Part shown: positions 1 through 64,000 of the stretch, piece by piece | Layout: each line of letters starts with the position of its first letter | Numbering within the stretch: position 1 is the first letter of the stretch | Assembly: GCA_964544755.1 (NCBI GenBank) | Contig: CAZJDL010000003.1 | Coordinates: 6,959-70,958, forward strand | Direction: 5' to 3' | Length of the DNA: 64,000 nt | Source of the DNA: an uncultured Pseudomonadales bacterium | GTDB lineage: Bacteria > Pseudomonadota > Gammaproteobacteria > Pseudomonadales > JAUIET01 | Program-made: the position numbers and the translations under genes | Notes under the pieces: model-generated | Seen by the model: the letters and a program-made list of their open reading frames with translations, nothing else | Databases searched by the model: none | What the model was told of the DNA's origin: nothing

Positions 1-516
1 GGTTTGTCCGGCAGTGGCAAAAGCACTGTTGCCGTTGCACTGGAAACCGAGCTGACTAAACGCGGCAAATTGTGTTTCCGGCTCGATGGTGACAATGTGC
101 GCTTGGGAATTAACAAAAACCTTGGTTTTAGCGCCGACGATCGCAAGGAGAACATTCGGCGTATTGGCGAAATCTCCAAGCTGTTCGTTGATGCAGGCGT
201 GCTTACCTTGAGCAGCTTTATCAGCCCCTATCGTGGTGATCGCGACCTGGCGCGCGAGGTACACGACAACGACGATATGGCTTTCCTCGAAGTGTACGTC
301 GAATGCGCGCTGGACGAGGCCGAAAAGCGCGACCCCAAGGGCTTGTACAAAAAGGCGCGCGCCGGAGAAATCAAAAACTTTACCGGCATCGATGACCCCT
401 ACGAAGAGCCGCTAAATCCTGAAATACACCTACACTCCGACACCATGAGCCTGGAACAAGAAGTAGAAATGATTATCCAGGCCCTGGAGCAGCGCGGGCT
501 GCTAAGCGGCGCATAA
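1..516 (+). CDS. cysC: adenylyl-sulfate (APS) kinase, 5' end cut by window edge
   Basis: Frame open from base 1. P-loop GLSGSGKST at the very start, followed by [20 protein letters not shown] and SFISPY motifs typical of CysC. Stop codon at 514-516. Confidence 0.9.
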
Positions 517-676
517 AGCGCTTAACAACACGCACAGGATAAAAGGCGACTTTTGCATCCTCGGCTTCGCAAGCAGCATATTCATGTGCTGCTCTTCCTT
601 TGCCGGTACAGCCATGTGCCGGTATGATATCGTTGAAAAATCAGTTTTCCAACGACCTGCTATTTGGAGCATATAA

Positions 677-1864
677 ATGATTAATCCCCACGGTTCGGCG
701 GAATTGAACCCGCTATTTGTTGACGACAGCGATCAGCGCAAAGCCTTGCTGCAGGAGGCCGAAGGCTTGCCCAGCCTGTTGGTTAGTTCGGCAACGGCGG
801 CCAATGCCGTGATGTTAGGCGCCGGCTATTTCAACCCGCTAACGGGCTATATGAATCTTGCCGACTCATTGAGCGTTGCTGCCACGTTGCATACGGTCGA
901 CGGTTTGTTTTGGCCGGTGCCTATTGTTAATCTGATCGACGACGCAACGGTTATTGAAGGCGCAAAACGTATTGCCCTGCGCGACCCCAACGTGGAAGGT
1001 AATCCGGTGCTTGCCGTGCAGACGGTTGCAGCTGTCGAACAAGTATCCACCGAACAGATCAACACAATGGCCGAGCAGATATTTGGCACGCTGGACGAAA
1101 AGCACCCCGGCGTTGCAGCGTTTACGAGCCAGGGTCGGCAGCTTGTTTCCGGCCCCATTCAAGTATTGAATTTTAGTTACTTCCAGCAGGACTTCCCCGA
1201 TACGTTTCGCACCGCGGTTGAAATTCGCAACGAAATTAGCGAGCATGGGTGGCAGACGGTTGTCGCGTTTCAAACCCGTAACCCCATGCACCGCGCTCAC
1301 GAAGAACTGTGCAAAATGGCGAAAGAAGCGGTTAATGCCGACGGTATACTGGTTCATATGCTGTTGGGAAAATTGAAACCCGGCGATATTCCGGCGCCGG
1401 TGCGCGACGCCGCCATACGAAAAATGGTGGAGTTATATTTTCCGCCCAACACCGTCATGGTAACCGGCTACGGTTTTGATATGCTCTACGCAGGACCGCG
1501 CGAAGCGGTACTGCATGCGGTGTTTCGGCAAAACTGCGGTTGCTCGCATCTTATCGTCGGTCGCGACCATGCTGGCGTAGGCGACTATTACGGCGCATTT
1601 GATGCACAAACTATCTTCGATGAAAAAGTACCGTCTGGCGCGCTGGCCATAGCAATCTTTAGCGCCGATCACACGGCTTACTCAAAGAAACTCAATAAAG
1701 TCGTGATGATGCGCGACGCGCCAGACCACGGCAAAGATGATTTCGTCCTGTTGTCAGGCACCAAGGTGCGCGAGATGTTAGCTGCCGGTCAGGATCTGCC
1801 GGGAGAATTCGCACGCCCCGAAGTCGCGAAGATTCTTATGGACTACTATCAATCGCAGGAGTAG
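677..1864 (+). CDS. sat: sulfate adenylyltransferase, homo-oligomeric Sat type (ATP sulfurylase)
   Basis: 395-aa ORF with QTRNPMHRAHEEL and GRDHAGVG motifs of Sat-type ATP sulfurylase. Lies directly downstream of cysC. Confidence 0.9.
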   Translation: MINPHGSAELNPLFVDDSDQRKALLQEAEGLPSLLVSSATAANAVMLGAGYFNPLTGYMNLADSLSVAATLHTVDGLFWPVPIVNLIDDATVIEGAKRIALRDPNVEGNPVLAVQTVAAVEQVSTEQINTMAEQIFGTLDEKHPGVAAFTSQGRQLVSGPIQVLNFSYFQQDFPDTFRTAVEIRNEISEHGWQTVVAFQTRNPMHRAHEELCKMAKEAVNADGILVHMLLGKLKPGDIPAPVRDAAIRKMVELYFPPNTVMVTGYGFDMLYAGPREAVLHAVFRQNCGCSHLIVGRDHAGVGDYYGAFDAQTIFDEKVPSGALAIAIFSADHTAYSKKLNKVVMMRDAPDHGKDDFVLLSGTKVREMLAAGQDLPGEFARPEVAKILMDYYQSQE

Positions 1865-2072
1865 GTATAAACTACTCTACGTTGCGCGCAGGAAGGCATC
1901 ATGTTGGCTGCGCGCGCGCCGTAGCCAAGCCGAGTGTCAACGGCGGCGAATTTGTAGCTTCTATAGCGGTTATTTTTACATTTGGGCGCGCAATAGTTAC
2001 GCTGCATTTGCGTAGGCGTGATGCTACTATTGCGCGGTTTATTTCATTCGAAAACAACAAGGGGGGGGCAAC

Positions 2073-2558
2073 ATGGGGTTGTTCGATTTTGTAAAAGAGG
2101 CTGGCGAAAAAATGTTCGGCGGCGATGACGAACCCAAAGCAACTGACTCCAGCGCGGTGTCGCAGGAGCGCATTAATGAGCTGCGCGGCCAGAGTATCGG
2201 CAAGTCGATCAGCGCGGCGGGTATTCAAGTAGACAATCTGCAAGTGGCCGTCGCTGGCGATATGGCTACGTTAAACGGCAACGTTGTCAAGCAGGAAGAC
2301 GCTGAAAAAGCCACATTGTGTGCGGGCAATCAACACGGTATTGCGCAAGTCGACTGCCAGCTGGCAGTACAAAACCCGCAAGCAGAAGCGACTTTCTATA
2401 CCGTGCAATCGGGCGACTCGCTGTCCAAAATTGCCAAGGCGCAATACGGCGATGCCATGCAGTACACGCAGATATTTGAAGCCAACAAGCCTATGCTGGC
2501 CGACCCGGAAAAGATTTATCCCGGCCAGGTGTTGCGTATTCCCACAGTCGCGGCATAA
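2073..2558 (+). CDS. kbp: BON/LysM domain protein (YgaU/Kbp family, potassium-binding protein)
   Basis: N-terminus MGLFDFVKEAGEKMFG is the YgaU/Kbp signature. C-terminal LysM domain (YTVQSGDSLSKIAKAQYGD..IFEANKPML..IYPGQVLRIP). Confidence 0.85.
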   Translation: MGLFDFVKEAGEKMFGGDDEPKATDSSAVSQERINELRGQSIGKSISAAGIQVDNLQVAVAGDMATLNGNVVKQEDAEKATLCAGNQHGIAQVDCQLAVQNPQAEATFYTVQSGDSLSKIAKAQYGDAMQYTQIFEANKPMLADPEKIYPGQVLRIPTVAA

Positions 2559-2573
2559 CGTGTGCCACATATG

Positions 2574-2619
2574 CCACCCCGATGCGCTTAGATTGCCCTG
2601 ACGCATAGCGGCGGGGTGG
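2574..2619. terminator. hairpin between convergent kbp and yciH (possible bidirectional terminator)
   Basis: ccaccccg (2574-2581) pairs with cggggtgg (2612-2619), with an inner atgcg/cgcat helix. No clear U-tract on either strand. Confidence 0.3.
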
Positions 2620-2635
2620 TACTCCTCTCCTAATC

Positions 2636-2989
2636 TCACCCGCCACTTATTTTCACTGTCCAGCGTTGTTCCAGTAGCGCCTTCGCCAACTCGCGCTGAT
2701 CGCCTTGCAATTCGATCACCCCATCTTTCACGGCGCCGCCAACACCGCATTTTTTCTTCAACTGCCTGGCCAACGCTTGTAGCTCCGGCGTCGCCAACGG
2801 TAAACCGCTGATCAACGTTACGCCGGCACCCTTGCGCCCCTTGGTTTGTCGGCCGATACGCACAACCGACTGCGCCGCTAATGCAGGTTTGCTTGTTTTA
2901 CACACGCAACTGGCTAGCGCGCGCAAACACTGCGGGCACCTACGTCCGCCATCGGTAGAGTACACCAGCCTGGATTGTTTCTTGGCCAT
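2636..2989 (-). CDS. yciH: SUI1/YciH family translation initiation factor-like protein
   Basis: 117 aa. Cys-rich N-terminal region (CPQC...CVC), then GRKGAGVTLISGL and ELQGDQRE motifs typical of YciH/SUI1. Confidence 0.85.
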   Translation of the reverse strand: MAKKQSRLVYSTDGGRRCPQCLRALASCVCKTSKPALAAQSVVRIGRQTKGRKGAGVTLISGLPLATPELQALARQLKKKCGVGGAVKDGVIELQGDQRELAKALLEQRWTVKISGG

Positions 2990-3001
2990 TACCTCGTCCT
3001 G

Positions 3002-3211
3002 CTAGTAATGTGGAGGCTTGTTGTTCTGCTCTTGCTCTGGCTCTTGTGATTCGACCAGCGTCTGCAAGCGCTCCAGCAGTTTACGATTCTGCCGCTGCAG
3101 TTGCTCGATCTGCTTCTGCTGCTGGAAAACGACATCATTAAGCGTTTGTGTCAGGTCTTCCTGATAGGCGATTTTGGATTCAACTTCAATAAGGCGTTGT
3201 TCGGTAGTCAT
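3002..3211 (-). CDS. slyX: SlyX family coiled-coil protein
   Basis: 69-aa ORF with the pattern RLIEVESKIAYQEDLTQTLNDVVFQQQKQIEQLQ typical of SlyX. Confidence 0.8.
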   Translation of the reverse strand: MTTEQRLIEVESKIAYQEDLTQTLNDVVFQQQKQIEQLQRQNRKLLERLQTLVESQEPEQEQNNKPPHY

Positions 3212-3268
3212 TGGCGAAGCCTTGGGTCAAAGCGCGAATTTTCAAGGTAAATAAGTAAAAAAGATCGG

Positions 3269-3297
3269 CTTGAAATTATCTTCGATGCACCCATTTT
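3269..3297 (+). promoter_or_regulatory. sigma-32 (RpoH)-type heat-shock promoter upstream of hsp20
   Basis: CTTGAAA at 3269-3275, a 13-nt spacer, then ACCCATTT at 3289-3296 (consensus CTTGAAA-N13-15-CCCCATnT). About 35 nt upstream of the hsp20 ATG, with RBS gagga in between. Confidence 0.6.
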
Positions 3298-3332
3298 AAC
3301 CCTGTCACAGTATTCAACACGAGGACTGAATC

Positions 3333-3758
3333 ATGAACGCATTATCTTACAATCGGTGGAGAAGAACGAATCCTTTGTTTGAGGATTTCAATCGTATGCT
3401 GTCGGTGGTCAACAGTGAAGCCGCACAATCTTACCATTGGACACCCAGCGCCGACATCGTGCGCAGCAACGACGAATTTCTGCTCGACCTGGATGTGCCC
3501 GGCGTCAAAGCCGAGGATATCAACTTGTCGGTGGCAGACAAAACGCTGACGATAGAGGGCGAACGGCTGAGCGAAAGCGAGCAAGGCGAGGTGTTACGCT
3601 CCGAGCGCCTGACCGGTAAGTTCAAACGCAGCTTTACGCTGTCTGATGCCATTGACGAGGAAGCTATCAAGGCAGAATTCAACAACGGTGTACTTCGCGT
3701 CACGCTGCGCAGGAAAGCCGAACTTGAACCGCGTCGCATTAGCGTTGAGGTGAAATAG
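3333..3758 (+). CDS. Hsp20/alpha-crystallin family small heat-shock protein
   Basis: 141 aa. Alpha-crystallin domain pattern WTPSADI..DEFLLDLDVPGVKAEDINLSV..LTIEGER...F.RSFTLSD.ID...I.AEFNNGVLRVTL. Confidence 0.9.
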   Translation: MNALSYNRWRRTNPLFEDFNRMLSVVNSEAAQSYHWTPSADIVRSNDEFLLDLDVPGVKAEDINLSVADKTLTIEGERLSESEQGEVLRSERLTGKFKRSFTLSDAIDEEAIKAEFNNGVLRVTLRRKAELEPRRISVEVK

Positions 3759-3779
3759 ACCTCTCGCAACGGGCTGATC

Positions 3780-3828
3780 AGCGCCGGGCTGTTCACTTGA
3801 ACGGCCCGGCGCTGTGTTTTTGTTTTTC
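3780..3828 (+). terminator. rho-independent terminator after hsp20
   Basis: 10-bp GC-rich stem agcgccgggc (3780-3789) / gcccggcgct (3804-3813), followed by gtgtttttgttttt. Confidence 0.75.
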
Positions 3829-3872
3829 TGTAATTCGTTATAATGTACTGTCATTTAAAATGAGACGACAAG

Positions 3873-4157
3873 GTGGATAAACAAGCTGAAGAAAGAGTTG
3901 AAGCAGCGGTGCTGCGGCGGCTGGTGGCGCACTTGGATGAACGCAACGACGTGCAGAATATTGACTTGATGAACCTCGCCGGCTTTTGCCGCAACTGCCT
4001 GGCCAAGTGGTTCGTGGCCGCGGCCGAGCAGGAAGGTTTGACGGTCGACTACGAACAGGCGCGTGAGCGTGTTTATGGCATGCCTTACAGCGACTGGAAA
4101 GCCAAATATCAACTCCCCGCCAGCGCCGAACAACTGGCGAAGCGGGAGCGGAATTAG
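3873..4157 (+). CDS. DUF1244 family protein
   Basis: 94 aa with the conserved FCRNCLAKW motif that I associate with DUF1244. Family assignment is from memory. Confidence 0.7.
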   Translation: MDKQAEERVEAAVLRRLVAHLDERNDVQNIDLMNLAGFCRNCLAKWFVAAAEQEGLTVDYEQARERVYGMPYSDWKAKYQLPASAEQLAKRERN

Positions 4158-4171
4158 ATTTCACTAACGCC

Positions 4172-4215
4172 GTCATTCCGGCGAAGGAGGGAATCTATGC
4201 CTGGATGGCGACTGC
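4172..4215. repeat. REP-like intergenic element (gtcattcc..ggaatc type)
   Basis: gtcattccggcgaaggagggaatctatgcctggatgg, containing a cattcc/ggaat(c) hairpin. Resembles the widespread proteobacterial 'gtcattcccgcgaaggcgggaatcca' repeat family. Sits between convergent genes. Confidence 0.4.
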
Positions 4216-4236
4216 ATTCAATACGCACTACACGAG

Positions 4237-4647
4237 CTACAACACGCTGCCATAAGGCAAAAAACGATTGCGCGTGTGTTGCTTAATCCATTGTATCTGC
4301 TCTTTGCTCAGCGGCTTGCCGCGCGCCTTGAGTGTCTTGTTAAGCCAGATCACCGGTGATTTATCTCCCGCTGTCCAACCCTGTAAGCGCATTTCGGCCA
4401 CGGTGAAAAAGCGTATCAAATGGTAAATGTCGGTGTCTGAGAGGGCGCTGACGGCGGCTTCCCAGGTTTTTTGTGGCAATGTCATCAACCTGGCGTGCAG
4501 CTGTTGCTGTTCAGCATTGAGAATTTCAGCTATGCCTTGCAGCTCCTCGCGCTGACTGATGTCGATAAAGCGCGCCAACGTCTCCACAGCTATTGCCGGG
4601 TCATTACTCGACGGTTGTAATTTTGGGTTCCAGCTTCCAACTGACAT
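4237..4647 (-). CDS. hypothetical protein (136 aa), likely co-transcribed with the upstream AstE/AspA-family gene
   Basis: Long ORF with no competing ORF, 46 bp downstream of the 4694-5722 gene on the same strand. No family recognised. Confidence 0.6.
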   Translation of the reverse strand: MSVGSWNPKLQPSSNDPAIAVETLARFIDISQREELQGIAEILNAEQQQLHARLMTLPQKTWEAAVSALSDTDIYHLIRFFTVAEMRLQGWTAGDKSPVIWLNKTLKARGKPLSKEQIQWIKQHTRNRFLPYGSVL

Positions 4648-4693
4648 GTTTTACTCCGCTGCGGGTTAGTAAGTTATTGTGTGAAACGCGTAA

Positions 4694-5722
4694 TCAACCC
4701 ATTCTATTTTCCTCTACCCCTAGTTCTTTGTGAAAGGCCTGAATCGATTCGGCGATTTTTCCGGCGTTCAGGAATTGAGCGATATTGAAAATCGCTTCGC
4801 CTTCATTGACCAAGGGAAGTGTGGTGCAGCCGATTACGATACCGTCGCCGGGCGCCTTGACGGTTGTTTCCGCGATACCCAGCGGCGCGCTGATCGTCGC
4901 CAGCTTGTCGCCTTTCGTGATGTAGCTGCCCAGGCGCACGGCGGGAGTAATGATGCCGTCTTGCCCGGCGCGAATCCACCTGGTGGCGCGCGCTACCATC
5001 GGTTGCTTCGACGGTTTTTTAAGCGGCCTGAGCATCCCCAGGCCGCGCATCACATTCAGTATTCCTTTGACACCGGCCACAATGGCGGCTTCGTCGAAGC
5101 GCATGGCTTCGCCGGCTTCATAGGTAATGGCCGAGATGCCGTTTGCATCAGCATAGCTGCGCAAAGATCCATCTAACAAGTGGGTATTGACCACTATCGG
5201 CACCGCAAAACTGTTCGCCATTGCTGCGGTTTCGGGGTCGTCCAGATAGGCGCGAATCTGCGGCAAATTAGAACGGTTGATCGCGCCGGTATGTAGGTCA
5301 ATGGCATGCGTGCATTTGCTCAATATTTCCGTGACAAAGCGGTTGGCAATGCGCGCGGCCAGCGATCCCGTTGCGCTGCCCGGCAAGCAGCGATTCAAAT
5401 CACGCCTGTCAGGCAGGTAGCGTGATCGATGAATAAAGCCGAACACATTGACGACGGGAACCACCATCAATGTGCCTTTAAGGCGCTGCAGTGCGGGCCT
5501 TTTTAGCAACCGGCGTATGATTTCCACACCGTTTAACTCGTCGCCATGAATAGCGGCACAGACTAACAATACGGGGCCATCCTGGCGGCCATGCATAATT
5601 TCGACAGGAATATGCAGCTCTGTATGGGTGTAAAGTTGCGCGGCGCGCAAGTCGAAGTTTGCACGTTCTCCGGGCGCTACGCTGTGGCCGTTGAAGTTGA
5701 ACGATTTGCGTTTGCTTGCCAC
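4694..5722 (-). CDS. succinylglutamate desuccinylase/aspartoacylase (AstE/AspA) family zinc hydrolase
   Basis: 342 aa. The AAIHGDELNGVEI zinc-binding motif and overall layout match the M14-like AstE/AspA family. Confidence 0.8.
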   Translation of the reverse strand: MASKRKSFNFNGHSVAPGERANFDLRAAQLYTHTELHIPVEIMHGRQDGPVLLVCAAIHGDELNGVEIIRRLLKRPALQRLKGTLMVVPVVNVFGFIHRSRYLPDRRDLNRCLPGSATGSLAARIANRFVTEILSKCTHAIDLHTGAINRSNLPQIRAYLDDPETAAMANSFAVPIVVNTHLLDGSLRSYADANGISAITYEAGEAMRFDEAAIVAGVKGILNVMRGLGMLRPLKKPSKQPMVARATRWIRAGQDGIITPAVRLGSYITKGDKLATISAPLGIAETTVKAPGDGIVIGCTTLPLVNEGEAIFNIAQFLNAGKIAESIQAFHKELGVEENRMG

Positions 5723-5927
5723 CCGTACTCCTTAGCTTATTTGGCCTTGATGCGCTCAATACCGAGACTTGGTAACCTTACCCGCTCGCGCCAACCCAGC
5801 CGCGGGTGCGGATTTTGGTCTTGCTGTCACCTGATTGTTCTGTGTTTGCGGGTAAGCCATGTTAGAACAATGTATTTGTCGCAGTCTACCGGGACGCAAA
5901 AACCACAGTGTAAACTCGAAGCCGACA

Positions 5928-6995
5928 ATGGATAACACCGGAAAAACAAGAAAAATCATTCATTGCGACTGCGATTGTTTCTACGCCGCCGTGGAGATAC
6001 GCGACGACCCGTCGTTGCAGGGCAAACCGGTCGCGGTGGGTGGTTCTGCCAATCGCCGCGGCGTTTTAACCACGTGCAATTACGCAGCGCGCGCTTTCGG
6101 CGCGCGATCGGCTATGCCCACCGCGATGGCCTTGAGGCTGTGCCCAGACCTCATCGTGTTGCCGGTCAACATGGAAAAATACCGTGTCGCGTCGCAGGCT
6201 GTGCAAGCCATCTTCGGGCAGTTTACCGGGCAAATAGAACCCCTGTCGCTGGACGAGGCTTTTCTGGATGTCAGTGCTAGCCGGTTGCTGCAGGGCAGTG
6301 CAACCCGCATCGCCCAGGAGATCAGGCGCCAGGTCGCAGCGGAAGTTGGAATAACCGTTTCAGCCGGCGTGGCGCCGAACAAGTTCCTGGCGAAAATTGC
6401 CAGCGACTGGCAAAAGCCCGACGGCTTAACCGTGATCAGACCCGAGCAAGTACAGCGTTTTGTCGCGCAGCTACCGGTCGACAAAATATTCGGCGTCGGC
6501 AAGGTGACCGCAGCCAAATTACGGCAGCTCGGCGTTAACAATTGTGCACAGTTGCAAAAGTTGTCACTGTTTGAGCTGGATCAAAAATTTGGCCGCTTCG
6601 GCAGGCGCTTGTTTGAATTGAGCCGCGGCATCGATCAGCGTGAAGTGCAAAGTGAGCGCACGCGCAAATCGCTGAGCGTTGAGCATACGCTGAATGAGAA
6701 TTTCGCCAGCGCTGACGAGTGTTTGCAATATTTACCGCGCCTGGTCGATGAACTGCAGCGGCGCCTGCTAAAGCACAGCGCGTCATACCAAATGAACAAG
6801 GTGTTTGTGAAACTTAAATTCAAGGATTTTACCTTAACAACGGCCGAGGCAATGGCTGAAAGTGTCGATAACCAGCTACTGGCCATGCTACTAACGAAAG
6901 CGTTTGGGCGTGCGAAGCTTTCCGTGCGTTTGATTGGCGTAGGTGTACGTTTTAAACCCAAGCCCGGTCCGCAGCGCGATTTGTTTAGCGAATAA
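5928..6995 (+). CDS. dinB: DNA polymerase IV (Y-family)
   Basis: IIHCDCDCFYAAVE (DMD.FYA-type catalytic motif), SLDEAFLDV, and GVAPNKFLAKIASD..KP.G. I prefer the ATG at 5928 over the track's 5859 because Pol IV homologues begin just before the IIH.D.D.F motif. Confidence 0.9.
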   Translation: MDNTGKTRKIIHCDCDCFYAAVEIRDDPSLQGKPVAVGGSANRRGVLTTCNYAARAFGARSAMPTAMALRLCPDLIVLPVNMEKYRVASQAVQAIFGQFTGQIEPLSLDEAFLDVSASRLLQGSATRIAQEIRRQVAAEVGITVSAGVAPNKFLAKIASDWQKPDGLTVIRPEQVQRFVAQLPVDKIFGVGKVTAAKLRQLGVNNCAQLQKLSLFELDQKFGRFGRRLFELSRGIDQREVQSERTRKSLSVEHTLNENFASADECLQYLPRLVDELQRRLLKHSASYQMNKVFVKLKFKDFTLTTAEAMAESVDNQLLAMLLTKAFGRAKLSVRLIGVGVRFKPKPGPQRDLFSE

Positions 6996-7096
6996 AGGCT
7001 GGCTAACACATGCGCTGTTTGGTTATCATCCGCTGCGTCTTTTTGCCGGCCACGCTGTGAGTGGTAAGCTCCCGAGCCAAATACCGGAGATAGAGT

Positions 7097-8527
7097 ATGA
7101 CGAAATCGCTGCTTCTTGGCCTGTCAGTCACGTTGCTGTCGTGGTGCCATATTGCCCTGTCGGCCGACCCCGCCAGCAGCGAATCGCTGCTGGACCCGGT
7201 GTCCAAACGCCTTGTTGCAGCAAAGAAGGCAGAGTTGGATGTTTTATCGCCACAAAGTTATGAGCGTGCCCGCAAGTCTTTCGAAAAAGCACAAACCCGA
7301 TTGCAACGCGGCAAAAGCCGTGAATCGATCAAGGAAGCACTAAGCGCAGCCAAGACCGCGCTGGCGAAAGCTGAAGAAAACGGGAAAACCGCCAGTATTA
7401 TGTTGCGCGATGGCATGGAGGCGCGTAACGATGCCCTGCAAGTGGAGGCCAATGAGTATGACGAACGCAGCTGGTCGAAAGCGGAAGCCTTGCTGCGCAA
7501 GGCCGCCGTCACGCTGGAAAAGGGCCGCATAAAAAGTGCGGAAAATAAAACGGAAGCTGCCGTCAGTGCCTACCGCGAGGTGGAATTGCGCGCGATAAAA
7601 TCCAGCTACCTGGCTGAAGCGGCAGACTTGATCGCCAAAGCGAAAGATAAAGACGTGGATGATCACGCGCCCAAAACTCTGGCCAAAGCCGAGCGCTTGC
7701 TGGCTGAAGCGGAACAAGCGCTTAACACAGACCGGTATGATACCGATCGCCCGCGCAGCCTGGCGCGCGAGGCAAAGTATGAGGCCATCCATTCCAGTTA
7801 CATTGCCGACGTGGTGCAACAGGAAAGCGATGACCGTGACACCACGGTTGAAGATCTTGTTGTGCAATGGGAAAAACCGTTCCGGCAGATCGCCGGCGAA
7901 CTGGATATTGTGGTCGACCTGTCTAACGGCAGCGCTCAGCCGACTAACGATATTGTTCAAGCGATCAATAATTTGAAAGCGGAGCTACGCGACCTGGGCC
8001 TGCAATTGGACGAGAAGAATCAGCAACTCATGCTGGCTCAAAGCCAGGCACAGGAAAGAATTGTGCTGGAGGAACAGCTTCGGCGCCAGGATGAAACCAA
8101 AGCGCGTTTCGCTCGCATTGAAAAAACTTTTTCTCCCGGTGAGGCCCAGGTTCTGCGCCAGGGCGATGACGTAATCATTCGTTTGATCGGTTTGTCCTTC
8201 GACAGCGGCAAGTCCGTGATCAACCCCTCTGGTTTCAGCGTGCTGAGCAAGGTAAAAGAAGTGATTCAGGTATTTCCCGGCAGCGAGTTTTCGGTAGAAG
8301 GGCATACCGATTCGTTCGGTGGCGATGCGGCCAACCAGAAACTATCGCAAAAACGTGCCGAATCCGTGCGCGCCTACCTGCTGGCAAATATGTCGCTGGA
8401 CGCTGCCCATATCACAGCGACAGGTTTCGGTGAAAGCAGGCCTATTGCAAATAACGAAAGCAACCAAGGGCGCGCTAAAAACCGTCGCATCGACCTGGTG
8501 ATTAAACCAGCTCCGTTTCGAGAGTAG
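7097..8527 (+). CDS. OmpA-family periplasmic/outer-membrane protein with long coiled-coil (DUF4398-like) region
   Basis: Signal peptide MTKSLLLGLSVTLLSWCHIALSA. About 330 aa of helical repeats. C-terminal OmpA/MotB domain (GHTDSFGGDAANQKLSQKRAESV...NRRIDLVI). Confidence 0.85.
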   Translation: MTKSLLLGLSVTLLSWCHIALSADPASSESLLDPVSKRLVAAKKAELDVLSPQSYERARKSFEKAQTRLQRGKSRESIKEALSAAKTALAKAEENGKTASIMLRDGMEARNDALQVEANEYDERSWSKAEALLRKAAVTLEKGRIKSAENKTEAAVSAYREVELRAIKSSYLAEAADLIAKAKDKDVDDHAPKTLAKAERLLAEAEQALNTDRYDTDRPRSLAREAKYEAIHSSYIADVVQQESDDRDTTVEDLVVQWEKPFRQIAGELDIVVDLSNGSAQPTNDIVQAINNLKAELRDLGLQLDEKNQQLMLAQSQAQERIVLEEQLRRQDETKARFARIEKTFSPGEAQVLRQGDDVIIRLIGLSFDSGKSVINPSGFSVLSKVKEVIQVFPGSEFSVEGHTDSFGGDAANQKLSQKRAESVRAYLLANMSLDAAHITATGFGESRPIANNESNQGRAKNRRIDLVIKPAPFRE

Positions 8528-8551
8528 TTCTACGCGCTGCGTTTTCAGGCC

Positions 8552-11035
8552 CTAGCCTGATTCAGTTTCTTCTGGTGTATCGGCTTGCTCGGGTGAGTTT
8601 TTTTCGCGTGTCTCGGCTTTTTCGGCCACATGTGTTCTTGGCGCCTTGTGGGCGATGTCTTTGCTGTCGAAGTCGTCAACGCTAATGGCAAACCAGCGCC
8701 CTGCGGAGGCCTTGTGGATCAGCTCGGCATCGGCGCTACTGATGACCCCTTCCTTTTCCGCGCGATCGGCTAACTCATCCAGGCGTCGAAATTGCTTGGG
8801 TAAGTCCAGCGCTCGCTGCGCAAAACGAATGATCTTTTCAACGTCGATAAGATCCTGCAAGGCCTGATCCAGTTTGCCGGTGGAGCTGAACTCGCTTGCC
8901 GAGCGATACGCACCGTCGCCCAGGCTGTCGCGCAGTTCCGACGGTGCAATCATCGCATCTGTGATTTGACCCGCCAACACGTCGGAGGGCTGCTTGAGCC
9001 AGCGGCCGCAAGGTAGCAAGATAACCCGTAACAAAAATCGCAGCGGCCGCAGCGGGAAATTAGCAATAATCTCCTCGTTCGCTTGTTCGCAGCGGTATAA
9101 AAGGTCTTGCACCGCATAGTCAACCACTTGCCGTTCAGTGGCCGGCTGTTGTCTGTCTTCATAAAGCTTGAGTACGGCGCTGCTCAGATACAAATAGCTC
9201 AACAGGTCACCCAGGCGCGCCGATAGGCGCTCGCGTCGTTTTAGCTCACCGCCTAAAGCGGCCATCGATAAATCGGTAAGGAATGCGATATTTGCGCTGA
9301 ATCGCGTTAACGATTGGTAATAGCGTGCGGCCTTGCGTTGCGGCGGCGCGGTCACAAACAGTGAATGCGTTAGACCCAGCCACAGCGAACGCACGGCGTT
9401 GCTCGCAGCGAAGCCGATGTGGCGAAACAGCAAGTCGTCGAAGCGGTTCAGATTATCGTCCGCTGCGGCTTGCATCTCGTCCAGTAGTAAGGGGTGGCAG
9501 CGAATCGCGCCCTGACCGAAAATCATTAGGCCGCGCGTTAAAATGTTAGCGCCTTCTACGGTGATGGAAATGGGTATTCCCTGATAAGCGCGCGCCAGGT
9601 AATTGCTCGGTCCTAACATAATGCCTTTGCCGCCATGCACATCCATCGCGTCGTTGATAACGCTGCGGCTCATTTCGGTCACGTGATACTTGACGATGGC
9701 GGCAGGAATGGCCGGCCGCTCGCCCTGGTCGACAGCCCAGGAAGCCATTGTGCGCGCCGCGTCCATCGTGTAAGTGCGTGCCGCCATGCGCGCGATGACC
9801 TCTTGCACGCCCTCCATTTTGCCAATCGGCAAACCGAATTGGTGGCGAATGCGGGCGTAGGCGCCGGTGGTAAGGGCCGCCATTTTGGCCGCGCCGGTCG
9901 CGCCCGAGGGCAGGGAAATCGCGCGCCCCGTCGACAGGCATTCGACCAGCATCTTCCAGCCCTGACCGGCGCGCTCGATACCGCCGATGATGACATCCAG
10001 CGAGAGGAACACGTGGTCACCCTGAGTCGGCCCATTCTGGAACGGCACGTTTAGAGGAAAGTGGCGGCGCCCGATAACGACGCCCTCGGTGGCTAGCGGC
10101 ACCAGGGCGCAAGTAATGCCAAGGTCTTCCTGCTCGCCCAGAATATGGTCCGGATCTTTCAGTCGAAACGCCAGGCCAATAAGGGTGGCCACCGGAGCCA
10201 ATGTAATGTAGCGTTTGTTCCAGGTCAGGCGCATGCCGAGCTGTTCTTCACCGTCGATGGTTTCCTTGCAGATTACGCCCTCATCCAGGATCGCGCTGGC
10301 GTCGGAGCCGGCGTCGGGGCTGGTCAGGGCGAAGCAGGGAATCTCTTGGCCCGTGGCGAGTCGCGGCAAGTAGTAGTCGCGTTGCGCGTCGGTGCCGTAG
10401 CGATGCAACAATTCGGCCGGTCCCAGTGAATTAGGCACCGAAACGGTAACGCCTAGGGTCATGCTCACCGAGTTTAGTTTGACCAGAATCTGTGAATGCG
10501 CGTAGGCTGAGAATTCCTTGCCGCCGTATTTTTTTTCGATAATCAGCGCGAAAAAGCCCTGTTTTTTCAAGTAGGTCCAAAGAGCGGGGGGCAGGTCGGC
10601 ACGTGTGTGGGTGATCTCCCAATCGTTCGCCATGGCGCAAGCGGTTTCTACCGGGCCGTCTAAAAAAGCCTGTTCTTCTTCGCTCAAGCGTGCGGCCGGA
10701 ATGTGTTGCAGCTGTTGCCAGTCGGGCATGCCGCTCAACAATTGACCTTCGAAGCCTACCGTACCGGCGTCGATGGCGTCGCGCTCGGTAGCAGACAGGG
10801 CGGGTACCTTACGTTTGAACGCTTCCAGCGCCGGGCGTGACAGCCATTGCATGCGCAGCGACTGCGCATGCAAGATGCCCGTCACTGCCAGCACGAGCAG
10901 CCATTGCAACCAGCTCGACTCGCCAAAAACAGAAACAACGACAAGCACCGCCACAATAACGGCGCTGCTTTTGAGTAGCGCATAGCGGTGATAAAGCGTG
11001 AAGGATAATACGAGGAACAAGAGCAACCAGGACAT
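8552..11035 (-). CDS. fadE: acyl-CoA dehydrogenase FadE
   Basis: 827 aa from the ATG at 11035. N-terminal TM helices (MSWLLLFLVLSFTLYHRYAL), an acyl-CoA dehydrogenase core and a long FadE-type C-terminal domain. The track's start at 11062 adds 9 unsupported residues. Confidence 0.9.
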   Translation of the reverse strand: MSWLLLFLVLSFTLYHRYALLKSSAVIVAVLVVVSVFGESSWLQWLLVLAVTGILHAQSLRMQWLSRPALEAFKRKVPALSATERDAIDAGTVGFEGQLLSGMPDWQQLQHIPAARLSEEEQAFLDGPVETACAMANDWEITHTRADLPPALWTYLKKQGFFALIIEKKYGGKEFSAYAHSQILVKLNSVSMTLGVTVSVPNSLGPAELLHRYGTDAQRDYYLPRLATGQEIPCFALTSPDAGSDASAILDEGVICKETIDGEEQLGMRLTWNKRYITLAPVATLIGLAFRLKDPDHILGEQEDLGITCALVPLATEGVVIGRRHFPLNVPFQNGPTQGDHVFLSLDVIIGGIERAGQGWKMLVECLSTGRAISLPSGATGAAKMAALTTGAYARIRHQFGLPIGKMEGVQEVIARMAARTYTMDAARTMASWAVDQGERPAIPAAIVKYHVTEMSRSVINDAMDVHGGKGIMLGPSNYLARAYQGIPISITVEGANILTRGLMIFGQGAIRCHPLLLDEMQAAADDNLNRFDDLLFRHIGFAASNAVRSLWLGLTHSLFVTAPPQRKAARYYQSLTRFSANIAFLTDLSMAALGGELKRRERLSARLGDLLSYLYLSSAVLKLYEDRQQPATERQVVDYAVQDLLYRCEQANEEIIANFPLRPLRFLLRVILLPCGRWLKQPSDVLAGQITDAMIAPSELRDSLGDGAYRSASEFSSTGKLDQALQDLIDVEKIIRFAQRALDLPKQFRRLDELADRAEKEGVISSADAELIHKASAGRWFAISVDDFDSKDIAHKAPRTHVAEKAETREKNSPEQADTPEETESG

Positions 11036-11134
11036 AACGCTACTTCCAGTGAGTTGGTGCAAATACGGAGTTGTGGCAGAGTGTCAGGCTAACAGATTTG
11101 GTTTGCGCCGGCTAATTTTTCGCCCGCCCCTGCT

Positions 11135-11641
11135 TTAGATTTGGTAGCGAATAGCGCGCACAAGGTAGTGCGTTGTGCCGGCTGGCCGCTGCAGCTCAAA
11201 TTCATCGTGCACTTTTTTCCCCAACAACGCCTTCGCCAGCGGCGAATCCATGCTTAGTTTGCCGCTGCCGAGGTCGAATTCGTCGGGCCCAACAATCTGA
11301 TATTCGCTGCTCGTGCCGGCGCTATCCTCCAGTGTCACATAGGCGCCAAAGTAGACGATATTTTGATTCGCCGGTGACTGGCTGACCACCTGCATTTCGT
11401 CGAGGCGTTTGCGCAAGTAGCGTACACGGCGATCGATCTCGGCCAAGCGTCGTTTGCCGTAGATGTAGTCGCCGTTTTCCGAACGGTCACCTTGCTTGGC
11501 CGCTTCCGACACGGTGTCGGTCACCCTGGGCCGTTCTTCTTTCCACAGGTAGTGTAACTCGGCGCGCAAGGTTTGTTCGCCGGCAGGCGTGATATAGCGC
11601 GAACCGCGCGGTTGTGGCTTTCTGTAACGTCCCATACGCAC
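11135..11641 (-). CDS. greB: transcription elongation factor GreB
   Basis: ITPAGEQTLRAEL...GDRSENGDYIYGKRRLAEIDRRVRYL coiled-coil followed by a C-terminal Gre domain. A start 2 codons downstream (MGRYRK) is also possible. Confidence 0.85.
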   Translation of the reverse strand: MRMGRYRKPQPRGSRYITPAGEQTLRAELHYLWKEERPRVTDTVSEAAKQGDRSENGDYIYGKRRLAEIDRRVRYLRKRLDEMQVVSQSPANQNIVYFGAYVTLEDSAGTSSEYQIVGPDEFDLGSGKLSMDSPLAKALLGKKVHDEFELQRPAGTTHYLVRAIRYQI

Positions 11642-11753
11642 TATTCTAATTCAGCATTCTGATAAGTCACGCACATGCGGCGTACCATGGCTGGCAGACT
11701 GGCACTGCACTAGCTGCTAAAATGTTTGCAGTTTAAAAGCGAGGGTGGGTCGT

Positions 11754-12599
11754 ATGCCAAATCGAATAATTTTAGCGCTGTTGAGCGTATTGCCGTGGAT
11801 GCAGGCGACACAGGCTATTGAGTTCAAGGGTGAGCTGGTGCAAGGCGGCATCGTTATCGGCAAAGTGCAGCAAGGTCAGAGTGTAAGTTATGACGGGCAA
11901 ACACTACCGCTCAGCAGCAGTGGTCAATTTGTGCTGGGCTTCGACCGTGATTCACCGGCTACGGTGATGCTGCAAATCTCCAAGCTGGATGGCAGTAGCA
12001 GCGAGCGACAATTGAACGTTAAGCCGCGAACGTATGACATTCAGCGCATAGAAGGTATCGCGCGGAAAATCATGAGTCCCAGCAAGGAAGATCTGACGCG
12101 CATACGGGAGGAAAATTTTCTGATTGGCAAGGCGCGGAAGGTCATCTCACCGCGGGAAGACTTTTTACAAGCCTTTGTCTGGCCCCTTAATGGCCCCATT
12201 ACGGGTGTGTTTGGCAGCCAGCGTGTTTATAATGGCGTGCCGAAACGGCCGCACTATGGGGTCGACGTGGCGGCGCCGGTCGGCACTCGCGTGCGTGCGC
12301 CGGCCGCAGGCAGTATAAGGCTTGCCCACGACAATATGTTTTATTCCGGCGGTACGCTGGTGATCGATCACGGCCACGGCCTGAACTCGAGCTTTCTGCA
12401 TCTGAGTAAAATTCTGGTGCAGGTCGGCGACGAGGTAAGGCAAGGCCAGGAAGTTGCCGAGGTCGGCGCAACCGGGCGTGTCACCGGCCCACATTTGGAC
12501 TGGCGCATGAATTGGCGCAAGCAACGGGTAGACCCGCAGCAGTTAGTTGGCCCGCAACCGCCGGTCGAGCCCGAATCAACCATTGACAAGGCGCAGTGA
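11754..12599 (+). CDS. M23 family metallopeptidase (LytM-like)
   Basis: Signal peptide [43 protein letters not shown] and [15 protein letters not shown] (HxxxD / HxH) motifs. The ATG at 11754 has a GAGGGTGG RBS 6 nt upstream; the track's start at 11745 is a GTG. Confidence 0.88.
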
Positions 12600-12787
12600 T
12601 GATTGACAAAAAACTACTCAGCATTCTGGTATGCCCGGTGAGCAAAGCGCCACTGCGCTACGACCAGGAAAAACAGGAACTGGTCTGCAAAGCCAGCGGT
12701 CTGGCGTACCCCATCCGCGATGGCATTCCGGTCATGCTCGAAAGCGAAGCGCGCAAGCTGACTACCGATGAAAAACTGGCTAAGTAG
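12596..12787 (+). CDS. Trm112/YcaR (UPF0434) family protein
   Basis: 63 aa. [14 protein letters not shown]...LVC...[14 protein letters not shown] signature. ATGA overlap with the preceding gene. Confidence 0.85.
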
Positions 12788-12805
12788 TCACAGGGAGGAG
12801 AGGCC

Positions 12806-13153
12806 ATGAGTGATACCATATTTTCTAAAATAATGGCGGGCGATATTGCGGCCGATATTATCTACGAAGACAAGCACTGCATTGCGATCCATGATATTCA
12901 CCCACAGGCGCCAGTGCACGTACTGGTAATTTCGCGCAAGGTGATTCCACGCCTGGTGGAAGCTGGGGCTGAGGATCAGGCTTTGCTCGGCCACCTGCTG
13001 CTAGTGGTCGCCAAGGTTGCCCAACAATTGGGGATTGCCGACGCGTTTCGCACTACGATCAATAACGGCCCCGGCGCCGGGCAAACGGTGTTTCACTTGC
13101 ACGTCCATGTGTTAGGTGGCGCTACGTTTGCAGAAGGGCGCCTGGTGCCCTGA
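12806..13153 (+). CDS. HIT (histidine triad) family nucleotide hydrolase
   Basis: 115 aa. N-terminal IFSKIMAGDI and the histidine triad HLHVHVLGG. Confidence 0.9.
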   Translation: MSDTIFSKIMAGDIAADIIYEDKHCIAIHDIHPQAPVHVLVISRKVIPRLVEAGAEDQALLGHLLLVVAKVAQQLGIADAFRTTINNGPGAGQTVFHLHVHVLGGATFAEGRLVP

Positions 13154-13192
13154 CAATATACTTCTCTCAACACTCTCCGTTCCACAAAGCCT

Positions 13193-15793
13193 ATGAAAAG
13201 CGCCGATCTACGCGAAGCTTTTTTTACCTACTTTGAGCGCAAAGGCCATACGCGCGTGGTCAGCAGTTCACTCGTGCCTAACAACGACCCGACGCTGCTG
13301 TTCACCAACGCCGGTATGGTGCAGTTTAAGGAAGTGTTTCTCGGCAAAGAGCATAGCGACTTTGTGCGAGCCGTGTCGTCGCAGCGCTGCGTGCGCGCCG
13401 GGGGCAAGCATAACGACCTGGAAAATGTCGGCTATACCGCGCGTCATCACACCTTCTTTGAGATGCTCGGCAACTTCAGTTTTGGTGACTATTTTAAACG
13501 CGAGGCCATCCAGCTAGCGTGGCAGTTTCTCACCGTTGAAATGCAACTACCGGCCGAGAAGCTGTGGGTAACCATTTATGAAGACGACCAGGAAGCCGAA
13601 GATATCTGGCTGAAGGAAATCCAGATCGACGTGCGCCGCTTTACACGTCTGGGTGCGGATTCCAACTTCTGGTCCATGGGCGATACTGGCCCCTGCGGAC
13701 CTTGCAGCGAAATTTTTTACGACCACGGCGATGTCGTGCCCGGCGGGCCGCCCGGCAGTGCGGACGAAGACGGCGACCGTTACGTCGAAATCTGGAACCT
13801 TGTGTTTATGCAGTTCGACCGCGACGCCAGCGGTGTGATGCGGCCGCTGCCCAGGCCCTCGGTAGATACCGGTATGGGCCTGGAGCGGATCGCTGCCGTT
13901 ATGCAAAATGTGCACAGCAATTACGACATTGATTTGTTTCAAAGCTTGCTGCGTGCCGCCGCTACAGCGACTGGCAGTGACGACACGAGTAACGCTTCCT
14001 TAAAAGTCATTGCCGATCATATTCGCTCCTGTGCGTTTCTGGTCGCCGACGGCGTCGTACCGGGCAATGAAGGCAGAGGCTATGTATTACGGCGCATCAT
14101 CCGTCGTGCGATACGTCATGGTCATAAGCTTGGCGCGCAGCAAGCGTTTTTTCATAAGCTGGTGCAACCACTCGCCGCCGAAATGGGCGCAGCGTATCCC
14201 GAGTTAATCGCCGGGCAGTGGCAGATCGAAAAAATACTGTTAAACGAAGAGGAACAGTTTGCAAAAACACTGGAACACGGCATGCACATTCTGGAGCAAG
14301 ACCTGGCGCAGCTAAGGGGCACGGAAATTTCTGGCGCTACGGCGTTTAAACTTTACGACACCTACGGTTTTCCACTCGACCTAACGGCTGATATTGCGCG
14401 CGAACGTGATTTGACGGTCGATATGGCGGGCTTTGAAAGCTGTATGCAAGAGCAGCGTGAACGCGCTCGCTCTGCCGGCAGCTTTGCGGTGGACTATGGG
14501 CAGGCGCTGAGTCTGGAAGGCGAGACCGAGTTTATCGGTTATGAACGCTTGCACCAAAGCGCTACCGTTGTCGCACTGTTTAAAGATGGCCAGGCGGTTG
14601 CCGAATTAAGCGCGGACGAGGACGGGCAGCTAGTGCTCGATCGCACGCCGTTCTACGCTGAGTCCGGTGGTCAGGTAGGCGATACTGGCTATCTCAGTGC
14701 TGGTGATGCCAAGTTTGAAGTGTGCAATACGCGCAAGCAACAAGCGCACCATGTGCATCACGGCAAAGTGCTGAGTGGCAGTATAAAAGTGGGCGACACG
14801 CTGACGGCAACGGTTGATGCTGCGCTGCGGCAGGCCACCGCATTGAGTCATTCCGCCACGCATTTACTGCACGCGGCGCTACGTGCCGTGTTGGGCGAGC
14901 ACGTTAGTCAAAAGGGTTCGTTGGTGAACGCAGATCATTTGCGCTTTGATTTTGCCCATTTTGAGGCCGTGACGGCTGAGCAGCTTGAAGAAATTGAAAA
15001 TCGGGTTAACGCCGAGATCCGTCGCAACACAGAGGTCGCCACGGAATTAATGGCGGTTGACGATGCGCTGGCCAAGGGCGCGATGGCCTTGTTTGGCGAA
15101 AAGTACGGCGACCAGGTGCGGGTATTGAGCATGGGTGAGGGATTCTCGGTAGAACTCTGCGGCGGTACGCACGTGCAGCGTACGGGCGATATCGGCTTGC
15201 TGTATATTGTGGCAGAATCGGGGGTCGCCGCCGGCGTGCGCCGTATTGAAGCGTTGACCGGTGCGGCGGCGCTGCGGCATCTACGTGGCGTGGAAACGGT
15301 GCTAAACGATGTTGGCCAACTGCTGAAAGCCAACCGTGACAGTGTGACCGGTAAGCTGCAGCAACTGCTGCAAACACAAAAACAGGCTGCCAAAGAACTT
15401 AACCGGTTGAAGACCAAGCTCGCGAGTAATACAGGCGCTGATTTGTTGGCGCAGGCGCAAGATGTTAATGGGGTGCGGGTATTGGCTGCCACGGTAGAAG
15501 GGGTAGATGCGAAAGTATTGCGCACCACAATGGACCAGCTCAAAGACAAGTTAAAAAGCGGCGTGGTGGTGCTCGGTTCCGCACATAACGGTAAGGTGGC
15601 GCTGGTCGCCGGGGTCACGCCTGATCTGAGCGATAGATTATCCGCTGGCCAACTGATGCAAAGCCTTGCCGTGCAAGTCGGCGGCAAGGGCGGCGGGCGT
15701 GCTGATATGGCGCAAGGTGGTGGGAGCGACAGTGCGGCATTGCCTGCAGCTCTGGCCACCGTACCCGACTGGGTAGCTGCCAAACTGGTTTGA
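13193..15793 (+). CDS. alaS: alanine--tRNA ligase
   Basis: 866 aa. [26 protein letters not shown] and [15 protein letters not shown] class-II core. Editing-domain HSATHLLH motif and a C-terminal DHHA1-type domain. Confidence 0.97.
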
Positions 15794-15984
15794 TATAACT
15801 TTACTTGGGCCTAATTTAGGCATATAGCGTTTATTTTAGGTCTAAAGTGCCTTAATACGTTTTCATGTTTGTCGTTTTGGTGTTTAATTACCGGGCGCTC
15901 TGAATGCGGCTTTGCCACGATGAAGGAAGCGCTAATATGTGATTGCAAAGCAAAATGGAGTGCCGTGCTGTACACGTTGATTGC

Positions 15985-17211
15985 ATGAGTTTAATCGTTC
16001 AAAAATACGGCGGCACCTCAGTAGGCAGCGTCGAACGCATAGAAGCGGTTGCCGACAAAATCTGCCAGTTTCGCGCTGCCGGGCATGACCTTGTAGTGGT
16101 CGTGTCGGCCATGAGCGGCGAGACGGATCGCCTGCTGCAGCTAGCGCATCATCTGCAGCTGCAGCCCACAGCCAGGGAGCTGGACGTGTTATTGGCAACG
16201 GGAGAGCAGGTGACAACGGCGTTACTGTGTATGGCCTTGCACGGACGTGATTGTAAAGCGAAATCTTACAACGGTAGTCAAGTACGAATACTGACTGACA
16301 GCGCCCACACCAAGGCGCGCATAAGGAGTATTGATGGCCAACATATCAGGGAAGATATTGCCGCCGGCAACGTGGTTGTGGTCGCCGGTTTTCAGGGAGT
16401 GGACGAGCGCAATAATATTACTACGCTGGGTCGCGGCGGGTCGGATACCTCTGCGGTAGCGATTGCGGCAGCATTGAAGGCCGCAGAGTGCCAGATTTAT
16501 ACTGATGTAGACGGCGTGTACACCACAGACCCGCGTATGGTCGATTCAGCGCGCCGGCTGGATAAAATCACCTTTGAGGAAATGCTGGAATTGGCCGGCC
16601 TGGGAGCCAAGGTATTGCAGATTCGCGCCGTAGAGTTTGCCGGCAAATATAACGTGCCCCTGCGTGTGCTATCGAGTTTTACTGATGGCCCGGGTACTTT
16701 GATTACAATAGAGGACGACGACTCGGTGGAAGCACCCGTAATTTCAGGTATCGCATTCAATCGCGATGAAGCCAAGGTAACCGTCATCGGTGTACCCGAC
16801 ACGCCAGGTGTTGCCTCGCGTATATTGGGTCCGATCAGCGCGGCCAATATCGAAGTCGACGTTATCGTACAAAACGTGGCTGAGGACAAATCTACGGATT
16901 TGACCTTCAGCGTCCACCGTAATGATATCCAAAAAGCAGCCGAAATCGTTGAGCGGATAGCCGGCAAATTGAATGCTAGGCGGGTTACGCTTGATGATAA
17001 GATAGCCAAGGTATCGCTGGTTGGCGTTGGCATGCGTTCACATGCCGGCATTGCCAGCAAGATGTTTTCGGCCCTGGCTGATTTATCCATTAACATACAA
17101 ATGATTACGACATCGGAGATAAAGATCTCCGTTGTAATAGAGGAAAAGTACCTGGAATTGGCGGTTCGAGGCTTACATGCGGCGTTTGACCTCGATCAAC
17201 CCGTTGCTTGA
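15985..17211 (+). CDS. lysC: aspartate kinase
   Basis: MSLIVQKYGGTSVG kinase N-terminus, GGSDT motif and two C-terminal ACT domains. The ATG at 15985 is preferred over the track's 15943. Confidence 0.93.
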   Translation: MSLIVQKYGGTSVGSVERIEAVADKICQFRAAGHDLVVVVSAMSGETDRLLQLAHHLQLQPTARELDVLLATGEQVTTALLCMALHGRDCKAKSYNGSQVRILTDSAHTKARIRSIDGQHIREDIAAGNVVVVAGFQGVDERNNITTLGRGGSDTSAVAIAAALKAAECQIYTDVDGVYTTDPRMVDSARRLDKITFEEMLELAGLGAKVLQIRAVEFAGKYNVPLRVLSSFTDGPGTLITIEDDDSVEAPVISGIAFNRDEAKVTVIGVPDTPGVASRILGPISAANIEVDVIVQNVAEDKSTDLTFSVHRNDIQKAAEIVERIAGKLNARRVTLDDKIAKVSLVGVGMRSHAGIASKMFSALADLSINIQMITTSEIKISVVIEEKYLELAVRGLHAAFDLDQPVA

Positions 17212-17408
17212 CCCGAGCTTGGCACGTGTTGGCAGGCGCCTGGTAACCTGTCAACGTGATGGAGTCGCGGAACTATCCGTGAACAGTTTATCTCTAAAGA
17301 AGAGTAAACAAACGATGGGTCGACAGCTTGACTATTGGGTCGACCAATAAACAACCGGATTTTTGCGATTTATGGGATAATAATGAAAGATGTTTTGGAG
17401 ACGCGTAT

Positions 17409-17597
17409 ATGCTTATTTTGACACGCCGTATCGGTGAAAGCCTCATGGTGGGCGATGATGTGACTGTTACCGTATTGGGCGTAAAAGGAAACCAGGTTCG
17501 GTTGGGCGTTAATGCGCCGAAAGAAATTCCCGTGCATCGCGAGGAAATCTACCTCAGGATACAGAAGGAAAAAGCAGAAAAAGCGACTAATTCATAA
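17409..17597 (+). CDS. csrA: carbon storage regulator CsrA/RsmA
   Basis: [48 protein letters not shown] is near-identical to canonical CsrA. The track ORF start at 17328 is an upstream extension. Confidence 0.95.
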
Positions 17598-17603
17598 CCC
17601 TTG

Positions 17604-17632
17604 TTGAACTTTTCTCATCACTAAAATATGGT
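17604..17632 (+). promoter_or_regulatory. candidate sigma-70 promoter for the tRNA-Ser/tRNA-Arg genes
   Basis: TTGAAC (17604-17609), a 17-nt spacer, TATGGT (17627-17632), then a GC-rich discriminator (cgcgcgc) as in stringently controlled tRNA promoters. Confidence 0.4.
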
Positions 17633-17649
17633 ATTATCGCGCGCTATCC

Positions 17650-17741
17650 GGAGAGGTGGCCGAGTGGTCGAAGGCGCTCCCCTGCTAAGGGAGTATGGGC
17701 TTTAACTCCCATCGAGGGTTCGAATCCCTCCTTCTCCGCCA
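17650..17741 (+). tRNA. tRNA-Ser (anticodon GCU)
   Basis: Hand-folded cloverleaf. Acceptor GGAGAGG/CTTCTCC, anticodon stem ctccc/gggag with loop CUGCUAA, a long variable arm, T-arm gaggg-ttcgaat-ccctc, and encoded CCA. Confidence 0.93.
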
Positions 17742-17752
17742 AACTCAAAAAG

Positions 17753-17774
17753 AGTCCCGTATGGGGCTTTTTTT
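17753..17774 (+). terminator. rho-independent terminator after tRNA-Ser
   Basis: agtccc-gtat-ggggct hairpin (one G-U pair) followed by tttttt. Confidence 0.6.
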
Positions 17775-17920
17775 GGTTTCGAGCAGCATGGATGAAGACT
17801 TCAGCCATAGTCTAAAGCCAGAGGAGCTCAGGGCTAAAATTACCGTACGATTGCCAAGCAGTCGCTGCCATTGTCGTTATTGACTTAACCACGACTGTTC
17901 AATATAGTACGCGGCCTTAA

Positions 17921-17997
17921 GCGCCCGTAGCTCAGTTGGATAGAGTGTCTGGCTACGAACCAGAAGGTCGGGAGTTCGAATCTCTCCGGGCGCGCCA
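17921..17997 (+). tRNA. tRNA-Arg (anticodon ACG)
   Basis: Hand-folded cloverleaf. Acceptor GCGCCCG/CGGGCGC, D-arm gctc-agttggata-gagt, anticodon stem tctgg/ccaga with loop CUACGAA, T-arm gggag-ttcgaat-ctctc, and encoded CCA. Confidence 0.95.
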
Positions 17998-18000
17998 TAT

Positions 18001-18025
18001 AAAAACCGGTCTGCTGCCGGTTTTT
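18001..18025 (+). terminator. rho-independent terminator after tRNA-Arg
   Basis: aaaaaccgg-tctgctg-ccggttttt: a perfect stem with flanking A and T tracts (bidirectional type). Confidence 0.7.
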
Positions 18026-18296
18026 ATATGCGGTGCTCGAAGAACTTGCCCTCCGAATTCCAGTTCGACTAACCCGACGCCCAACTCTACAATCAACAAG
18101 ACTCGGCTATTTGGCGAAGCGTTGCCAGCCGCTGCGTATCTGTTTCAAATTGCTTCTGTTGCCGTTAAACCTGATGTAGTGCTCTGTAATAAACAAACTG
18201 CACATTCATTACAGCACACTAGAAACCGGAATTGGATTCTGCTTGCCGCTGGCGGCGGCATTTTTGTCAATGCTGCGACTCGCTTATTGCTGCGAT

Positions 18297-19322
18297 TTAT
18301 GCCTGGTCGGCGCGATGAAGCTTGTCTGTTTCATTGCTGGACGCTGAAACCTTGGCTTGTATGTTGAACACGGTTGTATGCTTGGGTGCAATCAAGTTGT
18401 CACTGAGTTTCTTGGTGTGGTCGTAGAAGGGTGGATAGATTCTGGCGATCAGCTCGACGCCAACGCGCAGCGAATTCCACGCAACAAACCACCAGCAAAA
18501 CAAATGCCCATAACAGCGTGCGCGTTGCGCTGCACTTTTAGCATGTTTGCCAATAGCGCGCCAATCATCCCGAAACAGCAACAAACGGCTTAACTCGGTT
18601 TTGTGGTTGTGCGCTGTAATATGGTGTGCGGTACGCTGGCTGGGCAGTATAGAACGCACATAGCGTTGCTTGTGCTCCCGGTTCATAAACAGCGGCTCGG
18701 CTATTTTCTCGTAGGGACCAATGAGGGCTAATTCCGCCAGCAGCGCACGATCGCAGCCATGGTAATTGCCCCACAGCAGATTGGTTTTCAGCAGTGCGGA
18801 GAGTCGGATCAGGCCGAACAAGTCGGTGCAAACATGCGGCTGCAACACCAGCGACGAAAACCGCGCCGACTGCCGCGCCGCGCCGGCATGGGTCAGGCCG
18901 GAATCATAGATCGTAAGTTCTTTGCCGCGTTCGTCGATAATACTGACCAAAGATTGGCACAGCACGGCGTGCGGGTTGTCATCTAATGCAGCAACACAGG
19001 TCTCGAGAAAGTTGGGTGCAAACTCATCGTCGTGCGCCGCCCATTTGAAATACTCGCCCGACGCCATCGCTACCCCGTAACTGAAGTTTAAATTGGGGCC
19101 GATGTTTTCGGTGTGGTGGTGATAGTGAATACGCTCGTCGTCGCGCGCGTAGGCGCGGGAGATATCTTCGGTGGCGTCAGTTGAGGCATTGTCACAAATT
19201 AACAGTTCGAAATCTGTAAAGGTTTGGTCTAGGATGGAGTTTATGGCGCGGCGGAGATAGTGCTCACCGTTAAACACAGGCAGAACGATGGACACCCTCG
19301 GGCATTTTTTGTCAGTGTTCAA
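18297..19322 (-). CDS. family 2 glycosyltransferase
   Basis: VSIVLPVFNGEHYLRRAINSILDQTFTDFELLICDNASTD, the GT-A N-terminal signature, plus the AAHDDEF acidic motif. Confidence 0.9.
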   Translation of the reverse strand: MNTDKKCPRVSIVLPVFNGEHYLRRAINSILDQTFTDFELLICDNASTDATEDISRAYARDDERIHYHHHTENIGPNLNFSYGVAMASGEYFKWAAHDDEFAPNFLETCVAALDDNPHAVLCQSLVSIIDERGKELTIYDSGLTHAGAARQSARFSSLVLQPHVCTDLFGLIRLSALLKTNLLWGNYHGCDRALLAELALIGPYEKIAEPLFMNREHKQRYVRSILPSQRTAHHITAHNHKTELSRLLLFRDDWRAIGKHAKSAAQRARCYGHLFCWWFVAWNSLRVGVELIARIYPPFYDHTKKLSDNLIAPKHTTVFNIQAKVSASSNETDKLHRADQA

Positions 19323-19634
19323 AGGTCGCTCTTGCAGCTAGTTATAGTTTATATATGCCACCCCCAGGAGCCAGCCTGGCAGCATTACTGGCAATAATGC
19401 TCAGGAATTGTGCAATACTCGCATAAACGCCTGTGCGCCACAAGGCTGTTTTTTTGAGCTCCAAGTTAACTATGCTGTGTTGTTTGGCGGCTTCGGGATA
19501 CGCACGGTTCTGTTTGTGCGACCGTCAAGTCGACAGCCTTGATCGCCATCGCAAAAGCGCGTGTCGTATCCATATTTTGGCTCAGGAATATTCGAAAAAA
19601 AATAATGCCATGAGTATTTTCCGGTCGCTACGCA

Positions 19635-21770
19635 TTGAACCTCACTGAGTCCACCAAGCTACCGGCGCGCGGCGCGGTGCATGGCGTTGTGTCGACTTCC
19701 ACGGCAGCGATTGTGCAGGGCTTTGGCCAACTGTTAGTGCTGGCAATATTAGCGCGCTATGTGAGCAAGACCGACTTTGGCCTGGTCACTGCAACGTTGG
19801 TTGTCATCGGTCTGGGCCGGCAACTCGCCGAAGCGCTGGTACTGCCGGTGCTGGTGCAGCGCGATAATCTATCCGCACGCGACAGCGGCACTGCCGCAAC
19901 GCTGTCGTGGCTGTTCGGTTTTGTTGCTGTCGCGGCGCTTTGGCTGGGCGCAGGCGCCATTGCGCGCTTGTTCTCAGAGCCGGATATCGTGCCCATTATT
20001 AAAGTAATGGCCTTGGTGTTTTTGCTGCAGTCACCGTTGTCTGTCGCTGAGGGGTTGGTGCAGCGTGACTTTGGCTATGGCCGTATCGCCGCTGCGGAAG
20101 TGCTGTCTTTTTTGTTGGGGTACACCGCGGTCGGAGTGACGCTGGCGTTGCTTGGCGCCGGAGTGTGGGCCCTGGTTTGGGCCTATGTCGCGCAGGTGTT
20201 GGTGAAAACTGTGTTTCTGGTTTGCTATCGTCCCGATTCCCTGCGACTGGCCTTCGACCCTGTTTCGGCGCGTGCGACGCTCAGACTGGCCGCTGGTTTT
20301 GGCTCGGCGAAACTACTCAACTACGCTGCGCTACAAGGCGACTATGCGGTCGTCGCGGCGACGATGAGCGCGGCAGCCGTCGGCGTATATGGCCGTGCTT
20401 ATCAGGTTGTTAGCATGCCGGTCATGCTGCTGGGGCAGGCGCTGGAGCGGGTTTTATTTCCGATCTACGCGCGCTTGCAAAATGATCGTTCGCGGGCGGC
20501 CGAACATTACGGCCATTCGGTTGCGCTCAGCGCTATATTGATTGCGCCAGTAACGGTGGTGTTCGTGGTGCTGGCGCCGGAGATTGTGCGGCTTATTCTT
20601 GGGCCCAACTGGTCCGAAACCATTGTTCCGCTGCAAATCCTGTCTGCCAGCCTGCTGTTTCGCATGGGTTATAAACTTACCGACCCACTGACCAAAGGCT
20701 TCGGCGTGGTCTACGCTCGCCTGTGGCGTGTGGCGATCTATGCCGCGGCCGTCGTTAGCGGTGCCTTCATCGGCGTACCCTGGGGGTTGATGGGTGTTTC
20801 AATCGGTGTGTCGATGGCCATCATCATCAACTATTTTTTGATGGCGCATCTGTCGCTGAAACTGTTGAGTTTGTCCTGGCGCGCCTACGCTGTTATGCAT
20901 GCCCGTGGCATTGCACTCGCGGCGTGTATGCTGCCGCTGGCATGGGCGGCAGCTAGCGGGTTACGTTATCTGGGCGTCGGTTATTTCACGGTATTGTGTA
21001 GCGTGTTGGTGCTGGTTGGCATTAGCTGGGTGGCCGCGGCGGCGTTGCGCCCCGACCTGGCATTGGGGCCGGACGTGCAATGGCTGTCACGGCTGCTGGG
21101 CAATGCCCTCGTCCCGGCTGCGGCTACGTCCGCCAAAAATCGGCTTCGACAGGGGGTTGTTGTTGAATTTCATGGTTCGGCGCGGCAATGCGCGGCATTG
21201 AGCGTGGCTGTGCGAGCACAGCTTTCCGCGCAGCGAATTCATGTGCGTGACGTGCGGCCAGCCGGCAACTTGTGGGTAGCAGCAACCAAAGCTGTGCTGC
21301 GCGCGCCTCGAATGACGCTGCATCAAGCGTTGATTCTATTTTCGGCGGTGCGTGAGGAGCGCAGCAATGCCGTTACGCGAATTGTCGCCTGGCTGGCGCT
21401 AAACCGGCAGTTCTCATTAACGCAGGACACCGCAGCGATATTCCTGTGCCAGCACGGTGTACTGCAAGAGCTGCAATTGCTTGATCAGCAAGGTGATCTC
21501 GAAGCGATACTCAGTCAAATGCATCAACTTGATCAGCACGTGCCTGACGTGCTGGTGATCCTGCAGGAATCGAACACCGTGGCGCAGCAGGTGCAAGCCA
21601 TTGCTGATCAGCTGCAGAGCCGGCGTGGGAATTTACCCGTGTCAGTCATTTCGACTGAGCGCGTCGACCTGGAAAAAAATATGCCGCAATGCGCCCAACA
21701 AATCGCCGCCGCGGTGGCCACGCAATGGCGCAGTCGGCGCACTGCGGGCGAGCGGCAGTCTTCGTCCTGA
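19635..21770 (+). CDS. wzx: Wzx-like (MOP superfamily) polysaccharide flippase fused to an unassigned ~200-aa C-terminal cytoplasmic domain
   Basis: The first ~490 aa are highly hydrophobic with many predicted TM helices, typical of 'polysaccharide biosynthesis protein' flippases. From about nt 21150 the sequence is soluble and helical. The TTG start at 19635 is uncertain. Confidence 0.8.
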   Translation: MNLTESTKLPARGAVHGVVSTSTAAIVQGFGQLLVLAILARYVSKTDFGLVTATLVVIGLGRQLAEALVLPVLVQRDNLSARDSGTAATLSWLFGFVAVAALWLGAGAIARLFSEPDIVPIIKVMALVFLLQSPLSVAEGLVQRDFGYGRIAAAEVLSFLLGYTAVGVTLALLGAGVWALVWAYVAQVLVKTVFLVCYRPDSLRLAFDPVSARATLRLAAGFGSAKLLNYAALQGDYAVVAATMSAAAVGVYGRAYQVVSMPVMLLGQALERVLFPIYARLQNDRSRAAEHYGHSVALSAILIAPVTVVFVVLAPEIVRLILGPNWSETIVPLQILSASLLFRMGYKLTDPLTKGFGVVYARLWRVAIYAAAVVSGAFIGVPWGLMGVSIGVSMAIIINYFLMAHLSLKLLSLSWRAYAVMHARGIALAACMLPLAWAAASGLRYLGVGYFTVLCSVLVLVGISWVAAAALRPDLALGPDVQWLSRLLGNALVPAAATSAKNRLRQGVVVEFHGSARQCAALSVAVRAQLSAQRIHVRDVRPAGNLWVAATKAVLRAPRMTLHQALILFSAVREERSNAVTRIVAWLALNRQFSLTQDTAAIFLCQHGVLQELQLLDQQGDLEAILSQMHQLDQHVPDVLVILQESNTVAQQVQAIADQLQSRRGNLPVSVISTERVDLEKNMPQCAQQIAAAVATQWRSRRTAGERQSSS

Positions 21771-21964
21771 TAAATACTGTCGCGCCCGTGAATGATGAGT
21801 TCTGCAAGAAAGGGATAATTTTTAGACAAATCCGCAGCACGCCTCTCATTTTTGTTGCCCGTCTGTAAACTATTACACATAGCGGTGTGACCATGCCACA
21901 TAGACTACCTGCATAGAAACCCTATAATTAAAGGACATTTCTGAGGAAAGGGAGAATCGTACCT

Positions 21965-24004
21965 GTGGCCGCTAAGAATGTGCACTGGAGAATCACTTTT
22001 TTTACCCGCGTATTGGCACTGGCGGCAACCATCACGACTCCTGCCTGGGCCGGCACTTACTATGTAAGCACGACTGGCGATGATGGCAATGCCGGTTCGT
22101 TGGCGCAACCCTACCAAACCGTTAACCACGCGCTGTCGAAACTGCGGCCAGGTGATACGCTGTACTTGCGTGGTGGTACTTACTACGAGGAAGTGAGTGC
22201 CTCTGTCAGTGGCACTGCTGGCCAACCCATTACTATCGCAGGCTATGCCGGCGAGCAGGCCGTGATCGACTCCGGCTACCCTGAGTTTCGCGCGGCGGGC
22301 AATAACGACTGGGAGTTGGTGAATGCGAGCCGCGGCGAATATCGCTCAAAAAGCAGCTGCCTGGACGAAGACATCCATGCCTATGTCACCGGCATTGCGG
22401 GTTATGAAAACGAACGCGTGACGCTCATCCCGTATTCGGATATTGGTTCTTTTCGTGCTACCACAGACACCTACAGCGGTAGCAAATTCTACGTCGGCCC
22501 GGGTGTGATGGAGATTGCTGGCCGCTGCCATATTCGATTGGCAAAAACGACCGCCATGCGCAATGCGGAGGCGCGCTATGGAAAAGTATTTGCCAGCGAA
22601 AATGCCAACCCCGGTGGCTACGCTATCTTAATGTCGCAGGCTTATAGCACGCTAACAGTGAGCGGCGCCTGGCTGACCTTTAAAGACATTACTTTTAATC
22701 AGGCCAGGAGAACCATTCTGCTCGAGCCTGGTGCGCAGCATGTTCGCTTTGAAGGCATCACTGCATGGATGGGTATCAGCACATTCCAAACTTTTAGCGG
22801 CCCGGTGCATCACATCACCATTACCGACTCGCGTGTTCTGGGTGACTGGCCGTACTGGGTTTTCTGGAGCGATATGAAAAACGCACCAAAAGTTGCCAAT
22901 CTCTTGCGTGGTACGTCGATTAACCTGCAAGGTGGTACGCACGATTGGGTCATCTCGCACAATTTAATTCGTGGCTCAGGCCAGGATCTGATCGGCACTA
23001 ACAATGGGGAAGACAGAATTTTTGTGCACCATAACCGCATGGAAAACTGCGGTGACGACGCGGTCGAGATAGAGGGCAAGGCCGAACTTGGCGGTCGCGA
23101 TAATATTGGTCATATTCAAATCAATGACAACTATATTGGCAACTGCCTGGTGGCGGTGTCGGTCGGGCAAGATACCCGCAAGATGACCGGGCCGCTATTG
23201 TTTTACCGCAACGTTGTGGCCTTGCTGCGCAACCACCCGGTCAACCGCAAGGCAGGCATCAACCACTGGAACGGCGGCGGGCAGTTTGGTTATGGCAAGA
23301 TGTTCAAACAAGCGGGTAGTGGCTTCGCGGCGCGTAATGTGCACTACTATCACAATACGCTGGTCATGCTCAAAGCCCATGGCGGTATTGAGCCGACCCC
23401 GGAGCATCCCGATGGCAGCACTTTTGCCAATAACATCGTTGCGATGGTGAACGACGAAGCCGTCGCGAAATACAATATCGGATCTAATCAAGTGATCGAC
23501 GGTAATTTGTACTGGAAGGCAAACGCGCTCGATGGTGAGCCGTTGGTCGGCGGTAAAGACAGCGTTGCGGAATTAGACAATATCGAGCAGCGCAGCATCG
23601 GCGCCGAGCCAAAGACAGGCAGCGACCCGCAGTTCACCAGCTTTGCGCCGGATGTTGTCGCTGGTTCGGCAGGCAGCTTGGCGTTGCGCGCTAATGCCGA
23701 AGTGTTAGAGCCGGCGAATTTCATGCTCGCCGGCAACAGCCCGGCGCGCGGTAAAGCGGTGCCGTTGAGCTGCAGAGGGGTCAGCGGATCGGATGAACAG
23801 GGACGCCCGCTATGTAACAACGGCAGTTTGCCTGATTCGCACACGGCGACCGATATAGGCGCGATTCCAGCGCAGGCGCAAGCCAGCGACTACCGAGCGT
23901 TTCCGTTTGCGTATGCGCTGACGCCGGAGCCCAAGTCGGCCCCGGCACCGAAAGTGGCGGTAAAACCAGCCGCACCGGTGTTAAAGCTGAACGTGCCACG
24001 ATAG
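21965..24004 (+). CDS. secreted right-handed parallel beta-helix protein (pectate-lyase fold; candidate polysaccharide lyase/hydrolase/epimerase)
   Basis: Signal peptide ...LALAATITTPAWA. YYVSTTGDDGNAGSLAQPYQTVNHALSKLRPGDTLYLRGGTY is the N-terminal motif of pectate-lyase-fold/DUF1565 proteins, followed by N/H/G-rich rung repeats. GTG start. Confidence 0.8.
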   Translation: MAAKNVHWRITFFTRVLALAATITTPAWAGTYYVSTTGDDGNAGSLAQPYQTVNHALSKLRPGDTLYLRGGTYYEEVSASVSGTAGQPITIAGYAGEQAVIDSGYPEFRAAGNNDWELVNASRGEYRSKSSCLDEDIHAYVTGIAGYENERVTLIPYSDIGSFRATTDTYSGSKFYVGPGVMEIAGRCHIRLAKTTAMRNAEARYGKVFASENANPGGYAILMSQAYSTLTVSGAWLTFKDITFNQARRTILLEPGAQHVRFEGITAWMGISTFQTFSGPVHHITITDSRVLGDWPYWVFWSDMKNAPKVANLLRGTSINLQGGTHDWVISHNLIRGSGQDLIGTNNGEDRIFVHHNRMENCGDDAVEIEGKAELGGRDNIGHIQINDNYIGNCLVAVSVGQDTRKMTGPLLFYRNVVALLRNHPVNRKAGINHWNGGGQFGYGKMFKQAGSGFAARNVHYYHNTLVMLKAHGGIEPTPEHPDGSTFANNIVAMVNDEAVAKYNIGSNQVIDGNLYWKANALDGEPLVGGKDSVAELDNIEQRSIGAEPKTGSDPQFTSFAPDVVAGSAGSLALRANAEVLEPANFMLAGNSPARGKAVPLSCRGVSGSDEQGRPLCNNGSLPDSHTATDIGAIPAQAQASDYRAFPFAYALTPEPKSAPAPKVAVKPAAPVLKLNVPR

Positions 24005-24046
24005 TTCTGTTAGAAACAACAATGCTTGGGGCTCGCGAACGGGCGC

Positions 24047-26221
24047 TTACGTCTTGACCGGCTGCTTGCTGGTATAGTCGGTGCCATAGTATTCCACATC
24101 GCGCATATCCAGCGCGTTGACGACTACGCCGAGCATGGGTACATCCGTTTGGCGTAGTTTTTCCAGTCCCGCCTTGATTTGGTTGAGTGGTGCGGCGCTG
24201 GCCTGCGCCACGTAGATTGCGGCGTCCATTTGCCTTGCAATCATGGTGGTGTCGCTGACCGGCAGTATCGGCGGGCAGTCCAGTATGACCAGGTCATAGT
24301 CGTGCCGCAGTTGCAACATCAATGCAGTGAAAGCGGGCGAAGCGAGCAGTTCCAGCGGATTTGGTGGCACCGCGCCGGCGGTGATGAATTGTATCTTGTC
24401 ACTTTCCGGGTACACGATACATTCGTCAAGGTGTGCTTCATGGGCGAGCAATTGTGATATACCGGGCATATCAGCCGGGAGTTTGAGTTGTGCGCCAAGA
24501 CTGGGGCGGCGCAAATCGCATTCCACCAGTAGCACCTGATCCATTTGTCCGAATGCGTACGCGAGATTGAGCGCGACTATCGACTTACCTTCGCCGCTCA
24601 CAGACGACGTAATCATCAGCATTTTATGTGGTTTGAGCTGTGCGCTAAGCGTAATACCGGTGCGAATGGTACGGATGGCCTCCTTGAAGTAGTGTTCGCC
24701 AGGGCCGAGAAATGTGCGGCCTATAGCAACCGGCTCACTGTATTTGGCTTTTATTTGTGGAATTGCACCCAGCAGCGGCTGGTGCAGCGCGGTCTCGACT
24801 TCTGCGGCGTTTTTGAGCGTATTGTCGAGGGACTCGATAACAAACGTGACTAAAACTCCGAGCAACAGAGCGCCGACAAAGGCCATGATGACGGTGAGGG
24901 TTTTATTTGGTTTGGCCGGTTTGAGCGGTGTGACGGCGGGCGCTACTACTCTCGCATCAGCGTACTGCAAACCGCCAGTCTCCGCCGTTTCTTTCATGCG
25001 ATTGTAAAAAATATCGTACAGTTGCCGGTCGGTTTGCACTTCACGCTGCAAGCTCAACAGTTCGGACTCTTTGCGGCCGGTTACATGATACTTCTGCTTG
25101 GCCTGTTCGATGGATTCAAGCAGTGCTTGCTCCTCTGCCTTGGCCATCTCAAAGCTTTTGTTGATGCCCGTTAGCACGTTGCTAATCTGGCGGCGTAAAT
25201 TGCCATTGGCGGTTCTGAATTCCGCAATAGCGGCGAGCATTTTCGGGTGTTGCGGGCCATACGTTTTGCCGAGTTCGGCAATCGTGCGCCTGGAATCGGC
25301 CTTGCGCTCCTTGAACGTTTGCACCAAAGCATTCTGCGCCACGGCCGGTATCGATTCCAGCTCGTCCGGGCTGGATTCCTGTACCCGCTCAACCTGGCGC
25401 GCCGCGCTGTGCGCCAGGTTGAGCGCGCGGCGGGCTTCAACGAGTCGCGATGTCAGTTCATTGAGCTCCTTGCTCGGCAGCGACTGCAGCCCCTCGGCGT
25501 CGAATACCTGTTCGCGTTCGCGAAACTCCTGCAGGGCGCGTTCAGACTCCTGCAAATTTGCTTTTACTGCTTGCAGGCGCTCCGACATCCAGTTGGTGGC
25601 TGATTCACTAAAGGCAAGCTTGGTTTCCAGCATGTTAGCGATGTAATTGCGCGCATGCGAGTTAGCAACGCTGGCGGCCAGGGTGGCATCGTGCGATTCG
25701 AATTTAACCGTAACCAGTTGGGTTTTATCGATCGGAGAGACCTTGAGATTCTCCAAATAGGCACCGATTGTTCTTTGCCGCGCCATGGCTTGTGCGTTGG
25801 GTTCGACGCTATCCGCCGAGCCGGGCAGCCAGTTGCGCCAGCTCGACCCGGATTGTGATGGCTCGTATTCCGGATGTTCAAGGAGTTGTAGTTCGTCGAT
25901 GACTTTGTCTGCCACGGTGGGCGAATTCAGCAGCTCGAACTGCGTTTGATAGTATTCTTGACCGCTGCTGTCGGGGGAGTAGACTTCTTCTATTGAAGTG
26001 ACCTTGGCCGAGCCCGACTCGATCAACAAGGTAGCGCTGGCTTCGTACACAGGATCAACGCTAAACACCCACAGCGTCGCGAGTAAACTGCTGCCCAGCG
26101 CCCATGCCAGGATTTTCAGTTTTGCGCGGCTGATAACCTGCCAATACTGGCGCAGGTCTATTTCGGCCGTTGCCGCCCAATGTTTATCTATTTGCACAAT
26201 ATTCCGGTTCAGTGTCGTCAT
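24047..26221 (-). CDS. wzc: polysaccharide co-polymerase / tyrosine autokinase (Wzc-type BY-kinase)
   Basis: N-terminal Wzz-type region with two TM helices flanking a coiled-coil periplasmic domain. C-terminal kinase with Walker A SGEGKS, A' VLLVECDLRRP and Walker B DLVILDCPP. Tyr-containing tail DVEYYGTDYTSK. Confidence 0.9.
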   Translation of the reverse strand: MTTLNRNIVQIDKHWAATAEIDLRQYWQVISRAKLKILAWALGSSLLATLWVFSVDPVYEASATLLIESGSAKVTSIEEVYSPDSSGQEYYQTQFELLNSPTVADKVIDELQLLEHPEYEPSQSGSSWRNWLPGSADSVEPNAQAMARQRTIGAYLENLKVSPIDKTQLVTVKFESHDATLAASVANSHARNYIANMLETKLAFSESATNWMSERLQAVKANLQESERALQEFREREQVFDAEGLQSLPSKELNELTSRLVEARRALNLAHSAARQVERVQESSPDELESIPAVAQNALVQTFKERKADSRRTIAELGKTYGPQHPKMLAAIAEFRTANGNLRRQISNVLTGINKSFEMAKAEEQALLESIEQAKQKYHVTGRKESELLSLQREVQTDRQLYDIFYNRMKETAETGGLQYADARVVAPAVTPLKPAKPNKTLTVIMAFVGALLLGVLVTFVIESLDNTLKNAAEVETALHQPLLGAIPQIKAKYSEPVAIGRTFLGPGEHYFKEAIRTIRTGITLSAQLKPHKMLMITSSVSGEGKSIVALNLAYAFGQMDQVLLVECDLRRPSLGAQLKLPADMPGISQLLAHEAHLDECIVYPESDKIQFITAGAVPPNPLELLASPAFTALMLQLRHDYDLVILDCPPILPVSDTTMIARQMDAAIYVAQASAAPLNQIKAGLEKLRQTDVPMLGVVVNALDMRDVEYYGTDYTSKQPVKT

Positions 26222-26227
26222 GGCGGA

Positions 26228-26848
26228 TTAAAAAAAGCTCCGGCGCACAGTGATAATATCACCCGGGTAGACGGGTTCATCGAGTCGAATTGACTGCTTC
26301 TCCTTGCCCGCGGCGCCGGCGCGCAGCACGGTAATTTTTTTCTGTGAGGCACGCTCGGTGAGGCCGCCCGCCAGAGTGAGTGCTTTTTCCAGCGTCAAGC
26401 CCGGGCGATAGGGGTAGCCTCCGGGTCGTGCTACTTCACCGCTAAGGTAAAACGGGCGAAATTCCTTGATCAACACCGTGACTTCCGGGTCGCGCAAATA
26501 GGGGCCCTGCAGGCCCTTGGTAATAAGTTGTTCCAGTTCAGCGACAGTTAACCCTTCGGCCTTTATTTCGCCGAGGAAGGGGTAGTTAAAACTGCCCTCG
26601 CCGACCAGGATAACGCTGATGCTAAGGTCTTCCTCGCCGTAAACCTTTACCAGAATTTCGTCGCCCGGGCCCAGCGTATACGATAGTGTCGGCTTGCTGG
26701 CTGACTCCTCCTGCGCGCTGCACAGTGGGCCGAGCAGCAGCAAAATGATAATAGGTAGCGTCCACCAGAGCGCTTGCCGCCGCCGCATTTTGTGTTTTTC
26801 GAGGCATACTTGTCGCACGCTTAAAGTGTTCTCCGTCATGTGCATCAT
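26228..26848 (-). CDS. wza: polysaccharide export protein (Wza/Poly_export + SLBB)
   Basis: YTLGPGDEILVKVYGEEDLS (Poly_export motif), SLBB-like GLTLEKALTLAGG, and PGDIITV. The ATG at 26848 overlaps the upstream stop (ATGA). The alternative start at 26788 (MRRRQALWW...) gives a conventional signal peptide. Confidence 0.85.
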   Translation of the reverse strand: MMHMTENTLSVRQVCLEKHKMRRRQALWWTLPIIILLLLGPLCSAQEESASKPTLSYTLGPGDEILVKVYGEEDLSISVILVGEGSFNYPFLGEIKAEGLTVAELEQLITKGLQGPYLRDPEVTVLIKEFRPFYLSGEVARPGGYPYRPGLTLEKALTLAGGLTERASQKKITVLRAGAAGKEKQSIRLDEPVYPGDIITVRRSFF

Positions 26849-28071
26849 AGCGCTATGTCAATGCCAACTGAAAGGACGCGGCGATTGAAGTTGAGCAAGT
26901 CTACGTTGCTGCTGCGATCCGTGTAGTGTGCGCCGAGCTCCAATGCGATCCAGCGCTTTAGCCGGTAAGCCAGGCTGCCGGTGAACTCGGTGAGTTGCTC
27001 GCCGCGTTCGAAATTTTCATATTGTTCATCCACATAGGCGATGCCGAGCACGGTTTGCACGCGTTCGTTCCATTCGTGCGTCCAACCCGCCGAGATGCTC
27101 TGCACATCGATAAAATCGCCGCCACCGTTGGTTTCTTCGGTGCCGCGTTCGGTTTTGAAGTTGAAGTGCGCATAACTGCGCGGCGACCAGGTGACATCGG
27201 CTTCCCAGCTCGGGGCCGAGAAATCGTCGCGGCTGACGCTGTCAAACTTCTTTTGCTGATAACCCAACTTGATGGCTCCGGTCAGTTGCTCGCCGCCTTC
27301 CCACTCCGCGCCGACCAGATAACGGTAGTGGTCACTGTCGAGTGTGTCTTGCAGCGGCCGGTCGCTGCCGTAGTCAATTGCCGTGGCCCGGGCCTGCACC
27401 AGCAGCAAGGTTTTCGGCCTCACTCGGTAATAGAACGTTGCGCTCGCGCTGGTGTCTTCACGGTCGCGGAATTCGGTGCGCTGGCGATGGTTTTGGTACC
27501 GAATATCCTGGTAGCCGGCTTCGAACGCCAGTCTTCCGGTCGCGCCGCGTGCACCATAGGTGTAGCGCGCGCTGGCCGCCGTTTGTTCGTATTCGTCCGG
27601 CTCGTCCAAATCCTGGGCTTGTAGGGGGTCGAATCCTTCCGTTAACCCGGTGCCCCGATTCTCATGCGCGGCGGCGAAGCTGGTGTGCACGCTGAGGTTA
27701 TTACGCAAGCTGAATTGCATATTTGCCTGGGCTTGCACGTTGTGATCGACGTAGTCGTCGTCTTCGCTAGCATAATAGCTCGCCGCTTCAGCGCTATAGC
27801 CGAGTTCATAAACACTGTCGCCACGTTCGAGTTGCGCCTTGAGTGACGGAGTCAGCAGTGCAATCACCGAGTCGCGCTCGTCGTTCGCGCTCTCGAAAAT
27901 ATTGTTGTCATAGCGCAGTTCAGTACGCAGGGCAGGCAGCAGCGTGGCTGGCCCAATGGCGATACCGTTGGTGTCACCCCGCGCAGCCGCCTGCAGTTGG
28001 CCGGCGCCCAGAATGGCGATAGCTAAGCTGAACTTGGCATAGCAGGCGCCATGCACTGGCAACGTCAACAC
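26845..28071 (-). CDS. putative outer-membrane beta-barrel protein of the EPS export operon
   Basis: Signal-like N-terminus (FSLAIAILGAGQLQAAA). Alternating aromatic/polar strand pattern rich in Y, D, R and E across 400 aa. First gene of the barrel-wza-wzc operon. Family not identified; GTG start. Confidence 0.65.
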   Translation of the reverse strand: MLTLPVHGACYAKFSLAIAILGAGQLQAAARGDTNGIAIGPATLLPALRTELRYDNNIFESANDERDSVIALLTPSLKAQLERGDSVYELGYSAEAASYYASEDDDYVDHNVQAQANMQFSLRNNLSVHTSFAAAHENRGTGLTEGFDPLQAQDLDEPDEYEQTAASARYTYGARGATGRLAFEAGYQDIRYQNHRQRTEFRDREDTSASATFYYRVRPKTLLLVQARATAIDYGSDRPLQDTLDSDHYRYLVGAEWEGGEQLTGAIKLGYQQKKFDSVSRDDFSAPSWEADVTWSPRSYAHFNFKTERGTEETNGGGDFIDVQSISAGWTHEWNERVQTVLGIAYVDEQYENFERGEQLTEFTGSLAYRLKRWIALELGAHYTDRSSNVDLLNFNRRVLSVGIDIAL

Positions 28072-28511
28072 CTAGACCTCAGGCAGAGAAGGCGGGCGGA
28101 GTAAATCGATAAAATGCATGATAAGCAACCCCTCTCATTGCACGCGCAGTGGCCGCGACCGCGCAAAAAGCACGAGTCAACGTTCGTTAGCGCATATGTG
28201 TTTGGCCGTGCGATTCGCTATTTAATTAGTAGTAGTCGGCCAGTTTCCAGCTTGTTGTACGGCGTCAGGTAGAGGCTTGTAGTCAATTATGTGTCGTCAC
28301 TAACCTGAAATACTAGTGCAACAAAATCCTAGCATGATACTGCAACAAGTCGTTAATATTAGTGCTTGCATGGCAGATGATCAATACTTGATCGGCCAAA
28401 ACGTAAAGAACGTGAATAAGGAACAAAGATTTTCTTGTGTGATAAGAATCACTATCGTTATAGTGCGGGGAGTTGGAGTGCTCATAGAAGCATGGTAATG
28501 GGGGACATCGA

Positions 28512-29975
28512 TTGGAAGCGAAACCGGCCGGCCCGATAGTCGGCAGAAAGTTGTATCGTCTGCACGATACATTATTGAATCACACACAACTTCATCTCAG
28601 CATTTTTTTCTCGGTCCTGATATTTTTGGGCCTGGCTTATTATTGGGTTGAGGGTCTGCGCGAGACCGATTACTTGCTGCTGGCCTCAATCAGCGGCCTG
28701 CTCATGTATATCGTATACAAGGTGATGGGCGTCTACCGGCAGTCGGAGGGCTATCTGTTTGGCCGGGCCATGACACGCTTTTATGGCCTGTGGATACTCG
28801 CAAAAGCTTGGCTGATTGTCGTGTTGCTGGTCGTGCTGTATACGTTCTTCACCAAATCATCAACTGACTTCTCTCGGGTTGTGATTGGCAGTTGGGCTGT
28901 GCTGGGCTATATATCACAGTTGGGCATTTATGTGGTGTCCTACTGGTTGGCGCGAAAATACTTCCTCCATTTTTGTGATCCTATCAATACCGTGGTGGTG
29001 GGTTCGAACGCGCTGGCTGCGCATTTGGTCGCTAAAATCAACGGTAACCCCTGGTTGCCGGACAATATTGTCGGGGTGGTCGACGAAGATCAGGAGTCAC
29101 TAGCGGCTTGGTCCAGTGTCGCCGCGCCCGCATTGGGCGCTATTGAAAGCCTGAATGGTCTGATTGGCGAGTCCGCCGTGCGGCGAGTATATATCGTGCT
29201 GCCGTTAAACCAGTCAGCGCAGGTAGAGAGAATCTACAAACTATTGCAATGGCAAAACGTCGATATCATCTGGGCGCCAGATATCTTTAGCCTCGAGTTG
29301 GGCAACTACGGTCTGCGCGAAGTTGCCGGTGTGCCGCTGGTCACGTTGTCGGAGAGCCCGGCGGTGATGCAAGGCCAGGCACTGACCAAGACCGCCATGG
29401 ACAAGACCATTGCCGGCATCTTGCTGCTCCTGCTGTCACCGCTGATGCTGCTGACTGCCGTTGCGGTCAAACTGTCATCTCCGGGGCCGGTGTTTTTTAA
29501 ACAAAAACGCCACGGCTGGGACGGGCAAGTGTTCGATGTATGGAAGTTTCGTTCGATGCGTGTGCATGACAAGAAAGACGGCAAGCTCGAATTGGCGCAA
29601 CACAACGATTCCCGCTTCACGCCGATAGGACGGTTTATCCGGCGCATGAGTATTGACGAGTTGCCGCAATTGTTTAACGTAATGCAGGGTACAATGTCGC
29701 TGGTTGGCCCGCGGCCGCATGCACTGGAAGTGAACCAGTTTTATGCACAGCATATTCCGTCGCTGATGTCGCGGCATCGGATCAAACCGGGTATTACCGG
29801 CCTGGCGCAAATTAATGGCTGGCGTGGCGGTGATGATTGTACCGTTGACACGCTGGACAAGATGCGCCCGCGCGTCGAGCATGATATACGCTATATCAAA
29901 AATTATTCCTTGTTACTCGATTTGAAAATATTATTGATCACGCCGTTCAGGCTGTTTTCGAAAAATATTTACTAG
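28512..29975 (+). CDS. undecaprenyl-phosphate hexose-1-phosphate transferase (WcaJ/EpsB-like priming glycosyltransferase)
   Basis: N-terminal TM helices and a C-terminal bacterial sugar-transferase domain (PVFFKQKRHGW.G..F.VWKFRSM, DELPQLFNV..G.MSLVGPRP). The TTG start is uncertain. Confidence 0.88.
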   Translation: MEAKPAGPIVGRKLYRLHDTLLNHTQLHLSIFFSVLIFLGLAYYWVEGLRETDYLLLASISGLLMYIVYKVMGVYRQSEGYLFGRAMTRFYGLWILAKAWLIVVLLVVLYTFFTKSSTDFSRVVIGSWAVLGYISQLGIYVVSYWLARKYFLHFCDPINTVVVGSNALAAHLVAKINGNPWLPDNIVGVVDEDQESLAAWSSVAAPALGAIESLNGLIGESAVRRVYIVLPLNQSAQVERIYKLLQWQNVDIIWAPDIFSLELGNYGLREVAGVPLVTLSESPAVMQGQALTKTAMDKTIAGILLLLLSPLMLLTAVAVKLSSPGPVFFKQKRHGWDGQVFDVWKFRSMRVHDKKDGKLELAQHNDSRFTPIGRFIRRMSIDELPQLFNVMQGTMSLVGPRPHALEVNQFYAQHIPSLMSRHRIKPGITGLAQINGWRGGDDCTVDTLDKMRPRVEHDIRYIKNYSLLLDLKILLITPFRLFSKNIY

Positions 29976-30118
29976 GCCTGTTATCAGGCCCTGGCCCCCA
30001 CGTCGGTGGATTCGGCGTGGCAGCGTAAAAACCCAGGCGTTGACCGGTATAATAACAAGGTTTCCTGCTGTTCGTGCGCTCGCGGCTGTGTCTGATATCA
30101 TCGAGACGAAACCACCCC

Positions 30119-31261
30119 ATGAATTCTGTCAGTTCCGTGAGCGTTACGCATTCAGTCACCGAAAATAGCCGGCCCAAGGCCATACAGGTTGTTGAATGTT
30201 TTGCTTATGGCACCGCGAAGTCGGTTAAGCAGTTGTCGGGCTTTTTAAAAGCCGACTTTGACGTTGAAGTGTTTTATTGTGATCGCGATGGTACCGACGA
30301 AGAACTGAAGAATATTGATCCCGCCATAAAGTGGACGGCGCTTAACTCCACAGGGCCGTTGAAACATATTAAAAATATTCGCCAAATCAGGTCGCAAATA
30401 GACGCCCGCTGCCAGGCAGTGCACGGCCACAGTAGCTATGGCGGCATGTACGCACGGCTGGCGTCATTGGGTAAGTCGGTACCGAATGTGTTCTTTTCAC
30501 CGAGAGGCTACGCTTTTCTGCGTGAGGATATGTTTTGGGCAAAAAGAGCCTTGTTTTTTCTTGCCGAAGTCATGCTGTCATTTTTCGGCACGACGGTATC
30601 GTGCGGGCCTTCAGAGTTTAAAGTCGGCGCCAGGTTTTCGCGCCGAATTGCCAGGATCAATAACTCCGTACTCGTCCAAGACGACCGTGATATCAGCAGC
30701 GATGCAGAGTTCCAAGTACTTTCTATCGGGCGGATCGCGCCGCAAAAGGGCTTCGACATTTTTTTCGAGGTAGCCGGCCGCTTGCCTGACACACGCTTTA
30801 CCTGGGTGGGCTCTTGCGATGACGATTACTACGATAATATTGTTGCGTCAAAGCATGGTTTGCCAAACAATGTGGAACTTATCGGCTATATGGGCCAGGC
30901 GCAATTGTTCAAGAAAATGAGGGCGCAAACCATTATCATGCACCCCTCGCGGTGGGAGGGTTTGTCGAGGGTGCTGCTCGAGGCGTTGGCCTTGGGTAAA
31001 CCGCTGGTCACATCGACTTTCGCCGCTAACCTGGACTGCCTGCAGCCGCTGGCCACCTCCACAGAGAAGGGCCGCTACGCCAACGGCTTCGCCTGCGAAA
31101 GTGTAGACGCATACGTCAACGCCATTACTAAAATGAAAGAAGATAGGCCGCTGGTTTTGGCCATGGCGCAATCTTCCTACCGTTTGGCGCAGAGTGAGTT
31201 TGATGTTCGCATAGTGCGACAACAGTGGCTGGACTTGTATAAAGCGCGCCGCGCCACATAA
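30119..31261 (+). CDS. GT-B fold glycosyltransferase (family 4/1)
   Basis: C-terminal motif HPSRWEGLSRVLLEALALGKPLVTS (E-x7-E). The ATG at 30119 is preferred over the track's 30074. Confidence 0.85.
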   Translation: MNSVSSVSVTHSVTENSRPKAIQVVECFAYGTAKSVKQLSGFLKADFDVEVFYCDRDGTDEELKNIDPAIKWTALNSTGPLKHIKNIRQIRSQIDARCQAVHGHSSYGGMYARLASLGKSVPNVFFSPRGYAFLREDMFWAKRALFFLAEVMLSFFGTTVSCGPSEFKVGARFSRRIARINNSVLVQDDRDISSDAEFQVLSIGRIAPQKGFDIFFEVAGRLPDTRFTWVGSCDDDYYDNIVASKHGLPNNVELIGYMGQAQLFKKMRAQTIIMHPSRWEGLSRVLLEALALGKPLVTSTFAANLDCLQPLATSTEKGRYANGFACESVDAYVNAITKMKEDRPLVLAMAQSSYRLAQSEFDVRIVRQQWLDLYKARRAT

Positions 31262-31427
31262 TCCTAGAAATCGCAGTTGGATCACGAAAGTATGCACAAG
31301 CTCTTAATGCACCTGGGAGATTCGAAAAAGCTCTCATCACCAACAAGGTGACTACGAGTTTTTCGAATCTCCCATGCACATCAATATCGTGCACATCTTT
31401 TTCGCGCCCAACTGCGGTTTCTAGGAT
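31261..31427. repeat. 167-bp imperfect palindrome with 20-bp terminal inverted repeats (MITE-like, non-coding)
   Basis: atcctagaaatcgcagttgg (31261-31280) against ccaactgcggtttctaggat (31408-31427), 19/20 complementary. Inner arms gggagattcgaaaaa/tttttcgaatctccc and a central tcacc-aacaa-ggtga. Fills the whole GT4-wzy spacer. Confidence 0.7.
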
Positions 31428-31432
31428 AAAGC

Positions 31433-32713
31433 ATGCCCGGCCTATTAAACAGTAGCGGTAGATTCAAGATCGCCAGCTTGTTTAAGCTGCTGATGATCAT
31501 CGCCATGTTGCTGGTCTTCATGCCGGCCCTGTTAAAGCCGGGTGATTCAAGGCTCAGTTTTTCCTATCTGTATACCCTTTTTTGTTTCGCCGTCCTCGTC
31601 ATCGTTACGCTGCTGGACAAGCAGTTGGCAAGTTTCTATATACAGTTGGCGCGGCAAAACAAGATGCTGTTTTGCAGCGTGCTGGCGATGATTCTTCTAC
31701 ACATTGCAAGTTACGCTATTTACCCGGCCTATGGCCCGATGTCGCGCACGCTGATGGCGCTGATGGTGTTCATCAACACCTACCTGTACTTCACGTTCTT
31801 GCTTTATCGAGACGGCAACAATTTATATACTTTCTACCGGGTTATCAATATAGGACTCATCGCGAATTTTATAGTCGTTTTACTTTATGCCAATGGCTAC
31901 CAGTTCCTGCCTAACATTTCTGCCAATTTTGATCGCTATCCTGGCTTGTTCTCGCATCCAAACCAGTTAGCCATCGTTGTCAGTACCGTTTTTGTTTTTT
32001 ATGTAGGCAACTTTTTTAACGGCCCCAACTTTTTTAGCCGTTTAAAATCGCTTTTCATGTTTTTTGTGGCCCTGGTGGTATCGACCCTGGCGGGTTCAAA
32101 GACCAATATCCTGATTGCAGGCGTCATTCTGGTGGTTTACTTGCTTTGGTCGGTATCGCGAAAAAATGCCCTTGTTCTTCTGCTTAGCATGGTCATGCTG
32201 ACGTTGCTGCTCGGCTATGCAGGCTCTACGGATTTATTGCTGCAGTTGAATCCGCGGCTGTTCAGTGTGGTTGCCGACCTATCGTTAGATAACTTTACCG
32301 AGTATCGAACCATGCAATCCCGGCTGGTGCTTTGGTCTTATTCCTGGGACATAGGTATGGCGTACCCGTTTATCGGTGAGGGGTGGGGGCACAGGATACT
32401 TGGCGAGTCGGAGCACAGCCATAACCTTTTACTGGATTACTTGCGCCTGTTCGGGCCGCTCGGCTTGCTTGCGTTGGGTTGCTTCGTAGTGTCTTTGCTG
32501 TTACTTTTTTCGCGTGGTAGCCACGTTGAGCAACAGTCTTATATGCTTAAAGCCTGTAAACTTTCTGTTGTCGCTTATTTGTTGGTGAATATGATGAGCG
32601 ATTCAATGGGGCCGCAAACTGTATTCTTCCTGGCATTCTTTGTGGCCTACCTGTCGGCCATTCCCGGCAAGGTCTATACATTTAGTCCGAGTCGTGCTTA
32701 TGCGGTCAGTTAG
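31433..32713 (+). CDS. wzy: O-antigen ligase/Wzy-like polymerase family membrane protein
   Basis: 426 aa, at least 10 hydrophobic helices, visibly lower GC. Periplasmic loop GEGWGHRILGESEHSHNLLLDYL resembles the Wzy_C/O-antigen ligase motif. Confidence 0.8.
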   Translation: MPGLLNSSGRFKIASLFKLLMIIAMLLVFMPALLKPGDSRLSFSYLYTLFCFAVLVIVTLLDKQLASFYIQLARQNKMLFCSVLAMILLHIASYAIYPAYGPMSRTLMALMVFINTYLYFTFLLYRDGNNLYTFYRVINIGLIANFIVVLLYANGYQFLPNISANFDRYPGLFSHPNQLAIVVSTVFVFYVGNFFNGPNFFSRLKSLFMFFVALVVSTLAGSKTNILIAGVILVVYLLWSVSRKNALVLLLSMVMLTLLLGYAGSTDLLLQLNPRLFSVVADLSLDNFTEYRTMQSRLVLWSYSWDIGMAYPFIGEGWGHRILGESEHSHNLLLDYLRLFGPLGLLALGCFVVSLLLLFSRGSHVEQQSYMLKACKLSVVAYLLVNMMSDSMGPQTVFFLAFFVAYLSAIPGKVYTFSPSRAYAVS

Positions 32714-32875
32714 GCTTCGATGTGGTAGCCAGTCGCCGCAGGCAGCGCGTTGACAGTGAAAAACGTCATTAGGCACACGCTTTTAGTCGCGCAGCTATTG
32801 CTGAATCAAGCCAGGAAAACTATAGTGCGAGGCTTGTTCGGCGCCAGCGGCGCTGTAAATCGCCCAGGCATATAG

Positions 32876-33136
32876 ATGGAACAAACACTGTTACAACAAG
32901 GCGTACAACTCATGCTGTTTGGCATGGGAACCGTATTTGTCTTTCTGGTTTTGTTGATACTGTGTACTTCGATCATGTCACGCGCGGTGCTGCGCTTCGC
33001 GCCCGAGGAGCCATTGCTACCAACGATTAATAGCGCCCCACCATTGGGCAGAGCTGCGCAGAATCCGGGCCAGACCCGTTTGATCGCCGCAATCAGCGCC
33101 GCCGTGCACCGGCATCGTGCACGGCGGCGCGAGTAA
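32876..33136 (+). CDS. oadG: oxaloacetate decarboxylase gamma subunit
   Basis: 86 aa. MEQTLLQQGVQLMLFGMGTVFVFLVLLIL single-TM OadG signature. Directly precedes oadA/oadB. Confidence 0.85.
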   Translation: MEQTLLQQGVQLMLFGMGTVFVFLVLLILCTSIMSRAVLRFAPEEPLLPTINSAPPLGRAAQNPGQTRLIAAISAAVHRHRARRRE

Positions 33137-33165
33137 CCTGCCATTAACCTGACGAACGAAGCGAT

Positions 33166-34965
33166 ATGACTGAGAAAAAACCGCTGGGTATTACCGATGT
33201 CGTGCTGCGCGACGGGCATCAATCATTGTTGGCGACGCGTATGCGGCTGGACGATATGCTGCCGATCGCCGCCAAACTCGACCGGGTCGGTTTTTGGTCG
33301 CTGGAAACCTGGGGCGGCGCCACCTTCGACGCCTGTATTCGCTACCTTGGTGAAGACCCCTGGGAGCGAATTCGAGAGCTGAAGCAAGCCATGCCCAATA
33401 CGCCGCAACAGATGTTGCTACGTGGGCAAAACATACTGGGTTACCGTCACTACGCCGATGACGTGGTGCGCAAATTTGTCGAGCGTGCGGCGGCCAATGG
33501 TGTCGATGTGTTTCGTGTATTCGACGCCATGAATGACACGCGTAATTTGCAAACCGCGATCCATGCGGTGGTCGAGCAGGGCAAGCACGCACAAGGCACG
33601 ATTTCTTACACCGTAAGCCCGGTGCATACACTGGATACGTGGCTCGACCTTGCTAGAGCGATAGAAGACCTCGGCGCGCACAGCATCGCCATCAAGGATA
33701 TGGCCGGTCTGCTCAAGCCCTATGTCGCGTTTGAACTGGTGTCACGCCTTAAAGCGGCACTCGATATTCCTGTTCATATGCAATGCCATGCAACCACTGG
33801 CATGTCGACCGCGTCTATTTTAAAAGCAGTGGAAGCCGGTATCGATAATGTCGACACGTCGATTTCTTCCATGAGCATGACCTACGGCCACTCGCCCACC
33901 GAGTCGGTGGTAGCGATACTCGCCGACACCGAGCGCGACACCGGCCTGGATATCAAATTGCTGGAAGAAATAGCCGCCTACTTTCGCGAGGTGCGCAAAA
34001 AATACGCGCAGTTCGAAGGCGCCCTACGCGGCGTCGACTCCAGAATACTGGTGGCGCAGGTGCCGGGCGGTATGTTGACTAACATGGAGAATCAGCTGCG
34101 CGAGCAGCAGGCCGGCGATAAATTCGATGAGGTGCTGGCGGAAATTCCACGGGTACGCAAAGAGCTCGGTTATATTCCGCTGGTCACGCCGACCTCACAA
34201 ATTGTCGGCACGCAGGCGGTGCTCAATATACTCACTGGCGAGCGCTATAAATCGATCAGTAAGGAAACCGCAGGTGTTTTAAAGGGCGAGTATGGCGCGA
34301 CACCGGCGCCTGTCGATGCTGCGCTGCAAGCGCGCGTGCTGCAAGGCAGCGAACCCATTCACTGCCGGCCGGCCGATGTGTTGGCGCCCGAAATGGACGT
34401 GCTGCAAAGTGAGCTGGAAGAACTGGTACAAAGCAAGCAGATCAAGCTCGCGGAACACAAGATCGACGACGTGCTGACCTACGCGCTGTTCCATCAGATA
34501 GGCCTTAAATTTCTGCAAAACCGCGGCAATCCCGCAGCGTTTGAAGCGCCACCGCAAGATCAACAGCAGCAAGTTGTGGCGCCAGAACCGCAAGGTGGAG
34601 ATAAAAATACGGTTGGTGATGGGGGTGGCGCTGCGATCTACAGTGTCACAGTGGCCGGCGAAAGGTTTGTCGTGCAGGTGGAAGAGGGCGGCGAGCTAGG
34701 AGCGATTCAACCTGCGGCACTCACTGCCAGCGCGCCGCCAGCAACGGCAGGCGCGAAGCCATTCGTGTCACCGCTGGCCGGTAATATATTCAAGATTCAC
34801 GTCGAGCCGGGACAAGTAGTGCACGCCGGCGATGTGATGATCATTCTGGAAGCCATGAAGATGGAAACTGCAGTGCGTGCACCACACGATGGTACCGTTA
34901 GTGCGATAGACGTACGCGAAGGCGATGCCGTGTCGGTGGGTGATGTTCTGTTGAGCTATAGATGA
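33166..34965 (+). CDS. oadA: oxaloacetate decarboxylase alpha subunit (carboxyltransferase + biotin carrier)
   Basis: [18 protein letters not shown] carboxyltransferase TIM-barrel start. C-terminal biotinyl domain with EAMKMET. Confidence 0.93.
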
Positions 34966-36131
34966 GCGCGTTGCTCGGTCTATGGGCCGATTCGGGTATC
35001 AGCCAGCTACAGGCAGGGCAGGCGTTCATGCTTGCTATTGGCTTGTTGCTGTTGTACCTGGCGATCAAGCGCGGTTTCGAGCCGCTGCTGTTATTACCGA
35101 TCGGTTTTGGCACTATTCTGGTCAACATTCCCGGCGCCGATTTTAGCGCGGCACCAGTGTATGACGCGGTTGGCCACCTGGCTTCCCCGGGCGGTATTTT
35201 ATATTACATTTACCATATTGGTATCGAGACTGGCGTTTTCCCACTGATTATTTTTATGGGCGTGGGCGCGCTGACCGATTTCGGCCCGCTGCTGGCCAAT
35301 CCAAAAACCCTGCTGCTGGGCGCGGCCGCCCAGTTCGGTATTTTTTCCACCGTCATCGGCGCGGTGTTACTCTCTACTTTTAATATCATTGACTTTTCCA
35401 TTGCCGACGCTGCGGCAATCGGCATCATCGGTGGCGCCGATGGGCCAACGGCGATTTTTGTGGCGAGCAAATTGGCGCCCGATTTGCTCGGTGCAATAGC
35501 GGTGGCCGCGTATTCCTATATGGCCTTGGTGCCGATTATTCAGCCGCCCATCATGCGTGCGCTTACCACTGAGGCGGAACGGCAGATAGAAATGCAGCAG
35601 TTGCGCCCGGTTGCGCGCCTGGAGCGCATTTTGTTTCCCCTGTTGTTGCTATTACTGGTCGCGTCATTCCTGCCCAGCGCCGCACCGTTGTTGGGTATGT
35701 TTTGCCTCGGGAACGTGATGCGCGAGTCAGGCGTGGTTGACCGGCTGGCCGATACCACACAAAATGCGCTGATCAATATAGTGACCATATTTCTTGGTTT
35801 GGGCGTGGGTTCCAAGCTCAATGCCGAGCAGTTTCTGGAAGTAAAAACGGCGGGCATTTTGCTGCTGGGCATCATTGCGTTTGCCATCGGCACGGCCAGC
35901 GGCGTGCTGATGGCGAAACTGATGAACGTGTTCAGCAAGCATAAGGTGAATCCGTTAATCGGCGCCGCCGGCGTGTCGGCGGTACCGATGGCCGCCAGGG
36001 TTGCAAACAAAGTGGGTTTGGAAGCGAATCCACATAATTTTTTGTTGATGCATGCCATGGGCCCTAATGTGGCCGGCGTGCTTGGCTCGGCCGTAGCGGC
36101 TGGCGTCATGTTGAGCGTCGTCGGCAATTAA
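34962..36131 (+). CDS. oadB: Na+-translocating decarboxylase beta subunit
   Basis: 389-aa polytopic membrane protein ([20 protein letters not shown] motifs). ATGA overlap with oadA. Confidence 0.9.
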
Positions 36132-36304
36132 AACGCATCGAAGTTTAATGAGGGAATTGATCGTCCGTTAAACGGTCACACTTACTTTCTCCCTGCGCCT
36201 GACGTACTGTTAAAGTACATGCTACCGAAGGCTCGCTAAGCTGCTAGAATGTTGGCGTAAACTTGCTGCTAGCACATGCCTGCTGAACAAAAACCATACA
36301 TTTA

Positions 36305-37309
36305 ATGACAGTATTGTCTAAATTAGCGACAGTTGAAGACTCGCTCGCGCCCTACCTTGAGCGCGCGAATGTGTTATGGCGGCGCGTGCCGCAAGAGCGG
36401 CTGCGCACCGTGTTGTGCGCGCTGCTGCTGTTGTGGTTGCTGCTGGGCGCGGTACAATTGCTGTGGACCTTGCTGGCCGCGCCCGACCCCAGCTTTCCGG
36501 CCAGTGAGAAGGTCATTGGCCAGAGCAGCGGTCAGCAAACGGCGAGCGATGCAGCGTTGCAGATCGACATGGAGCAAGTACGCAGTTGGCAGTTATTCGG
36601 CAGTGCGCAATCGGCGCCTGCCGAAGCAGAAGTGGAGGCGCCCGAGACGTCGCTCAGCACGGAAGAAAGCAATGCCGAGCAAACGCGGTTGCAAATCAAA
36701 CTACAGGGCGTTATTCAAACCAACGATGAACGCGGCGGGCGCGCTATTATCAGTTATCAAGGTAAACAGAAACAATATGCAGTCGGCGATGAACTGCCCG
36801 TGTCAAACCAGGTGGTGTTGCGGCGCTTGCTGCCCGATCGAGTGTTAATCGCGAACCGCGGCAACATCGAAGCATTGTATCTGTTTGACAAAAACGCCAA
36901 TTCATCTGCCGTCGCGCAAAATACACGAGCTGCCCGGCCCAAGCCGGTCGCGCGGCCGCGGCGCGCCAGGATTGGCACCAGTTTTCGCCAGCGCGTGTTA
37001 AGTAACCCCGCGTCCTTGGCGGAGTTGGTGCGTATTTCAGAAGCGCGCGAGAGTGGCGAAATAGTGGGTTATAAAGTCCGGCCGGGCAGAGACAAGTCAG
37101 TCTTCGAATCCATGGGCTTTAAAACCAACGATGTTGTCACCGCAATCAACGGCGTCACGCTGGATAATCCCAGCAGCGCGTTGCAGGTGTTTCAAACGAT
37201 GCACACCAGCAAGGAAGCCTCGTTCGAACTGCGCCGCGCCGGCCAACCAATTAGTCTGGTGGTGAATCTCGATGAACTGGAAGACGAGCAGGAAGCGCTT
37301 GAACAATAA
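36305..37309 (+). CDS. gspC: type II secretion system protein GspC
   Basis: N-terminal TM helix (LLLLWLLLGAVQLLW), a central HR-like region, and a C-terminal PDZ (GYKVRPGRDKSVFESMGFKTNDVVTAINGVTLDN). First gene of the gsp operon. Confidence 0.85.
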   Translation: MTVLSKLATVEDSLAPYLERANVLWRRVPQERLRTVLCALLLLWLLLGAVQLLWTLLAAPDPSFPASEKVIGQSSGQQTASDAALQIDMEQVRSWQLFGSAQSAPAEAEVEAPETSLSTEESNAEQTRLQIKLQGVIQTNDERGGRAIISYQGKQKQYAVGDELPVSNQVVLRRLLPDRVLIANRGNIEALYLFDKNANSSAVAQNTRAARPKPVARPRRARIGTSFRQRVLSNPASLAELVRISEARESGEIVGYKVRPGRDKSVFESMGFKTNDVVTAINGVTLDNPSSALQVFQTMHTSKEASFELRRAGQPISLVVNLDELEDEQEALEQ

Positions 37310-37335
37310 GCCATCTCATCAGTCCTACGTTAGGA

Positions 37336-39450
37336 ATGAACAGCAGCAGTGCAGACATTAAGGAACACTCAGTGCAACAACGAAAACCCGCTTTGATGCA
37401 TTATTTTTATCAAACCTGTGTGAGTCTGGTGCTGTCGCTATGCCTGGTCTGCGGCGCTAACGCCAAGGAATGGACGCTTAACTTTAACGACGCCGACATC
37501 ACCGAGCTGATAAAATTTGTCGCCGATGCCACCGGCCAGACGATTATCATCGACCCGCAGATTAAAGGTAAGGTGAAAATCATTTCTTCTAAGCCGGTGG
37601 ACACCGAAGGGCTTAACGAGCTGTTTTTGTCGGTACTCAACGCGCAGGGTTTCGCGGCGATCAAGTCCGGCAATGTGTTGCGCATTGTGCAACGGAAAGA
37701 CGCGCGCTCGTCGCCGGTGCCTACCTCCGGCGGCAAAGGCGGTCAGATCGTCACCCATGTGATTCAGCTGCGTAATATTGCGGCCGCAAAACTGATACCC
37801 ATTCTGCGGCCCCTCGTACCCCAGCAAGCCCATATGGCAGCCTATGCGCCGAGCAATGCCATCATTATTTCCGACAGCGCGGCCAATATCGACCGTATCC
37901 GCGATGTCATTCGGCAGATCGACCGCTCCGCCAGTTCCGGCACATCCATCGTTGAGCTACAGCATGCGTCCGCCGAGGAAGTGGTGCGGCTGCTCGAAAC
38001 CCTGGAAAAAGCCGAAGCCGGTAAGGAAGGCGGCCAGGTGCGGGTACGGCTGGTTCCCGATTCCCGCACCAACAGTATTTTGATCACCGGCGAAGACACC
38101 GAGCGCAAACGCGTGCGTTCCCTGATCGAGCATCTTGATGCTCCGCTGGAGCAAAGCGGCACCGCGCGTGTTATTTATTTGAACTACGCCGATGCGGTTG
38201 TGCTGGCCGAAACGCTGAATCGCGTGGTGCAGAATGTATCCAAACTCGACGGCAAGAAAAAAGGCGGCAACGTGCCGGTCGACGCCAACAGCGCAAATAT
38301 AGAAGCCGACGAGGCTACCAACTCGCTGATTATTACGGCTGATGCGGCCATTATGCAAAATCTGGAATCCATCATTAAGCGGTTGGATATTCGCCGCCCG
38401 CAGGTGTTGGTGGAGGCGATTATCGTCGAGCTGGAGGCGATCGATAATAAAGACCTGGGTATCCAGTGGTTGTTTGCCGATGAGAGTGGGGTGTACGGCA
38501 GTTCTTCCAACGCAAATGGCACGTTGACGAATATTGCTGGTTCGGCGCTGGCGGTAGATAGAATAGACCAAGTGGAAAGAGTAACTGAAAACGGCATAAC
38601 TCGCGAGGTTCCGATTCAAGGTGAGTCAAACCTGACAGGTTTGGCTGCCGCCCTGGCGGGCAATGTCGGCCAGGCCCTGGGGGTGGGCAACCTCAAGGAA
38701 AGCGGCTTGAGCTTTACCGTATTGCTGAACGCCCTGCAAGAAGATACCGAAGCCAATATTTTATCCACGCCGAGTTTGCTGACGCTGGACAATAGCACTG
38801 CCTCCATTTCGGTGGGTCAGAACGTGCCGTTTCTGACTGGCAGTTTTACCAATGCCTCGGGTGGCGACGGCGCGACCAATCCGTTCCAGACCATCGAACG
38901 GCAAAATGTGGGTATCACCCTGAACGTGACCCCGCAGATCAACGAGGGTGATTCGGTGATACTGGAAATCGAGCAAGAGGTATCCAGCCTGACCGGTGAC
39001 GTGGCGTCCGACATTATTACCAACGAGCGCACCATCACGGCCACGGTATTGGCCAAAGACAATGAAATTATTGTGCTCGGCGGCCTGATCAAAGACGAAG
39101 TGCAGGAGTCGGTGCGCAAAGTGCCGTTTCTCGGCAGCATACCCGTCCTTGGCCGTTTGTTTCGCTCCGAAAACACATCGGTCAACAAGACCAATTTATA
39201 CGTATTTCTGCGGCCCCGAATCATCCGTGACTCGGCGACCATGAGCGGTGCGACAGCAGAAAAATACAAATATATTCGCACCCAGCAATTGAACAAGCAG
39301 TTGCGCGGCGTGAATCTGGTGCCGAGAAAGAACCTGCCGCTATTACCGGAGTGGGAACGGCAGAAGCAGCGCCTGGAGGAAAACGAAGCGGCGCCAATAG
39401 AAGCCCCCGAGCTACAAGAGCAAGAGCAACCCGAGCAGCAACCGCAATAG
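37336..39450 (+). CDS. gspD: type II secretion system secretin GspD
   Basis: N0-N3 domains, secretin core (ILSTPSLLTLDN..A.I.VGQNVPF) and S-domain region (VPFLGSIPVLGRLFRS). The start may be the internal ATG at 37396 (MHYFYQTCVSLVLSL...). Confidence 0.93.
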   Translation: MNSSSADIKEHSVQQRKPALMHYFYQTCVSLVLSLCLVCGANAKEWTLNFNDADITELIKFVADATGQTIIIDPQIKGKVKIISSKPVDTEGLNELFLSVLNAQGFAAIKSGNVLRIVQRKDARSSPVPTSGGKGGQIVTHVIQLRNIAAAKLIPILRPLVPQQAHMAAYAPSNAIIISDSAANIDRIRDVIRQIDRSASSGTSIVELQHASAEEVVRLLETLEKAEAGKEGGQVRVRLVPDSRTNSILITGEDTERKRVRSLIEHLDAPLEQSGTARVIYLNYADAVVLAETLNRVVQNVSKLDGKKKGGNVPVDANSANIEADEATNSLIITADAAIMQNLESIIKRLDIRRPQVLVEAIIVELEAIDNKDLGIQWLFADESGVYGSSSNANGTLTNIAGSALAVDRIDQVERVTENGITREVPIQGESNLTGLAAALAGNVGQALGVGNLKESGLSFTVLLNALQEDTEANILSTPSLLTLDNSTASISVGQNVPFLTGSFTNASGGDGATNPFQTIERQNVGITLNVTPQINEGDSVILEIEQEVSSLTGDVASDIITNERTITATVLAKDNEIIVLGGLIKDEVQESVRKVPFLGSIPVLGRLFRSENTSVNKTNLYVFLRPRIIRDSATMSGATAEKYKYIRTQQLNKQLRGVNLVPRKNLPLLPEWERQKQRLEENEAAPIEAPELQEQEQPEQQPQ

Positions 39451-39458
39451 GCGCAACA

Positions 39459-40991
39459 ATGACTAACGTCGTGAGCCTGGAGACCGCACAACTCGATACC
39501 GAAGCCACGGTAGAAGTCGCGCAGCCAGTTGCCAAGACCCTGCCGTTTGCTTACGCCAGCCAAATGGGCGTGTTACTGGAGTATATCGACGACGCTCCGA
39601 CCTTGCACTATTTGCCCTCCATCAGCCTCGACACGCTGGCCGAAGTGCAGCGTTTCCTGAGCTGCGAGTTTCGCGCCCGGCCTATCGGCGAGGCGGTATT
39701 CAAGGAAAAGCTGACCCAGCTGTACCAGCGCTCCAAAAACGAAGCGATTCAAATGGCCGAGAATCTCGACGCCGACATGGACCTCAGCCGCCTGGCCGAA
39801 GAAATTCCCACCACCAGCGACTTGATGGACGCGGAACAAGACGCGCCGGTGATCCGCCTGATCAACGCGCTGCTGTCGCAGGCGATTCGTGAGCAGGCGT
39901 CGGATATTCATATCGAAACCTTCGAAGACAACCTGGTTGTGCGCTTTCGCATCGACGGCGTACTGCAGGAAGTGTTGTCGCCGCGCCGCGCCCTGGCGCC
40001 GCTGTTGGTGTCGCGCCTGAAAGTCATGGCAAAACTGGACATCGCCGAGAAACGCGTACCGCAGGATGGCCGCATCTCGGTCAAAATTGCCGGCCACGCC
40101 GTGGATATTCGCGTGTCGACCATCCCCTCGGTGCATGGTGAGCGCGTTGTACTGCGCCTGTTAGACAAACAAGCCGGTCAGCTCGAGTTGGCGCAGTTGC
40201 GCATGAACCCGGTCGTCAGGGAGCGTTTTGAAACGGCGCTACGGCAACCACATGGCGTCATCCTGGTCACCGGCCCGACTGGTTCGGGTAAAACCACGAC
40301 GCTGTACGCCGGCTTGACCCATATCAATGAAACCAGCCGCAATATTCTCACCATCGAAGACCCGATCGAATACATGTTGCGCGGCATCGGCCAAACGCAA
40401 GTGAACACCAAAGCCGGCATGACTTTCGCGCGCGGCTTGAGGGCCATTTTGCGGCAAGATCCCGACGTGGTGATGGTCGGCGAGATTCGCGATATCGAAA
40501 CCGCCGAGATCGCCGTGCAGGCCAGCTTGACCGGCCACCTGGTGTTATCGACATTGCACACTAATACGGCGATTGGCGCCGTCACGCGGTTGCATGATAT
40601 GGGCGTTGAGCCCTTTCTGTTATCTTCCAGCCTGGTCGCGGTGATGGCGCAGCGACTGGTGCGCATTTTGTGCGATGAGTGTAAGCAGCCGTATAAGCCC
40701 GAGGGGGCGACACTGGACTTGCTGGGTGCTGATAGCGGCACCCAGGAAATTTATAAACCGAATGGCTGCAAGGCCTGCAATAATTCGGGTTACCGTGGCC
40801 GCACCGGTATTTACGAGCTTATCTCAATTGACGATCAGTTACGCAGTCTCATCCATGAAGGCGCCGCCGAACAGGAGTTGACCCGTTACGCCCGACAGCA
40901 CAGCCAAAGCATTGCCGACCATGGCCGTGAACGCATACTTGCCGGCGAAACCTCCATCGAAGAAGTCATGCGCGTGACGAGCGCGAGTTAG
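39459..40991 (+). CDS. gspE: type II secretion system ATPase GspE
   Basis: Walker A GPTGSGKTT, Asp/His boxes, Walker B, and a tetracysteine motif (CDEC...CKAC). ATG at 39459 just after the gspD stop. The track's 39351 start runs inside gspD. Confidence 0.93.
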   Translation: MTNVVSLETAQLDTEATVEVAQPVAKTLPFAYASQMGVLLEYIDDAPTLHYLPSISLDTLAEVQRFLSCEFRARPIGEAVFKEKLTQLYQRSKNEAIQMAENLDADMDLSRLAEEIPTTSDLMDAEQDAPVIRLINALLSQAIREQASDIHIETFEDNLVVRFRIDGVLQEVLSPRRALAPLLVSRLKVMAKLDIAEKRVPQDGRISVKIAGHAVDIRVSTIPSVHGERVVLRLLDKQAGQLELAQLRMNPVVRERFETALRQPHGVILVTGPTGSGKTTTLYAGLTHINETSRNILTIEDPIEYMLRGIGQTQVNTKAGMTFARGLRAILRQDPDVVMVGEIRDIETAEIAVQASLTGHLVLSTLHTNTAIGAVTRLHDMGVEPFLLSSSLVAVMAQRLVRILCDECKQPYKPEGATLDLLGADSGTQEIYKPNGCKACNNSGYRGRTGIYELISIDDQLRSLIHEGAAEQELTRYARQHSQSIADHGRERILAGETSIEEVMRVTSAS

Positions 40992-40993
40992 CA

Positions 40994-42211
40994 ATGCCTG
41001 CTTTTAGTTATCAAGCGTTGGACGGAGACGGTCGCAAAATTCGCGGTGTGCTCGAGGGTGACTCGTTACGCCAGATTCGCAGCCAACTACGCGATAAAAG
41101 CCTGAAACCCATTGCGGTAGAGGCCGCCAAAACAGTCGACGGTGCGCGCGGTGGTATGAGCTTGTTGCGTGGCAAGCGTATTCGTTTTAGCGAGCTGGTG
41201 CTATTGACGCGCCATTTGGCGACTCTGATCCAATCGCATTTACCCATCGACGAATCCTTGAAGGCGGCGGCGCAGCAAAGCCGGCGCGCGCGGGTAGAGG
41301 GCATGTTGCTGGACGTACGCTCAAGAGTGACCGAAGGTCATACGCTGGCCTATGCACTGGGCGAATTTCCGCACGTGTTTAACGATATGTACCGCGCCAT
41401 GGTCAAGGCGGGCGAACACTCGGGTTTTCTAGGCCTGGTGTTGGAGCGTCTCGCCGACTACACCGAAACGCGGCAGTTCACCCAGCAAAAAATGAAAATG
41501 GCGATGGTTTACCCGATGATTCTTATTTGCGTCGCTATCGCTGTGGTCGGTGGGCTGATGGTATATGTGGTTCCGGATCTGATTCGCATCTTTCAAAACA
41601 GCCAGGCCGAGCTGCCTCCGTTGACGGTGGGTTTGATTGCCATCAGTGATTTTCTGTCAAACTATGGGCTGCTGTGTTTGTTGCTTATTGCGCTTGCAGT
41701 CGTGGGGTTCAAGTTCGCCATGCGCAAACCCGAGCTTCAAAAAAAATGGCATACGATACTGCTGCGCCTGCCCCTCATCGGAGACCTGGTTCGCAGCGTC
41801 GAAGCCGCGCGTTTCGCCAGCACCTTGAACATTTTGATCGCCAGCAGCGTACCCTTGCTGGATGCATTGCACATTGCCGCCGAAGTAGTCAGCAACCTGA
41901 CCATGCGCGCAGCGGTGGCGAAGGCCGCCATGCACGTGCAGGAGGGTATCAGTCTGCACAAGGCGCTGGAAAACACCGCCGTTTTCCCGCCGATGATGGT
42001 GCATATGATCGCCAGCGGCGAAATGAGCGGTGAGCTTGAAGCCATGTTGCAACGTTCGGCGCTCAATCAACAGCGCGAGCTGGATATGAACGTGAACACA
42101 ATGATGAGCATTTTCGAGCCGGTGCTGGTGGTGGCGATGGGGGGGGTGGTGTTGTTGATTGTGTTGGCGATTTTGATGCCCATTTTTGGTTTGAATAATT
42201 TGATTAACTAG
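40994..42211 (+). CDS. gspF: type II secretion system inner-membrane platform protein GspF
   Basis: 405 aa. MPAFSYQALDGDGRKIRGVLEGDS N-terminus and duplicated T2SSF domains with 3 TM helices. Confidence 0.93.
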   Translation: MPAFSYQALDGDGRKIRGVLEGDSLRQIRSQLRDKSLKPIAVEAAKTVDGARGGMSLLRGKRIRFSELVLLTRHLATLIQSHLPIDESLKAAAQQSRRARVEGMLLDVRSRVTEGHTLAYALGEFPHVFNDMYRAMVKAGEHSGFLGLVLERLADYTETRQFTQQKMKMAMVYPMILICVAIAVVGGLMVYVVPDLIRIFQNSQAELPPLTVGLIAISDFLSNYGLLCLLLIALAVVGFKFAMRKPELQKKWHTILLRLPLIGDLVRSVEAARFASTLNILIASSVPLLDALHIAAEVVSNLTMRAAVAKAAMHVQEGISLHKALENTAVFPPMMVHMIASGEMSGELEAMLQRSALNQQRELDMNVNTMMSIFEPVLVVAMGGVVLLIVLAILMPIFGLNNLIN

Positions 42212-42325
42212 CGTGCAGTTTGTTCGTTACAGTGGGCTAGGTTTTGTATTATGATTTTGGTAACTTTGTGGCCACTAACGCAAGGCCGATAACGGTCAAG
42301 TGTCAATGGCGCAAGCTCACAGATC

Positions 42326-42436
42326 GGGCTGAACAGAGTGGAAATTTCCGGAACACGCCGTGAATACGTCCTTGTAGGCTCGATCCCTGGCATCCCTGCC
42401 AGGGACGGCCCCGGAAATCCCCCCTCAATTCAGCCC
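42326..42436. repeat. imperfect-palindrome REP/MITE-like element in the gspF-gspG spacer
   Basis: Terminal gggctgaa (42326-42333) / ttcagccc (42429-42436). ggaaatttccgg against ccggaaatcc. Perfect central hairpin ccctggca-tccc-tgccaggg (42385-42404). The left arm carries an extra ~30 nt. Confidence 0.55.
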
Positions 42437-42515
42437 TTATCAGCTCCGACTGGGCTTATGTAGTAGCCATTCGGGTCAAATGTATTGGTACGATGTATTG
42501 GGGAAGAAGGACAAG

Positions 42516-42956
42516 ATGAGAAAGCATCTAGCAAAAGGCTTTAGCCTGTTGGAAATTCTGGTGGTGCTGGTGATCATGGGTATTTTGGTCAGCCTGGTCG
42601 CACCCACGGTATTGAACCGGGTCGATGACGCGCGCCTGCAAAAAGCCTCCGCCGATTTTAAAGCCATTGAAACGGCCTTGAAAATTTATCACCTCGACAA
42701 TTTCAATTACCCGTCCAACGAGCAGGGTTTGCAAGCGCTGGTGACGAAGCCCTCGGACGATCCCGAGCCGCGTAACTGGAAGCAGGGCGGTTACCTGCCC
42801 GAGCTGCCGGTAGACCCTTGGGGTAATCCGTACCTGTATGTGTATCCCGGTGAGAATGGCGAATTTGATATTTATACCTTGGGTGCAGACCGCACCGCCG
42901 GGGGCGATGGTCAAAATGCCGACCTGGGCAATTGGAAAGAAGATACAGCAGGGTAG
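42516..42956 (+). CDS. gspG: type II secretion major pseudopilin GspG
   Basis: Prepilin leader MRKHLAKG|FSLLEILVVLVIMGIL. Conserved GspG core (YHLDN..YPS..QGL.AL..KP...P...W...GYL...P.DPWGN.Y.Y..PG..G.FD). Confidence 0.95.
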   Translation: MRKHLAKGFSLLEILVVLVIMGILVSLVAPTVLNRVDDARLQKASADFKAIETALKIYHLDNFNYPSNEQGLQALVTKPSDDPEPRNWKQGGYLPELPVDPWGNPYLYVYPGENGEFDIYTLGADRTAGGDGQNADLGNWKEDTAG

Positions 42957-42984
42957 GGCCGCGGCCCGCCGGCGAGCACAACAC

Positions 42985-43587
42985 ATGAGAGTGCGCGGCT
43001 TTACGCTGCTTGAAATACTGGTCATGATGGTGGTGATAGGTATTACCATCAGCTTTGTCACCCTGTCTATTGGCGTTGGCGGCCGGCCGGTCGAGTTGCA
43101 AGCCGAGGCGGAGAAATTAACCGGTATGTTGCAACTGGCGCTGGAAGAGTCCGTGCTAACCGGCAAACCGCTGGGCTTGCGCATTAACGAAACACTGGAG
43201 CGCGACGGCACACGGTTTGTCTACGAGTGGTCGGTGTTGGAGCAAGGTACATGGCAAGTGCTCGAGCAGCACCCCGTGTTACAAGACGGGCAAACGGCGG
43301 AGGGTGTTGAGCTGGATCTGACTCTCGAAGGAATTGAAATTAAATTGCTGCAAGTGCAGGACAGCAAAGACAGCAAAGACAGCAAAAAAGACAGTAAAGA
43401 CGACTCCAAGCTGAAAGAAAGCTACCAACCCGACATATTTATTTTGCAAAGCGGCGAGCTAACACCCTTCACTCTGCACATCAGCAATCCGGAGCTGCCG
43501 GGCCAGGTGTATCGCATCACTGGCAATCCAGTGGGCGCTTTGCGCCTGCTGCGCCCGGGCGACGAACAAGATGAAGAACAACAGTAA
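42985..43587 (+). CDS. gspH: type II secretion minor pseudopilin GspH
   Basis: Prepilin-type N-terminus MRVRG|FTLLEILVMMVVIGI. Position between gspG and gspI. The ATG at 42985 is preferred over the track's 42838. Confidence 0.85.
   Translation: MRVRGFTLLEILVMMVVIGITISFVTLSIGVGGRPVELQAEAEKLTGMLQLALEESVLTGKPLGLRINETLERDGTRFVYEWSVLEQGTWQVLEQHPVLQDGQTAEGVELDLTLEGIEIKLLQVQDSKDSKDSKKDSKDDSKLKESYQPDIFILQSGELTPFTLHISNPELPGQVYRITGNPVGALRLLRPGDEQDEEQQ
43360..43410 (+). repeat. in-frame 9-bp tandem repeat (gacagcaaa x3 plus degenerate units) inside gspH
   Basis: gacagcaaa at 43360, 43369 and 43378, followed by aaagacagtaaagacgactccaag. Encodes DSKDSKDSKKDSKDDSK. Confidence 0.85.
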
Positions 43588-43975
43588 GGGCTTCACATTG
43601 GTCGAAGTGTTAGTCGCGCTGGCGGTGCTCGCCATTGCGCTGCCGGCCTTGCTGTTTAATATCGCCGAGCAACTCAGCAGCCTCGACTATATGCGCGAAA
43701 AGTCGATGGCGCATTGGGTGGCGATGAACAAAATGACCGAGCTGCGCTTGCAGAACGAACATCTCGATTATCTGCCGCGGGACAAACTAAACGGTTCTTC
43801 CATGCTGGCCGAGCGTGAGTGGTTCTGGACAGTCGAAACCAAAAAAACGGTGAGTGATATTGTGCTGCGTGTCGATATCAAGGTGCGCAAAACCGACGAC
43901 GACAAAGATCAGGCGCTCGCAACGGTCAGCAATTATTTTCAACTGCCGGTCGATACGACGCTTGCCCGACCATGA
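43571..43975 (+). CDS. gspI: type II secretion minor pseudopilin GspI
   Basis: Leader MKNNSKG|FTLVEVLVALAVLAI. 134 aa, the expected position and size. Confidence 0.88.
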   Translation: MKNNSKGFTLVEVLVALAVLAIALPALLFNIAEQLSSLDYMREKSMAHWVAMNKMTELRLQNEHLDYLPRDKLNGSSMLAEREWFWTVETKKTVSDIVLRVDIKVRKTDDDKDQALATVSNYFQLPVDTTLARP

Positions 43976-44625
43976 ATGAGCGCGAGCGCGGCTTTACCCT
44001 GATCGAAGTGCTGGTGGCCAGTGCTTTGACGGCATTGATCGGCGTGATCGCCTATAGCTTTTTAAGTACCGCACTGGATGCGCAGGCCAGCCAGCAGGCG
44101 CAGGCCGACCGGCTGAATGAAATCAATTTGTTTTTCACCGCGCTGGCGCGTGATGTACGCCAGGCCGTTGATCGTGAAATACGTGATGAGCTGGGCGAAA
44201 CCGAAGCGGCCGTGCTCGGTGGAACGGGCACCGAATACCTGCTCAGCCTGACCCGTGGTGGCTGGTACAATCCGCGCGCCGTGGCGCGTAGCAGTTTGCA
44301 GCGCGTGGCCTATGGCTTGAACGATGAACAGCAGGTCGAGCGGGTCGCCTGGCATATGCTCGACCGGGCGTCGGAGCAGAATGTTTATAAAGCCGTTGTA
44401 TTAAGCGCTGTGGAAGAAATCTATTTTCGCTTTCTGGCGCGCGAAGAAGTGCGTGTCGACCCCGATGATGTCGGCAAAACCTGGCGCGAAAGATGGCCAG
44501 TTGAAGACGTGTCGCTTGGCGGTCAAACCGACCAGCCGCTGCCGGTGGCGATCGAGATCACCCTCACGCTGCAAGACCTTGGCGAAATCCGGCGCATCTT
44601 TGCGCTGGCGGTAGAGAAGCCGTAA
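43972..44625 (+). CDS. gspJ: type II secretion minor pseudopilin GspJ
   Basis: Leader MNERERG|FTLIEVLVASAL. 217 aa. ATGA overlap with gspI. Confidence 0.88.
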   Translation: MNERERGFTLIEVLVASALTALIGVIAYSFLSTALDAQASQQAQADRLNEINLFFTALARDVRQAVDREIRDELGETEAAVLGGTGTEYLLSLTRGGWYNPRAVARSSLQRVAYGLNDEQQVERVAWHMLDRASEQNVYKAVVLSAVEEIYFRFLAREEVRVDPDDVGKTWRERWPVEDVSLGGQTDQPLPVAIEITLTLQDLGEIRRIFALAVEKP

Positions 44626-45686
44626 TGCGCGCAGCCAACCGCAGTCGTGGCGCCGCCTTGCTGGTGGCCATGCTGGTCGCAGCGCTGGTTGCCGTAATCG
44701 CTACCAAGGTCGGCAGCCATTACCTCCTCAGCTTTCGGCGCAGCTCGAATATGCTGCTGGGCGATCAGGGTTATTTGTACCTGCTCAGCGCCGAGGCGTT
44801 GGCGAAAAACGTGTTAATTGCCGATGAAGACAGGGAAGCCGATCACCTCGGTGAAGCGTGGGCGCAGCAAGTGGAGCCGTATGTGATCGATGGTGGTTTG
44901 TTAACCGGTCAGATTTATGATTTGCAGGCGCGGTTTAATTTAAACAACTTGAAGGATGAGCGTCCGTCCGTTCAGGGGTCACGAAGCCCCGCTGCCGAGC
45001 AAATGATTTTTATGCGCTTGCTGCGAACCTTTGACGAGATCGAAGTCACCGAACAGCAGGCGCAGGAGATTACCAACGCGGCTATCGACTGGCTGGATGC
45101 AGACGCAGAGCCAACGGGCTTTAGCGGCGCCGAGGATGACTACTATACCGACCTTGATATTCCCTACCGCGCCGCCAACCGGCAGATGCTTAGCGCCAGT
45201 GAATTACGCCTGGTGCAAGGCATGACGCCAGAATTGTATCAGGCGTTGGCGCCGCATATCGTGGCGTTGCCGACTCGTACGCTGATCAATACCAACACGG
45301 CGACCGTCAATGTACTGCGTAGCGTGGAGCCCGCGGAATCCGGCAGCCAATATGAACCACAAAGTCTGGAGGCCATTCAGCCATTGCTCGAGCGACGCGA
45401 GGAACAAATGCAGCTGAACACCGACGGCATTGATCCGGGTGTTGGTGGAGCCGATAACCAGCAAAATTCCCGCTCTGGGACCGAAGGTGGAGGGGGCGGT
45501 AGCAATAAAAAAAACAGGCCTAAGATCAGTACAAACAGCAACTACTTCCTGTTCGACGGCCTGGTCAAACTCGGTGATTTAACCCTGCCTATCAAGTCCA
45601 TACTCCATCGCGAAGGCGGTGATGGCCAAGCGGGCGCTACTAAAATCCAGGTTAGCGTGATCCGGCGCAGCCTGGGCAGTCTATAA
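44625..45686 (+). CDS. gspK: type II secretion minor pseudopilin GspK
   Basis: RGAALLVAMLVAALVAVI N-terminus without the Glu5 residue. GspK-type helix-hairpin-helix region (ELRLVQGMTPELYQALAPHIVALP). TAATG overlap with gspJ. Confidence 0.88.
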   Translation: MRAANRSRGAALLVAMLVAALVAVIATKVGSHYLLSFRRSSNMLLGDQGYLYLLSAEALAKNVLIADEDREADHLGEAWAQQVEPYVIDGGLLTGQIYDLQARFNLNNLKDERPSVQGSRSPAAEQMIFMRLLRTFDEIEVTEQQAQEITNAAIDWLDADAEPTGFSGAEDDYYTDLDIPYRAANRQMLSASELRLVQGMTPELYQALAPHIVALPTRTLINTNTATVNVLRSVEPAESGSQYEPQSLEAIQPLLERREEQMQLNTDGIDPGVGGADNQQNSRSGTEGGGGGSNKKNRPKISTNSNYFLFDGLVKLGDLTLPIKSILHREGGDGQAGATKIQVSVIRRSLGSL

Positions 45687-45711
45687 TGATATCCACAGCG
45701 GGGATGCGACA

Positions 45712-46935
45712 TTGAAAAAAAGATTGCTACTGCAATACAACACCGCTACCAATCTGTGGCGCTGGCTGTATTTTACCGACAGCGGGCAGCCCGGCTTGCC
45801 GGCCCGCGATGGCCGGCTTGACGATCTGGCCACCGAATTACAGCAAGCCGGCGCCGACGTGGTATTGCTGGTGCCGTCGGCCGACGTAGTGTTGCGCCGT
45901 ATCGCGTTCAGCGCAGGGGAACGCCGCCATGTGCTCAAGACCGCGCGCTTCGACCTTGAAGAACAGTTGATCAGCGATGTCGACGAATTGCATTTCGCCT
46001 ATGCCAAACCCGGCGCCAGCGAGCTTGACGTTGCCATAGTGGCCGCACACAAACTGCAAAGCTGGCTGGCCCCGCTGCAGGAGCGGCAATTAAATGTCGT
46101 TGCCGTACTGTCGGCCCAAATGGCCTTGCCGCACAATAACGACGGCTGGGTAGCGACCGAGGAAGACAATCGGCTGAGCGTAAAAACCGCTGCCTTGCGG
46201 GGCTTTAGCGTGCAACACGACGTCGCCCAACTCGCCTGGGATTTGTGTACCCGCGAGCACGAACAACTGCCAGAAAAGATCAGGATATTTGCCGGGCGGC
46301 GCGCGCTTGAAGAACAAATTCTACCCGCCATGCCGCCGGTACTGGCACAGCGGGTCGAGGCGCAACAAAACTCATGGTGGGCTGAGGTCAGCTGGGCCAG
46401 CCTGGTAAAAACGCCGTTAAATCTGTTGCAGGGAGAATTTAGCCCCAGCGTCGCCTGGGGTAAAATGTGGCGTTTTTGGCGCGCCGCCGTGCTATTGCTA
46501 GGGGGTGCTGCGCTATTGCAAATAGCGGTCGCATGCGCACAAAACGTCAAGCTGGAGAATGAAAACCTGCGCCTGCGGCAGGAGATAAGCGCGGTTTACC
46601 AGCAGGCTTTTCCCAATAGCCCGGTGACTGATCCGGAAAAACAAATGCGCAGCCAGCTCAAACGTTTACAGTCGGGCGCGCAGAGCACAAATTTTTTACC
46701 GCTGTTCTATAAAACCAGCAAAACACTGGCGCAGTTTGATGATTTGCAACTGTTGAGTATAAACTATGACAGTCGGGCGGATGAGTTGCGCGCCGACTTG
46801 CTGGCGAAAAAGTTTCAGGACCTTGACCGGGTGCGCGCGGCACTGGGCAAGCAGGCCATCGACGCACAATTGGTGAACAGCAACAGGGTCGATGACGGCG
46901 TGCGCGCACGGATGAAGTTTCGGAGCAAGTCATGA
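45712..46935 (+). CDS. gspL: type II secretion system protein GspL
   Basis: 407 aa. Cytoplasmic actin-like N-domain, a single TM helix (FWRAAVLLLGGAALLQIAV) and a periplasmic C-domain. Position between gspK and gspM. TTG start is uncertain. Confidence 0.82.
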   Translation: MKKRLLLQYNTATNLWRWLYFTDSGQPGLPARDGRLDDLATELQQAGADVVLLVPSADVVLRRIAFSAGERRHVLKTARFDLEEQLISDVDELHFAYAKPGASELDVAIVAAHKLQSWLAPLQERQLNVVAVLSAQMALPHNNDGWVATEEDNRLSVKTAALRGFSVQHDVAQLAWDLCTREHEQLPEKIRIFAGRRALEEQILPAMPPVLAQRVEAQQNSWWAEVSWASLVKTPLNLLQGEFSPSVAWGKMWRFWRAAVLLLGGAALLQIAVACAQNVKLENENLRLRQEISAVYQQAFPNSPVTDPEKQMRSQLKRLQSGAQSTNFLPLFYKTSKTLAQFDDLQLLSINYDSRADELRADLLAKKFQDLDRVRAALGKQAIDAQLVNSNRVDDGVRARMKFRSKS

Positions 46936-47411
46936 ATTATTTTGACCGGTTCTTGCAGCTCAAACAACGCGAGCAGTGGGTGCTGGTGATTGGCTCGGCG
47001 GTCGTGCTGCTTTATATTTTCTTTATTCTGCTGTGGCGGCCGCTGCAGAACGGCAACGAACAACTACTGTTGCGCAATGCAGAAGCCGCAAAGGCGCTCG
47101 AGTGGATGCATGCCAGCGCTGCGACCCTGCAGGCGGACGCGCAACAACAGCGCAAGGGCAATCCGGCGAGCAACGCAAATTTACCGCAGTTGCTGGATAG
47201 AAGCGTTTCAAAATTCGGCATGCAATTCAGCCGTTTTCAACCGAAGGGCGGTAACAAGGCGCAAGTATGGTTCGACGCCATCGAGTTCGCAGCGCTGGTC
47301 GCCTGGCTCGACGAGCTGGGTAAGAAAAAAGTCTACGCCACCAGCGTGAGCCTCAATAGCACGCAGCAAACTGGCCACGTTAACGCCAGCGTCGCTTTGC
47401 AACAGTTTTAG
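46932..47411 (+). CDS. gspM: type II secretion system protein GspM
   Basis: 159 aa, with an N-terminal TM helix (WVLVIGSAVVLLYIFFILLW). ATGA overlap with gspL. Confidence 0.85.
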   Translation: MNYFDRFLQLKQREQWVLVIGSAVVLLYIFFILLWRPLQNGNEQLLLRNAEAAKALEWMHASAATLQADAQQQRKGNPASNANLPQLLDRSVSKFGMQFSRFQPKGGNKAQVWFDAIEFAALVAWLDELGKKKVYATSVSLNSTQQTGHVNASVALQQF

Positions 47412-47415
47412 CGCG

Positions 47416-48207
47416 GTGCGGGCATTAAGTTTACCGTCGAGCTTGCAGGCTTACCGCCGCTTCAGCCTGCCGATTATTCTGCTGTTAGTGCTGCTGTTGA
47501 TCTTCAGCATGCCGGCGCGGGTATTCCTGTCTTTTATTGATATCACTCAGTTCGGCTTATATGCGCAAGGAGTGAGTGGTCCGTGGTACGCCGCCAGGGC
47601 CGGGCGAGTGCGGCTGCAGACGCCCACTGTGGCGGTCGAGCTGACGCATGTGAAATGGCGCGTGAAGCCGCTGGCGTTGCTGCGTGGGCGTTTTATGCTG
47701 GCGCTTGACGCCGAGTTTGCCCAGCGCCCGGTGAAGGCGGTAGTGGGCGCCGGGCTTGATGGACGCGTATTCGTGCAGCATCTGACCGCCGCCGTGCCAA
47801 TGCGGGAGTTAGCGCCGCTGATGACACAGCTGATAGTTCCCCTCGACGGCCAAATCAACCTGCAAGATGTTTCCCTGCAGCTGCGGCGGCGCTGGCCGGA
47901 AGAGCTGCGCGGCAAGGTGTTGTTGACCGATGTGGCGTTGACACTACCTACCCAGTTGCTCAAGGTGGGTGATGTGTTAATCGGCCTTGGAAAGCAGAAC
48001 GAAGACATTCTATTGGCCATTATCGAAAACAGCGGTCCGCTGCATCTGGGTGGCCAGCTCACACTGGCGGCTGAGCGCGGCTTCGAGCTGCGGCTAAACA
48101 GCACGCCTGGAGAGCAACTGAGTCCTGAATTGCGTATGCAAATGCAGGCGATGCTTGGCAATCCGGTCAACGGCCAATTCAATTTTCGCTACCGAGGTGC
48201 CTGGTAA
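47416..48207 (+). CDS. gspN: type II secretion system protein GspN
   Basis: 263 aa with an N-terminal TM helix. Last gene of the gsp operon. GTG start 4 nt after the gspM stop. Assigned mainly by position and size. Confidence 0.7.
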   Translation: MRALSLPSSLQAYRRFSLPIILLLVLLLIFSMPARVFLSFIDITQFGLYAQGVSGPWYAARAGRVRLQTPTVAVELTHVKWRVKPLALLRGRFMLALDAEFAQRPVKAVVGAGLDGRVFVQHLTAAVPMRELAPLMTQLIVPLDGQINLQDVSLQLRRRWPEELRGKVLLTDVALTLPTQLLKVGDVLIGLGKQNEDILLAIIENSGPLHLGGQLTLAAERGFELRLNSTPGEQLSPELRMQMQAMLGNPVNGQFNFRYRGAW

Positions 48208-48345
48208 TCCAGCCATTCTGATCACGACCCGATGACCTGGGTGGCGCGCCGCTGGTTAAACTTTCAGCAAAAAATGGTAAAAATACAGATTTTGTGGTGA
48301 ATTCTGCCGCTGCAGTCACGCGCAAAACAAGGTAAATTATAGGTT

Positions 48346-51294
48346 ATGTGTTTCCATGAACTGAATAAACGTCTACCTAGTGTTGCTGCTACTTTGCTGC
48401 TGACAGCCGTGCTGGCGGGTTGCGGCAGTAGTAATAGCGGCGATTCGCTGGCAATCGACGAAGGCGACAAATCCAGTGGTGATTTCAAAATCGCCTATGT
48501 GAAGCGCTCGGTCGATTCGGTTGGCAATCCGACCGACGCCGGCCGCTTTCGCGCCGGCGGTGATTTGTTTATCCGAGACTTGTCGGCGGGTGCCGCCGAC
48601 GAGACCAATATTACCGGCGCATTAACCAACGGCACTGGCGACGTGTCTGACCTGGAAGTTTCTTACGACGGCACCCGGTTGGTGTTTTCAATGTGTTTTG
48701 ACGACCACACCTGGGACATCTGGGAGTATAACGTCGACACTGGCGAGCTGCGCCCGATTATTGCCGACGACGCGATTGCCGATCAAGGCGACGATCACGA
48801 CCCGGTCTATCTGCCCGATGGCCGCATTGTATTTTCTTCCAATCGGCAGACCCGCAGCGCCTTCCTGCAGTTTCAGCAAGGTATTCCGCGGCCCTATAAA
48901 TACCGCGATGAATACCAGCGCGAAGCCACCTCTGCATTACACGTGATGAACCCCGACGGCAGCAACATACGCCAGCTTTCATTCAACCAGAGCCACGACC
49001 GCAACCCCACCGTGTTGCGCAGTGGTGAAATAATGTACGCGCGCTGGGACCACTTCGGCAATCGCAATCATATGCCGGTCTATACAATGAACCCGGATGG
49101 CACCAATGTGTCGCTGTTATACGGCGCATTCAGCGGCGTAAATAGCTTGCCGCACCCGCGCGAAATGGCCAACGGCAACATCCTCAGCACGGCCATGCCA
49201 CTGGCTTCCACCTACGAGGGTGGCGCGCTAATGGAGATTGACGTCAAAAATTTCCTTGAGATCGACCAGCGGGCGCCGGTCGACAGCACTGCACCCGGCT
49301 TTGACCCCAACCTGTTGCCGGCGGAAGACGCCGAAGGGCAACGGCAGGTCACTTTTAATCCAATCAATACCAATAAAGGCATTTCCGGGGGAGGGCGTTA
49401 TAGCGCACCGCACCCGCTGTGGGACGGTAGCAACCGCGCGCTGGTGGCCTGGTCGCCGACCCAGCCCGAAGAAGTGATGAACGTGATCACCGGCGAACTG
49501 GAAATGCAAGAAGGGTTGCCCGTGTATGGCCTTTATATGCTCGATCTGAATGACCAGTCTCAGCAACCGATCGTATTGGCGGAAATTGGCTCGGGTCAGT
49601 CTGTGGTTGAGGGCGTGGCCATCCAGCCGCGCTCGCCGGCCGATGTGCCCGCGGTCATCGCCGACCCGGACCTGAGCGGCGATCTGTCTGATCGGGGCAT
49701 GGCCGTTTTAAACATAAAAAGCGTATACGATACCGATGGGCTGGGCAGCATGGGCGAGAGCATGCTGGTCGGCAATGAAGCCATACCGCAGCGACTGGCA
49801 CCGGCAGGCGACAGCCGCGAGACGATCGCTGATCTTGGCCAACTTAAAGATCCGACCTCGGTGTTTCGCAATGACCCGGCGCTTAAAAGGCCGGCGCGTT
49901 TCGTGCGTGTGACCAAAGCGGTAGCGACCCCGCCGGCCATGAACAAAGATACGATCAGCGCCAACGACATGGAAATGCAGCAAATCGTGGGTTACGGCGA
50001 GGTTGAGCCGGACGGATCGGTGAAAATAGAAGTACCGGCAGAAACCGCGGTCGCTATCAGCGTGCTCGACGACCAGGGTCGGGCCATTCAGGTGCATACC
50101 AATTGGCTGCATTTGCAGCGCGGTGAAGAGTTGACCTGTAACGGTTGCCATTCGCCGCGCCGTGGCACGCCGATCAACGGCCCCGGTTTTACCGGCGATC
50201 ACCCAAATACGACTGCCGCTGGTTTGGCTGAAGAAGGCGAGACCATGGCGGAAACGCGCGGCCGCCTTAACCCCGCTGCCTTGCAGCCCATGCAAGACAT
50301 ACTATTCCGCGATTTTTGGTCGGACGCAACCACGCCCACCGCGCCGGAGCCCGACATTACCTTTGACTATTCGCTGCTCACTACGGCGGCTCCCGCCGAT
50401 GGTCTGATCAACTACCCCGAGCATATTCAACCGCTGTGGAACAAAGCCTGCGTGTCCTGCCATAGTGCTGGCGCGCCGGCCGCGGGGCTCGATCTTGGCG
50501 CCGCCATCGACCAATCCGTCGGCGGCAACGGCCGCATGACTTCCTATAACGAACTGACGGTGGGTGAGCCGCTCACGGGGGCGGGCGGTTTACCCGCCGT
50601 TGTTCAAGTCGATGGCAATATTGACATCGAGCGTGACCCGGCAATCGTTGAACAGGGCGGTTCTGCCGATGGCAGTCGGGCCAGCCGCCTGATCGAACTG
50701 CTCTATGGTGAAGAGCTGCGCGCCGCGCTGGGCCTCAACGGCGACAGCATTCATCCGGGTTTGCTGAATGCTTCCGAGCGGCGCCTGGTGACTGAATGGG
50801 TGGACCTCGGTGCGCAATATGTCAACACGCCGTTTGAGCGCGGGCCGAACAACCCGGACGGCTCGCTTGGCGATCTGTTGTTAGGCACATTTCGCGCTAC
50901 GGCGCCGACCTTGGACGGCGCCGAATTTACCGATCGCGTATACCCCATACTGATAGATCGTTGCGCAGATTGTCACCAGCCACGCGGCGATGCCAGCGTA
51001 CAAGCACCCGCGGCGGCTAACCTCGGCCCCGGCGGTTTTATTCTTACCGGCGACGCCAGGGGCGATCTCAATATTACCCTGGCGATGATTGCCGACGGCG
51101 CCGACCCTGCCGCTACTGCGTTGCTGGCCAGGGCCGCCTCCAATGGGGCGACGGGTAACCCGGTGCATCCGTTGATATTTGACCCGGTGGCGGGCCAGGT
51201 ACCCGTGCTGTCGGCTGATGGGGCGAATGATCCGAACAGCAGTAATGCCGACTATCAGGCCATATTTGACTGGATCAGCAACGTCGGGCAATAG
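48346..51294 (+). CDS. large lipoprotein with TolB-like (PD40) beta-propeller repeats and three CXXCH motifs (two in Planctomycete-cytochrome-C-like context)
   Basis: Lipobox LLLTAVLAG|CGSS. PD40-like repeats (YDGTRLVFS, YLPDGRIVFSSNR, MNPDGSNIRQLSF, MNPDGTNVSLLY). CNGCH at nt 50137-50151, CVSCH at 50449-50463 (IQPLWNKACVSCHS) and CADCH at 50962-50976 (VYPILIDRCADCHQ). Confidence 0.8.
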   Translation: MCFHELNKRLPSVAATLLLTAVLAGCGSSNSGDSLAIDEGDKSSGDFKIAYVKRSVDSVGNPTDAGRFRAGGDLFIRDLSAGAADETNITGALTNGTGDVSDLEVSYDGTRLVFSMCFDDHTWDIWEYNVDTGELRPIIADDAIADQGDDHDPVYLPDGRIVFSSNRQTRSAFLQFQQGIPRPYKYRDEYQREATSALHVMNPDGSNIRQLSFNQSHDRNPTVLRSGEIMYARWDHFGNRNHMPVYTMNPDGTNVSLLYGAFSGVNSLPHPREMANGNILSTAMPLASTYEGGALMEIDVKNFLEIDQRAPVDSTAPGFDPNLLPAEDAEGQRQVTFNPINTNKGISGGGRYSAPHPLWDGSNRALVAWSPTQPEEVMNVITGELEMQEGLPVYGLYMLDLNDQSQQPIVLAEIGSGQSVVEGVAIQPRSPADVPAVIADPDLSGDLSDRGMAVLNIKSVYDTDGLGSMGESMLVGNEAIPQRLAPAGDSRETIADLGQLKDPTSVFRNDPALKRPARFVRVTKAVATPPAMNKDTISANDMEMQQIVGYGEVEPDGSVKIEVPAETAVAISVLDDQGRAIQVHTNWLHLQRGEELTCNGCHSPRRGTPINGPGFTGDHPNTTAAGLAEEGETMAETRGRLNPAALQPMQDILFRDFWSDATTPTAPEPDITFDYSLLTTAAPADGLINYPEHIQPLWNKACVSCHSAGAPAAGLDLGAAIDQSVGGNGRMTSYNELTVGEPLTGAGGLPAVVQVDGNIDIERDPAIVEQGGSADGSRASRLIELLYGEELRAALGLNGDSIHPGLLNASERRLVTEWVDLGAQYVNTPFERGPNNPDGSLGDLLLGTFRATAPTLDGAEFTDRVYPILIDRCADCHQPRGDASVQAPAAANLGPGGFILTGDARGDLNITLAMIADGADPAATALLARAASNGATGNPVHPLIFDPVAGQVPVLSADGANDPNSSNADYQAIFDWISNVGQ

Positions 51295-51612
51295 CGAACG
51301 ACACTCAACCCGGTATGTGTCGCGCAGCGTTTTTGGCGTGGCGAAAGCGGCAATATTACCAACGTACGGCACCATTTATGTGCGCTTTTTTTGCGCGCCA
51401 ATTATTTGTGATGCTGTACCATAGCCGTTTTATGTGGCGCGGGTTTTTGCCGCGCCATGAGCGTCACGCTACTACTAATATAATGTGTTTACAGGAAAGC
51501 CAGCCATCGATCTTCAAACCAGCGACACGCGACTACCCGATTCTGGCATGCAGCAGCGGTGCTTTTTCGCCGTGCCAGCCGCTAACGATTTGTTCAATTT
51601 CATTGCCGACTT

Positions 51613-51655
51613 AGTGTCCCGTGGCGAATAAACTGTTTATTCGCCACGGGACACT
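51613..51655. repeat. perfect 20-bp-stem palindrome (43 nt) in the spacer before the beta-barrel/TPR locus
   Basis: agtgtcccgtggcgaataaa-ctg-tttattcgccacgggacact. All 20 pairs checked base by base as Watson-Crick. No adjacent T-tract. Confidence 0.85.
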
Positions 51656-51708
51656 GGCCTTAATTTGTTCGCGCCCCGATTGCACTGCCTGTTAGGCATT
51701 CACCGCAC

Positions 51709-52446
51709 ATGAATTATCGTCTCTGGAACGCGTCTATTTTTTTGCTTGCCTTTTTGCTGCCGCAATTCGTGCAGGCTCAGCCGCTACTGCTCGTCGTGCA
51801 GGAAGTTTACATCGACTTGCATACGGGCCCCGGCCGCGGCTTTCCCCGCCAATTCGCCGTCGAACGTGGCGCCACTATCCGCGTGATCAAACAACGCACC
51901 GATTGGGTCAAGATCCAGACTGAGCGCGGCAGTAGCGGCTGGGTAAAAAGTAGCGCTTTGGAAAAAACGCTGACCACGGCGGGCCTGCCGGTACGACTCA
52001 GCCGCACGCGCTTTAGCGATTATCGGCAGCAGCGCTTCGAACTGGGCGTCGGCGGGGGTTACTACGCGGCTGAACCCGAGGTTTTCGCGCGCGCCGGTTA
52101 CCGTTGGTCGAAAATTTTCAGCACCGAATTGGGTGTCGCGCAGGTGACAGGCGATTTCTCCAATTCGAAATTGATTATGGTTAATGTTCTGACCCAGCCC
52201 TTCCAGTGGGAGCGCTGGTCGCCGTTTTTAAGCCTCGGCATTGGGCGCAACTATAACAATCCCAATCGCAGCCTGATTAACGCTGAAAAAACAGACAGTG
52301 ATTTTTTTAATTTTGGTTTGGGAACGCGTTTCTATTTAACGCGATCTTTAGTGGTCAGGGCGGAATATAAACGCTATAACTTAGTAGAAGGCGATGAAAA
52401 TGATGGTCAGAATGAATACAACATCGGCTTATCCTTCTTCTTTTAA
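51709..52446 (+). CDS. outer-membrane beta-barrel protein with N-terminal SH3-like domain
   Basis: Signal peptide MNYRLWNASIFLLAFLLPQFVQA. SH3b-like segment (IDLHTGPGRGFPRQFAVERGATIRVIKQRTDWVKIQTERGSSGWVKSSAL). Beta-strand-pattern C-terminal half ending YNIGLSFFF (OMP C-terminal Phe). Confidence 0.8.
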   Translation: MNYRLWNASIFLLAFLLPQFVQAQPLLLVVQEVYIDLHTGPGRGFPRQFAVERGATIRVIKQRTDWVKIQTERGSSGWVKSSALEKTLTTAGLPVRLSRTRFSDYRQQRFELGVGGGYYAAEPEVFARAGYRWSKIFSTELGVAQVTGDFSNSKLIMVNVLTQPFQWERWSPFLSLGIGRNYNNPNRSLINAEKTDSDFFNFGLGTRFYLTRSLVVRAEYKRYNLVEGDENDGQNEYNIGLSFFF

Positions 52447-52449
52447 AGG

Positions 52450-53094
52450 GTGGGGCAAGTTGTGAAGACGTTCACGTTTTTGTGTATGGTAGCGCTGGTC
52501 TATTCGCTGAATAGCGCTGCGCAAGAGCTGCCGGAAGCGAATGAGAGTGAAGTTATTCCGTCTGACATGGAGCGCGAAGAATATACGGTGCCGAAAATCG
52601 ACACCGAGAATTTTGAGGTCGGCCTGCATTATGGCGGTCTCAATATAGATGATTTCAACACATCGGGGTCTTACGGTGTGTTTTTGGATTATCACGTGAC
52701 GGAAGATGCTTTTATTGAGCTTAACTATGGTCAAGCCGAGGTGCTGGATACGCCGTTCCGGCGCATTGGAGCGCCTATCTTTCCGCAGCAGAAGGAAGAC
52801 ATCAAGTATTACAACTTGTCGGTGGGTATCAACGTGTTGCCAGGGGAGATATTTATTCTCGACAAATACGTGCTCGGTTCCACTTTTTATGTGATCAGTG
52901 GCCTGGGCAATACCGAGTTTGTCGGCGACGACAAGTTTACGTTTAACCTCGGTTTTGGTATTCGCTTGCTGCTAACGGATTCGATCAGCTTGCGGGCCGA
53001 AGCGCGGGACTTGATGTTCGACAATGACATTTTGGGCAAAGAAGAACTAAAACATAATTTTGAATTCAGGGCCGGAGTGAGTTTCTTTTTTTAG
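52450..53094 (+). CDS. outer-membrane beta-barrel domain protein
   Basis: Signal peptide (FTFLCMVALVYSLNSAAQ). Alternating strand pattern, C-terminus FEFRAGVSFFF. GTG start; an alternative GTG lies at 52462. Confidence 0.78.
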   Translation: MGQVVKTFTFLCMVALVYSLNSAAQELPEANESEVIPSDMEREEYTVPKIDTENFEVGLHYGGLNIDDFNTSGSYGVFLDYHVTEDAFIELNYGQAEVLDTPFRRIGAPIFPQQKEDIKYYNLSVGINVLPGEIFILDKYVLGSTFYVISGLGNTEFVGDDKFTFNLGFGIRLLLTDSISLRAEARDLMFDNDILGKEELKHNFEFRAGVSFFF

Positions 53095-53111
53095 TAGTAT
53101 GAGGTTTTGGT

Positions 53112-53624
53112 ATGCAAACATTCACAAAGTTGCGCTCCGGTGCGTGCAAGGTTTTGTTGGTCGCGGCGCTTAGTCTGCCGCATATTAGTTCGGCGACGCA
53201 GCAGTTGCAGCCGGCGCCTAATTTCACGTTACCCAGTATCGACGGCGCTAATTTACGGCTTAGCGAATATCGTGGCGACGTCGTGATGGTCAATTTCTGG
53301 GCAACCTGGTGTGGTCCGTGCCGGCAGGAAATGCCGCTGCTGGACAAAATGTATAAGCGCTACAAGAAAGCTGGTTTCACCCTGTTGGGCGTCAATGTAG
53401 AGAAGGACCGCGCCAAAGCACAACGCGTTGCCAAGCAGCTCAATGTCAGCTTCCCGATATTGTTCGACTCGGCACAGCAGGTTGTTGACTCCTACAAGGT
53501 AGGATCCATGCCGAGTACGGTACTGGTCGACCGTGACGGTAATATCCGTTACGTACACCTGGGTTACAAAGCCGGCGACGAAAAACTGTACAGCAAAATG
53601 GTCAAAGAGTTATTGATAGAATGA
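53112..53624 (+). CDS. TlpA/ResA-like periplasmic thiol:disulfide oxidoreductase
   Basis: Signal peptide. Thioredoxin-fold active site VNFWATWCGPCRQEMP. Downstream GVN......A and PSTVLVDRDGNI motifs. Confidence 0.88.
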   Translation: MQTFTKLRSGACKVLLVAALSLPHISSATQQLQPAPNFTLPSIDGANLRLSEYRGDVVMVNFWATWCGPCRQEMPLLDKMYKRYKKAGFTLLGVNVEKDRAKAQRVAKQLNVSFPILFDSAQQVVDSYKVGSMPSTVLVDRDGNIRYVHLGYKAGDEKLYSKMVKELLIE

Positions 53625-53733
53625 CGTTTTAACCTAGCTGTCGCGCGCGTCGTTTCAGCGTCGCGAGACTGCCTCGCGGCTCTGCTGCTGCGGTGCAAAA
53701 AGTACTGATTTAGCCATTTAAACGGAAGCCACT

Positions 53734-54243
53734 ATGTCGAAGTTTTTGATGACCACATTGCTGCTGCTGAGTTATTGCGTTAGCGCGCAAGACGAGACCG
53801 CCAGCGTGGCCGATCAGGTTCAAGACCTGAAGCAAACGGTGATCAAGCTGAATCGGGATTTATTCATTCTGGAAGAAGAGCTGTTGTTTCCCGCTAATAC
53901 TCAGGTTGCGTTTTTTGTGTCGATGGACGTTGGCGAATTTTTTCAGCTCGATACCTTGCAGCTAAAAATCGACAATAAAACCGTCGCCAATTACTTGTAC
54001 ACCGACCGCCAGATCGACGCCCTGTTTCGTGGCGGGGTGCAGCGTTTGTTTGTCGGCAACGTGCGCAACGGTGACCATGAGATCAGCGCATTTTTTACCG
54101 GCCGTGGGCCCAAGGGTCGCGACTACAAGCGCGCGACCAGCTATCGCTTCACCAAAGACAGCGACGCGAAATACCTTGAACTTAAAATCAAGGATTCCGA
54201 GCGCATGCATCAGCCTGAATTTACGGTAAAAGAGTGGCAATAG
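53734..54243 (+). CDS. secreted hypothetical protein (169 aa)
   Basis: Signal peptide MSKFLMTTLLLLSYCVSAQ. Its stop lies 1 nt before the next gene's start. No family recognised. Confidence 0.7.
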   Translation: MSKFLMTTLLLLSYCVSAQDETASVADQVQDLKQTVIKLNRDLFILEEELLFPANTQVAFFVSMDVGEFFQLDTLQLKIDNKTVANYLYTDRQIDALFRGGVQRLFVGNVRNGDHEISAFFTGRGPKGRDYKRATSYRFTKDSDAKYLELKIKDSERMHQPEFTVKEWQ

Positions 54244-54244
54244 C

Positions 54245-56185
54245 GTGCTTTTTTCGCGTAACGCTATCGGCATAAACGCGCGCCCCGTTGGCCGCGGTTT
54301 ATGTTTGTTGTTGAGCGTTTGCCTGCTGGCGCTAGCGCTGCGGGCAGGCGCCGAGCAGCCCGCCGCAACGGCAAAGGCGCGCACTACGGCGCAAGACCTG
54401 GGCTACGGTGTCATGCTGTACGAATACTTCCAGCACAATTATTTGCCGGCCTTGATCGAGCTGGAAGTGGCGCGTAAGCGCGGCGGAATTCAAGGTCATG
54501 GCAGCCATCCCGATTTGATGGAAGGTGGAATCAAATTGTCATACGGCATGGACCGCAGTGCCGAAAAGATCTTTAATCGCTTGCTGGCGGACTATCCAGA
54601 CCCGGCCGTGCGCGACCAGGCCTGGTTCTATCTGGGTAAGATCGCCTACCAGCGCGCCGAGTTCGAGCGTGCCGCCAATACTTTTGACAAAATCGGTGAC
54701 CAGTTACCCGCTAATTTGCGCGACGAGTTTTTATTTCTCACCGCCAATCTGCTCATTAAGGCCGGCCAGTTAGACCGCGCCCGGCAGCGCATCGACAAGC
54801 TCGACGCCGAATCGCCGTGGCAGCCGTATGCGCGCTTTAATTTGGGGGTCGCCTATGCGGCGGAAAATCCCGATCAAGCCGGCAATGCGTCACAACAAGC
54901 CATCGCGGCGTTTGCCAAGCTGGCCGACTATGCCAAAGACAGCGATGAGCTGAAGGCGTTAAATGACCGTGCTAGCCTTGCCGCCGGTTATGTGCTGCTG
55001 CGCGCGGGCCAGCAGCCCGATGCTATCGAGGCATTCAAGCGCGTGCGCCTGCAAGGCCCTTATGCGTCGCAAGCCATGTTGGGTTACGGTTGGGCGGCGG
55101 CTGAGCTAAAAGATTATAAGCTGGCTTTAACGCCGTGGCAGCGTTTGTCCGAGCAGTCCCTGATAAGCCCCAGCGTGCAGGAATCCTTTCTCGCTGTTCC
55201 GTTTGCCTACGAACAACTGGGTGCGGAACGACAGGCGCTGGAAGAATTTGAGCGCACGGCCGCAGCCTACGAGGTCGAACTGCAACGCATCGACCAGGCG
55301 CTGGCCACCTTGCAAGACGCAGATATCATGCAACTATTTGTGCGTGAAATGGGCGCCGGAGCCAGCAACTGGATTATCACGGGCAATGACCTCGATGTTA
55401 AGCCGCAAACCCCGTATCTGGCGCATCTGATCGCACAACACGAGTTTCAGTCGGGCCTGATGGATCTGCGGGACGCGTACGCGCTGCAAGCCAACTTGCA
55501 ACACTGGGAAGATAAAGTCGCCACTTTTTCCTATGCCATTGAGAGTTATCAAATCGCGCGCGATAAAAAGCGGGATGGCGCGGACCAACGCGCCTTGAAT
55601 CAACTGCCAGAGCTTGAGCAACGGCACGATCAGTTAGCGACGCGTATTGCGGCGATCGAGAAAGGTGGCGCCGTGCTAGCCCTGCTGCCAAACGCGGAAC
55701 AGGCCAGGGTGCGCAAGCTGGCGGCCGTGCAAACCACGCTTAACGCTGCGCAGAGCAGCGGCGCTGACGCCGCTGAAGAACAACATCGACTGGATATGCT
55801 GCGTGGTGTTTTACTGTGGGAAGCGGCGGAACAGTACCCGGAAAATTTACGCGCAGCCAAGAAAGCACTGACCGACAGCGCGCTAATTCTAGACAAGGCG
55901 TCGGCGACAAAAACGCAAGTGCAGGGTCTGTTGGCAACATCCGACACGCGGCCTGCGCAGGAACGCGTGCGTGTCGGGCAACAGCAGTTGCAGGCCGCAC
56001 GTGCGCAAAGCGATCAAACCATCGCCGCCGCGCGCCGCTACCTGGCTGAGTTGGCCAGTGCTGAACTTGGTGAGCAACGGCGCAATATCACTACTTATTT
56101 GTCGCAGGCGCGGTTGGCGATTGCTCGTTTGTACGACACCGGAACCCGGCGCGCGCTTGAACCTGGCGGTGGAGGCGAGCCGTGA
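54245..56185 (+). CDS. secreted TPR/coiled-coil protein (646 aa)
   Basis: Signal peptide (LCLLLSVCLLALALRAGA). N-terminal half has TPR-like A/L/Y-rich repeats (AWFYLGKIAYQRAEFERA, ARFNLGVAY, AMLGYGWAA). C-terminal half is Q/A/L-rich coiled coil. GTG start. Confidence 0.78.
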   Translation: MLFSRNAIGINARPVGRGLCLLLSVCLLALALRAGAEQPAATAKARTTAQDLGYGVMLYEYFQHNYLPALIELEVARKRGGIQGHGSHPDLMEGGIKLSYGMDRSAEKIFNRLLADYPDPAVRDQAWFYLGKIAYQRAEFERAANTFDKIGDQLPANLRDEFLFLTANLLIKAGQLDRARQRIDKLDAESPWQPYARFNLGVAYAAENPDQAGNASQQAIAAFAKLADYAKDSDELKALNDRASLAAGYVLLRAGQQPDAIEAFKRVRLQGPYASQAMLGYGWAAAELKDYKLALTPWQRLSEQSLISPSVQESFLAVPFAYEQLGAERQALEEFERTAAAYEVELQRIDQALATLQDADIMQLFVREMGAGASNWIITGNDLDVKPQTPYLAHLIAQHEFQSGLMDLRDAYALQANLQHWEDKVATFSYAIESYQIARDKKRDGADQRALNQLPELEQRHDQLATRIAAIEKGGAVLALLPNAEQARVRKLAAVQTTLNAAQSSGADAAEEQHRLDMLRGVLLWEAAEQYPENLRAAKKALTDSALILDKASATKTQVQGLLATSDTRPAQERVRVGQQQLQAARAQSDQTIAAARRYLAELASAELGEQRRNITTYLSQARLAIARLYDTGTRRALEPGGGGEP

Positions 56186-59049
56186 TACGCCATAGGCTTC
56201 CTGTTCTTATGCTGCTGACATTGCTGCTCAGCGGTTGTTCCACTATGTTCGGAGATCCTGCTCGCGAGCAGGATAAAACGTTGGCCGACCTGGAGGCGGT
56301 TGAGCCGCCAGCGGTTGACCGGCGCTTGCCCGAAAAGACCGCTGCACAGGTGATGCAGAGTTATATGGAATTGCTCGCCGTGGTGCAAGATCCTGACGTA
56401 AAAGCTGCCGCAAAGTCACGCTTGGGTGGCTTGATGATGCTGGACAACGAGAGCAAACAATTCGGCGACAACGTTACCGATGACGCCAGGCTGGAGCGTT
56501 ACTATAGCGACGTAATCAAGTTGTACGAAGAGTTGCTGGAGGAATTTCCCGACCGTGCCGGCAACGACCGCTTGCTGTATCAATTGTCGAAGGCTTACGA
56601 TCTCGACGGTCGCTCGGAACAGTCGAACGCGGTATTGGAAAAACTGGTAAGCCAATATTCCGATTCGGACTATGCCGTCGAGGCGTTCTTTCGGCGCGGT
56701 GAAACGCTGTTCTCAAACGCCGACTACGAAGGGGCGCAAGCAGCCTATGAACGCACTATCGGTTTCGGCGAGAAAACACCTTACTACGACAACGCATTGT
56801 ATATGCTTGGCTGGACCCAGTTTAAACGCAATCGATACGAAGATGCGTTACCGTCATTTTTGCAGGCGCTGGACCGTACCTTGCCGGCAGGGGTGCCGTT
56901 AAAACAATTATCGAAAACCCAGCGTGAACTGGTGGAAGACGCGTTACGGGTTGTGGCGATCATATTTTCGTATCTGGACGGCGCGCAATCGATTCAGCAG
57001 CTGATTGCCGAGCAAGGACCGCGTCATTACGAACCCTTGTTATACCAGCGTCTTGGCGAGCTCTACCTGAGCAAGAAGCGCTTCAAGGATACGGCTGATA
57101 CTTACGGGAGTTTCGTCGCGGCTTACGGTAGCAGCGATCTTGCGCCGCGCTATCACGTTAAACAAATTGAAGCCTACGAAAAGGGCAATTTCCCGACCGA
57201 GATCTTGCCTGCAAAAGAAAATTTCGTCGTTAGCTACGGCATCACCAGCGATTACTGGAAGGCGAAGGGGCCTGAAGTGCGTGCCGAGATTGAACCGCAC
57301 CTGCATCAATACCTGGATGAGCTGGCGAAAAGTGCGCACGCCACTGCGCAGCAGCAAAATAAACTGTGGCTGGCGGCGCAAGACGAACGTGCCAAAAAGA
57401 AACTCAAGTTCACCGAGGATGATATTCAACAGAGCTTCCGCACGGCGGGACGCTGGTATCAGGAATTTATCGACACTTTCCCACTCGACAAGAAAGTAGA
57501 GGAGATCTGGTTTCTGTTAGCTGAGAGTCAATACGAGGCGCGGGATTATGCGGCGGCAATTGAGTCTTACGAATACATCGCGTATCAATTTGAGGGTGAG
57601 AAAAATAAAGTCGAAGCGGGTTATGCGGCGCTGTTAGCCTACGACAAGCAACTTGCCAGCGTGCCGGCGGCAGAAAAAGACGCTTGGCAGAAGCGCAAGA
57701 TCGACAGCGCGGCGCGTTTCGGCGCCACCTTCCCCGACGACTCCCGCGCGCCGGTCGTGCTGGCCCGAGTGGCAGAAGACCTGCTGGCAGACAAACAATA
57801 CGAATTGGCTCGGCAAAATGCGACCGCGCTGGTTAATTGGGACAAGCCGATCGGCAAAAAACTCGAGCTGGCAGGTTGGCTGGTGTTGGCCCACGCTGAG
57901 TTTGAGCTACAGCAATACCGCGCGGCCGAGCAAGCCTATACGCGTGTTTACGCTTTGCTGCCAGAAAAAGACAAGCGCCGCAAAGAGATTAACGAGAACC
58001 TTGCGGCCAGCGTTTACAAACAGGGCGAGGGCTTGCTTGCCGAAGGCAAAACCAGCGCCAGCGTCGAGCAGTTTTTACGCGTCGCACAAATTGCGCCCGG
58101 CTCAACGGTGCAGGTCAATGCCGAGTTTGACGCGGCCACGCACCTGCTGAGTCTGAAGCAATGGCCGCGTGCGATTACCGTGTTAAAACGCTTTCGCAAC
58201 AACTATCCAGATAACGAATTGACAAAACAAGTACCGGCGAAACTGGTGTTGGCGTATCAAAAGAACGAGCAGTGGCGCGCCGCGGCCGATGAGCTGGATT
58301 ATATGGTGGTGAATAATATTGATCCGGAAAATAAGCGCGACGCCATGTACCTGGCAGCCGAGCTGTATGAGAAGGCGGGTGACGAGCGGCGTGCTATCCG
58401 CCAATATGATCGCTATGTAAACCAGTTCCCCGAACCGTTCGACGAGCGAATTGAGGCCATGCACAAAATTACCGAGCTGCATACGGCCTTGAACCAGAGC
58501 AGCGAAAAACGCCGCTGGTTGCGCAAAATCATAGACGCCGACGCCCGCGCTGGCACCGCGCGCAATGATCGCTCCAAATACCTTGCCGCCCAGGCGTCCA
58601 TGGTTTTTGCCGACGAGGCGCGCGATCAGTTTAACGCCGTCAGTTTGAGGTTACCGTTGAAAGCAAGCCTGAAGAAAAAGAAAAGGGTGCTCAAACAAGC
58701 GCTGCAAGCGTATACGAAAACGGCGGATTACGGCGTCCAGGAGTTTGCCACGCAGGCGAATTTTAATATCGGTGAAATCTACACGCGGCTGAGTCAGGAC
58801 TTGATGCGCTCACAGCGGCCGAAGAATCTGTCGGCGCTGGAGACAGAGCAATACGTGGTGTTGTTGGAGGAGCAGGCTTTTCCCTTTGAAGAGGAGGCCA
58901 TTGAAATTCACGAAACCAATGCGCAGCGTAGTTGGTCGGGAGTCTACGATAACTGGGTTAAAGCAAGTTTCCGTTCGCTAGCCAAACTGATGCCTGGACG
59001 GTATAACAAATCTGAAAGGAAGAAGGCGTACAGCGATGCCATTCAATAA
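56182..59049 (+). CDS. large TPR-repeat lipoprotein (955 aa)
   Basis: Lipobox LTLLLSG|CSTM. Many TPR/YbgF-like repeats (DRLLYQLSKAYDLDG, AFFRRGETLFSNADYEGA, ALYMLGWTQFKRNRYEDA, etc.). GTGA overlap with the upstream gene. Confidence 0.85.
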   Translation: MIRHRLPVLMLLTLLLSGCSTMFGDPAREQDKTLADLEAVEPPAVDRRLPEKTAAQVMQSYMELLAVVQDPDVKAAAKSRLGGLMMLDNESKQFGDNVTDDARLERYYSDVIKLYEELLEEFPDRAGNDRLLYQLSKAYDLDGRSEQSNAVLEKLVSQYSDSDYAVEAFFRRGETLFSNADYEGAQAAYERTIGFGEKTPYYDNALYMLGWTQFKRNRYEDALPSFLQALDRTLPAGVPLKQLSKTQRELVEDALRVVAIIFSYLDGAQSIQQLIAEQGPRHYEPLLYQRLGELYLSKKRFKDTADTYGSFVAAYGSSDLAPRYHVKQIEAYEKGNFPTEILPAKENFVVSYGITSDYWKAKGPEVRAEIEPHLHQYLDELAKSAHATAQQQNKLWLAAQDERAKKKLKFTEDDIQQSFRTAGRWYQEFIDTFPLDKKVEEIWFLLAESQYEARDYAAAIESYEYIAYQFEGEKNKVEAGYAALLAYDKQLASVPAAEKDAWQKRKIDSAARFGATFPDDSRAPVVLARVAEDLLADKQYELARQNATALVNWDKPIGKKLELAGWLVLAHAEFELQQYRAAEQAYTRVYALLPEKDKRRKEINENLAASVYKQGEGLLAEGKTSASVEQFLRVAQIAPGSTVQVNAEFDAATHLLSLKQWPRAITVLKRFRNNYPDNELTKQVPAKLVLAYQKNEQWRAAADELDYMVVNNIDPENKRDAMYLAAELYEKAGDERRAIRQYDRYVNQFPEPFDERIEAMHKITELHTALNQSSEKRRWLRKIIDADARAGTARNDRSKYLAAQASMVFADEARDQFNAVSLRLPLKASLKKKKRVLKQALQAYTKTADYGVQEFATQANFNIGEIYTRLSQDLMRSQRPKNLSALETEQYVVLLEEQAFPFEEEAIEIHETNAQRSWSGVYDNWVKASFRSLAKLMPGRYNKSERKKAYSDAIQ

Positions 59050-59719
59050 CGCGCAAACTGCTTTATCGCGGCCTTGTCTCGCTATCGTTCTGTTGCTCAG
59101 CTTGGCGGCGTGCTCGACATTTACCGACAAACCGGCAACAATGCCGCCGCCGGCCGACGAGGAAGTCGTGGAACAAGGCGAAAAGGCGCCGCCGAAACTG
59201 CCGCCCAACCCGTACTACGACAAAATTCCGGCCACTAGCGATGCCGCCAGGCAACAATTTCAGCAAGGCGTGACCGCCATGCGGAACAATAATTGGTCGG
59301 TGGCGGCGTCGGTGTTTACCGACTTGGCGAAAAATCACCCTAATCTGTCGGGTCCACACCTGAACTTAGGCATTATTGCACGTCAACACGGTGATTTTGA
59401 TGAGGCCAAACAGCATTTTTCACACGCTATCGAGGTGAATCCAAGCAATCAGGAAGCGTATAATCAACTTGCCCTGCTGTACCGGAAGCAAGGCGAGTTC
59501 AAACAAGCCGAAAAAACCTTCCTGCAAGCGATCAAAATCTGGCCGGGTTACGCCAGCATTCAACTGAACTTAGGTATTTTGTACGAGCTTTATATGGGTG
59601 AAATGCAGTCTGCGTTGCAACATTATGAAAACTATCAGCAGTTGCAAAGCGAGCCGGATAAAAAGATTGCCGGCTGGATCATAGATTTACAGCGTCGTAT
59701 TAAGGTGGCCAGTCGATGA
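59036..59719 (+). CDS. TPR-repeat lipoprotein (227 aa)
   Basis: Lipobox LLLSLAA|CSTF. TPR repeats (GPHLNLGIIARQHGDFDEAKQHFSHAIEVNPSNQEAYNQLALLYRKQGEFKQAEKTFLQAI). 14-nt overlap with the upstream gene. Confidence 0.85.
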   Translation: MPFNNAQTALSRPCLAIVLLLSLAACSTFTDKPATMPPPADEEVVEQGEKAPPKLPPNPYYDKIPATSDAARQQFQQGVTAMRNNNWSVAASVFTDLAKNHPNLSGPHLNLGIIARQHGDFDEAKQHFSHAIEVNPSNQEAYNQLALLYRKQGEFKQAEKTFLQAIKIWPGYASIQLNLGILYELYMGEMQSALQHYENYQQLQSEPDKKIAGWIIDLQRRIKVASR

Positions 59720-60021
59720 AAGCAAAATATCTGAATGTTTTATTGCCGGCTGTTTTGTTGTTGGGGTTGCAAGCTGTCCATGGTGAAGACGAACTGAATC
59801 TGCAAGGCACTTTTAAAGGCAACCGTGAGCAACCGCGTGTGCTGTATATCGTGCCCTGGCAGCAGCCGGGCGGCCCCGAGGGACTCGATCGTCCGGTCAA
59901 CGGATTGATAGACAATGTACTGACACCGATAGACCGCGATGTGTTTCAGCGCGAATTGAAGTACTTCGAGGTGTTGTCGAAGGGCGAACAGGAGTCGGCG
60001 GGCGGCATTCTGTCCAAGTAA
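59716..60021 (+). CDS. small secreted protein (101 aa)
   Basis: Signal peptide MKAKYLNVLLPAVLLLGLQAVHG. ATGA overlap with the upstream TPR gene. No family recognised. Confidence 0.7.
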   Translation: MKAKYLNVLLPAVLLLGLQAVHGEDELNLQGTFKGNREQPRVLYIVPWQQPGGPEGLDRPVNGLIDNVLTPIDRDVFQRELKYFEVLSKGEQESAGGILSK

Positions 60022-60307
60022 TCTGTCACACTGCGTAGTTTTAGAATTGTTGGTGGCCACGATTTGGTCACTTGCGGCTACACTTGTAAGTAGCGGAAGC
60101 GTAGCTCGGTGACCGGGCAATCATTCCAGCGGGGCGGTCCAGGCTGGAAGCGAGCATTAACGCGTACCAGCGTGATGTTCGAGATGTTGATGTCAAGACC
60201 GCAAGTAAAAGCGTTGCGCAGCGGCGTTGGAGTAGCCACGTTGTGGTGATACAGGCTTCAGTGTTCATGCGCAGCTAATGAGTTAATTGTAAGTTAAGGG
60301 TAAAGGC

Positions 60308-60985
60308 ATGGACACGTATACAACCATCGTCACATTTTTTCAAAGTGGCGGCCCGTTTATGTACCCCATCTCTATTGTGTTAGTGGTTGGATTGGCTATT
60401 GCAATTGAGCGGTACATTTTTCTGGCAGCGGCAAAGACGACCAATCAACGCGCGTTTAACAAAATGCTGCCGTTGTTACAGAAGCGTGATTATCGAGGCG
60501 TGCTCAACATTGCGCAAAAATCCAAGGCGCCGGTTACGCGAATTATCGCAGCTGGGGTGGCGCGCACAGCAACCACCCAGCGGCGCGACGAAGTCGAATA
60601 CGCGATGGACGAAGGCGTGCTCGAAGCGTTGCCGCGGCTGGAAAAGCGCACCCCCTATTTGGCGACACTCGCCAATATTGCGACCTTGTTGGGTTTGCTC
60701 GGCACCATTATCGGCTTGATCGCGGCATTTACCGCGGTTGCCAACGCTGACCCGGCCGAAAAGGCGAGCTTGTTGTCGCAAAGTATTTCGGTCGCGATGA
60801 ATACCACGGCGTTTGGCCTGATGGCCGCGATTCCTCTGCTGTTGTTGCACGCTTTCCTGCAGTCAAAAACCACTGAGATTGTCGACAGTCTGGAAATGGC
60901 CGGCGTGAAGTTTCTTAACCTGCTCGGTGATCACAAGGTGGTGACCTCGCAGTCGCGCGCCACCGATCCACGCAAAAGAGCGTAA
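60308..60985 (+). CDS. MotA/TolQ/ExbB family proton-channel protein
   Basis: 225 aa with three TM helices. Conserved C-terminal region LATLANIATLLGLLGTIIGLI.AF.......P......L...IS.AM.TTAFGL..AIP. Confidence 0.9.
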   Translation: MDTYTTIVTFFQSGGPFMYPISIVLVVGLAIAIERYIFLAAAKTTNQRAFNKMLPLLQKRDYRGVLNIAQKSKAPVTRIIAAGVARTATTQRRDEVEYAMDEGVLEALPRLEKRTPYLATLANIATLLGLLGTIIGLIAAFTAVANADPAEKASLLSQSISVAMNTTAFGLMAAIPLLLLHAFLQSKTTEIVDSLEMAGVKFLNLLGDHKVVTSQSRATDPRKRA

Positions 60986-60991
60986 CTCCCG

Positions 60992-61600
60992 GTGCGTCGA
61001 ATTCGCCATAGGCATCAAGAAGATGCCGAGCTGAACATCACTGCGTTTATGAACCTGATGATTGTGCTGGTTCCGGTGCTGTTGATGACAATGGTATTTT
61101 CGCAGATTACCGTGTTGGAGCTTACCCTGCCCGACGCGGTGACCAGCGCCGATACTCCGGATGTGGACAAACATCTTGAGCTTGTCGTTCGCAAAAACGA
61201 ACTGCAGGTTTATTACCCGCGTGGCTTCCTGCTAAAGCGTGTTCCCCTCAAACCGGTCGAGGAATCCGCCACTGCTGGTGCCGGTGAGAGTGACGGCAAA
61301 GTACAAAAAAAGCGCGAAGACTACGATTACGAGCTGCTATCCGATGTGTTGCAGGAAGCGAAGCGCCTGATCCGCGAAGCTGGCGAGAAGGCAGCGCAGG
61401 AGAAAGGCGTAGAGTATAAGGAAAAACGCGATATCACTATTTTGTCTGAGCAGGATACCGACTACCAAACCATCGTCAGCCTGATGGACGCCTCGCGTTC
61501 CTTCAAGGCGGTCGTCGCCGGCTCGGTGGTAGACGCCGAACTGTTTCCGGAAATTTCCCTCGGTGACGCACCCGAGGTACCCGAGGTCGCCAGTCAATGA
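60992..61600 (+). CDS. ExbD/TolR family protein, atypically long (202 aa) with a charged insertion
   Basis: N-terminus LNITAFMNLMIVLVPVLL (ExbD TM signature) and C-terminal ExbD-like Y..IV.LMDA. A ~60-aa acidic/basic insertion lies between them. GTG start. Confidence 0.8.
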   Translation: MRRIRHRHQEDAELNITAFMNLMIVLVPVLLMTMVFSQITVLELTLPDAVTSADTPDVDKHLELVVRKNELQVYYPRGFLLKRVPLKPVEESATAGAGESDGKVQKKREDYDYELLSDVLQEAKRLIREAGEKAAQEKGVEYKEKRDITILSEQDTDYQTIVSLMDASRSFKAVVAGSVVDAELFPEISLGDAPEVPEVASQ

Positions 61601-62124
61601 AGCGTTCCGGGCACACCAAACGTATGGCCAGGCACCAGGCGCGGTTGAAGAAACCTTCCAGCCTGAACCTGGTATCACTGATGGATATATTCACCATTCT
61701 GGTGTTTTTCCTGCTGGTGAATTCGTCTGAAGTTGAAGTGTTGGAGTCTAACAAAGATATTAAGCTGCCGGAGTCGGTGGCCGAGCAGCGGCCGAAAAAT
61801 ACCGTGGTCGTCATGGTAAACAACAAGGATCTGATCGTGCAGGGCCGCAAAGTAGCCGACGTCGCCGATGTATTGAGTTCCAGTGAATTGATCATCGGCA
61901 CGCTGGATAAAGAACTGAAATACCTGAGTTCCCGCCGGCCGCAGCTGAGCGAAGAAGAGCAGAAAAAGGGCCGCGCGGTGACCATTCTGGGTGATGAGAA
62001 AGTACCTTACCAGCTACTGAAGCGCGTGATGACCACCTGCGCCAAGGCGGATTTCCGCAATATTTCACTGGCAGTCAACAAAATTGAAGCGCCAACCGAC
62101 CTCTCTCCGGAACAGGAGGGATAA
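61597..62124 (+). CDS. ExbD/TolR family protein
   Basis: 175 aa. LNLVSLMDIFTILVFFLL TM signature and periplasmic domain (ILGDEKVPYQLLKRVMTTCA). ATGA overlap with the upstream gene. Confidence 0.88.
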   Translation: MKRSGHTKRMARHQARLKKPSSLNLVSLMDIFTILVFFLLVNSSEVEVLESNKDIKLPESVAEQRPKNTVVVMVNNKDLIVQGRKVADVADVLSSSELIIGTLDKELKYLSSRRPQLSEEEQKKGRAVTILGDEKVPYQLLKRVMTTCAKADFRNISLAVNKIEAPTDLSPEQEG

Positions 62125-62126
62125 CA

Positions 62127-63080
62127 ATGACAACGATGCAAATGGCGCGCGGCCCGGTATTGCTTCTGCCCTGGTCGGCAACAAAAGAAGACGACGAGAA
62201 ATTTCGCAAATATATATTGGTAGCACTGCTGCTATTTGTGATAGTGGGCGTTATTGTACCCTTGCTGCCCGTGCCGGAAATCGAGCGCGACGAGCTGGAG
62301 GAAATCCCGCCGCAGTTGGCAAAAATCATATTGGAGAAAAAACAGCTGCCGCCGACGCCACCACCGCCCGCGGCGAAAAAAGAGAAGCCGGTTGAAAAGA
62401 AAGTTAAACCCAAGCCGAAACCGAAGCCCAAGGTAAAACCAAAGCCTAAACCGAAACCGGTGCAAACGGTCGAGCAGGCGCGCGACAAAGCGGCGCTGTC
62501 GGGCTTGCTGCAGTTCAAAGATGACCTGCAAGAGATGCGCGAAAGCGTTGACAAAGAAAAGCTCAGTAACAATCAGTTATCGCGCGCGGCTGGCGACGCA
62601 AGAAAAATCGAGCGCTCGGTTATCACCGGTAAAGCCGGCGGTACCAGCGGTGGCATCAATACTGCCAGGTTGAGCCGCAATACCGGTGGCGCCGCCTTGT
62701 CGGGCCGCGAAACCACGCGTGTCAGCGGCCCTGTCGCCAAGCTTGGCAAAGGCGACGGCAGCGGAGCTGGCGGTAGCGGTGCCGGATCATCAGGACGCAG
62801 CGATGAGTCGGTGCGCAAGGTATTTGACCGCAACAAAGGTTCGATTTTCTCGATTTATAACCGAGCCTTGCGCAAAGACCCTTCACTGCAAGGTAAGGTG
62901 ACCATTAAACTGGTGATTGAGCCCAGTGGCGCGGTTTCCAGCGTTAAGCTGGTGTCGAGCGAGCTGAATAATCCCACGCTGGAGCGCAAGCTGATTGCGC
63001 GCGTCAAATTGATTAATTTTGGCGCTGAGGAAGTGGCGCGCACCACGGTAAACTATTCGTTCGATTTCCTCCCTTTCTAG
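62127..63080 (+). CDS. TonB-like energy transducer with AgmX/PglI-type C-terminal domain
   Basis: N-terminal TM helix (ILVALLLFVIVGVIVPLL). Pro/Lys linker (PPTPPPPAAKKEKPVEKKVKPKPKPKPKVKPKPKPKP). Gly/Ser-rich region. C-terminal TonB-fold segment IFSIYNRALRKDPSLQGKVTIKLVIEPSGAVSSVKLVSSEL. Confidence 0.85.
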   Translation: MTTMQMARGPVLLLPWSATKEDDEKFRKYILVALLLFVIVGVIVPLLPVPEIERDELEEIPPQLAKIILEKKQLPPTPPPPAAKKEKPVEKKVKPKPKPKPKVKPKPKPKPVQTVEQARDKAALSGLLQFKDDLQEMRESVDKEKLSNNQLSRAAGDARKIERSVITGKAGGTSGGINTARLSRNTGGAALSGRETTRVSGPVAKLGKGDGSGAGGSGAGSSGRSDESVRKVFDRNKGSIFSIYNRALRKDPSLQGKVTIKLVIEPSGAVSSVKLVSSELNNPTLERKLIARVKLINFGAEEVARTTVNYSFDFLPF

Positions 63081-63192
63081 CGTGTTCGGGGGTCATTAGC
63101 GGCCTCCTTACCGTTGTTGACCTCTGCAAGCTTATCTTTCATTATCCTGCCCTGTTGGATGACGTGGCTCGTTCGTTAGCAGTGGACAACAG

Positions 63193-64000
63193 ATGAAAAA
63201 TAATACGCGCACGGTAGACACATTAAACGGTCACAAAATCACCGTGTTTGAACAGGACCATATTGGTCAAAAGATAATAAAGACGGGTCTCTACGAGCGC
63301 GACTCACTGGCTTTTATTAAGCAGATACTGGCTAAAATGAGCAAGCCAATAGTGCTGGACATCGGCGCAAATATTGGTAATCACGCTTTATCATTTTCTA
63401 CCAGTGCCGCGCACGTATTCGCATTTGAGCCGTTGCCGGCGGTGTTTTCGTTGTTGACAAAAAATGTGGAGCAAAATGCGCTTGAAAATGTTGACGTGAT
63501 CAATGTTGCGTTGTCGAATAGCAACGGGGAATCGGAATTGTTTATGACCACCGACGGCAATGTCGGCGCATCGAGTTTTGATAAACGCGCAGACAGTGTC
63601 GAACCGGTGATCGTTACCAAGCGCGTGGGTGACGAGCTGGTAAAGGAGCTTAAAGTTGGGAAAATCGATTTACTCAAAATTGACGTTGAAGGACACGAGT
63701 TATTCGTATTGCTAGGCCTGGAGCGGTCAATTCGGCAACATCACCCGTTTATTATGCTGGAATGGGACAATCCGGTATCCATGCAGCGATTAAGAAATTC
63801 GAATATTATGCATGAGCTACTTGCCGAATATACCATTAAAGTCCTGGGTAATAACTACGACCAGGGGTATTGGCTGGGCAAGCCCTGCGCCCGTATTAGG
63901 CGCAAACTGACTCGCTTGCTATTCTCTAAGCAACCGCAATTGTATGACTTTAATGCAGACCTGGCCTATAAAAACCTGCTGCTAATACCCAAAGGGAAAG
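63193..64000 (+). CDS. FkbM family methyltransferase (3' end beyond window)
   Basis: Hand-translated from the ATG at 63193; no stop before the window end, so it is absent from the ORF track. VLDIGANIGNHALSF (SAM-binding) and IDLLKIDVEGHELFVL motifs typical of FkbM-type methyltransferases. Confidence 0.8.
   Translation, partial: MKNNTRTVDTLNGHKITVFEQDHIGQKIIKTGLYERDSLAFIKQILAKMSKPIVLDIGANIGNHALSFSTSAAHVFAFEPLPAVFSLLTKNVEQNALENVDVINVALSNSNGESELFMTTDGNVGASSFDKRADSVEPVIVTKRVGDELVKELKVGKIDLLKIDVEGHELFVLLGLERSIRQHHPFIMLEWDNPVSMQRLRNSNIMHELLAEYTIKVLGNNYDQGYWLGKPCARIRRKLTRLLFSKQPQLYDFNADLAYKNLLLIPKGK

Follow-up and report, generated by a model that had tools for sequence, protein, structure and literature searches.

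An HzsA-related tri-haem lipoprotein gene heads a conserved operon with an Agl/Glt-like core complex in a Pseudomonadales lineage

Within the window, the 64,000-nucleotide stretch analysed here, one gene encodes a protein whose TolB-like propeller is combined with an HZS_alpha middle domain (haem 1), a haem-2 domain of the HzsA type and an added haem-3 domain. The gene is followed by genes for two small outer-membrane (OM) beta-barrels, a TlpA/ResA-type reductase and the Agl/Glt core complex, in that order (Table 1). We consider it probable, though well short of certain, that this HzsA-fold c-type cytochrome lipoprotein, encoded at the head of a conserved operon, is partnered with a Glt-like envelope machine. 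As judged from sequence, it is most likely the OM-anchored redox subunit of that PMF-driven machine.

Table 1. Position of the tri-haem lipoprotein gene, its domains and its neighbours within the window.
Feature	Position	Strand	Basis or remark
gspC-N type II secretion operon	36305..48207	+	Pfam; adjacent, outside the conserved system
HzsA-related tri-haem lipoprotein gene	48346..51294	+	982 aa, ATG start
Signal peptide II and lipobox LAG↓C (Cys26), then ~20-residue disordered tether	48346..48423	+	Sequence, conservation, pLDDT
PD40/TolB-like beta-propeller, residues ~45-430	48478..49635	+	All-beta secondary structure, TolB matches
HZS_alpha middle domain, ending in haem-1 motif	49693..50235	+	Pfam match residues 530-602, NCBIfam
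CXXCH 1, C598-N-G-C601-H602	50137..50151	+	Within invariant C-x-G-C-H-S-P-R-R
Cytochrome c domain 2, residues ~676-835	50371..50850	+	Aligns with HzsA haem alphaII domain, chain 641-771
CXXCH 2, C702/C705/H706	50449-50463	+	Aligns with HzsA alphaII motif
H803, predicted distal ligand of haem 2	50752-50754	+	Aligns with HzsA His772
Extra C-terminal cytochrome c domain 3, residues ~852-982	50899..51291	+	Invariant motif
CXXCH 3, C873/C876/H877	50962-50976	+	Invariant motif
H941, candidate distal ligand in domain 3	51166-51168	+	99% conserved
Perfect 20-bp inverted repeat (hairpin)	51611..51657	+	Between cytochrome gene and next gene
OM beta-barrel with N-terminal periplasmic SH3 domain	51709..52446	+	Pfam SH3_3, OMP_b-brl; C-terminal ...SFFF
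Second small OM beta-barrel, OMP_myx_plus type	52450..53094	+	NCBIfam TIGR04565, 135 bits vs cutoff 60
TlpA/ResA-like periplasmic thiol-disulfide reductase, WCGPC	53112..53624	+	Pfam AhpC-TSA/Redoxin, CXXC
Conserved secreted 169-aa protein	53734..54243	+	Kept in 61/62 loci
Three TPR proteins (646, 955, 227 aa), GltC-, GltD- and GltE-like	54245..59719	+	Pfam TPR
Small secreted 101-aa protein, 'additional gene' of gammaproteobacterial core complex	59716..60021	+	ORF
ExbB/TolQ-like (225 aa) and two ExbD/TolR-like (202, 175 aa) proteins	60308..62124	+	Pfam MotA_ExbB, ExbD
GltG-like TonB/TolA-type protein: TM helix, Pro/Lys-rich spacer, TonB_C-like end	62127..63080	+	NCBIfam

The reading frame and the lipobox (LAG↓CGSS) proposed in the initial annotation were both recovered: the frame opens with ATG and L-A-G-C occupies residues 23-26, with Cys26 kept in 98% of the 120 homologues (44-99% identity) used as the conservation set. 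The AF2 model of the protein (pLDDT 82.5, pTM 0.85) has pLDDT values below 50 across residues 24-42. Of 103 homologues, 86 have G or S at position +2 and only three have D, a pattern that under the E. coli +2 rule predicts OM sorting; most probably the lipoprotein is sorted to this membrane and lies outside the cytoplasm. Relatives are encoded in 437 species genomes and gave at least 1876 word-index matches, while 1051 cluster representatives matched at E ≤ 1e-30 and 7190 at the looser limit of E ≤ 1e-3. Source records label them 'HzsA-related protein' or 'Hydrazine synthase alpha subunit middle domain'. They belong to an uncharacterised superfamily of HZS_alpha-domain lipoprotein cytochromes showing full-length homology, in which the lipobox, the haem-1 and haem-2 motifs and H803 are all conserved. 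The literature found contains no functional test of any HzsA homologue outside anammox. The original description of a haem-bearing, HzsA-like lipoprotein of no characterised function agrees with the Pfam HZS_alpha match, the Foldseek result and the motif conservation.

Three CXXCH motifs lie exactly where they were first read, at residues 598, 702 and 873. Conservation of their cysteines in orthologues had been set as a test, and all nine C/C/H positions were 99 to 100% conserved. These motifs contain six of the seven cysteines of the mature protein; in the 982-aa sequence the only cysteines outside them are C2, C26 and the unconserved C117. The CXXCH count expected from composition is 0.0015, and only 282 of 200,000 shuffled sequences held one motif or more. 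HMMER aligned the middle domain, which ends in the first motif, with residues 497-569 of 5c2v_A; H584 or M634 are candidates for the axial ligand of haem 1. H803 is invariant in the tri-haem family and 95% conserved in a di-haem sister family. Domain 3 is absent from both the sister family and HzsA, and it shares homology with a small CX4CH lipoprotein that other loci encode separately, further downstream (hhalign probability 96.5%). The suggested Planctomycete cytochrome context did not hold, as the Pfam PSCyt1/2 models gave no match up to E ≤ 10; the top-scoring Pfam cytochrome matches, to Cytochrome_CBB3 (residues 694-714) and Cytochrom_C (872-894), were below threshold. No ccm or dsbD genes were found within the 64-kb window.

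At least four PD40/TolB-like repeats had been proposed for the N-terminal half. The propeller itself was recovered (Foldseek match to TolB, E 1e-11), but Pfam PD40 exceeded its threshold only once, at residues 146-168, several further stretches resembling D-P-x-x-x-P-D-G-x-(I/L)-x-F being seen by eye. The propeller carries an invariant polar cluster comprising D188, E189, R192, H199, Q210, N214, S216, H217, D218, R219, N220, R233, W234, H236, H270 and E273, and for H199, Q210, D218 and R233 conservation in the di-haem sister family likewise reaches 95% or more.

The HzsA-like architecture noticed at the outset was confirmed by Pfam HZS_alpha (PF18582; E 9.8e-18, 64.9 bits against a GA of 26.6) and by Foldseek, which aligned the model with 5C2V_A over 913 columns (E 5.7e-33, TM 0.63 on the target). 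In a profile search of the PDB, 5C2V_A was the sole sequence match (E 4e-21), and it was also the best structural match. HzsA (kuste2861; 5C2V/5C2W chain A) and this protein share, in this order, an N-terminal PD40-type propeller, an HZS_alpha middle domain that terminates in a CXXCH, and a cytochrome c domain towards the C terminus. In the alignment, H803 falls on chain residue His745 of 5C2V; in mature numbering this is His772, which serves bis-His haem alphaII as distal ligand (PMC12758564). Could the protein then be a true hydrazine synthase alpha subunit, or some other dedicated nitrogen-cycle enzyme acting on hydroxylamine or NO? The shared domain, fold, haem-alphaI and haem-alphaII motifs and His772 equivalent speak for it, but we regard it as very improbable. 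Identity to HzsA is only ~15%, and whereas HzsA is a soluble protein of the anammoxosome, this one is a lipoprotein with an extra third haem domain. Tyr591, the axial iron ligand of haem alphaI in HzsA (PMC12758564), is replaced by Arg605 (CSGCHYGSYRG vs CNGCH-SPRRG). In HzsA, His587 and Cys303 make up the zinc site, and it is the first CXXCH whose His binds the metal (PMC12758564); here, the only non-haem Cys of the mature protein to spare, C117, is Arg in 85% of homologues, so Cys303 has no equivalent. The NCBIfam hydrazine_alpha equivalog (NF052339) scored 65.1 bits, far below its 800-bit cutoff, and neither HzsB/HzsC-like genes (the beta/gamma partners, a propeller and a CCP-like di-haem protein) nor other multi-CXXCH ORFs were present in the 64-kb window. 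By genome record titles, the hosts are proteobacterial sulfur oxidisers and heterotrophs rather than anammox bacteria. Cultured carriers include Halioglobus maricola, Panacagrimonas perspica and Thioalkalivibrio sp. XN8. Identity as hydrazine synthase was rejected on the Tyr591 substitution, the lack of a zinc-ligand Cys and of beta/gamma genes, and the NF052339 score. Hydroxylamine or NO chemistry might conceivably take place at a canonical His-ligated haem of the tri-haem protein.

The gene lies directly after gspN on the same strand, as first reported, with 138 nt separating it from the end of gspN at 48207. No terminator was predicted between the two, hence co-transcription with gsp is possible in this organism, and the protein, like Shewanella MtrC and OmcA, is a lipoprotein with several c-type haem motifs, here encoded beside gsp. 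The initial annotation proposed that it may depend on the adjacent type II secretion system (T2SS) to reach the cell surface, as MtrC and OmcA do. In a synteny set of 80 species-level genomes (relatives at 38-82% identity), however, gsp genes lie upstream in only two loci, those of the two closest relatives (79-82% identity) from the same Pseudomonadales lineage, and none occur within up to 10 kb in the other 78, most of which have ApbE or unrelated genes upstream. Linkage to gsp is kept only in these two (L001 and L002) and in a 99%-identical contig (L082). A lack of gsp linkage in orthologues had been named beforehand as counting against T2SS dependence, and this is what was found; the conserved partners lie downstream instead, forming a different and universally conserved envelope set. 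Furthermore, the MtrC/MtrF domain (PF22113) was not significant (E 0.2, 11.6 bits against a GA of 30), Foldseek matched the model to HzsA and propellers only and not to the MtrC/MtrF fold, and the protein has three haems rather than ten, with no fold or sequence similarity to MtrC/OmcA. Secretion by the neighbouring T2SS is therefore improbable, and its adjacency is, on this gene-order evidence, a lineage-specific rearrangement. Surface exposure is possible and, if real, the conserved Glt-like machine would be a better candidate mediator than the T2SS.

Downstream of the cytochrome gene, conservation is nearly complete. The SH3-domain barrel gene is colinear in 73/73 loci, the OMP_myx_plus-type barrel in 67/67, and the TlpA/ResA-like gene in 64/67, its product scoring 131 bits with NCBIfam ResA, below the 170-bit cutoff. 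The secreted 169-aa protein had no Pfam or NCBIfam match. GltC- and GltD-like genes are found in 59/61 and 56/57 loci, respectively, and colinearity from the cytochrome gene to the core complex is kept in 56/57. The GltD-like protein matched an NCBIfam YbgF-type TPR model (92 bits), and the GltE-like one is a lipoprotein (LAAC) with a weak GltE match (39 bits). The TPR proteins agree in size and order with Mpe_A1224-1226 and TERTU_3747-3745; Luciano Table S3 assigns these to MXAN_2541/4870/4869. The 101-aa protein is a conserved family by flank clustering, and its position corresponds to locus tags skipped in that table. From Pfam and the Table S3 correspondence, the ExbB/ExbD/ExbD set is a predicted AglR/Q/S-like PMF motor. 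The GltG-like protein reached 73 bits with the model of the AgmX/PglI C-terminal domain (cutoff 40) and, in part, matched GltG (52 bits) and GltJ.

The core complex of Luciano et al. 2011 consists of gltC, gltD, gltE, gltG, aglR, aglQ, aglS and one extra gene, and its function in Gammaproteobacteria was unknown. Order, domains and sizes here (646/955/227/101/225/202/175/317 aa) match it (e.g., Mpe_A1224-1228, TERTU_3747-3745); for Methylibium, Teredinibacter and Thioalkalivibrio, order and sizes in Table S3 are identical to those here. We hence assign the downstream genes to the Agl/Glt core complex, by model matches, sizes and order. The published description includes no cytochrome, OMP pair, TlpA or ApbE/DUF3570 partners, the words 'cytochrome' and 'thioredoxin' being absent from the paper, and gltA/B-type barrels were regarded as restricted to Deltaproteobacteria (Luciano et al. 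2011). From its gene position, the second barrel would be GltA/B-like. The association extends to the di-haem sister family, in which an HZS_alpha-OMP-OMP-TlpA-DUF4266-DUF3570 block lies beside the core complex (L084, L086, L087 and L089); the latter is divergent yet adjacent in 4/4 sister-family loci with enough flank. At least one core complex, that of L085, lacks an HzsA-like gene over 10 kb; the motor thus does not strictly require the cytochrome.

The ensemble recalls Tol-Pal (TolQ-TolR-TolA-TolB-Pal-CpoB/YbgF), with which it shares a TolQ/R-type motor, a TolA/TonB-like spanning protein, a PD40 propeller protein, OM-anchored partners and YbgF-type TPR repeats. This likeness, together with the zinc bound by the first CXXCH His of HzsA (PMC12758564), would fit a non-redox, TolB-like structural component whose CXXCH motifs bind zinc or form disulfides. 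We give that reading very little credence: the full C-x-x-C-H, including the His, is invariant at 3/3 sites, two sites align with haem motifs of a solved haem protein with a conserved distal His, and the cytochrome gene has a dedicated ResA/TlpA-type reductase gene as its neighbour. Only the propeller fold is common to TolB itself (TIGR02800, 27 bits against a cutoff of 343). Moreover, the propeller protein differs from its Tol-Pal counterpart in being lipid-anchored with three haem motifs, and the OM partners are beta-barrels instead of Pal.

For the favoured redox lipoprotein partnered with a Glt-like machine, synteny argues for partnership and does not give mechanism. Haems 3 and 2 could relay electrons to or from haem 1, which would face the invariant His/Asp/Arg-rich propeller patch at a substrate- or metal-binding site; this patch next to haem 1 may be a haem/non-haem metal active site. 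The TlpA-like protein might reduce the apocytochrome CXXCH cysteines or supply electrons. In Myxococcus, GltA/B/H/K control the OM lipoprotein CglB (CglB study), and by this analogy we propose that the motor and GltG could work through the two beta-barrels to position, expose or gate the cytochrome lipoprotein. More tentatively, the ancestral Agl/Glt core complex itself might be a PMF-driven machine with a redox protein as cargo or effector, the TonB-like arm and GltA/B-like barrels positioning, exposing or gating the HzsA-fold lipoprotein; on this proposal, which we think possible but doubtful, the flavinylated DUF3570 barrel may be handled likewise in most lineages. If true, this would be an electron-transfer system of a new type, spanning the envelope and under mechanical control, and would give a function to a Gamma- and Betaproteobacteria core complex that has had none known since 2011.

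Most relatives also carry ApbE, DUF4266, the flavinylated DUF3570 and the small CX4CH lipoprotein, all of which are missing from the window. Among the 63 loci with sufficient upstream flank, 53 encode ApbE, which scores 296 bits in relatives, and DUF3570 occurs in 64 loci. ApbE and DUF3570 gave no tblastn match in the window, and both, along with DUF4266, are missing from the two closest relatives as well. In the passages of Meheust et al. 2021 (PMC8238504) that deal with it, ApbE-DUF3570-thioredoxin-DUF4266 is an extracytosolic electron-transfer system of unknown function; those passages contain no hydrazine-synthase-like or TPR proteins, and TonB only in another context. Most relatives have exactly the gene set of these passages around the cytochrome gene, whereas only the thioredoxin-like member is retained in the window. 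In most relatives, electrons may travel by way of a module made up of ApbE, DUF4266 and the flavinylated DUF3570, the module presumably having been lost in this lineage; with the three genes absent, the proposed route is incomplete here. A rival explanation is that the cytochrome serves only as a redox partner of the TlpA/DUF4266/DUF3570/ApbE system, next to which the Agl/Glt core is a separate entity. HZS_alpha, the two OMPs, TlpA, DUF4266 and DUF3570 always form a one-strand block, the core complex is transcribed divergently in Halieaceae and once lacks an HzsA-like gene, and the flavinylation unit, in the passages cited, also occurs without a Glt core. We nevertheless consider this unlikely, since the blocks adjoin across two protein families and in both Gamma- and Betaproteobacteria, colinear or divergent as counted above, and since cytochrome, OMPs, TlpA and core have stayed together in the window despite loss of the flavin module. 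The second barrel, moreover, falls in a family expanded in myxobacteria, and both barrels lie between the cytochrome and gltC-like genes, recalling the Glt outer-membrane platform. The hairpin downstream of the cytochrome gene is unique in the window and occupies the place that in relatives is taken by the gene for the small CX4CH lipoprotein.

One conserved gene neighborhood unites HzsA-fold cytochromes with two orphans, the Glt core complex and the DUF3570 flavinylation module. At its head in the window stands the cytochrome gene, encoding a lipid-anchored protein with three heme motifs and the fold of HzsA, the hydrazine synthase alpha subunit of anammox bacteria. The ORF of 982 aa, the lipobox (L-A-G-C at Cys26), the three CXXCH motifs at exactly residues 598, 702, and 873, and the position just 3' of gspN on the same strand (gspN end at 48207, then 138 nt) were all re-found, hence what the initial annotation observed is truly in the sequence; the sole unsupported detail was its PSCyt assignment, Pfam PSCyt1/2 giving zero matches at E ≤ 10. 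Residue composition leads to an expectation of 0.0015 CXXCH motifs; when the protein was shuffled 200,000 times, just 282 of the resulting sequences contained one or more. The remaining cysteines number three: C2 and C26 (signal peptide/lipobox) and C117.

Features of the cytochrome gene, its product, and the neighboring genes in the window
Feature	Position	Strand	Details
Cytochrome gene	48346..51294	+	ORF, 982 aa, ATG start
Signal peptide II, MCFHELNKRLPSVAATLLLTAVLAG then C	N-terminus of cytochrome		lipobox L-A-G-C, lipidated Cys26 (sequence)
Disordered tether	after Cys26		cytochrome layout
PD40/TolB-like propeller	about residues 45-430		cytochrome layout
HZS_alpha middle domain	C-terminal end = C598-N-G-C-H602		cytochrome layout
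Cytochrome c domain 2	C702/C705/H706		cytochrome layout
Extra C-terminal cytochrome c domain 3	C873/C876/H877		cytochrome layout
gspC, D, E, F, G, J, K, L, M, N	upstream of cytochrome gene	same strand	Pfam
SH3-domain OM barrel	51709-52446	+	73/73 loci
Second OM barrel	52450-53094	+	67/67 loci; NCBIfam OMP_myx_plus 135 bits vs cutoff 60
TlpA/ResA-like reductase, WCGPC	53112-53624	+	64/67 loci
Secreted 169-aa protein	53734-54243	+	61/62 loci
TPR protein, 646 aa	downstream of 169-aa gene	+	59/61 loci
TPR protein, 955 aa	after 646-aa TPR gene	+	56/57 loci; YbgF-type TPR repeats (NCBIfam)
TPR lipoprotein, 227 aa	after 955-aa TPR gene	+	weak GltE likeness (NCBIfam)
101-aa secreted protein	59716-60021, between GltE-like and AglR-like genes		conserved; no family match
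ExbB and two ExbD	after 101-aa gene	+	225/202/175 aa
TonB-like 317-aa protein	end of block	+	C-terminus AgmX/PglI domain, 73 bits vs cutoff 40

The propeller and HzsA-like architecture proposed in the initial annotation were borne out. Pfam PF18582 (hydrazine synthase alpha middle domain) matched residues 530-602 (E 9.8e-18, 64.9 bits vs GA 26.6), one PD40 repeat exceeded the Pfam threshold, and the sole PDB sequence match was hydrazine synthase alpha (5C2V_A; E 3.6e-9 with the single sequence, 4.3e-21 with the family profile). An AlphaFold2 model built from a 74-sequence alignment was confident (pLDDT 82.5, pTM 0.85), and its best Foldseek match was again 5C2V_A (E 5.7e-33 over 913 aligned columns; TM 0.63 on target), with TolB propellers next (E 1e-11). 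Domain 2 aligned with the heme-alphaII domain of HzsA, H803 corresponding to chain His745, i.e., His772, the distal ligand of bis-His heme alphaII (PMC12758564); this ligand is kept in the proteobacterial HzsA-fold lipoproteins. Descent of domain 3 from domain 2 by duplication was not demonstrated, as hhalign aligned only the 21 columns around CXXCH (probability 66%).

Despite this fold, the cytochrome differs from HzsA in membrane anchor, heme-1 ligation, heme number, and partners, and it is not a hydrazine synthase. Its NCBIfam equivalog score was 65 bits vs cutoff 800. Profile alignment paired HzsA CSGCHYGSYRG with CNGCH-SPRRG of the cytochrome, so that the heme-alphaI axial ligand Tyr591 matches Arg605. 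Neither the cytochrome nor its homologs have a conserved spare cysteine in place of the HzsA zinc ligand Cys303. The window contained no beta/gamma-like gene, no other multi-CXXCH ORF, and no other cytochrome, ccm, or dsbD genes, the remaining CXXCH occurrences lying in implausible frames. In agreement with the initial annotation, which did not recognize it as a characterized gammaproteobacterial enzyme, our literature search found no published function for HzsA-like proteins outside anammox, a 2025 study of HzsA homologs included none with a tested function (PMC12758564), and databases offer only names for the family, such as 'HzsA-related protein' and 'HZS_alpha domain'.

Across 120 homologs (44-99% identity), conservation reached 99-100% for all three CXXCH motifs, 98% for Cys26, 100% for H803, and 99% for H941. 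In E. coli, lipoprotein sorting follows the +2 rule. Because the residue after the lipidated Cys is mostly Gly/Ser (86/103 homologs) and rarely Asp (3/103), this rule predicts sorting to the outer membrane. The propeller carries an unusually dense set of invariant polar residues (D188, E189, R192, H199, Q210, N214-S216-H217-D218-R219-N220, R233-W234, H236, H270, and E273), which make it a candidate site for binding a substrate or metal. When 1.84 billion cluster representatives were scanned in full, relatives numbered 7190 at E ≤ 1e-3, with 1051 reaching E ≤ 1e-30. Adjoining the tri-heme family is a di-heme sister family of lipoproteins without the third domain; H199, Q210, D218, R233, H584, W587, the C-x-G-C-H motif, M634-A635, the second CXXCH, and H803 were 92-100% conserved in both, and we infer that these residues form a common functional core, H584 and M634 being candidates for the sixth ligand of heme 1.

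Relatives occurred in 437 genomes of the GTDB set (one genome per species), mostly Gammaproteobacteria, including Litoribrevibacter, Litoribacillus, Thioalkalivibrio, Panacagrimonas, Nevskia, Sulfuricaulis, and Halothiobacillaceae, with some Burkholderiales (Ideonella, Rhizobacter). The initial annotation had proposed a T2SS-dependent lipoprotein and had named, as refutation, orthologs unlinked to gsp operons. In tblastn searches of all window neighbors against the 80 best loci, gsp matched only at the two nearest relatives, both Pseudomonadales MAGs (82% and 79% identity), and conserved T2SS linkage was therefore rejected. A 99%-identical metagenome contig had the same gene arrangement as the window. 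The T2SS-cytochrome adjacency is lineage-specific, and for genome annotation the adjoining operon is misleading in this case. Within that operon, the mechanical gspE ORF (GTG at 39351, 546 aa) overlaps the gspD end by 100 nt (39351-39450); its true start is probably further downstream, since gspE is called at 510 aa on the 99%-identical contig.

Conservation lay instead downstream, in genes colinear with and on the same strand as the cytochrome gene, counted only at loci with long enough flanks. In two classes of proteobacteria, and in both the tri-heme and the di-heme family, the cytochrome gene is tied to a pair of small outer membrane barrels, a reductase of TlpA type, and a motor complex of TolQR/TonB type. 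The terminal TonB-like protein also gave partial GltG and GltJ matches (NCBIfam). In Luciano et al. 2011, gltC, gltD, gltE, gltG, aglR, aglQ, and aglS, with one extra gene lacking myxobacterial homologs, make up a clustered 'core complex' of unknown function; its carriers are several Gammaproteobacteria, a single betaproteobacterium, Geobacter, and Fibrobacter. Their Table S3 lists Mpe_A1224-1226 (634/941/243 aa) and TERTU_3747-3745 (640/964/225 aa), assigned to MXAN_2541 (GltC), MXAN_4870 (GltD), and MXAN_4869 (GltE), and one locus tag is skipped before the AglR homolog. The window block (646/955/227/[101]/225/202/175/317 aa) has the same pattern of sizes and order, which identifies it, at the level of gene content, as this core complex; the 101-aa protein is the counterpart of the 'additional gene' noted for the complex in Gammaproteobacteria. 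The words 'cytochrome' and 'thioredoxin' are absent from the full text of that paper, and our literature search found no published function for Glt-like clusters in Gammaproteobacteria.

De novo clustering of flanking ORFs from the 80 loci revealed four additional conserved genes. ApbE (Pfam 296 bits) lay directly upstream of the cytochrome gene in 53 of the 63 loci whose upstream flank exceeded 3 kb; a ~170-aa C-x4-CH lipoprotein, homologous to cytochrome domain 3 (hhalign probability 96.5%), lay directly downstream in 76 loci; and DUF4266 and DUF3570, the latter in 64 loci, lay between the TlpA and 169-aa genes. The small lipoprotein (e.g., 12877-13386 in the related locus L003) has C-x4-CH, such as TCAASGCH, for CXXCH and a Cys-rich C-terminus. 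Méheust et al. 2021 (PMC8238504) showed that DUF3570 is flavinylated by ApbE; in their description these two, together with DUF4266 and a thioredoxin-like protein, make up a system for extracytosolic electron transfer, of unknown function and DsbD-fed in some bacteria. A preprint on C-terminal sorting signals noted DUF4266/DUF3570/TlpA neighborhoods beside JDVT-CTERM proteins in a few species. Upstream of the clusters, a Fur box scored as background (10.8 vs 10.7 of 19 matches) and no sigma-54 promoter pattern was found.

All four genes are missing from the window and from its two nearest relatives, where the gsp operon takes the upstream position of ApbE. By tblastn, the ApbE, DUF3570, and small-lipoprotein families had no counterpart in the window; a weak match fell in the cytochrome's own C-terminal domain. 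Gaps at 48207-48346, 51294-51709, and 53624-53734 were compared with L003-L080, the loci beyond the two closest: the TlpA-169-aa gap (110 bp) is too small for DUF4266, and the 415-bp gap after the cytochrome gene contained nothing but a hairpin and a 99-aa ORF that is implausible as a gene. This hairpin, a perfect 20-bp inverted repeat (51611-51657; TTAGTGTCCCGTGGCGAATAAAC TGT TTATTCGCCACGGGACACTGG) unique in the window, lies between the cytochrome and SH3-OMP genes, where relatives have the small lipoprotein gene, and may be a terminator, attenuator, or RNA-stability element.

The di-heme arrangement was carried by Halioglobus maricola, Pseudohalioglobus sediminis, and two metagenome contigs; here the di-heme HZS_alpha lipoprotein gene is followed by SH3-OMP, OMP, TlpA, DUF4266, and DUF3570, except in Pseudohalioglobus. 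In these four loci, from Halieaceae and relatives (L084, L086, L087, and L089), the core complex adjoins, and is divergent from, the di-heme cytochrome block and is preceded by three extra genes, encoding proteins of ~400-423 aa (PSD2/DUF1585 match), ~820-880 aa (Laminin_G_3 and weak heme-motif matches), and ~520-545 aa (zero matches). A further core-complex locus, L085, has no HzsA-like gene within 10 kb; a 1478-aa protein (110-4546) with a seven-bladed propeller and Ig/PKD domains stands in its place, ending in a near-threshold CCP_MauG-like di-heme region (24.4 bits vs GA 25.6). In domain layout this protein is similar to the beta-gamma fusion of hydrazine synthase, and an ApbE gene adjoins it.

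ResA and CcmG keep CXXCH cysteines reduced for heme attachment. The TlpA protein of the neighborhood could likewise hold these cysteines reduced, or it could hand on electrons. In the cytochrome, hemes 2 and 3 would be low-spin bis-His relay hemes, with heme 1 and the invariant propeller patch as the putative working site. The GltG-like arm, powered by the AglRQS-like motor, may act on the barrels and the lipoprotein. Its closest precedent is the Myxococcus Glt outer membrane platform (GltA/B/H barrels and GltK), where the surface exposure of CglB, an outer membrane lipoprotein, is controlled in a TonB-like way and driven by protons.

Three unknowns, until now described apart, are physically linked across hundreds of genomes: non-anammox HzsA relatives, the Glt/Agl core complex of nongliding proteobacteria, and the ApbE/DUF3570 flavinylation system. 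The interest lies in this link more than in the single cytochrome gene, and cultured, sequenced strains carry the linked genes. For the gliding-motility field, the ancestral core complex gains a concrete candidate cargo. The origin of hydrazine synthase was recently traced to a few anaerobes (PMC12758564), a question on which the HzsA-fold lipoproteins of non-anammox proteobacteria, as a family both large and deeply conserved, have a bearing.

Elsewhere in the window, an exopolysaccharide biosynthesis and export cluster (18297-32713) comprises GT2, a Polysacc_synt flippase, a Wzz/GNVR tyrosine-kinase type protein, Poly_export/SLBB, a BBP2_2 porin, Bac_transf, GT1, and Wzy_C, along with a 679-aa ORF (21965-24004) with zero Pfam matches. 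The only Rfam/ARAGORN matches in the window were tRNA-Ser(GCT) and tRNA-Arg(ACG), located at 17650-17997, 3' of the aspartokinase gene.

Follow-up and report, generated by a model that had tools for sequence, protein, structure and literature searches.

A probable standalone Agl–Glt/Nfs-type core locus in an uncultured Pseudomonadales bacterium, with added barrels and a thioredoxin suggesting a link to periplasmic redox genes

Flavinylation of DUF3570 by ApbE has been shown experimentally, and the set ApbE–DUF3570–thioredoxin-like–DUF4266 is recognised as an electron-transfer system, as yet uncharacterised (Méheust et al. 2021, PMC8238504). The Agl–Glt core comprises the Group B genes gltC, gltD, gltE, gltG, aglR, aglQ and aglS with one extra gene, and is carried by Gamma- and Betaproteobacteria, Geobacter and Fibrobacter (Luciano et al. 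2011, PMC3169522). Clusters have been published for Cellvibrio, Marinobacter, Saccharophagus and Hahella, and in the accompanying phylogeny the core genes group with Agl/Glt genes and not with Tol, while homologues of GltA and GltB were confined to Myxococcales and Bdellovibrio (PMC3169522). Gliding or sporulation is undocumented in most core-carrying bacteria, and the literature demonstrates no function for the gammaproteobacterial core in any carrier. In Myxococcus, AglR interacts with GltG, and GltA, GltB and GltC bind one another. The TonB_C domains of GltG and GltJ have been proposed to pull on GltB through a TonB box in its N-terminal extension, and both GltA and GltB have been modelled on the OprF barrel 4RLC.

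The window, by which we mean the whole 64,000-nucleotide stretch of DNA analysed, holds a locus (Table 1) that is probably a standalone Agl–Glt/Nfs ‘core’ machine, in which proton-motive force would drive a Tol/Ton-like transducer of force across the envelope. The order and protein lengths of g5–g12 agree with those of CJA_3319→3312 (660/964/244/[gap]/231/181/173/323 aa; Table S3, PMC3169522), Maqu_1814→1807 and Sde_3567→3560, which bears out the initial annotation's reading of the locus as a core of this type. Like the published cores, it forms a single cluster, and the taxa overlap (relatives of Cellvibrio, Marinobacter and Hahella). It differs from them in a ninth conserved gene, g4, which lies upstream of the GltC-like gene here and in most related loci and is outside the seven named core genes of Luciano et al. 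(PMC3169522). It also differs in its connection to a thioredoxin/DUF3570/ApbE cassette that is absent from that paper, and in the two outer-membrane (OM) barrels, SH3 domain and haem lipoprotein added in the window copy. The gammaproteobacterial core itself is already published.

Table 1. Features of the locus, in window coordinates
Feature	Coordinates	Strand	Description
P982	48346..51294	+	982-aa lipoprotein (LAGC); first accessory-module gene, outside the initially annotated span
palindrome	51612..51656	+	perfect 21-bp stem between P982 and g1, from a terminator-like scan
g1	51709..52446	+	secreted SH3 domain and small OM beta-barrel, SFFF end; accessory
g2	52450..53094	+	8-stranded OmpA/OprF-like OM barrel, SFFF end; accessory
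g3	53112..53624	+	secreted TlpA/ResA-like thiol:disulfide oxidoreductase, WCGPC; AhpC-TSA/Redoxin
g4	53734..54243	+	169-aa secreted protein, long N-terminal helix and beta-sandwich; first core gene
g5	54245..56185	+	646-aa secreted TPR and coiled-coil protein; GltC/NfsC-like
g6	56182..59049	+	955-aa TPR lipoprotein (LLSGC), YbgF/BamD-like repeats; GltD/NfsD-like
g7	59036..59719	+	227-aa TPR lipoprotein (LAAC); GltE/NfsE-like
g8	59716..60021	+	101-aa secreted protein, GltF/NfsF position
g9	60308..60985	+	MotA/TolQ/ExbB-type proton channel, AglR-like; MotA_ExbB 100 bits
g10	60992..61600	+	first ExbD/TolR paralogue, AglQ position; 202 aa; ExbD 44 bits
g11	61597..62124	+	second ExbD/TolR paralogue, AglS position; 175 aa; ExbD 65 bits
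g12	62127..63080	+	317-aa bitopic protein, AgmX/PglI-type TonB-fold C-terminal domain; GltG-like, without FHA domain

All twelve plus-strand ORFs first proposed are present where they had been placed, with the domains and lipoboxes described, and the translations contain the SFFF ends of both barrels, LLSGC in g6, LAAC in g7, the (KP)n linker and IYNRALRKDPSLQGKV. For g7–g12, the ENA/Logan gene calls, which are independent, yield identical products (227, 101, 225, 202, 175 and 317 aa). The tight junctions were likewise read in the DNA: a 1-nt gap between g4 and g5, a GTGA overlap at g5/g6, a 14-nt overlap at g6/g7, ATGA at g7/g8 and g10/g11, a 286-nt gap between g8 and g9 and a 2-nt gap between g11 and g12. 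This spacing pattern is kept in related loci, with successive median gaps within the core of 2, -4, -23, -4, +73, +13, -4 and -4 nt.

What did not hold is the proposal that all twelve genes form one block. We compared the neighbourhoods of 80 related loci, of which 48 were informative (whole core present, with 6 kb or more of sequence upstream); relatives of the large TPR protein g6 occur in at least 582 species genomes. Wherever the contig is long enough, the collinear unit is the nine genes g4–g12. In 58 loci, g4, a MotA-type channel and a TonB-like gene are collinear with the window, and since this order recurs across several orders of Gamma- and Betaproteobacteria, the arrangement lies far above chance. 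Loci from Cellvibrio, Marinobacter and Hahellaceae follow the gene order of the window, with identities of 30–73%. By comparison, g1–g3 are part of an accessory module, starting at 48346, that is found in about 30% of loci and absent from about 70%.

The Glt/Nfs/Agl assignment of the core genes rests on the published table and on synteny. By position and length, g5 corresponds to CJA_3319, Maqu_1814 and Sde_3567, assigned to MXAN_2541 (gltC); the counterparts of g6 (CJA_3318, Maqu_1813, Sde_3566) are assigned to MXAN_4870 (gltD), those of g7 (CJA_3317, Maqu_1812) to MXAN_4869 (gltE) and those of g12 (CJA_3312, Maqu_1807) to MXAN_4867 (gltG) (Luciano et al. 2011, PMC3169522). Direct model matches are faint, with g7 reaching 39 bits on the GltE model and g12 reaching 52 bits on GltG, both far under the equivalog cutoffs, and 34 bits on GltJ. 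The +2 residue of the g6 and g7 lipoproteins is not Asp, so both are probably anchored in the OM. The small protein g8 matches no Pfam or NCBIfam family, carries the conserved motif GNxEQPKVLYIVPW and falls in an ORF cluster present in 54 loci; from a gap in the locus tags of the published table (PMC3169522), it is probably the ‘additional gene’ of Luciano et al., at the unlisted tags CJA_3316 and Maqu_1811. We found no Pfam or NCBIfam match for g4, and its structure model (pLDDT 79.5) returned no significant fold match in the PDB. It is the best-conserved non-motor member, at 50–70% identity across orders; 8000 of 8000 candidates matched, 1333 clusters were counted at 50% identity, and a natural g4–g5 fusion protein (P0503) exists.

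The AglRQS-driven Glt (GltA–K) and Nfs (NfsA–H) machines of Myxococcus xanthus have in common with the locus a TolQR-type motor, three TPR proteins, a TonB-fold protein of the inner membrane and a small secreted protein. A pair of small OmpA/OprF-like barrels also lies upstream of the GltC/NfsC-like gene, which makes the order collinear with nfsA–G. The window differs in having the motor genes inside the cluster, g3 and g4 intercalated, no FHA domain on its GltG-like protein, and no counterparts of GltH, I, J and K, CglB or the AglZ/MglA link.

The motor invites comparison with Tol–Pal and TonB–ExbBD, with which it would share a proton-driven 5:2-type stator and an extended periplasm-spanning protein contacting OM partners. 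The g9 protein, 52–84% identical among loci, has TolQ and ExbB as its closest solved structures (E 2e-8). Reading the locus as an additional, paralogous system of the Tol–Pal kind, serving OM tethering, constriction or envelope integrity, would account for the best curated models being TolQ for g9 and TolR for g11, for the 92 bits that g6 sums to on the YbgF/CpoB model, for the name ‘TolA-binding protein’ given by JGI to g6 relatives, and for the TolB-like PD40 repeats of P982. We consider it improbable: g9 scores 63 bits on TolQ against a cutoff of 221 bits, the conserved core lacks a Pal or TolB orthologue and is obligatorily partnered by large TPR lipoproteins, and the published phylogeny places these genes elsewhere. 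Nor does the subunit make-up fit, since there are two ExbD-type subunits in place of one TolR, and g12 ends in an AgmX/PglI-type domain. The two ExbD-type subunits form a heteromeric pair: the conserved ExbD/TolR transmembrane Asp is kept by g11 in 48/48 loci, whereas in g10 Asn replaces it in 41/48 (at the position of E. coli ExbD D25 and TolR D23). In g12, a short cytoplasmic N-terminus, one TM helix, the linker and a Gly/Ser-rich stretch lead to an end domain that passes the AgmX/PglI model NF033768 (73 bits, cutoff 40). This match, together with a weak TonB_C score under both curated cutoffs, upholds the earlier view that g12 is not a canonical TonB. It also makes an ordinary TonB–ExbB–ExbD system powering nutrient receptors very improbable, despite the MotA_ExbB and ExbD domains and the faint TonB_C match. 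As first reported, no TonB-dependent receptor is linked to the locus: none was found when five large ORFs from the rest of the window were checked, and no protein family recurring in at least 4 of the 80 loci looks like one. The locking of the motor in a single nine-gene order with TPR proteins also speaks against an ordinary TonB system.

Under the core-machine reading, g9 and the distinct g10 and g11 are encoded beside g12 with its Pro/Lys-rich periplasm-spanning linker, and are preceded in fixed, translationally coupled order by g4, the TPR proteins g5–g7 and the small secreted g8. By analogy with the Myxococcus homologues, Tol and Ton, protons passing through a stator, with five g9 subunits surrounding one g10–g11 pair, may drive g12 through a conformational cycle; the protonatable Asp would come from g11 alone. 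The g12 C-terminal domain would then engage an OM-proximal platform of TPR proteins and lipoproteins and do mechanical work at the OM, so that a cargo is moved or gated. In the window genome this platform is probably extended by the accessory set g1, g2, P982 and g3, and the conserved N-terminal linear motif of g2 could serve as a TonB-box-like handle.

That cargo had been suggested to be a surface polymer. A type II secretion system does lie beside the locus (gspC–N, 36305–48207), and Wzz/tyrosine-kinase and flippase genes of an EPS cluster lie at about 19–26 kb in the window, in line with the initial annotation. T2SS adjacency is limited to the window and 10 Cellvibrionaceae-like loci, and the EPS cluster is outside the conserved neighbourhood, so the polymer role gains nothing from gene context.

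The accessory module begins with P982, which combines a PD40 beta-propeller with a middle domain of the hydrazine-synthase-alpha type (Pfam HZS_alpha, 65 bits) and three CxxCH motifs (residues 598, 702 and 873). NCBIfam gives hydrazine_alpha at 65 bits (cutoff 800) and a TolB propeller at 27 bits, and the sole PDB match is hydrazine synthase alpha (5c2v, E 4e-9). It stands directly 5' of a g1 homologue in 13–17 related loci. Both barrels occur in 14/48 informative loci, all 14 with P982. The barrels track the haem lipoprotein P982 and DUF3570, and not the core. In g1, SH3_3 (36 bits) precedes OMP_b-brl (43 bits), and its final two strands align to g2 at 42% identity (E 4e-6). The g2 protein matches OMP_b-brl and TIGR04565 OMP_myx_plus (135 bits, cutoff 60), and its AlphaFold model (pLDDT 88.8) resembles OmpA, NspA and OprF 4rlc (E 1e-7 to 2e-6; target-normalised TM-score to 4rlc 0.73). 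An N-terminal extension of about 30 residues carries the conserved motif E-x-V-I-x-P…R-R…IDTENFE. The palindrome upstream of g1, single-copy in the window, folds as RNA at -38 kcal/mol (z = -7.1), and is possibly a terminator or protein-binding site.

It is on fold, number and position only that g1 and g2 are candidate equivalents of NfsA/B or GltA/B. P982, g1 and g2, with g3, may instead be a separate OM/haem module that adjoins the g4–g12 core, its barrels not being GltA/B-type partners. We regard this as a serious possibility, if on the doubtful side. Besides the module's absence from most loci, P982, both barrels and Trx always occur together, with DUF3570 in all but one locus, and they move as one unit, which in two loci (L003 and L004) lies in inverted orientation on the downstream side of the TonB-like gene. 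The strong hairpin between P982 and g1 and the published restriction of GltA/B homologues (PMC3169522) point the same way. Yet the module, where present, always adjoins the core, on the same strand in 12/14 loci, and a paralogous OmpA-like barrel pair upstream of a GltC-like gene mirrors gltB-gltA-gltC and nfsA-nfsB-nfsC. The ‘myx_plus’ in the family name of g2 points to myxobacteria, and its conserved extension resembles that described for GltA and GltB.

The extra barrels and thioredoxin also point to a link between the core and a periplasmic redox gene set, of which we found no mention in the literature searched. The gene directly upstream of g4 is Trx, DUF3570 or ApbE in 42/53 loci (16, 14 and 12, respectively), on the same strand and mostly within 100 nt, and at least one cassette member occurs in 46/48 informative loci. 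In related loci, Pfam matches bear out the identity of ApbE (275 bits), DUF3570 (137 bits) and DUF4266 (84 bits), and large CxxCH lipoproteins accompany the core in 29/48. These observations would fit a motor that acts, by powering or gating, on an extracytoplasmic redox apparatus of the OM and not on a polymer. The core would then work with a TlpA-like reductase, DUF4266 (CXC motif), ApbE, the DUF3570 barrel in its flavinylated form and haem lipoproteins (either P982 or c12, a LamG/CxxCH protein), one option being reductive uptake or modification of a substrate at the OM. The known flavinylation of DUF3570 and the recognised four-gene system speak for it. We nonetheless think it unlikely: gene linkage alone is no demonstration of a joint mechanism, neither an [S/T]GA[S/T] motif for flavinylation nor any Cys pair is conserved in the core proteins, and MotA/ExbD or TonB-like partners go unmentioned in the flavinylation survey (PMC8238504). 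ApbE, DUF3570 and DUF4266 are moreover all missing from the window, so the core machine can persist without them nearby.

Compared with the system of Méheust et al. (PMC8238504), the window has the thioredoxin-like member, g3, alone, while related loci hold the full set between g3 and g4. Far from being an incidental insertion, g3 is a remnant of the TlpA(Trx)–DUF4266–DUF3570–ApbE cassette, which shares an operon with the core in most genomes. In 16 loci the g3 orthologue is the gene next to g4 on its upstream side, and elsewhere DUF4266 and DUF3570 stand between Trx and g4.

The window adds one more locus, from an uncultured bacterium, to the known family of Agl–Glt core complexes. In their survey, Luciano et al. 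(2011; PMC3169522) divided the Myxococcus gliding genes into two groups, with group A (gltA, B, F, H, I, J and K) found in Myxococcales and Bdellovibrio only, and described a 'core complex of unknown function' from which, they proposed, the gliding and spore-coat machineries of Myxococcus descend. For Cellvibrio japonicus, their Table S3 gives gltC (CJA_3319, 660 aa), gltD (3318, 964 aa), gltE (3317, 244 aa), aglR (3315, 231 aa), aglQ (3314, 181 aa), aglS (3313, 173 aa) and gltG (3312, 323 aa), CJA_3316 being absent from the list, and the same pattern is seen in Marinobacter, Saccharophagus, Hahella, Shewanella and Teredinibacter. Taken in the same order, the window proteins g5–g12 measure 646, 955, 227, (101), 225, 202, 175 and 317 aa. 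The order and lengths of the GltC-like, GltD-like and GltE-like TPR proteins g5–g7 match CJA_3319-3317, Maqu_1814-1812 and Sde_3567-3565, upstream of the motor, where sizes of about 550–690 aa (GltC-like) and about 930–1020 aa (GltD-like) were expected. The Cellvibrio loci fetched here show the published CJA lengths and so connect the window with the clusters of Table S3. Also present are a MotA/TolQ/ExbB channel gene adjoining two ExbD/TolR paralogues (compare AglR, AglQ and AglS), a GltG-like bitopic protein, g12, encoded next to the motor (GltG model 52 bits, E 5e-14), and the arrangement of all these as a single conserved gene cluster. The central proposal of the initial annotation, that this is a Glt/Nfs-type core system, thus agrees with a published result.

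The putative grouping of the core proteins with the M. xanthus Glt and Agl proteins rests on the published trees of orthologous clusters (PMC3169522). In our homology searches with g6, g2 and g4, only gamma- and betaproteobacterial proteins were among the matches listed, PDB sequence searches with g12 and g9 gave no Myxococcus entries, and an NCBIfam search with g4, g5, g6 and g8 at E ≤ 10 gave no Glt-specific model. The 'additional gene' of Luciano et al. goes unnamed in the text of the paper; the gap at CJA_3316 makes g8 the simplest candidate for it. In later papers the core is still without a known function, a 'basal transport machinery' or possibly protein secretion being suggested; those from 2013, 2020 and 2024 either say that it is unknown or do not address it, and the 2024 one adds nothing.

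Full Glt/Nfs systems have an FHA domain on GltG, whereas g12 has no FHA match and only about 28 cytoplasmic residues, and GltH, GltI, GltJ and GltK occur neither in the window locus nor among the recurrent locus families; g8 is a candidate GltF/NfsF counterpart by its size, signal peptide and position. Unlike canonical TonB, g12 falls below the curated TonB_C thresholds (Pfam TonB_C 18.7 bits, cutoff 24.6; TIGR01352 23.0, cutoff 27.1). The TolQ and TolR models score 63 bits (cutoff 221) and 31 bits (cutoff 127) in the window, and the core does not comprise the TolQ–TolR–TolA–TolB–Pal–CpoB set of Tol–Pal, having no Pal or TolB orthologue. As first noted, there is no TonB-dependent receptor, either among the five other large window ORFs that were tested or among the recurrent neighbours in related loci. 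This absence is weak evidence, since the receptors of a TonB system are often encoded away from it.

All twelve plus-strand ORFs (g1–g12) lie exactly where the initial annotation placed them, their junctions read the same from the DNA, and the domain content is borne out by Pfam/NCBIfam profile matches for g1–g3, g5–g7 and g9–g12; no family in either collection matched g4 or g8. The motor genes g9, g10 and g11 are contiguous, with an ATGA overlap. Public contigs bearing an identical g12 have independent gene calls in which the g7–g12 products are identical, and downstream of the core they carry two unrelated genes, for an FkbM methyltransferase and a rubredoxin. A recent horizontal transfer of g1–g4, considered on account of their lower GC, was ruled out, GC3 being uniform (0.58–0.69).

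Features of the locus and its surroundings, in window coordinates
Feature	Position	Strand	Description
679-aa ORF	21965-24004	+	inside EPS region
T2SS operon	36305-48207		complete (gspC, D, E, F, G–N); 139 nt upstream of haem lipoprotein gene
P982	48346-51294	+	982-aa haem lipoprotein; PD40 propeller, hydrazine-synthase-alpha (HZS_alpha) middle domain, three CxxCH motifs
palindrome	51612-51656		perfect 21-bp stem, -38 kcal/mol, z = -7.1; between P982 gene and g1
g1	51709–52446	+	SH3 domain + OM beta-barrel
g2	52450–53094	+	OM barrel; TIGR04565 'OMP_myx_plus' 135 bits (curated cutoff 60)
g3			ResA/TlpA-like redoxin, motif WCGPC
g5, g6, g7			TPR proteins, 646/955/227 aa; lipoboxes in g6 and g7
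g8	59716-60021		small secreted protein, 101 aa
g9			MotA/TolQ/ExbB channel; MotA_ExbB 100 bits
g10	60992-61600		ExbD/TolR; ExbD 44 bits
g11	61597-62124		ExbD/TolR; ExbD 65 bits
g12			AgmX/PglI C-terminal domain NF033768, 73 bits (cutoff 40); one TM helix, (KP)n linker

Conservation across genomes redraws the boundaries of the locus. When one genome of each species was scanned, the query being an alignment of g6 relatives, at least 582 genomes proved to have a relative; 80 loci were kept, and these were compared by tblastn with the window proteins and by our own ORF clustering. Wherever enough contig was present, the order g4–g5–g6–g7–g8–MotA–ExbD–ExbD–TonB-like was collinear, in Cellvibrionaceae, Halieaceae, Spongiibacteraceae, Alteromonadaceae, Marinobacter and Hahellaceae as well as in Steroidobacteraceae, Woeseiaceae, Thiodiazotropha, Acidiferrobacterales and Burkholderiales, and 58 loci had g4, a MotA-type channel and a TonB-like gene collinear with the window. 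Spacing is kept too, with overlaps or gaps of a few nt throughout except for a median 73-nt gap before the motor, which agrees with the two operon blocks originally proposed. The conserved unit is g4–g12 rather than all twelve genes, and the accessory module, running from P982 to g3, begins at 48346, upstream of the range first given. Three loci (L023, L025 and L028) have a g5/g6-like TPR pair without an adjacent motor, and may represent the second, paralogous cluster type of the 2011 table (Marinobacter, Saccharophagus, Hahella).

This unit contains a gene that is not among the seven named genes of the 2011 core complex, g4, which makes it a ninth conserved gene here. It encodes the best-conserved non-motor protein, with 50–70% identity across orders (tblastn, related loci). 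In a large protein database 8000 of 8000 scored candidates matched g4, and a profile search gave 1333 clusters at 50% identity, with E ≤ 1e-30 for 384; 'AraC', found on a few g4 records, is a wrong label. The AlphaFold model (pLDDT 79.5) has a long helix followed by a beta-sandwich, with no significant match among PDB folds. In P0503, a metagenomic protein of 695 aa, a g4-like domain (residues 69–227) is joined to a TPR protein resembling g5/GltC (E 4e-41 over the g5-like part); as the two genes are separated by 1 nt in the window, the fusion may stem from a sequencing frameshift. The product of g8 carries a motif, GNxEQPKVLYIVPW, that is near-invariant in 54 related loci and is a possible beta-strand docking element.

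The motor genes show an asymmetry between the two ExbD/TolR paralogues. In 48 related loci, the second paralogue (g11) always has a transmembrane Asp, while the first (g10) has Asn at that site in 41, the window included. Asp at this position is essential in ExbD/TolR proteins. The Asp of g11 set against the Asn of g10 suggests that the stator plug would be a heterodimer of unlike halves, protonatable at a single site. Judged by eye, g9 seems to keep the TM2/TM3 Thr residues known from E. coli TolQ. The sequences comprise a channel of the TolQ/ExbB type, two differing subunits of the ExbD type and a TonB-fold protein that spans the periplasm. From the homologous Tol, Ton and Agl–Glt systems, proton flow would be expected to cycle g12 against OM-proximal partners. 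These would be the two TPR lipoproteins, g5, g4 and g8, plus the barrels in the window genome. In Myxococcus, AglR binds GltG.

Upstream of the core, at least one member of a redox cassette (thioredoxin, DUF4266, DUF3570, ApbE) is found in 46/48 informative loci. The immediate same-strand upstream neighbour of g4 is thioredoxin in 16 loci, DUF3570 in 14 and ApbE in 12 (42 of 53), mostly within 100 nt; the ApbE flavin transferase gene often precedes g4, and lies upstream of it in Cellvibrionaceae. DUF4266 is a small lipoprotein ending in GGGCGCN and DUF3570 a roughly 400-aa protein with the motif VDxISGASIDV, and in genomes with P982 and barrels their genes lie between thioredoxin and g4. Both genes take this position in L012:6021-7428, L039:6094-7495, L065:5857-7354, L001 and others, where DUF3570 shows the motif D-x-I-S-G-A-S. 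Méheust et al. (2021; PMC8238504) showed that ApbE flavinylates DUF3570 and described ApbE, DUF3570, a thioredoxin-like protein and DUF4266 as an uncharacterised extracytosolic electron-transfer set, with no mention of MotA, ExbD or TPR partners. Related loci hold this four-gene system in full or in part, and the window only its thioredoxin, g3. A tblastn search of the window with ApbE, DUF3570 and DUF4266 found none of them, a 110-nt spacer directly upstream of g4 standing in their place; all three are still present in L001, the closest genome relative, and are lost altogether from the window. Since the cassette is linked to the core in related loci, g3 is a conserved operon partner of the core and not an incidental insert. 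No conserved flavinylation motif or Cys pairs, sought as a direct reason for the ApbE/thioredoxin linkage, were found in the core proteins.

The barrels g1 and g2 occur in 14 of the 48 informative loci, always with a P982 homologue and thioredoxin alongside and with DUF3570 in all but one; two loci have the entire set in inverted orientation, downstream of the TonB-like gene. The domain order of P982 is that of hydrazine synthase alpha, in a non-anammox gammaproteobacterial host. Its gene is flanked by the T2SS operon and g1, and in 13–17 other genomes a homologue stands immediately before the barrel genes. Loci of Steroidobacteraceae, Halioglobus and related ones have, instead of this set, a conserved trio upstream of the core, consisting of a 250–440-aa CxxCH protein, a roughly 900-aa Laminin_G_3/CxxCH lipoprotein and a protein of roughly 550 aa with a Tat-like N-terminus; Pfam gave no family for two of the three. 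The trio was seen in L011 (~3000-7600), L042, L044, L053, L068 and about 14 more loci.

The barrels could be read as counterparts of GltA/B, which is possible but less likely than not. They are two small barrels that are distant paralogues, encoded upstream of a GltC-like gene as in gltB-gltA-gltC and nfsA-nfsB-nfsC. In its predicted model g2 is a confident 8-stranded OmpA/OprF-type barrel, and the OprF barrel 4RLC was the template of the published GltA and GltB models. GltA and GltB have N-terminal extensions, with a putative TonB box proposed in GltB, and the g2 family likewise has a conserved linear motif within a low-confidence N-terminal extension. Moreover, g2 belongs to TIGR04565, a barrel family named for myxobacteria. 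This likeness is one of fold, number, position and family. Against it, the barrels follow the haem/DUF3570 module rather than the core (14/48 loci), and in the 2011 survey GltA/B homologues were confined to Deltaproteobacteria (PMC3169522). Searches of published locus tags (CJA_3318 and others), TIGR04565 and eLife supplements gave nothing.

The initial annotation had proposed a surface-polymer role from the neighbourhood. The context that it gave is confirmed, and T2SS gspC–N lies directly upstream and EPS genes about 25–30 kb away. That role is not borne out by related loci: T2SS adjacency is seen in 10/48, and EPS genes lie outside the conserved neighbourhood. The ten are all Cellvibrionaceae-like, with a gsp operon ending in gspN, then ApbE and g4, and we dropped the T2SS link as a defining feature, treating it as lineage synteny. 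Gene context favours a link to periplasmic thiol/flavin/haem chemistry over the surface-polymer idea. It is conceivable, if unlikely, that the widespread gammaproteobacterial Agl–Glt core is not a polymer or adhesin transporter and instead supplies the mechanics for an electron-transfer module of thiol, flavin and haem proteins outside the cytoplasm. Such a module, which is in one operon with the core in most genomes, would consist of a TlpA-like reductase, DUF4266, ApbE, the DUF3570 barrel that is flavinylated, and lipoproteins of the hydrazine-synthase-alpha-like or LamG/CxxCH kind, and redox chemistry at the OM would be gated or energised by the TonB-like motor. The window would then be a reduced version that retains the reductase, the haem lipoprotein and two barrels. 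If functional, the redox link would provide a role for both the core complex and the DUF3570 system.

Handles on core function are offered by g4, the Asp/Asn asymmetry of the ExbD-type subunits and the near-universal operon link to ApbE/DUF3570/thioredoxin/DUF4266, and tractable hosts that already bear the cluster include Cellvibrio japonicus, Saccharophagus degradans and Marinobacter. What the comparison adds is g4 as ninth core gene, the Asp/Asn difference and the shared operon with DUF3570/ApbE/thioredoxin, none of which was found in the literature searched.

Two further features of the window lie outside the core. The 679-aa ORF has no Pfam match at E ≤ 1e-5. The palindrome upstream of g1 is unique in the window, and an Rfam search of 48–64 kb gave only spurious miRNA-model matches, which fell on it; its T-tail is weak, so it may be either a terminator or a binding site.
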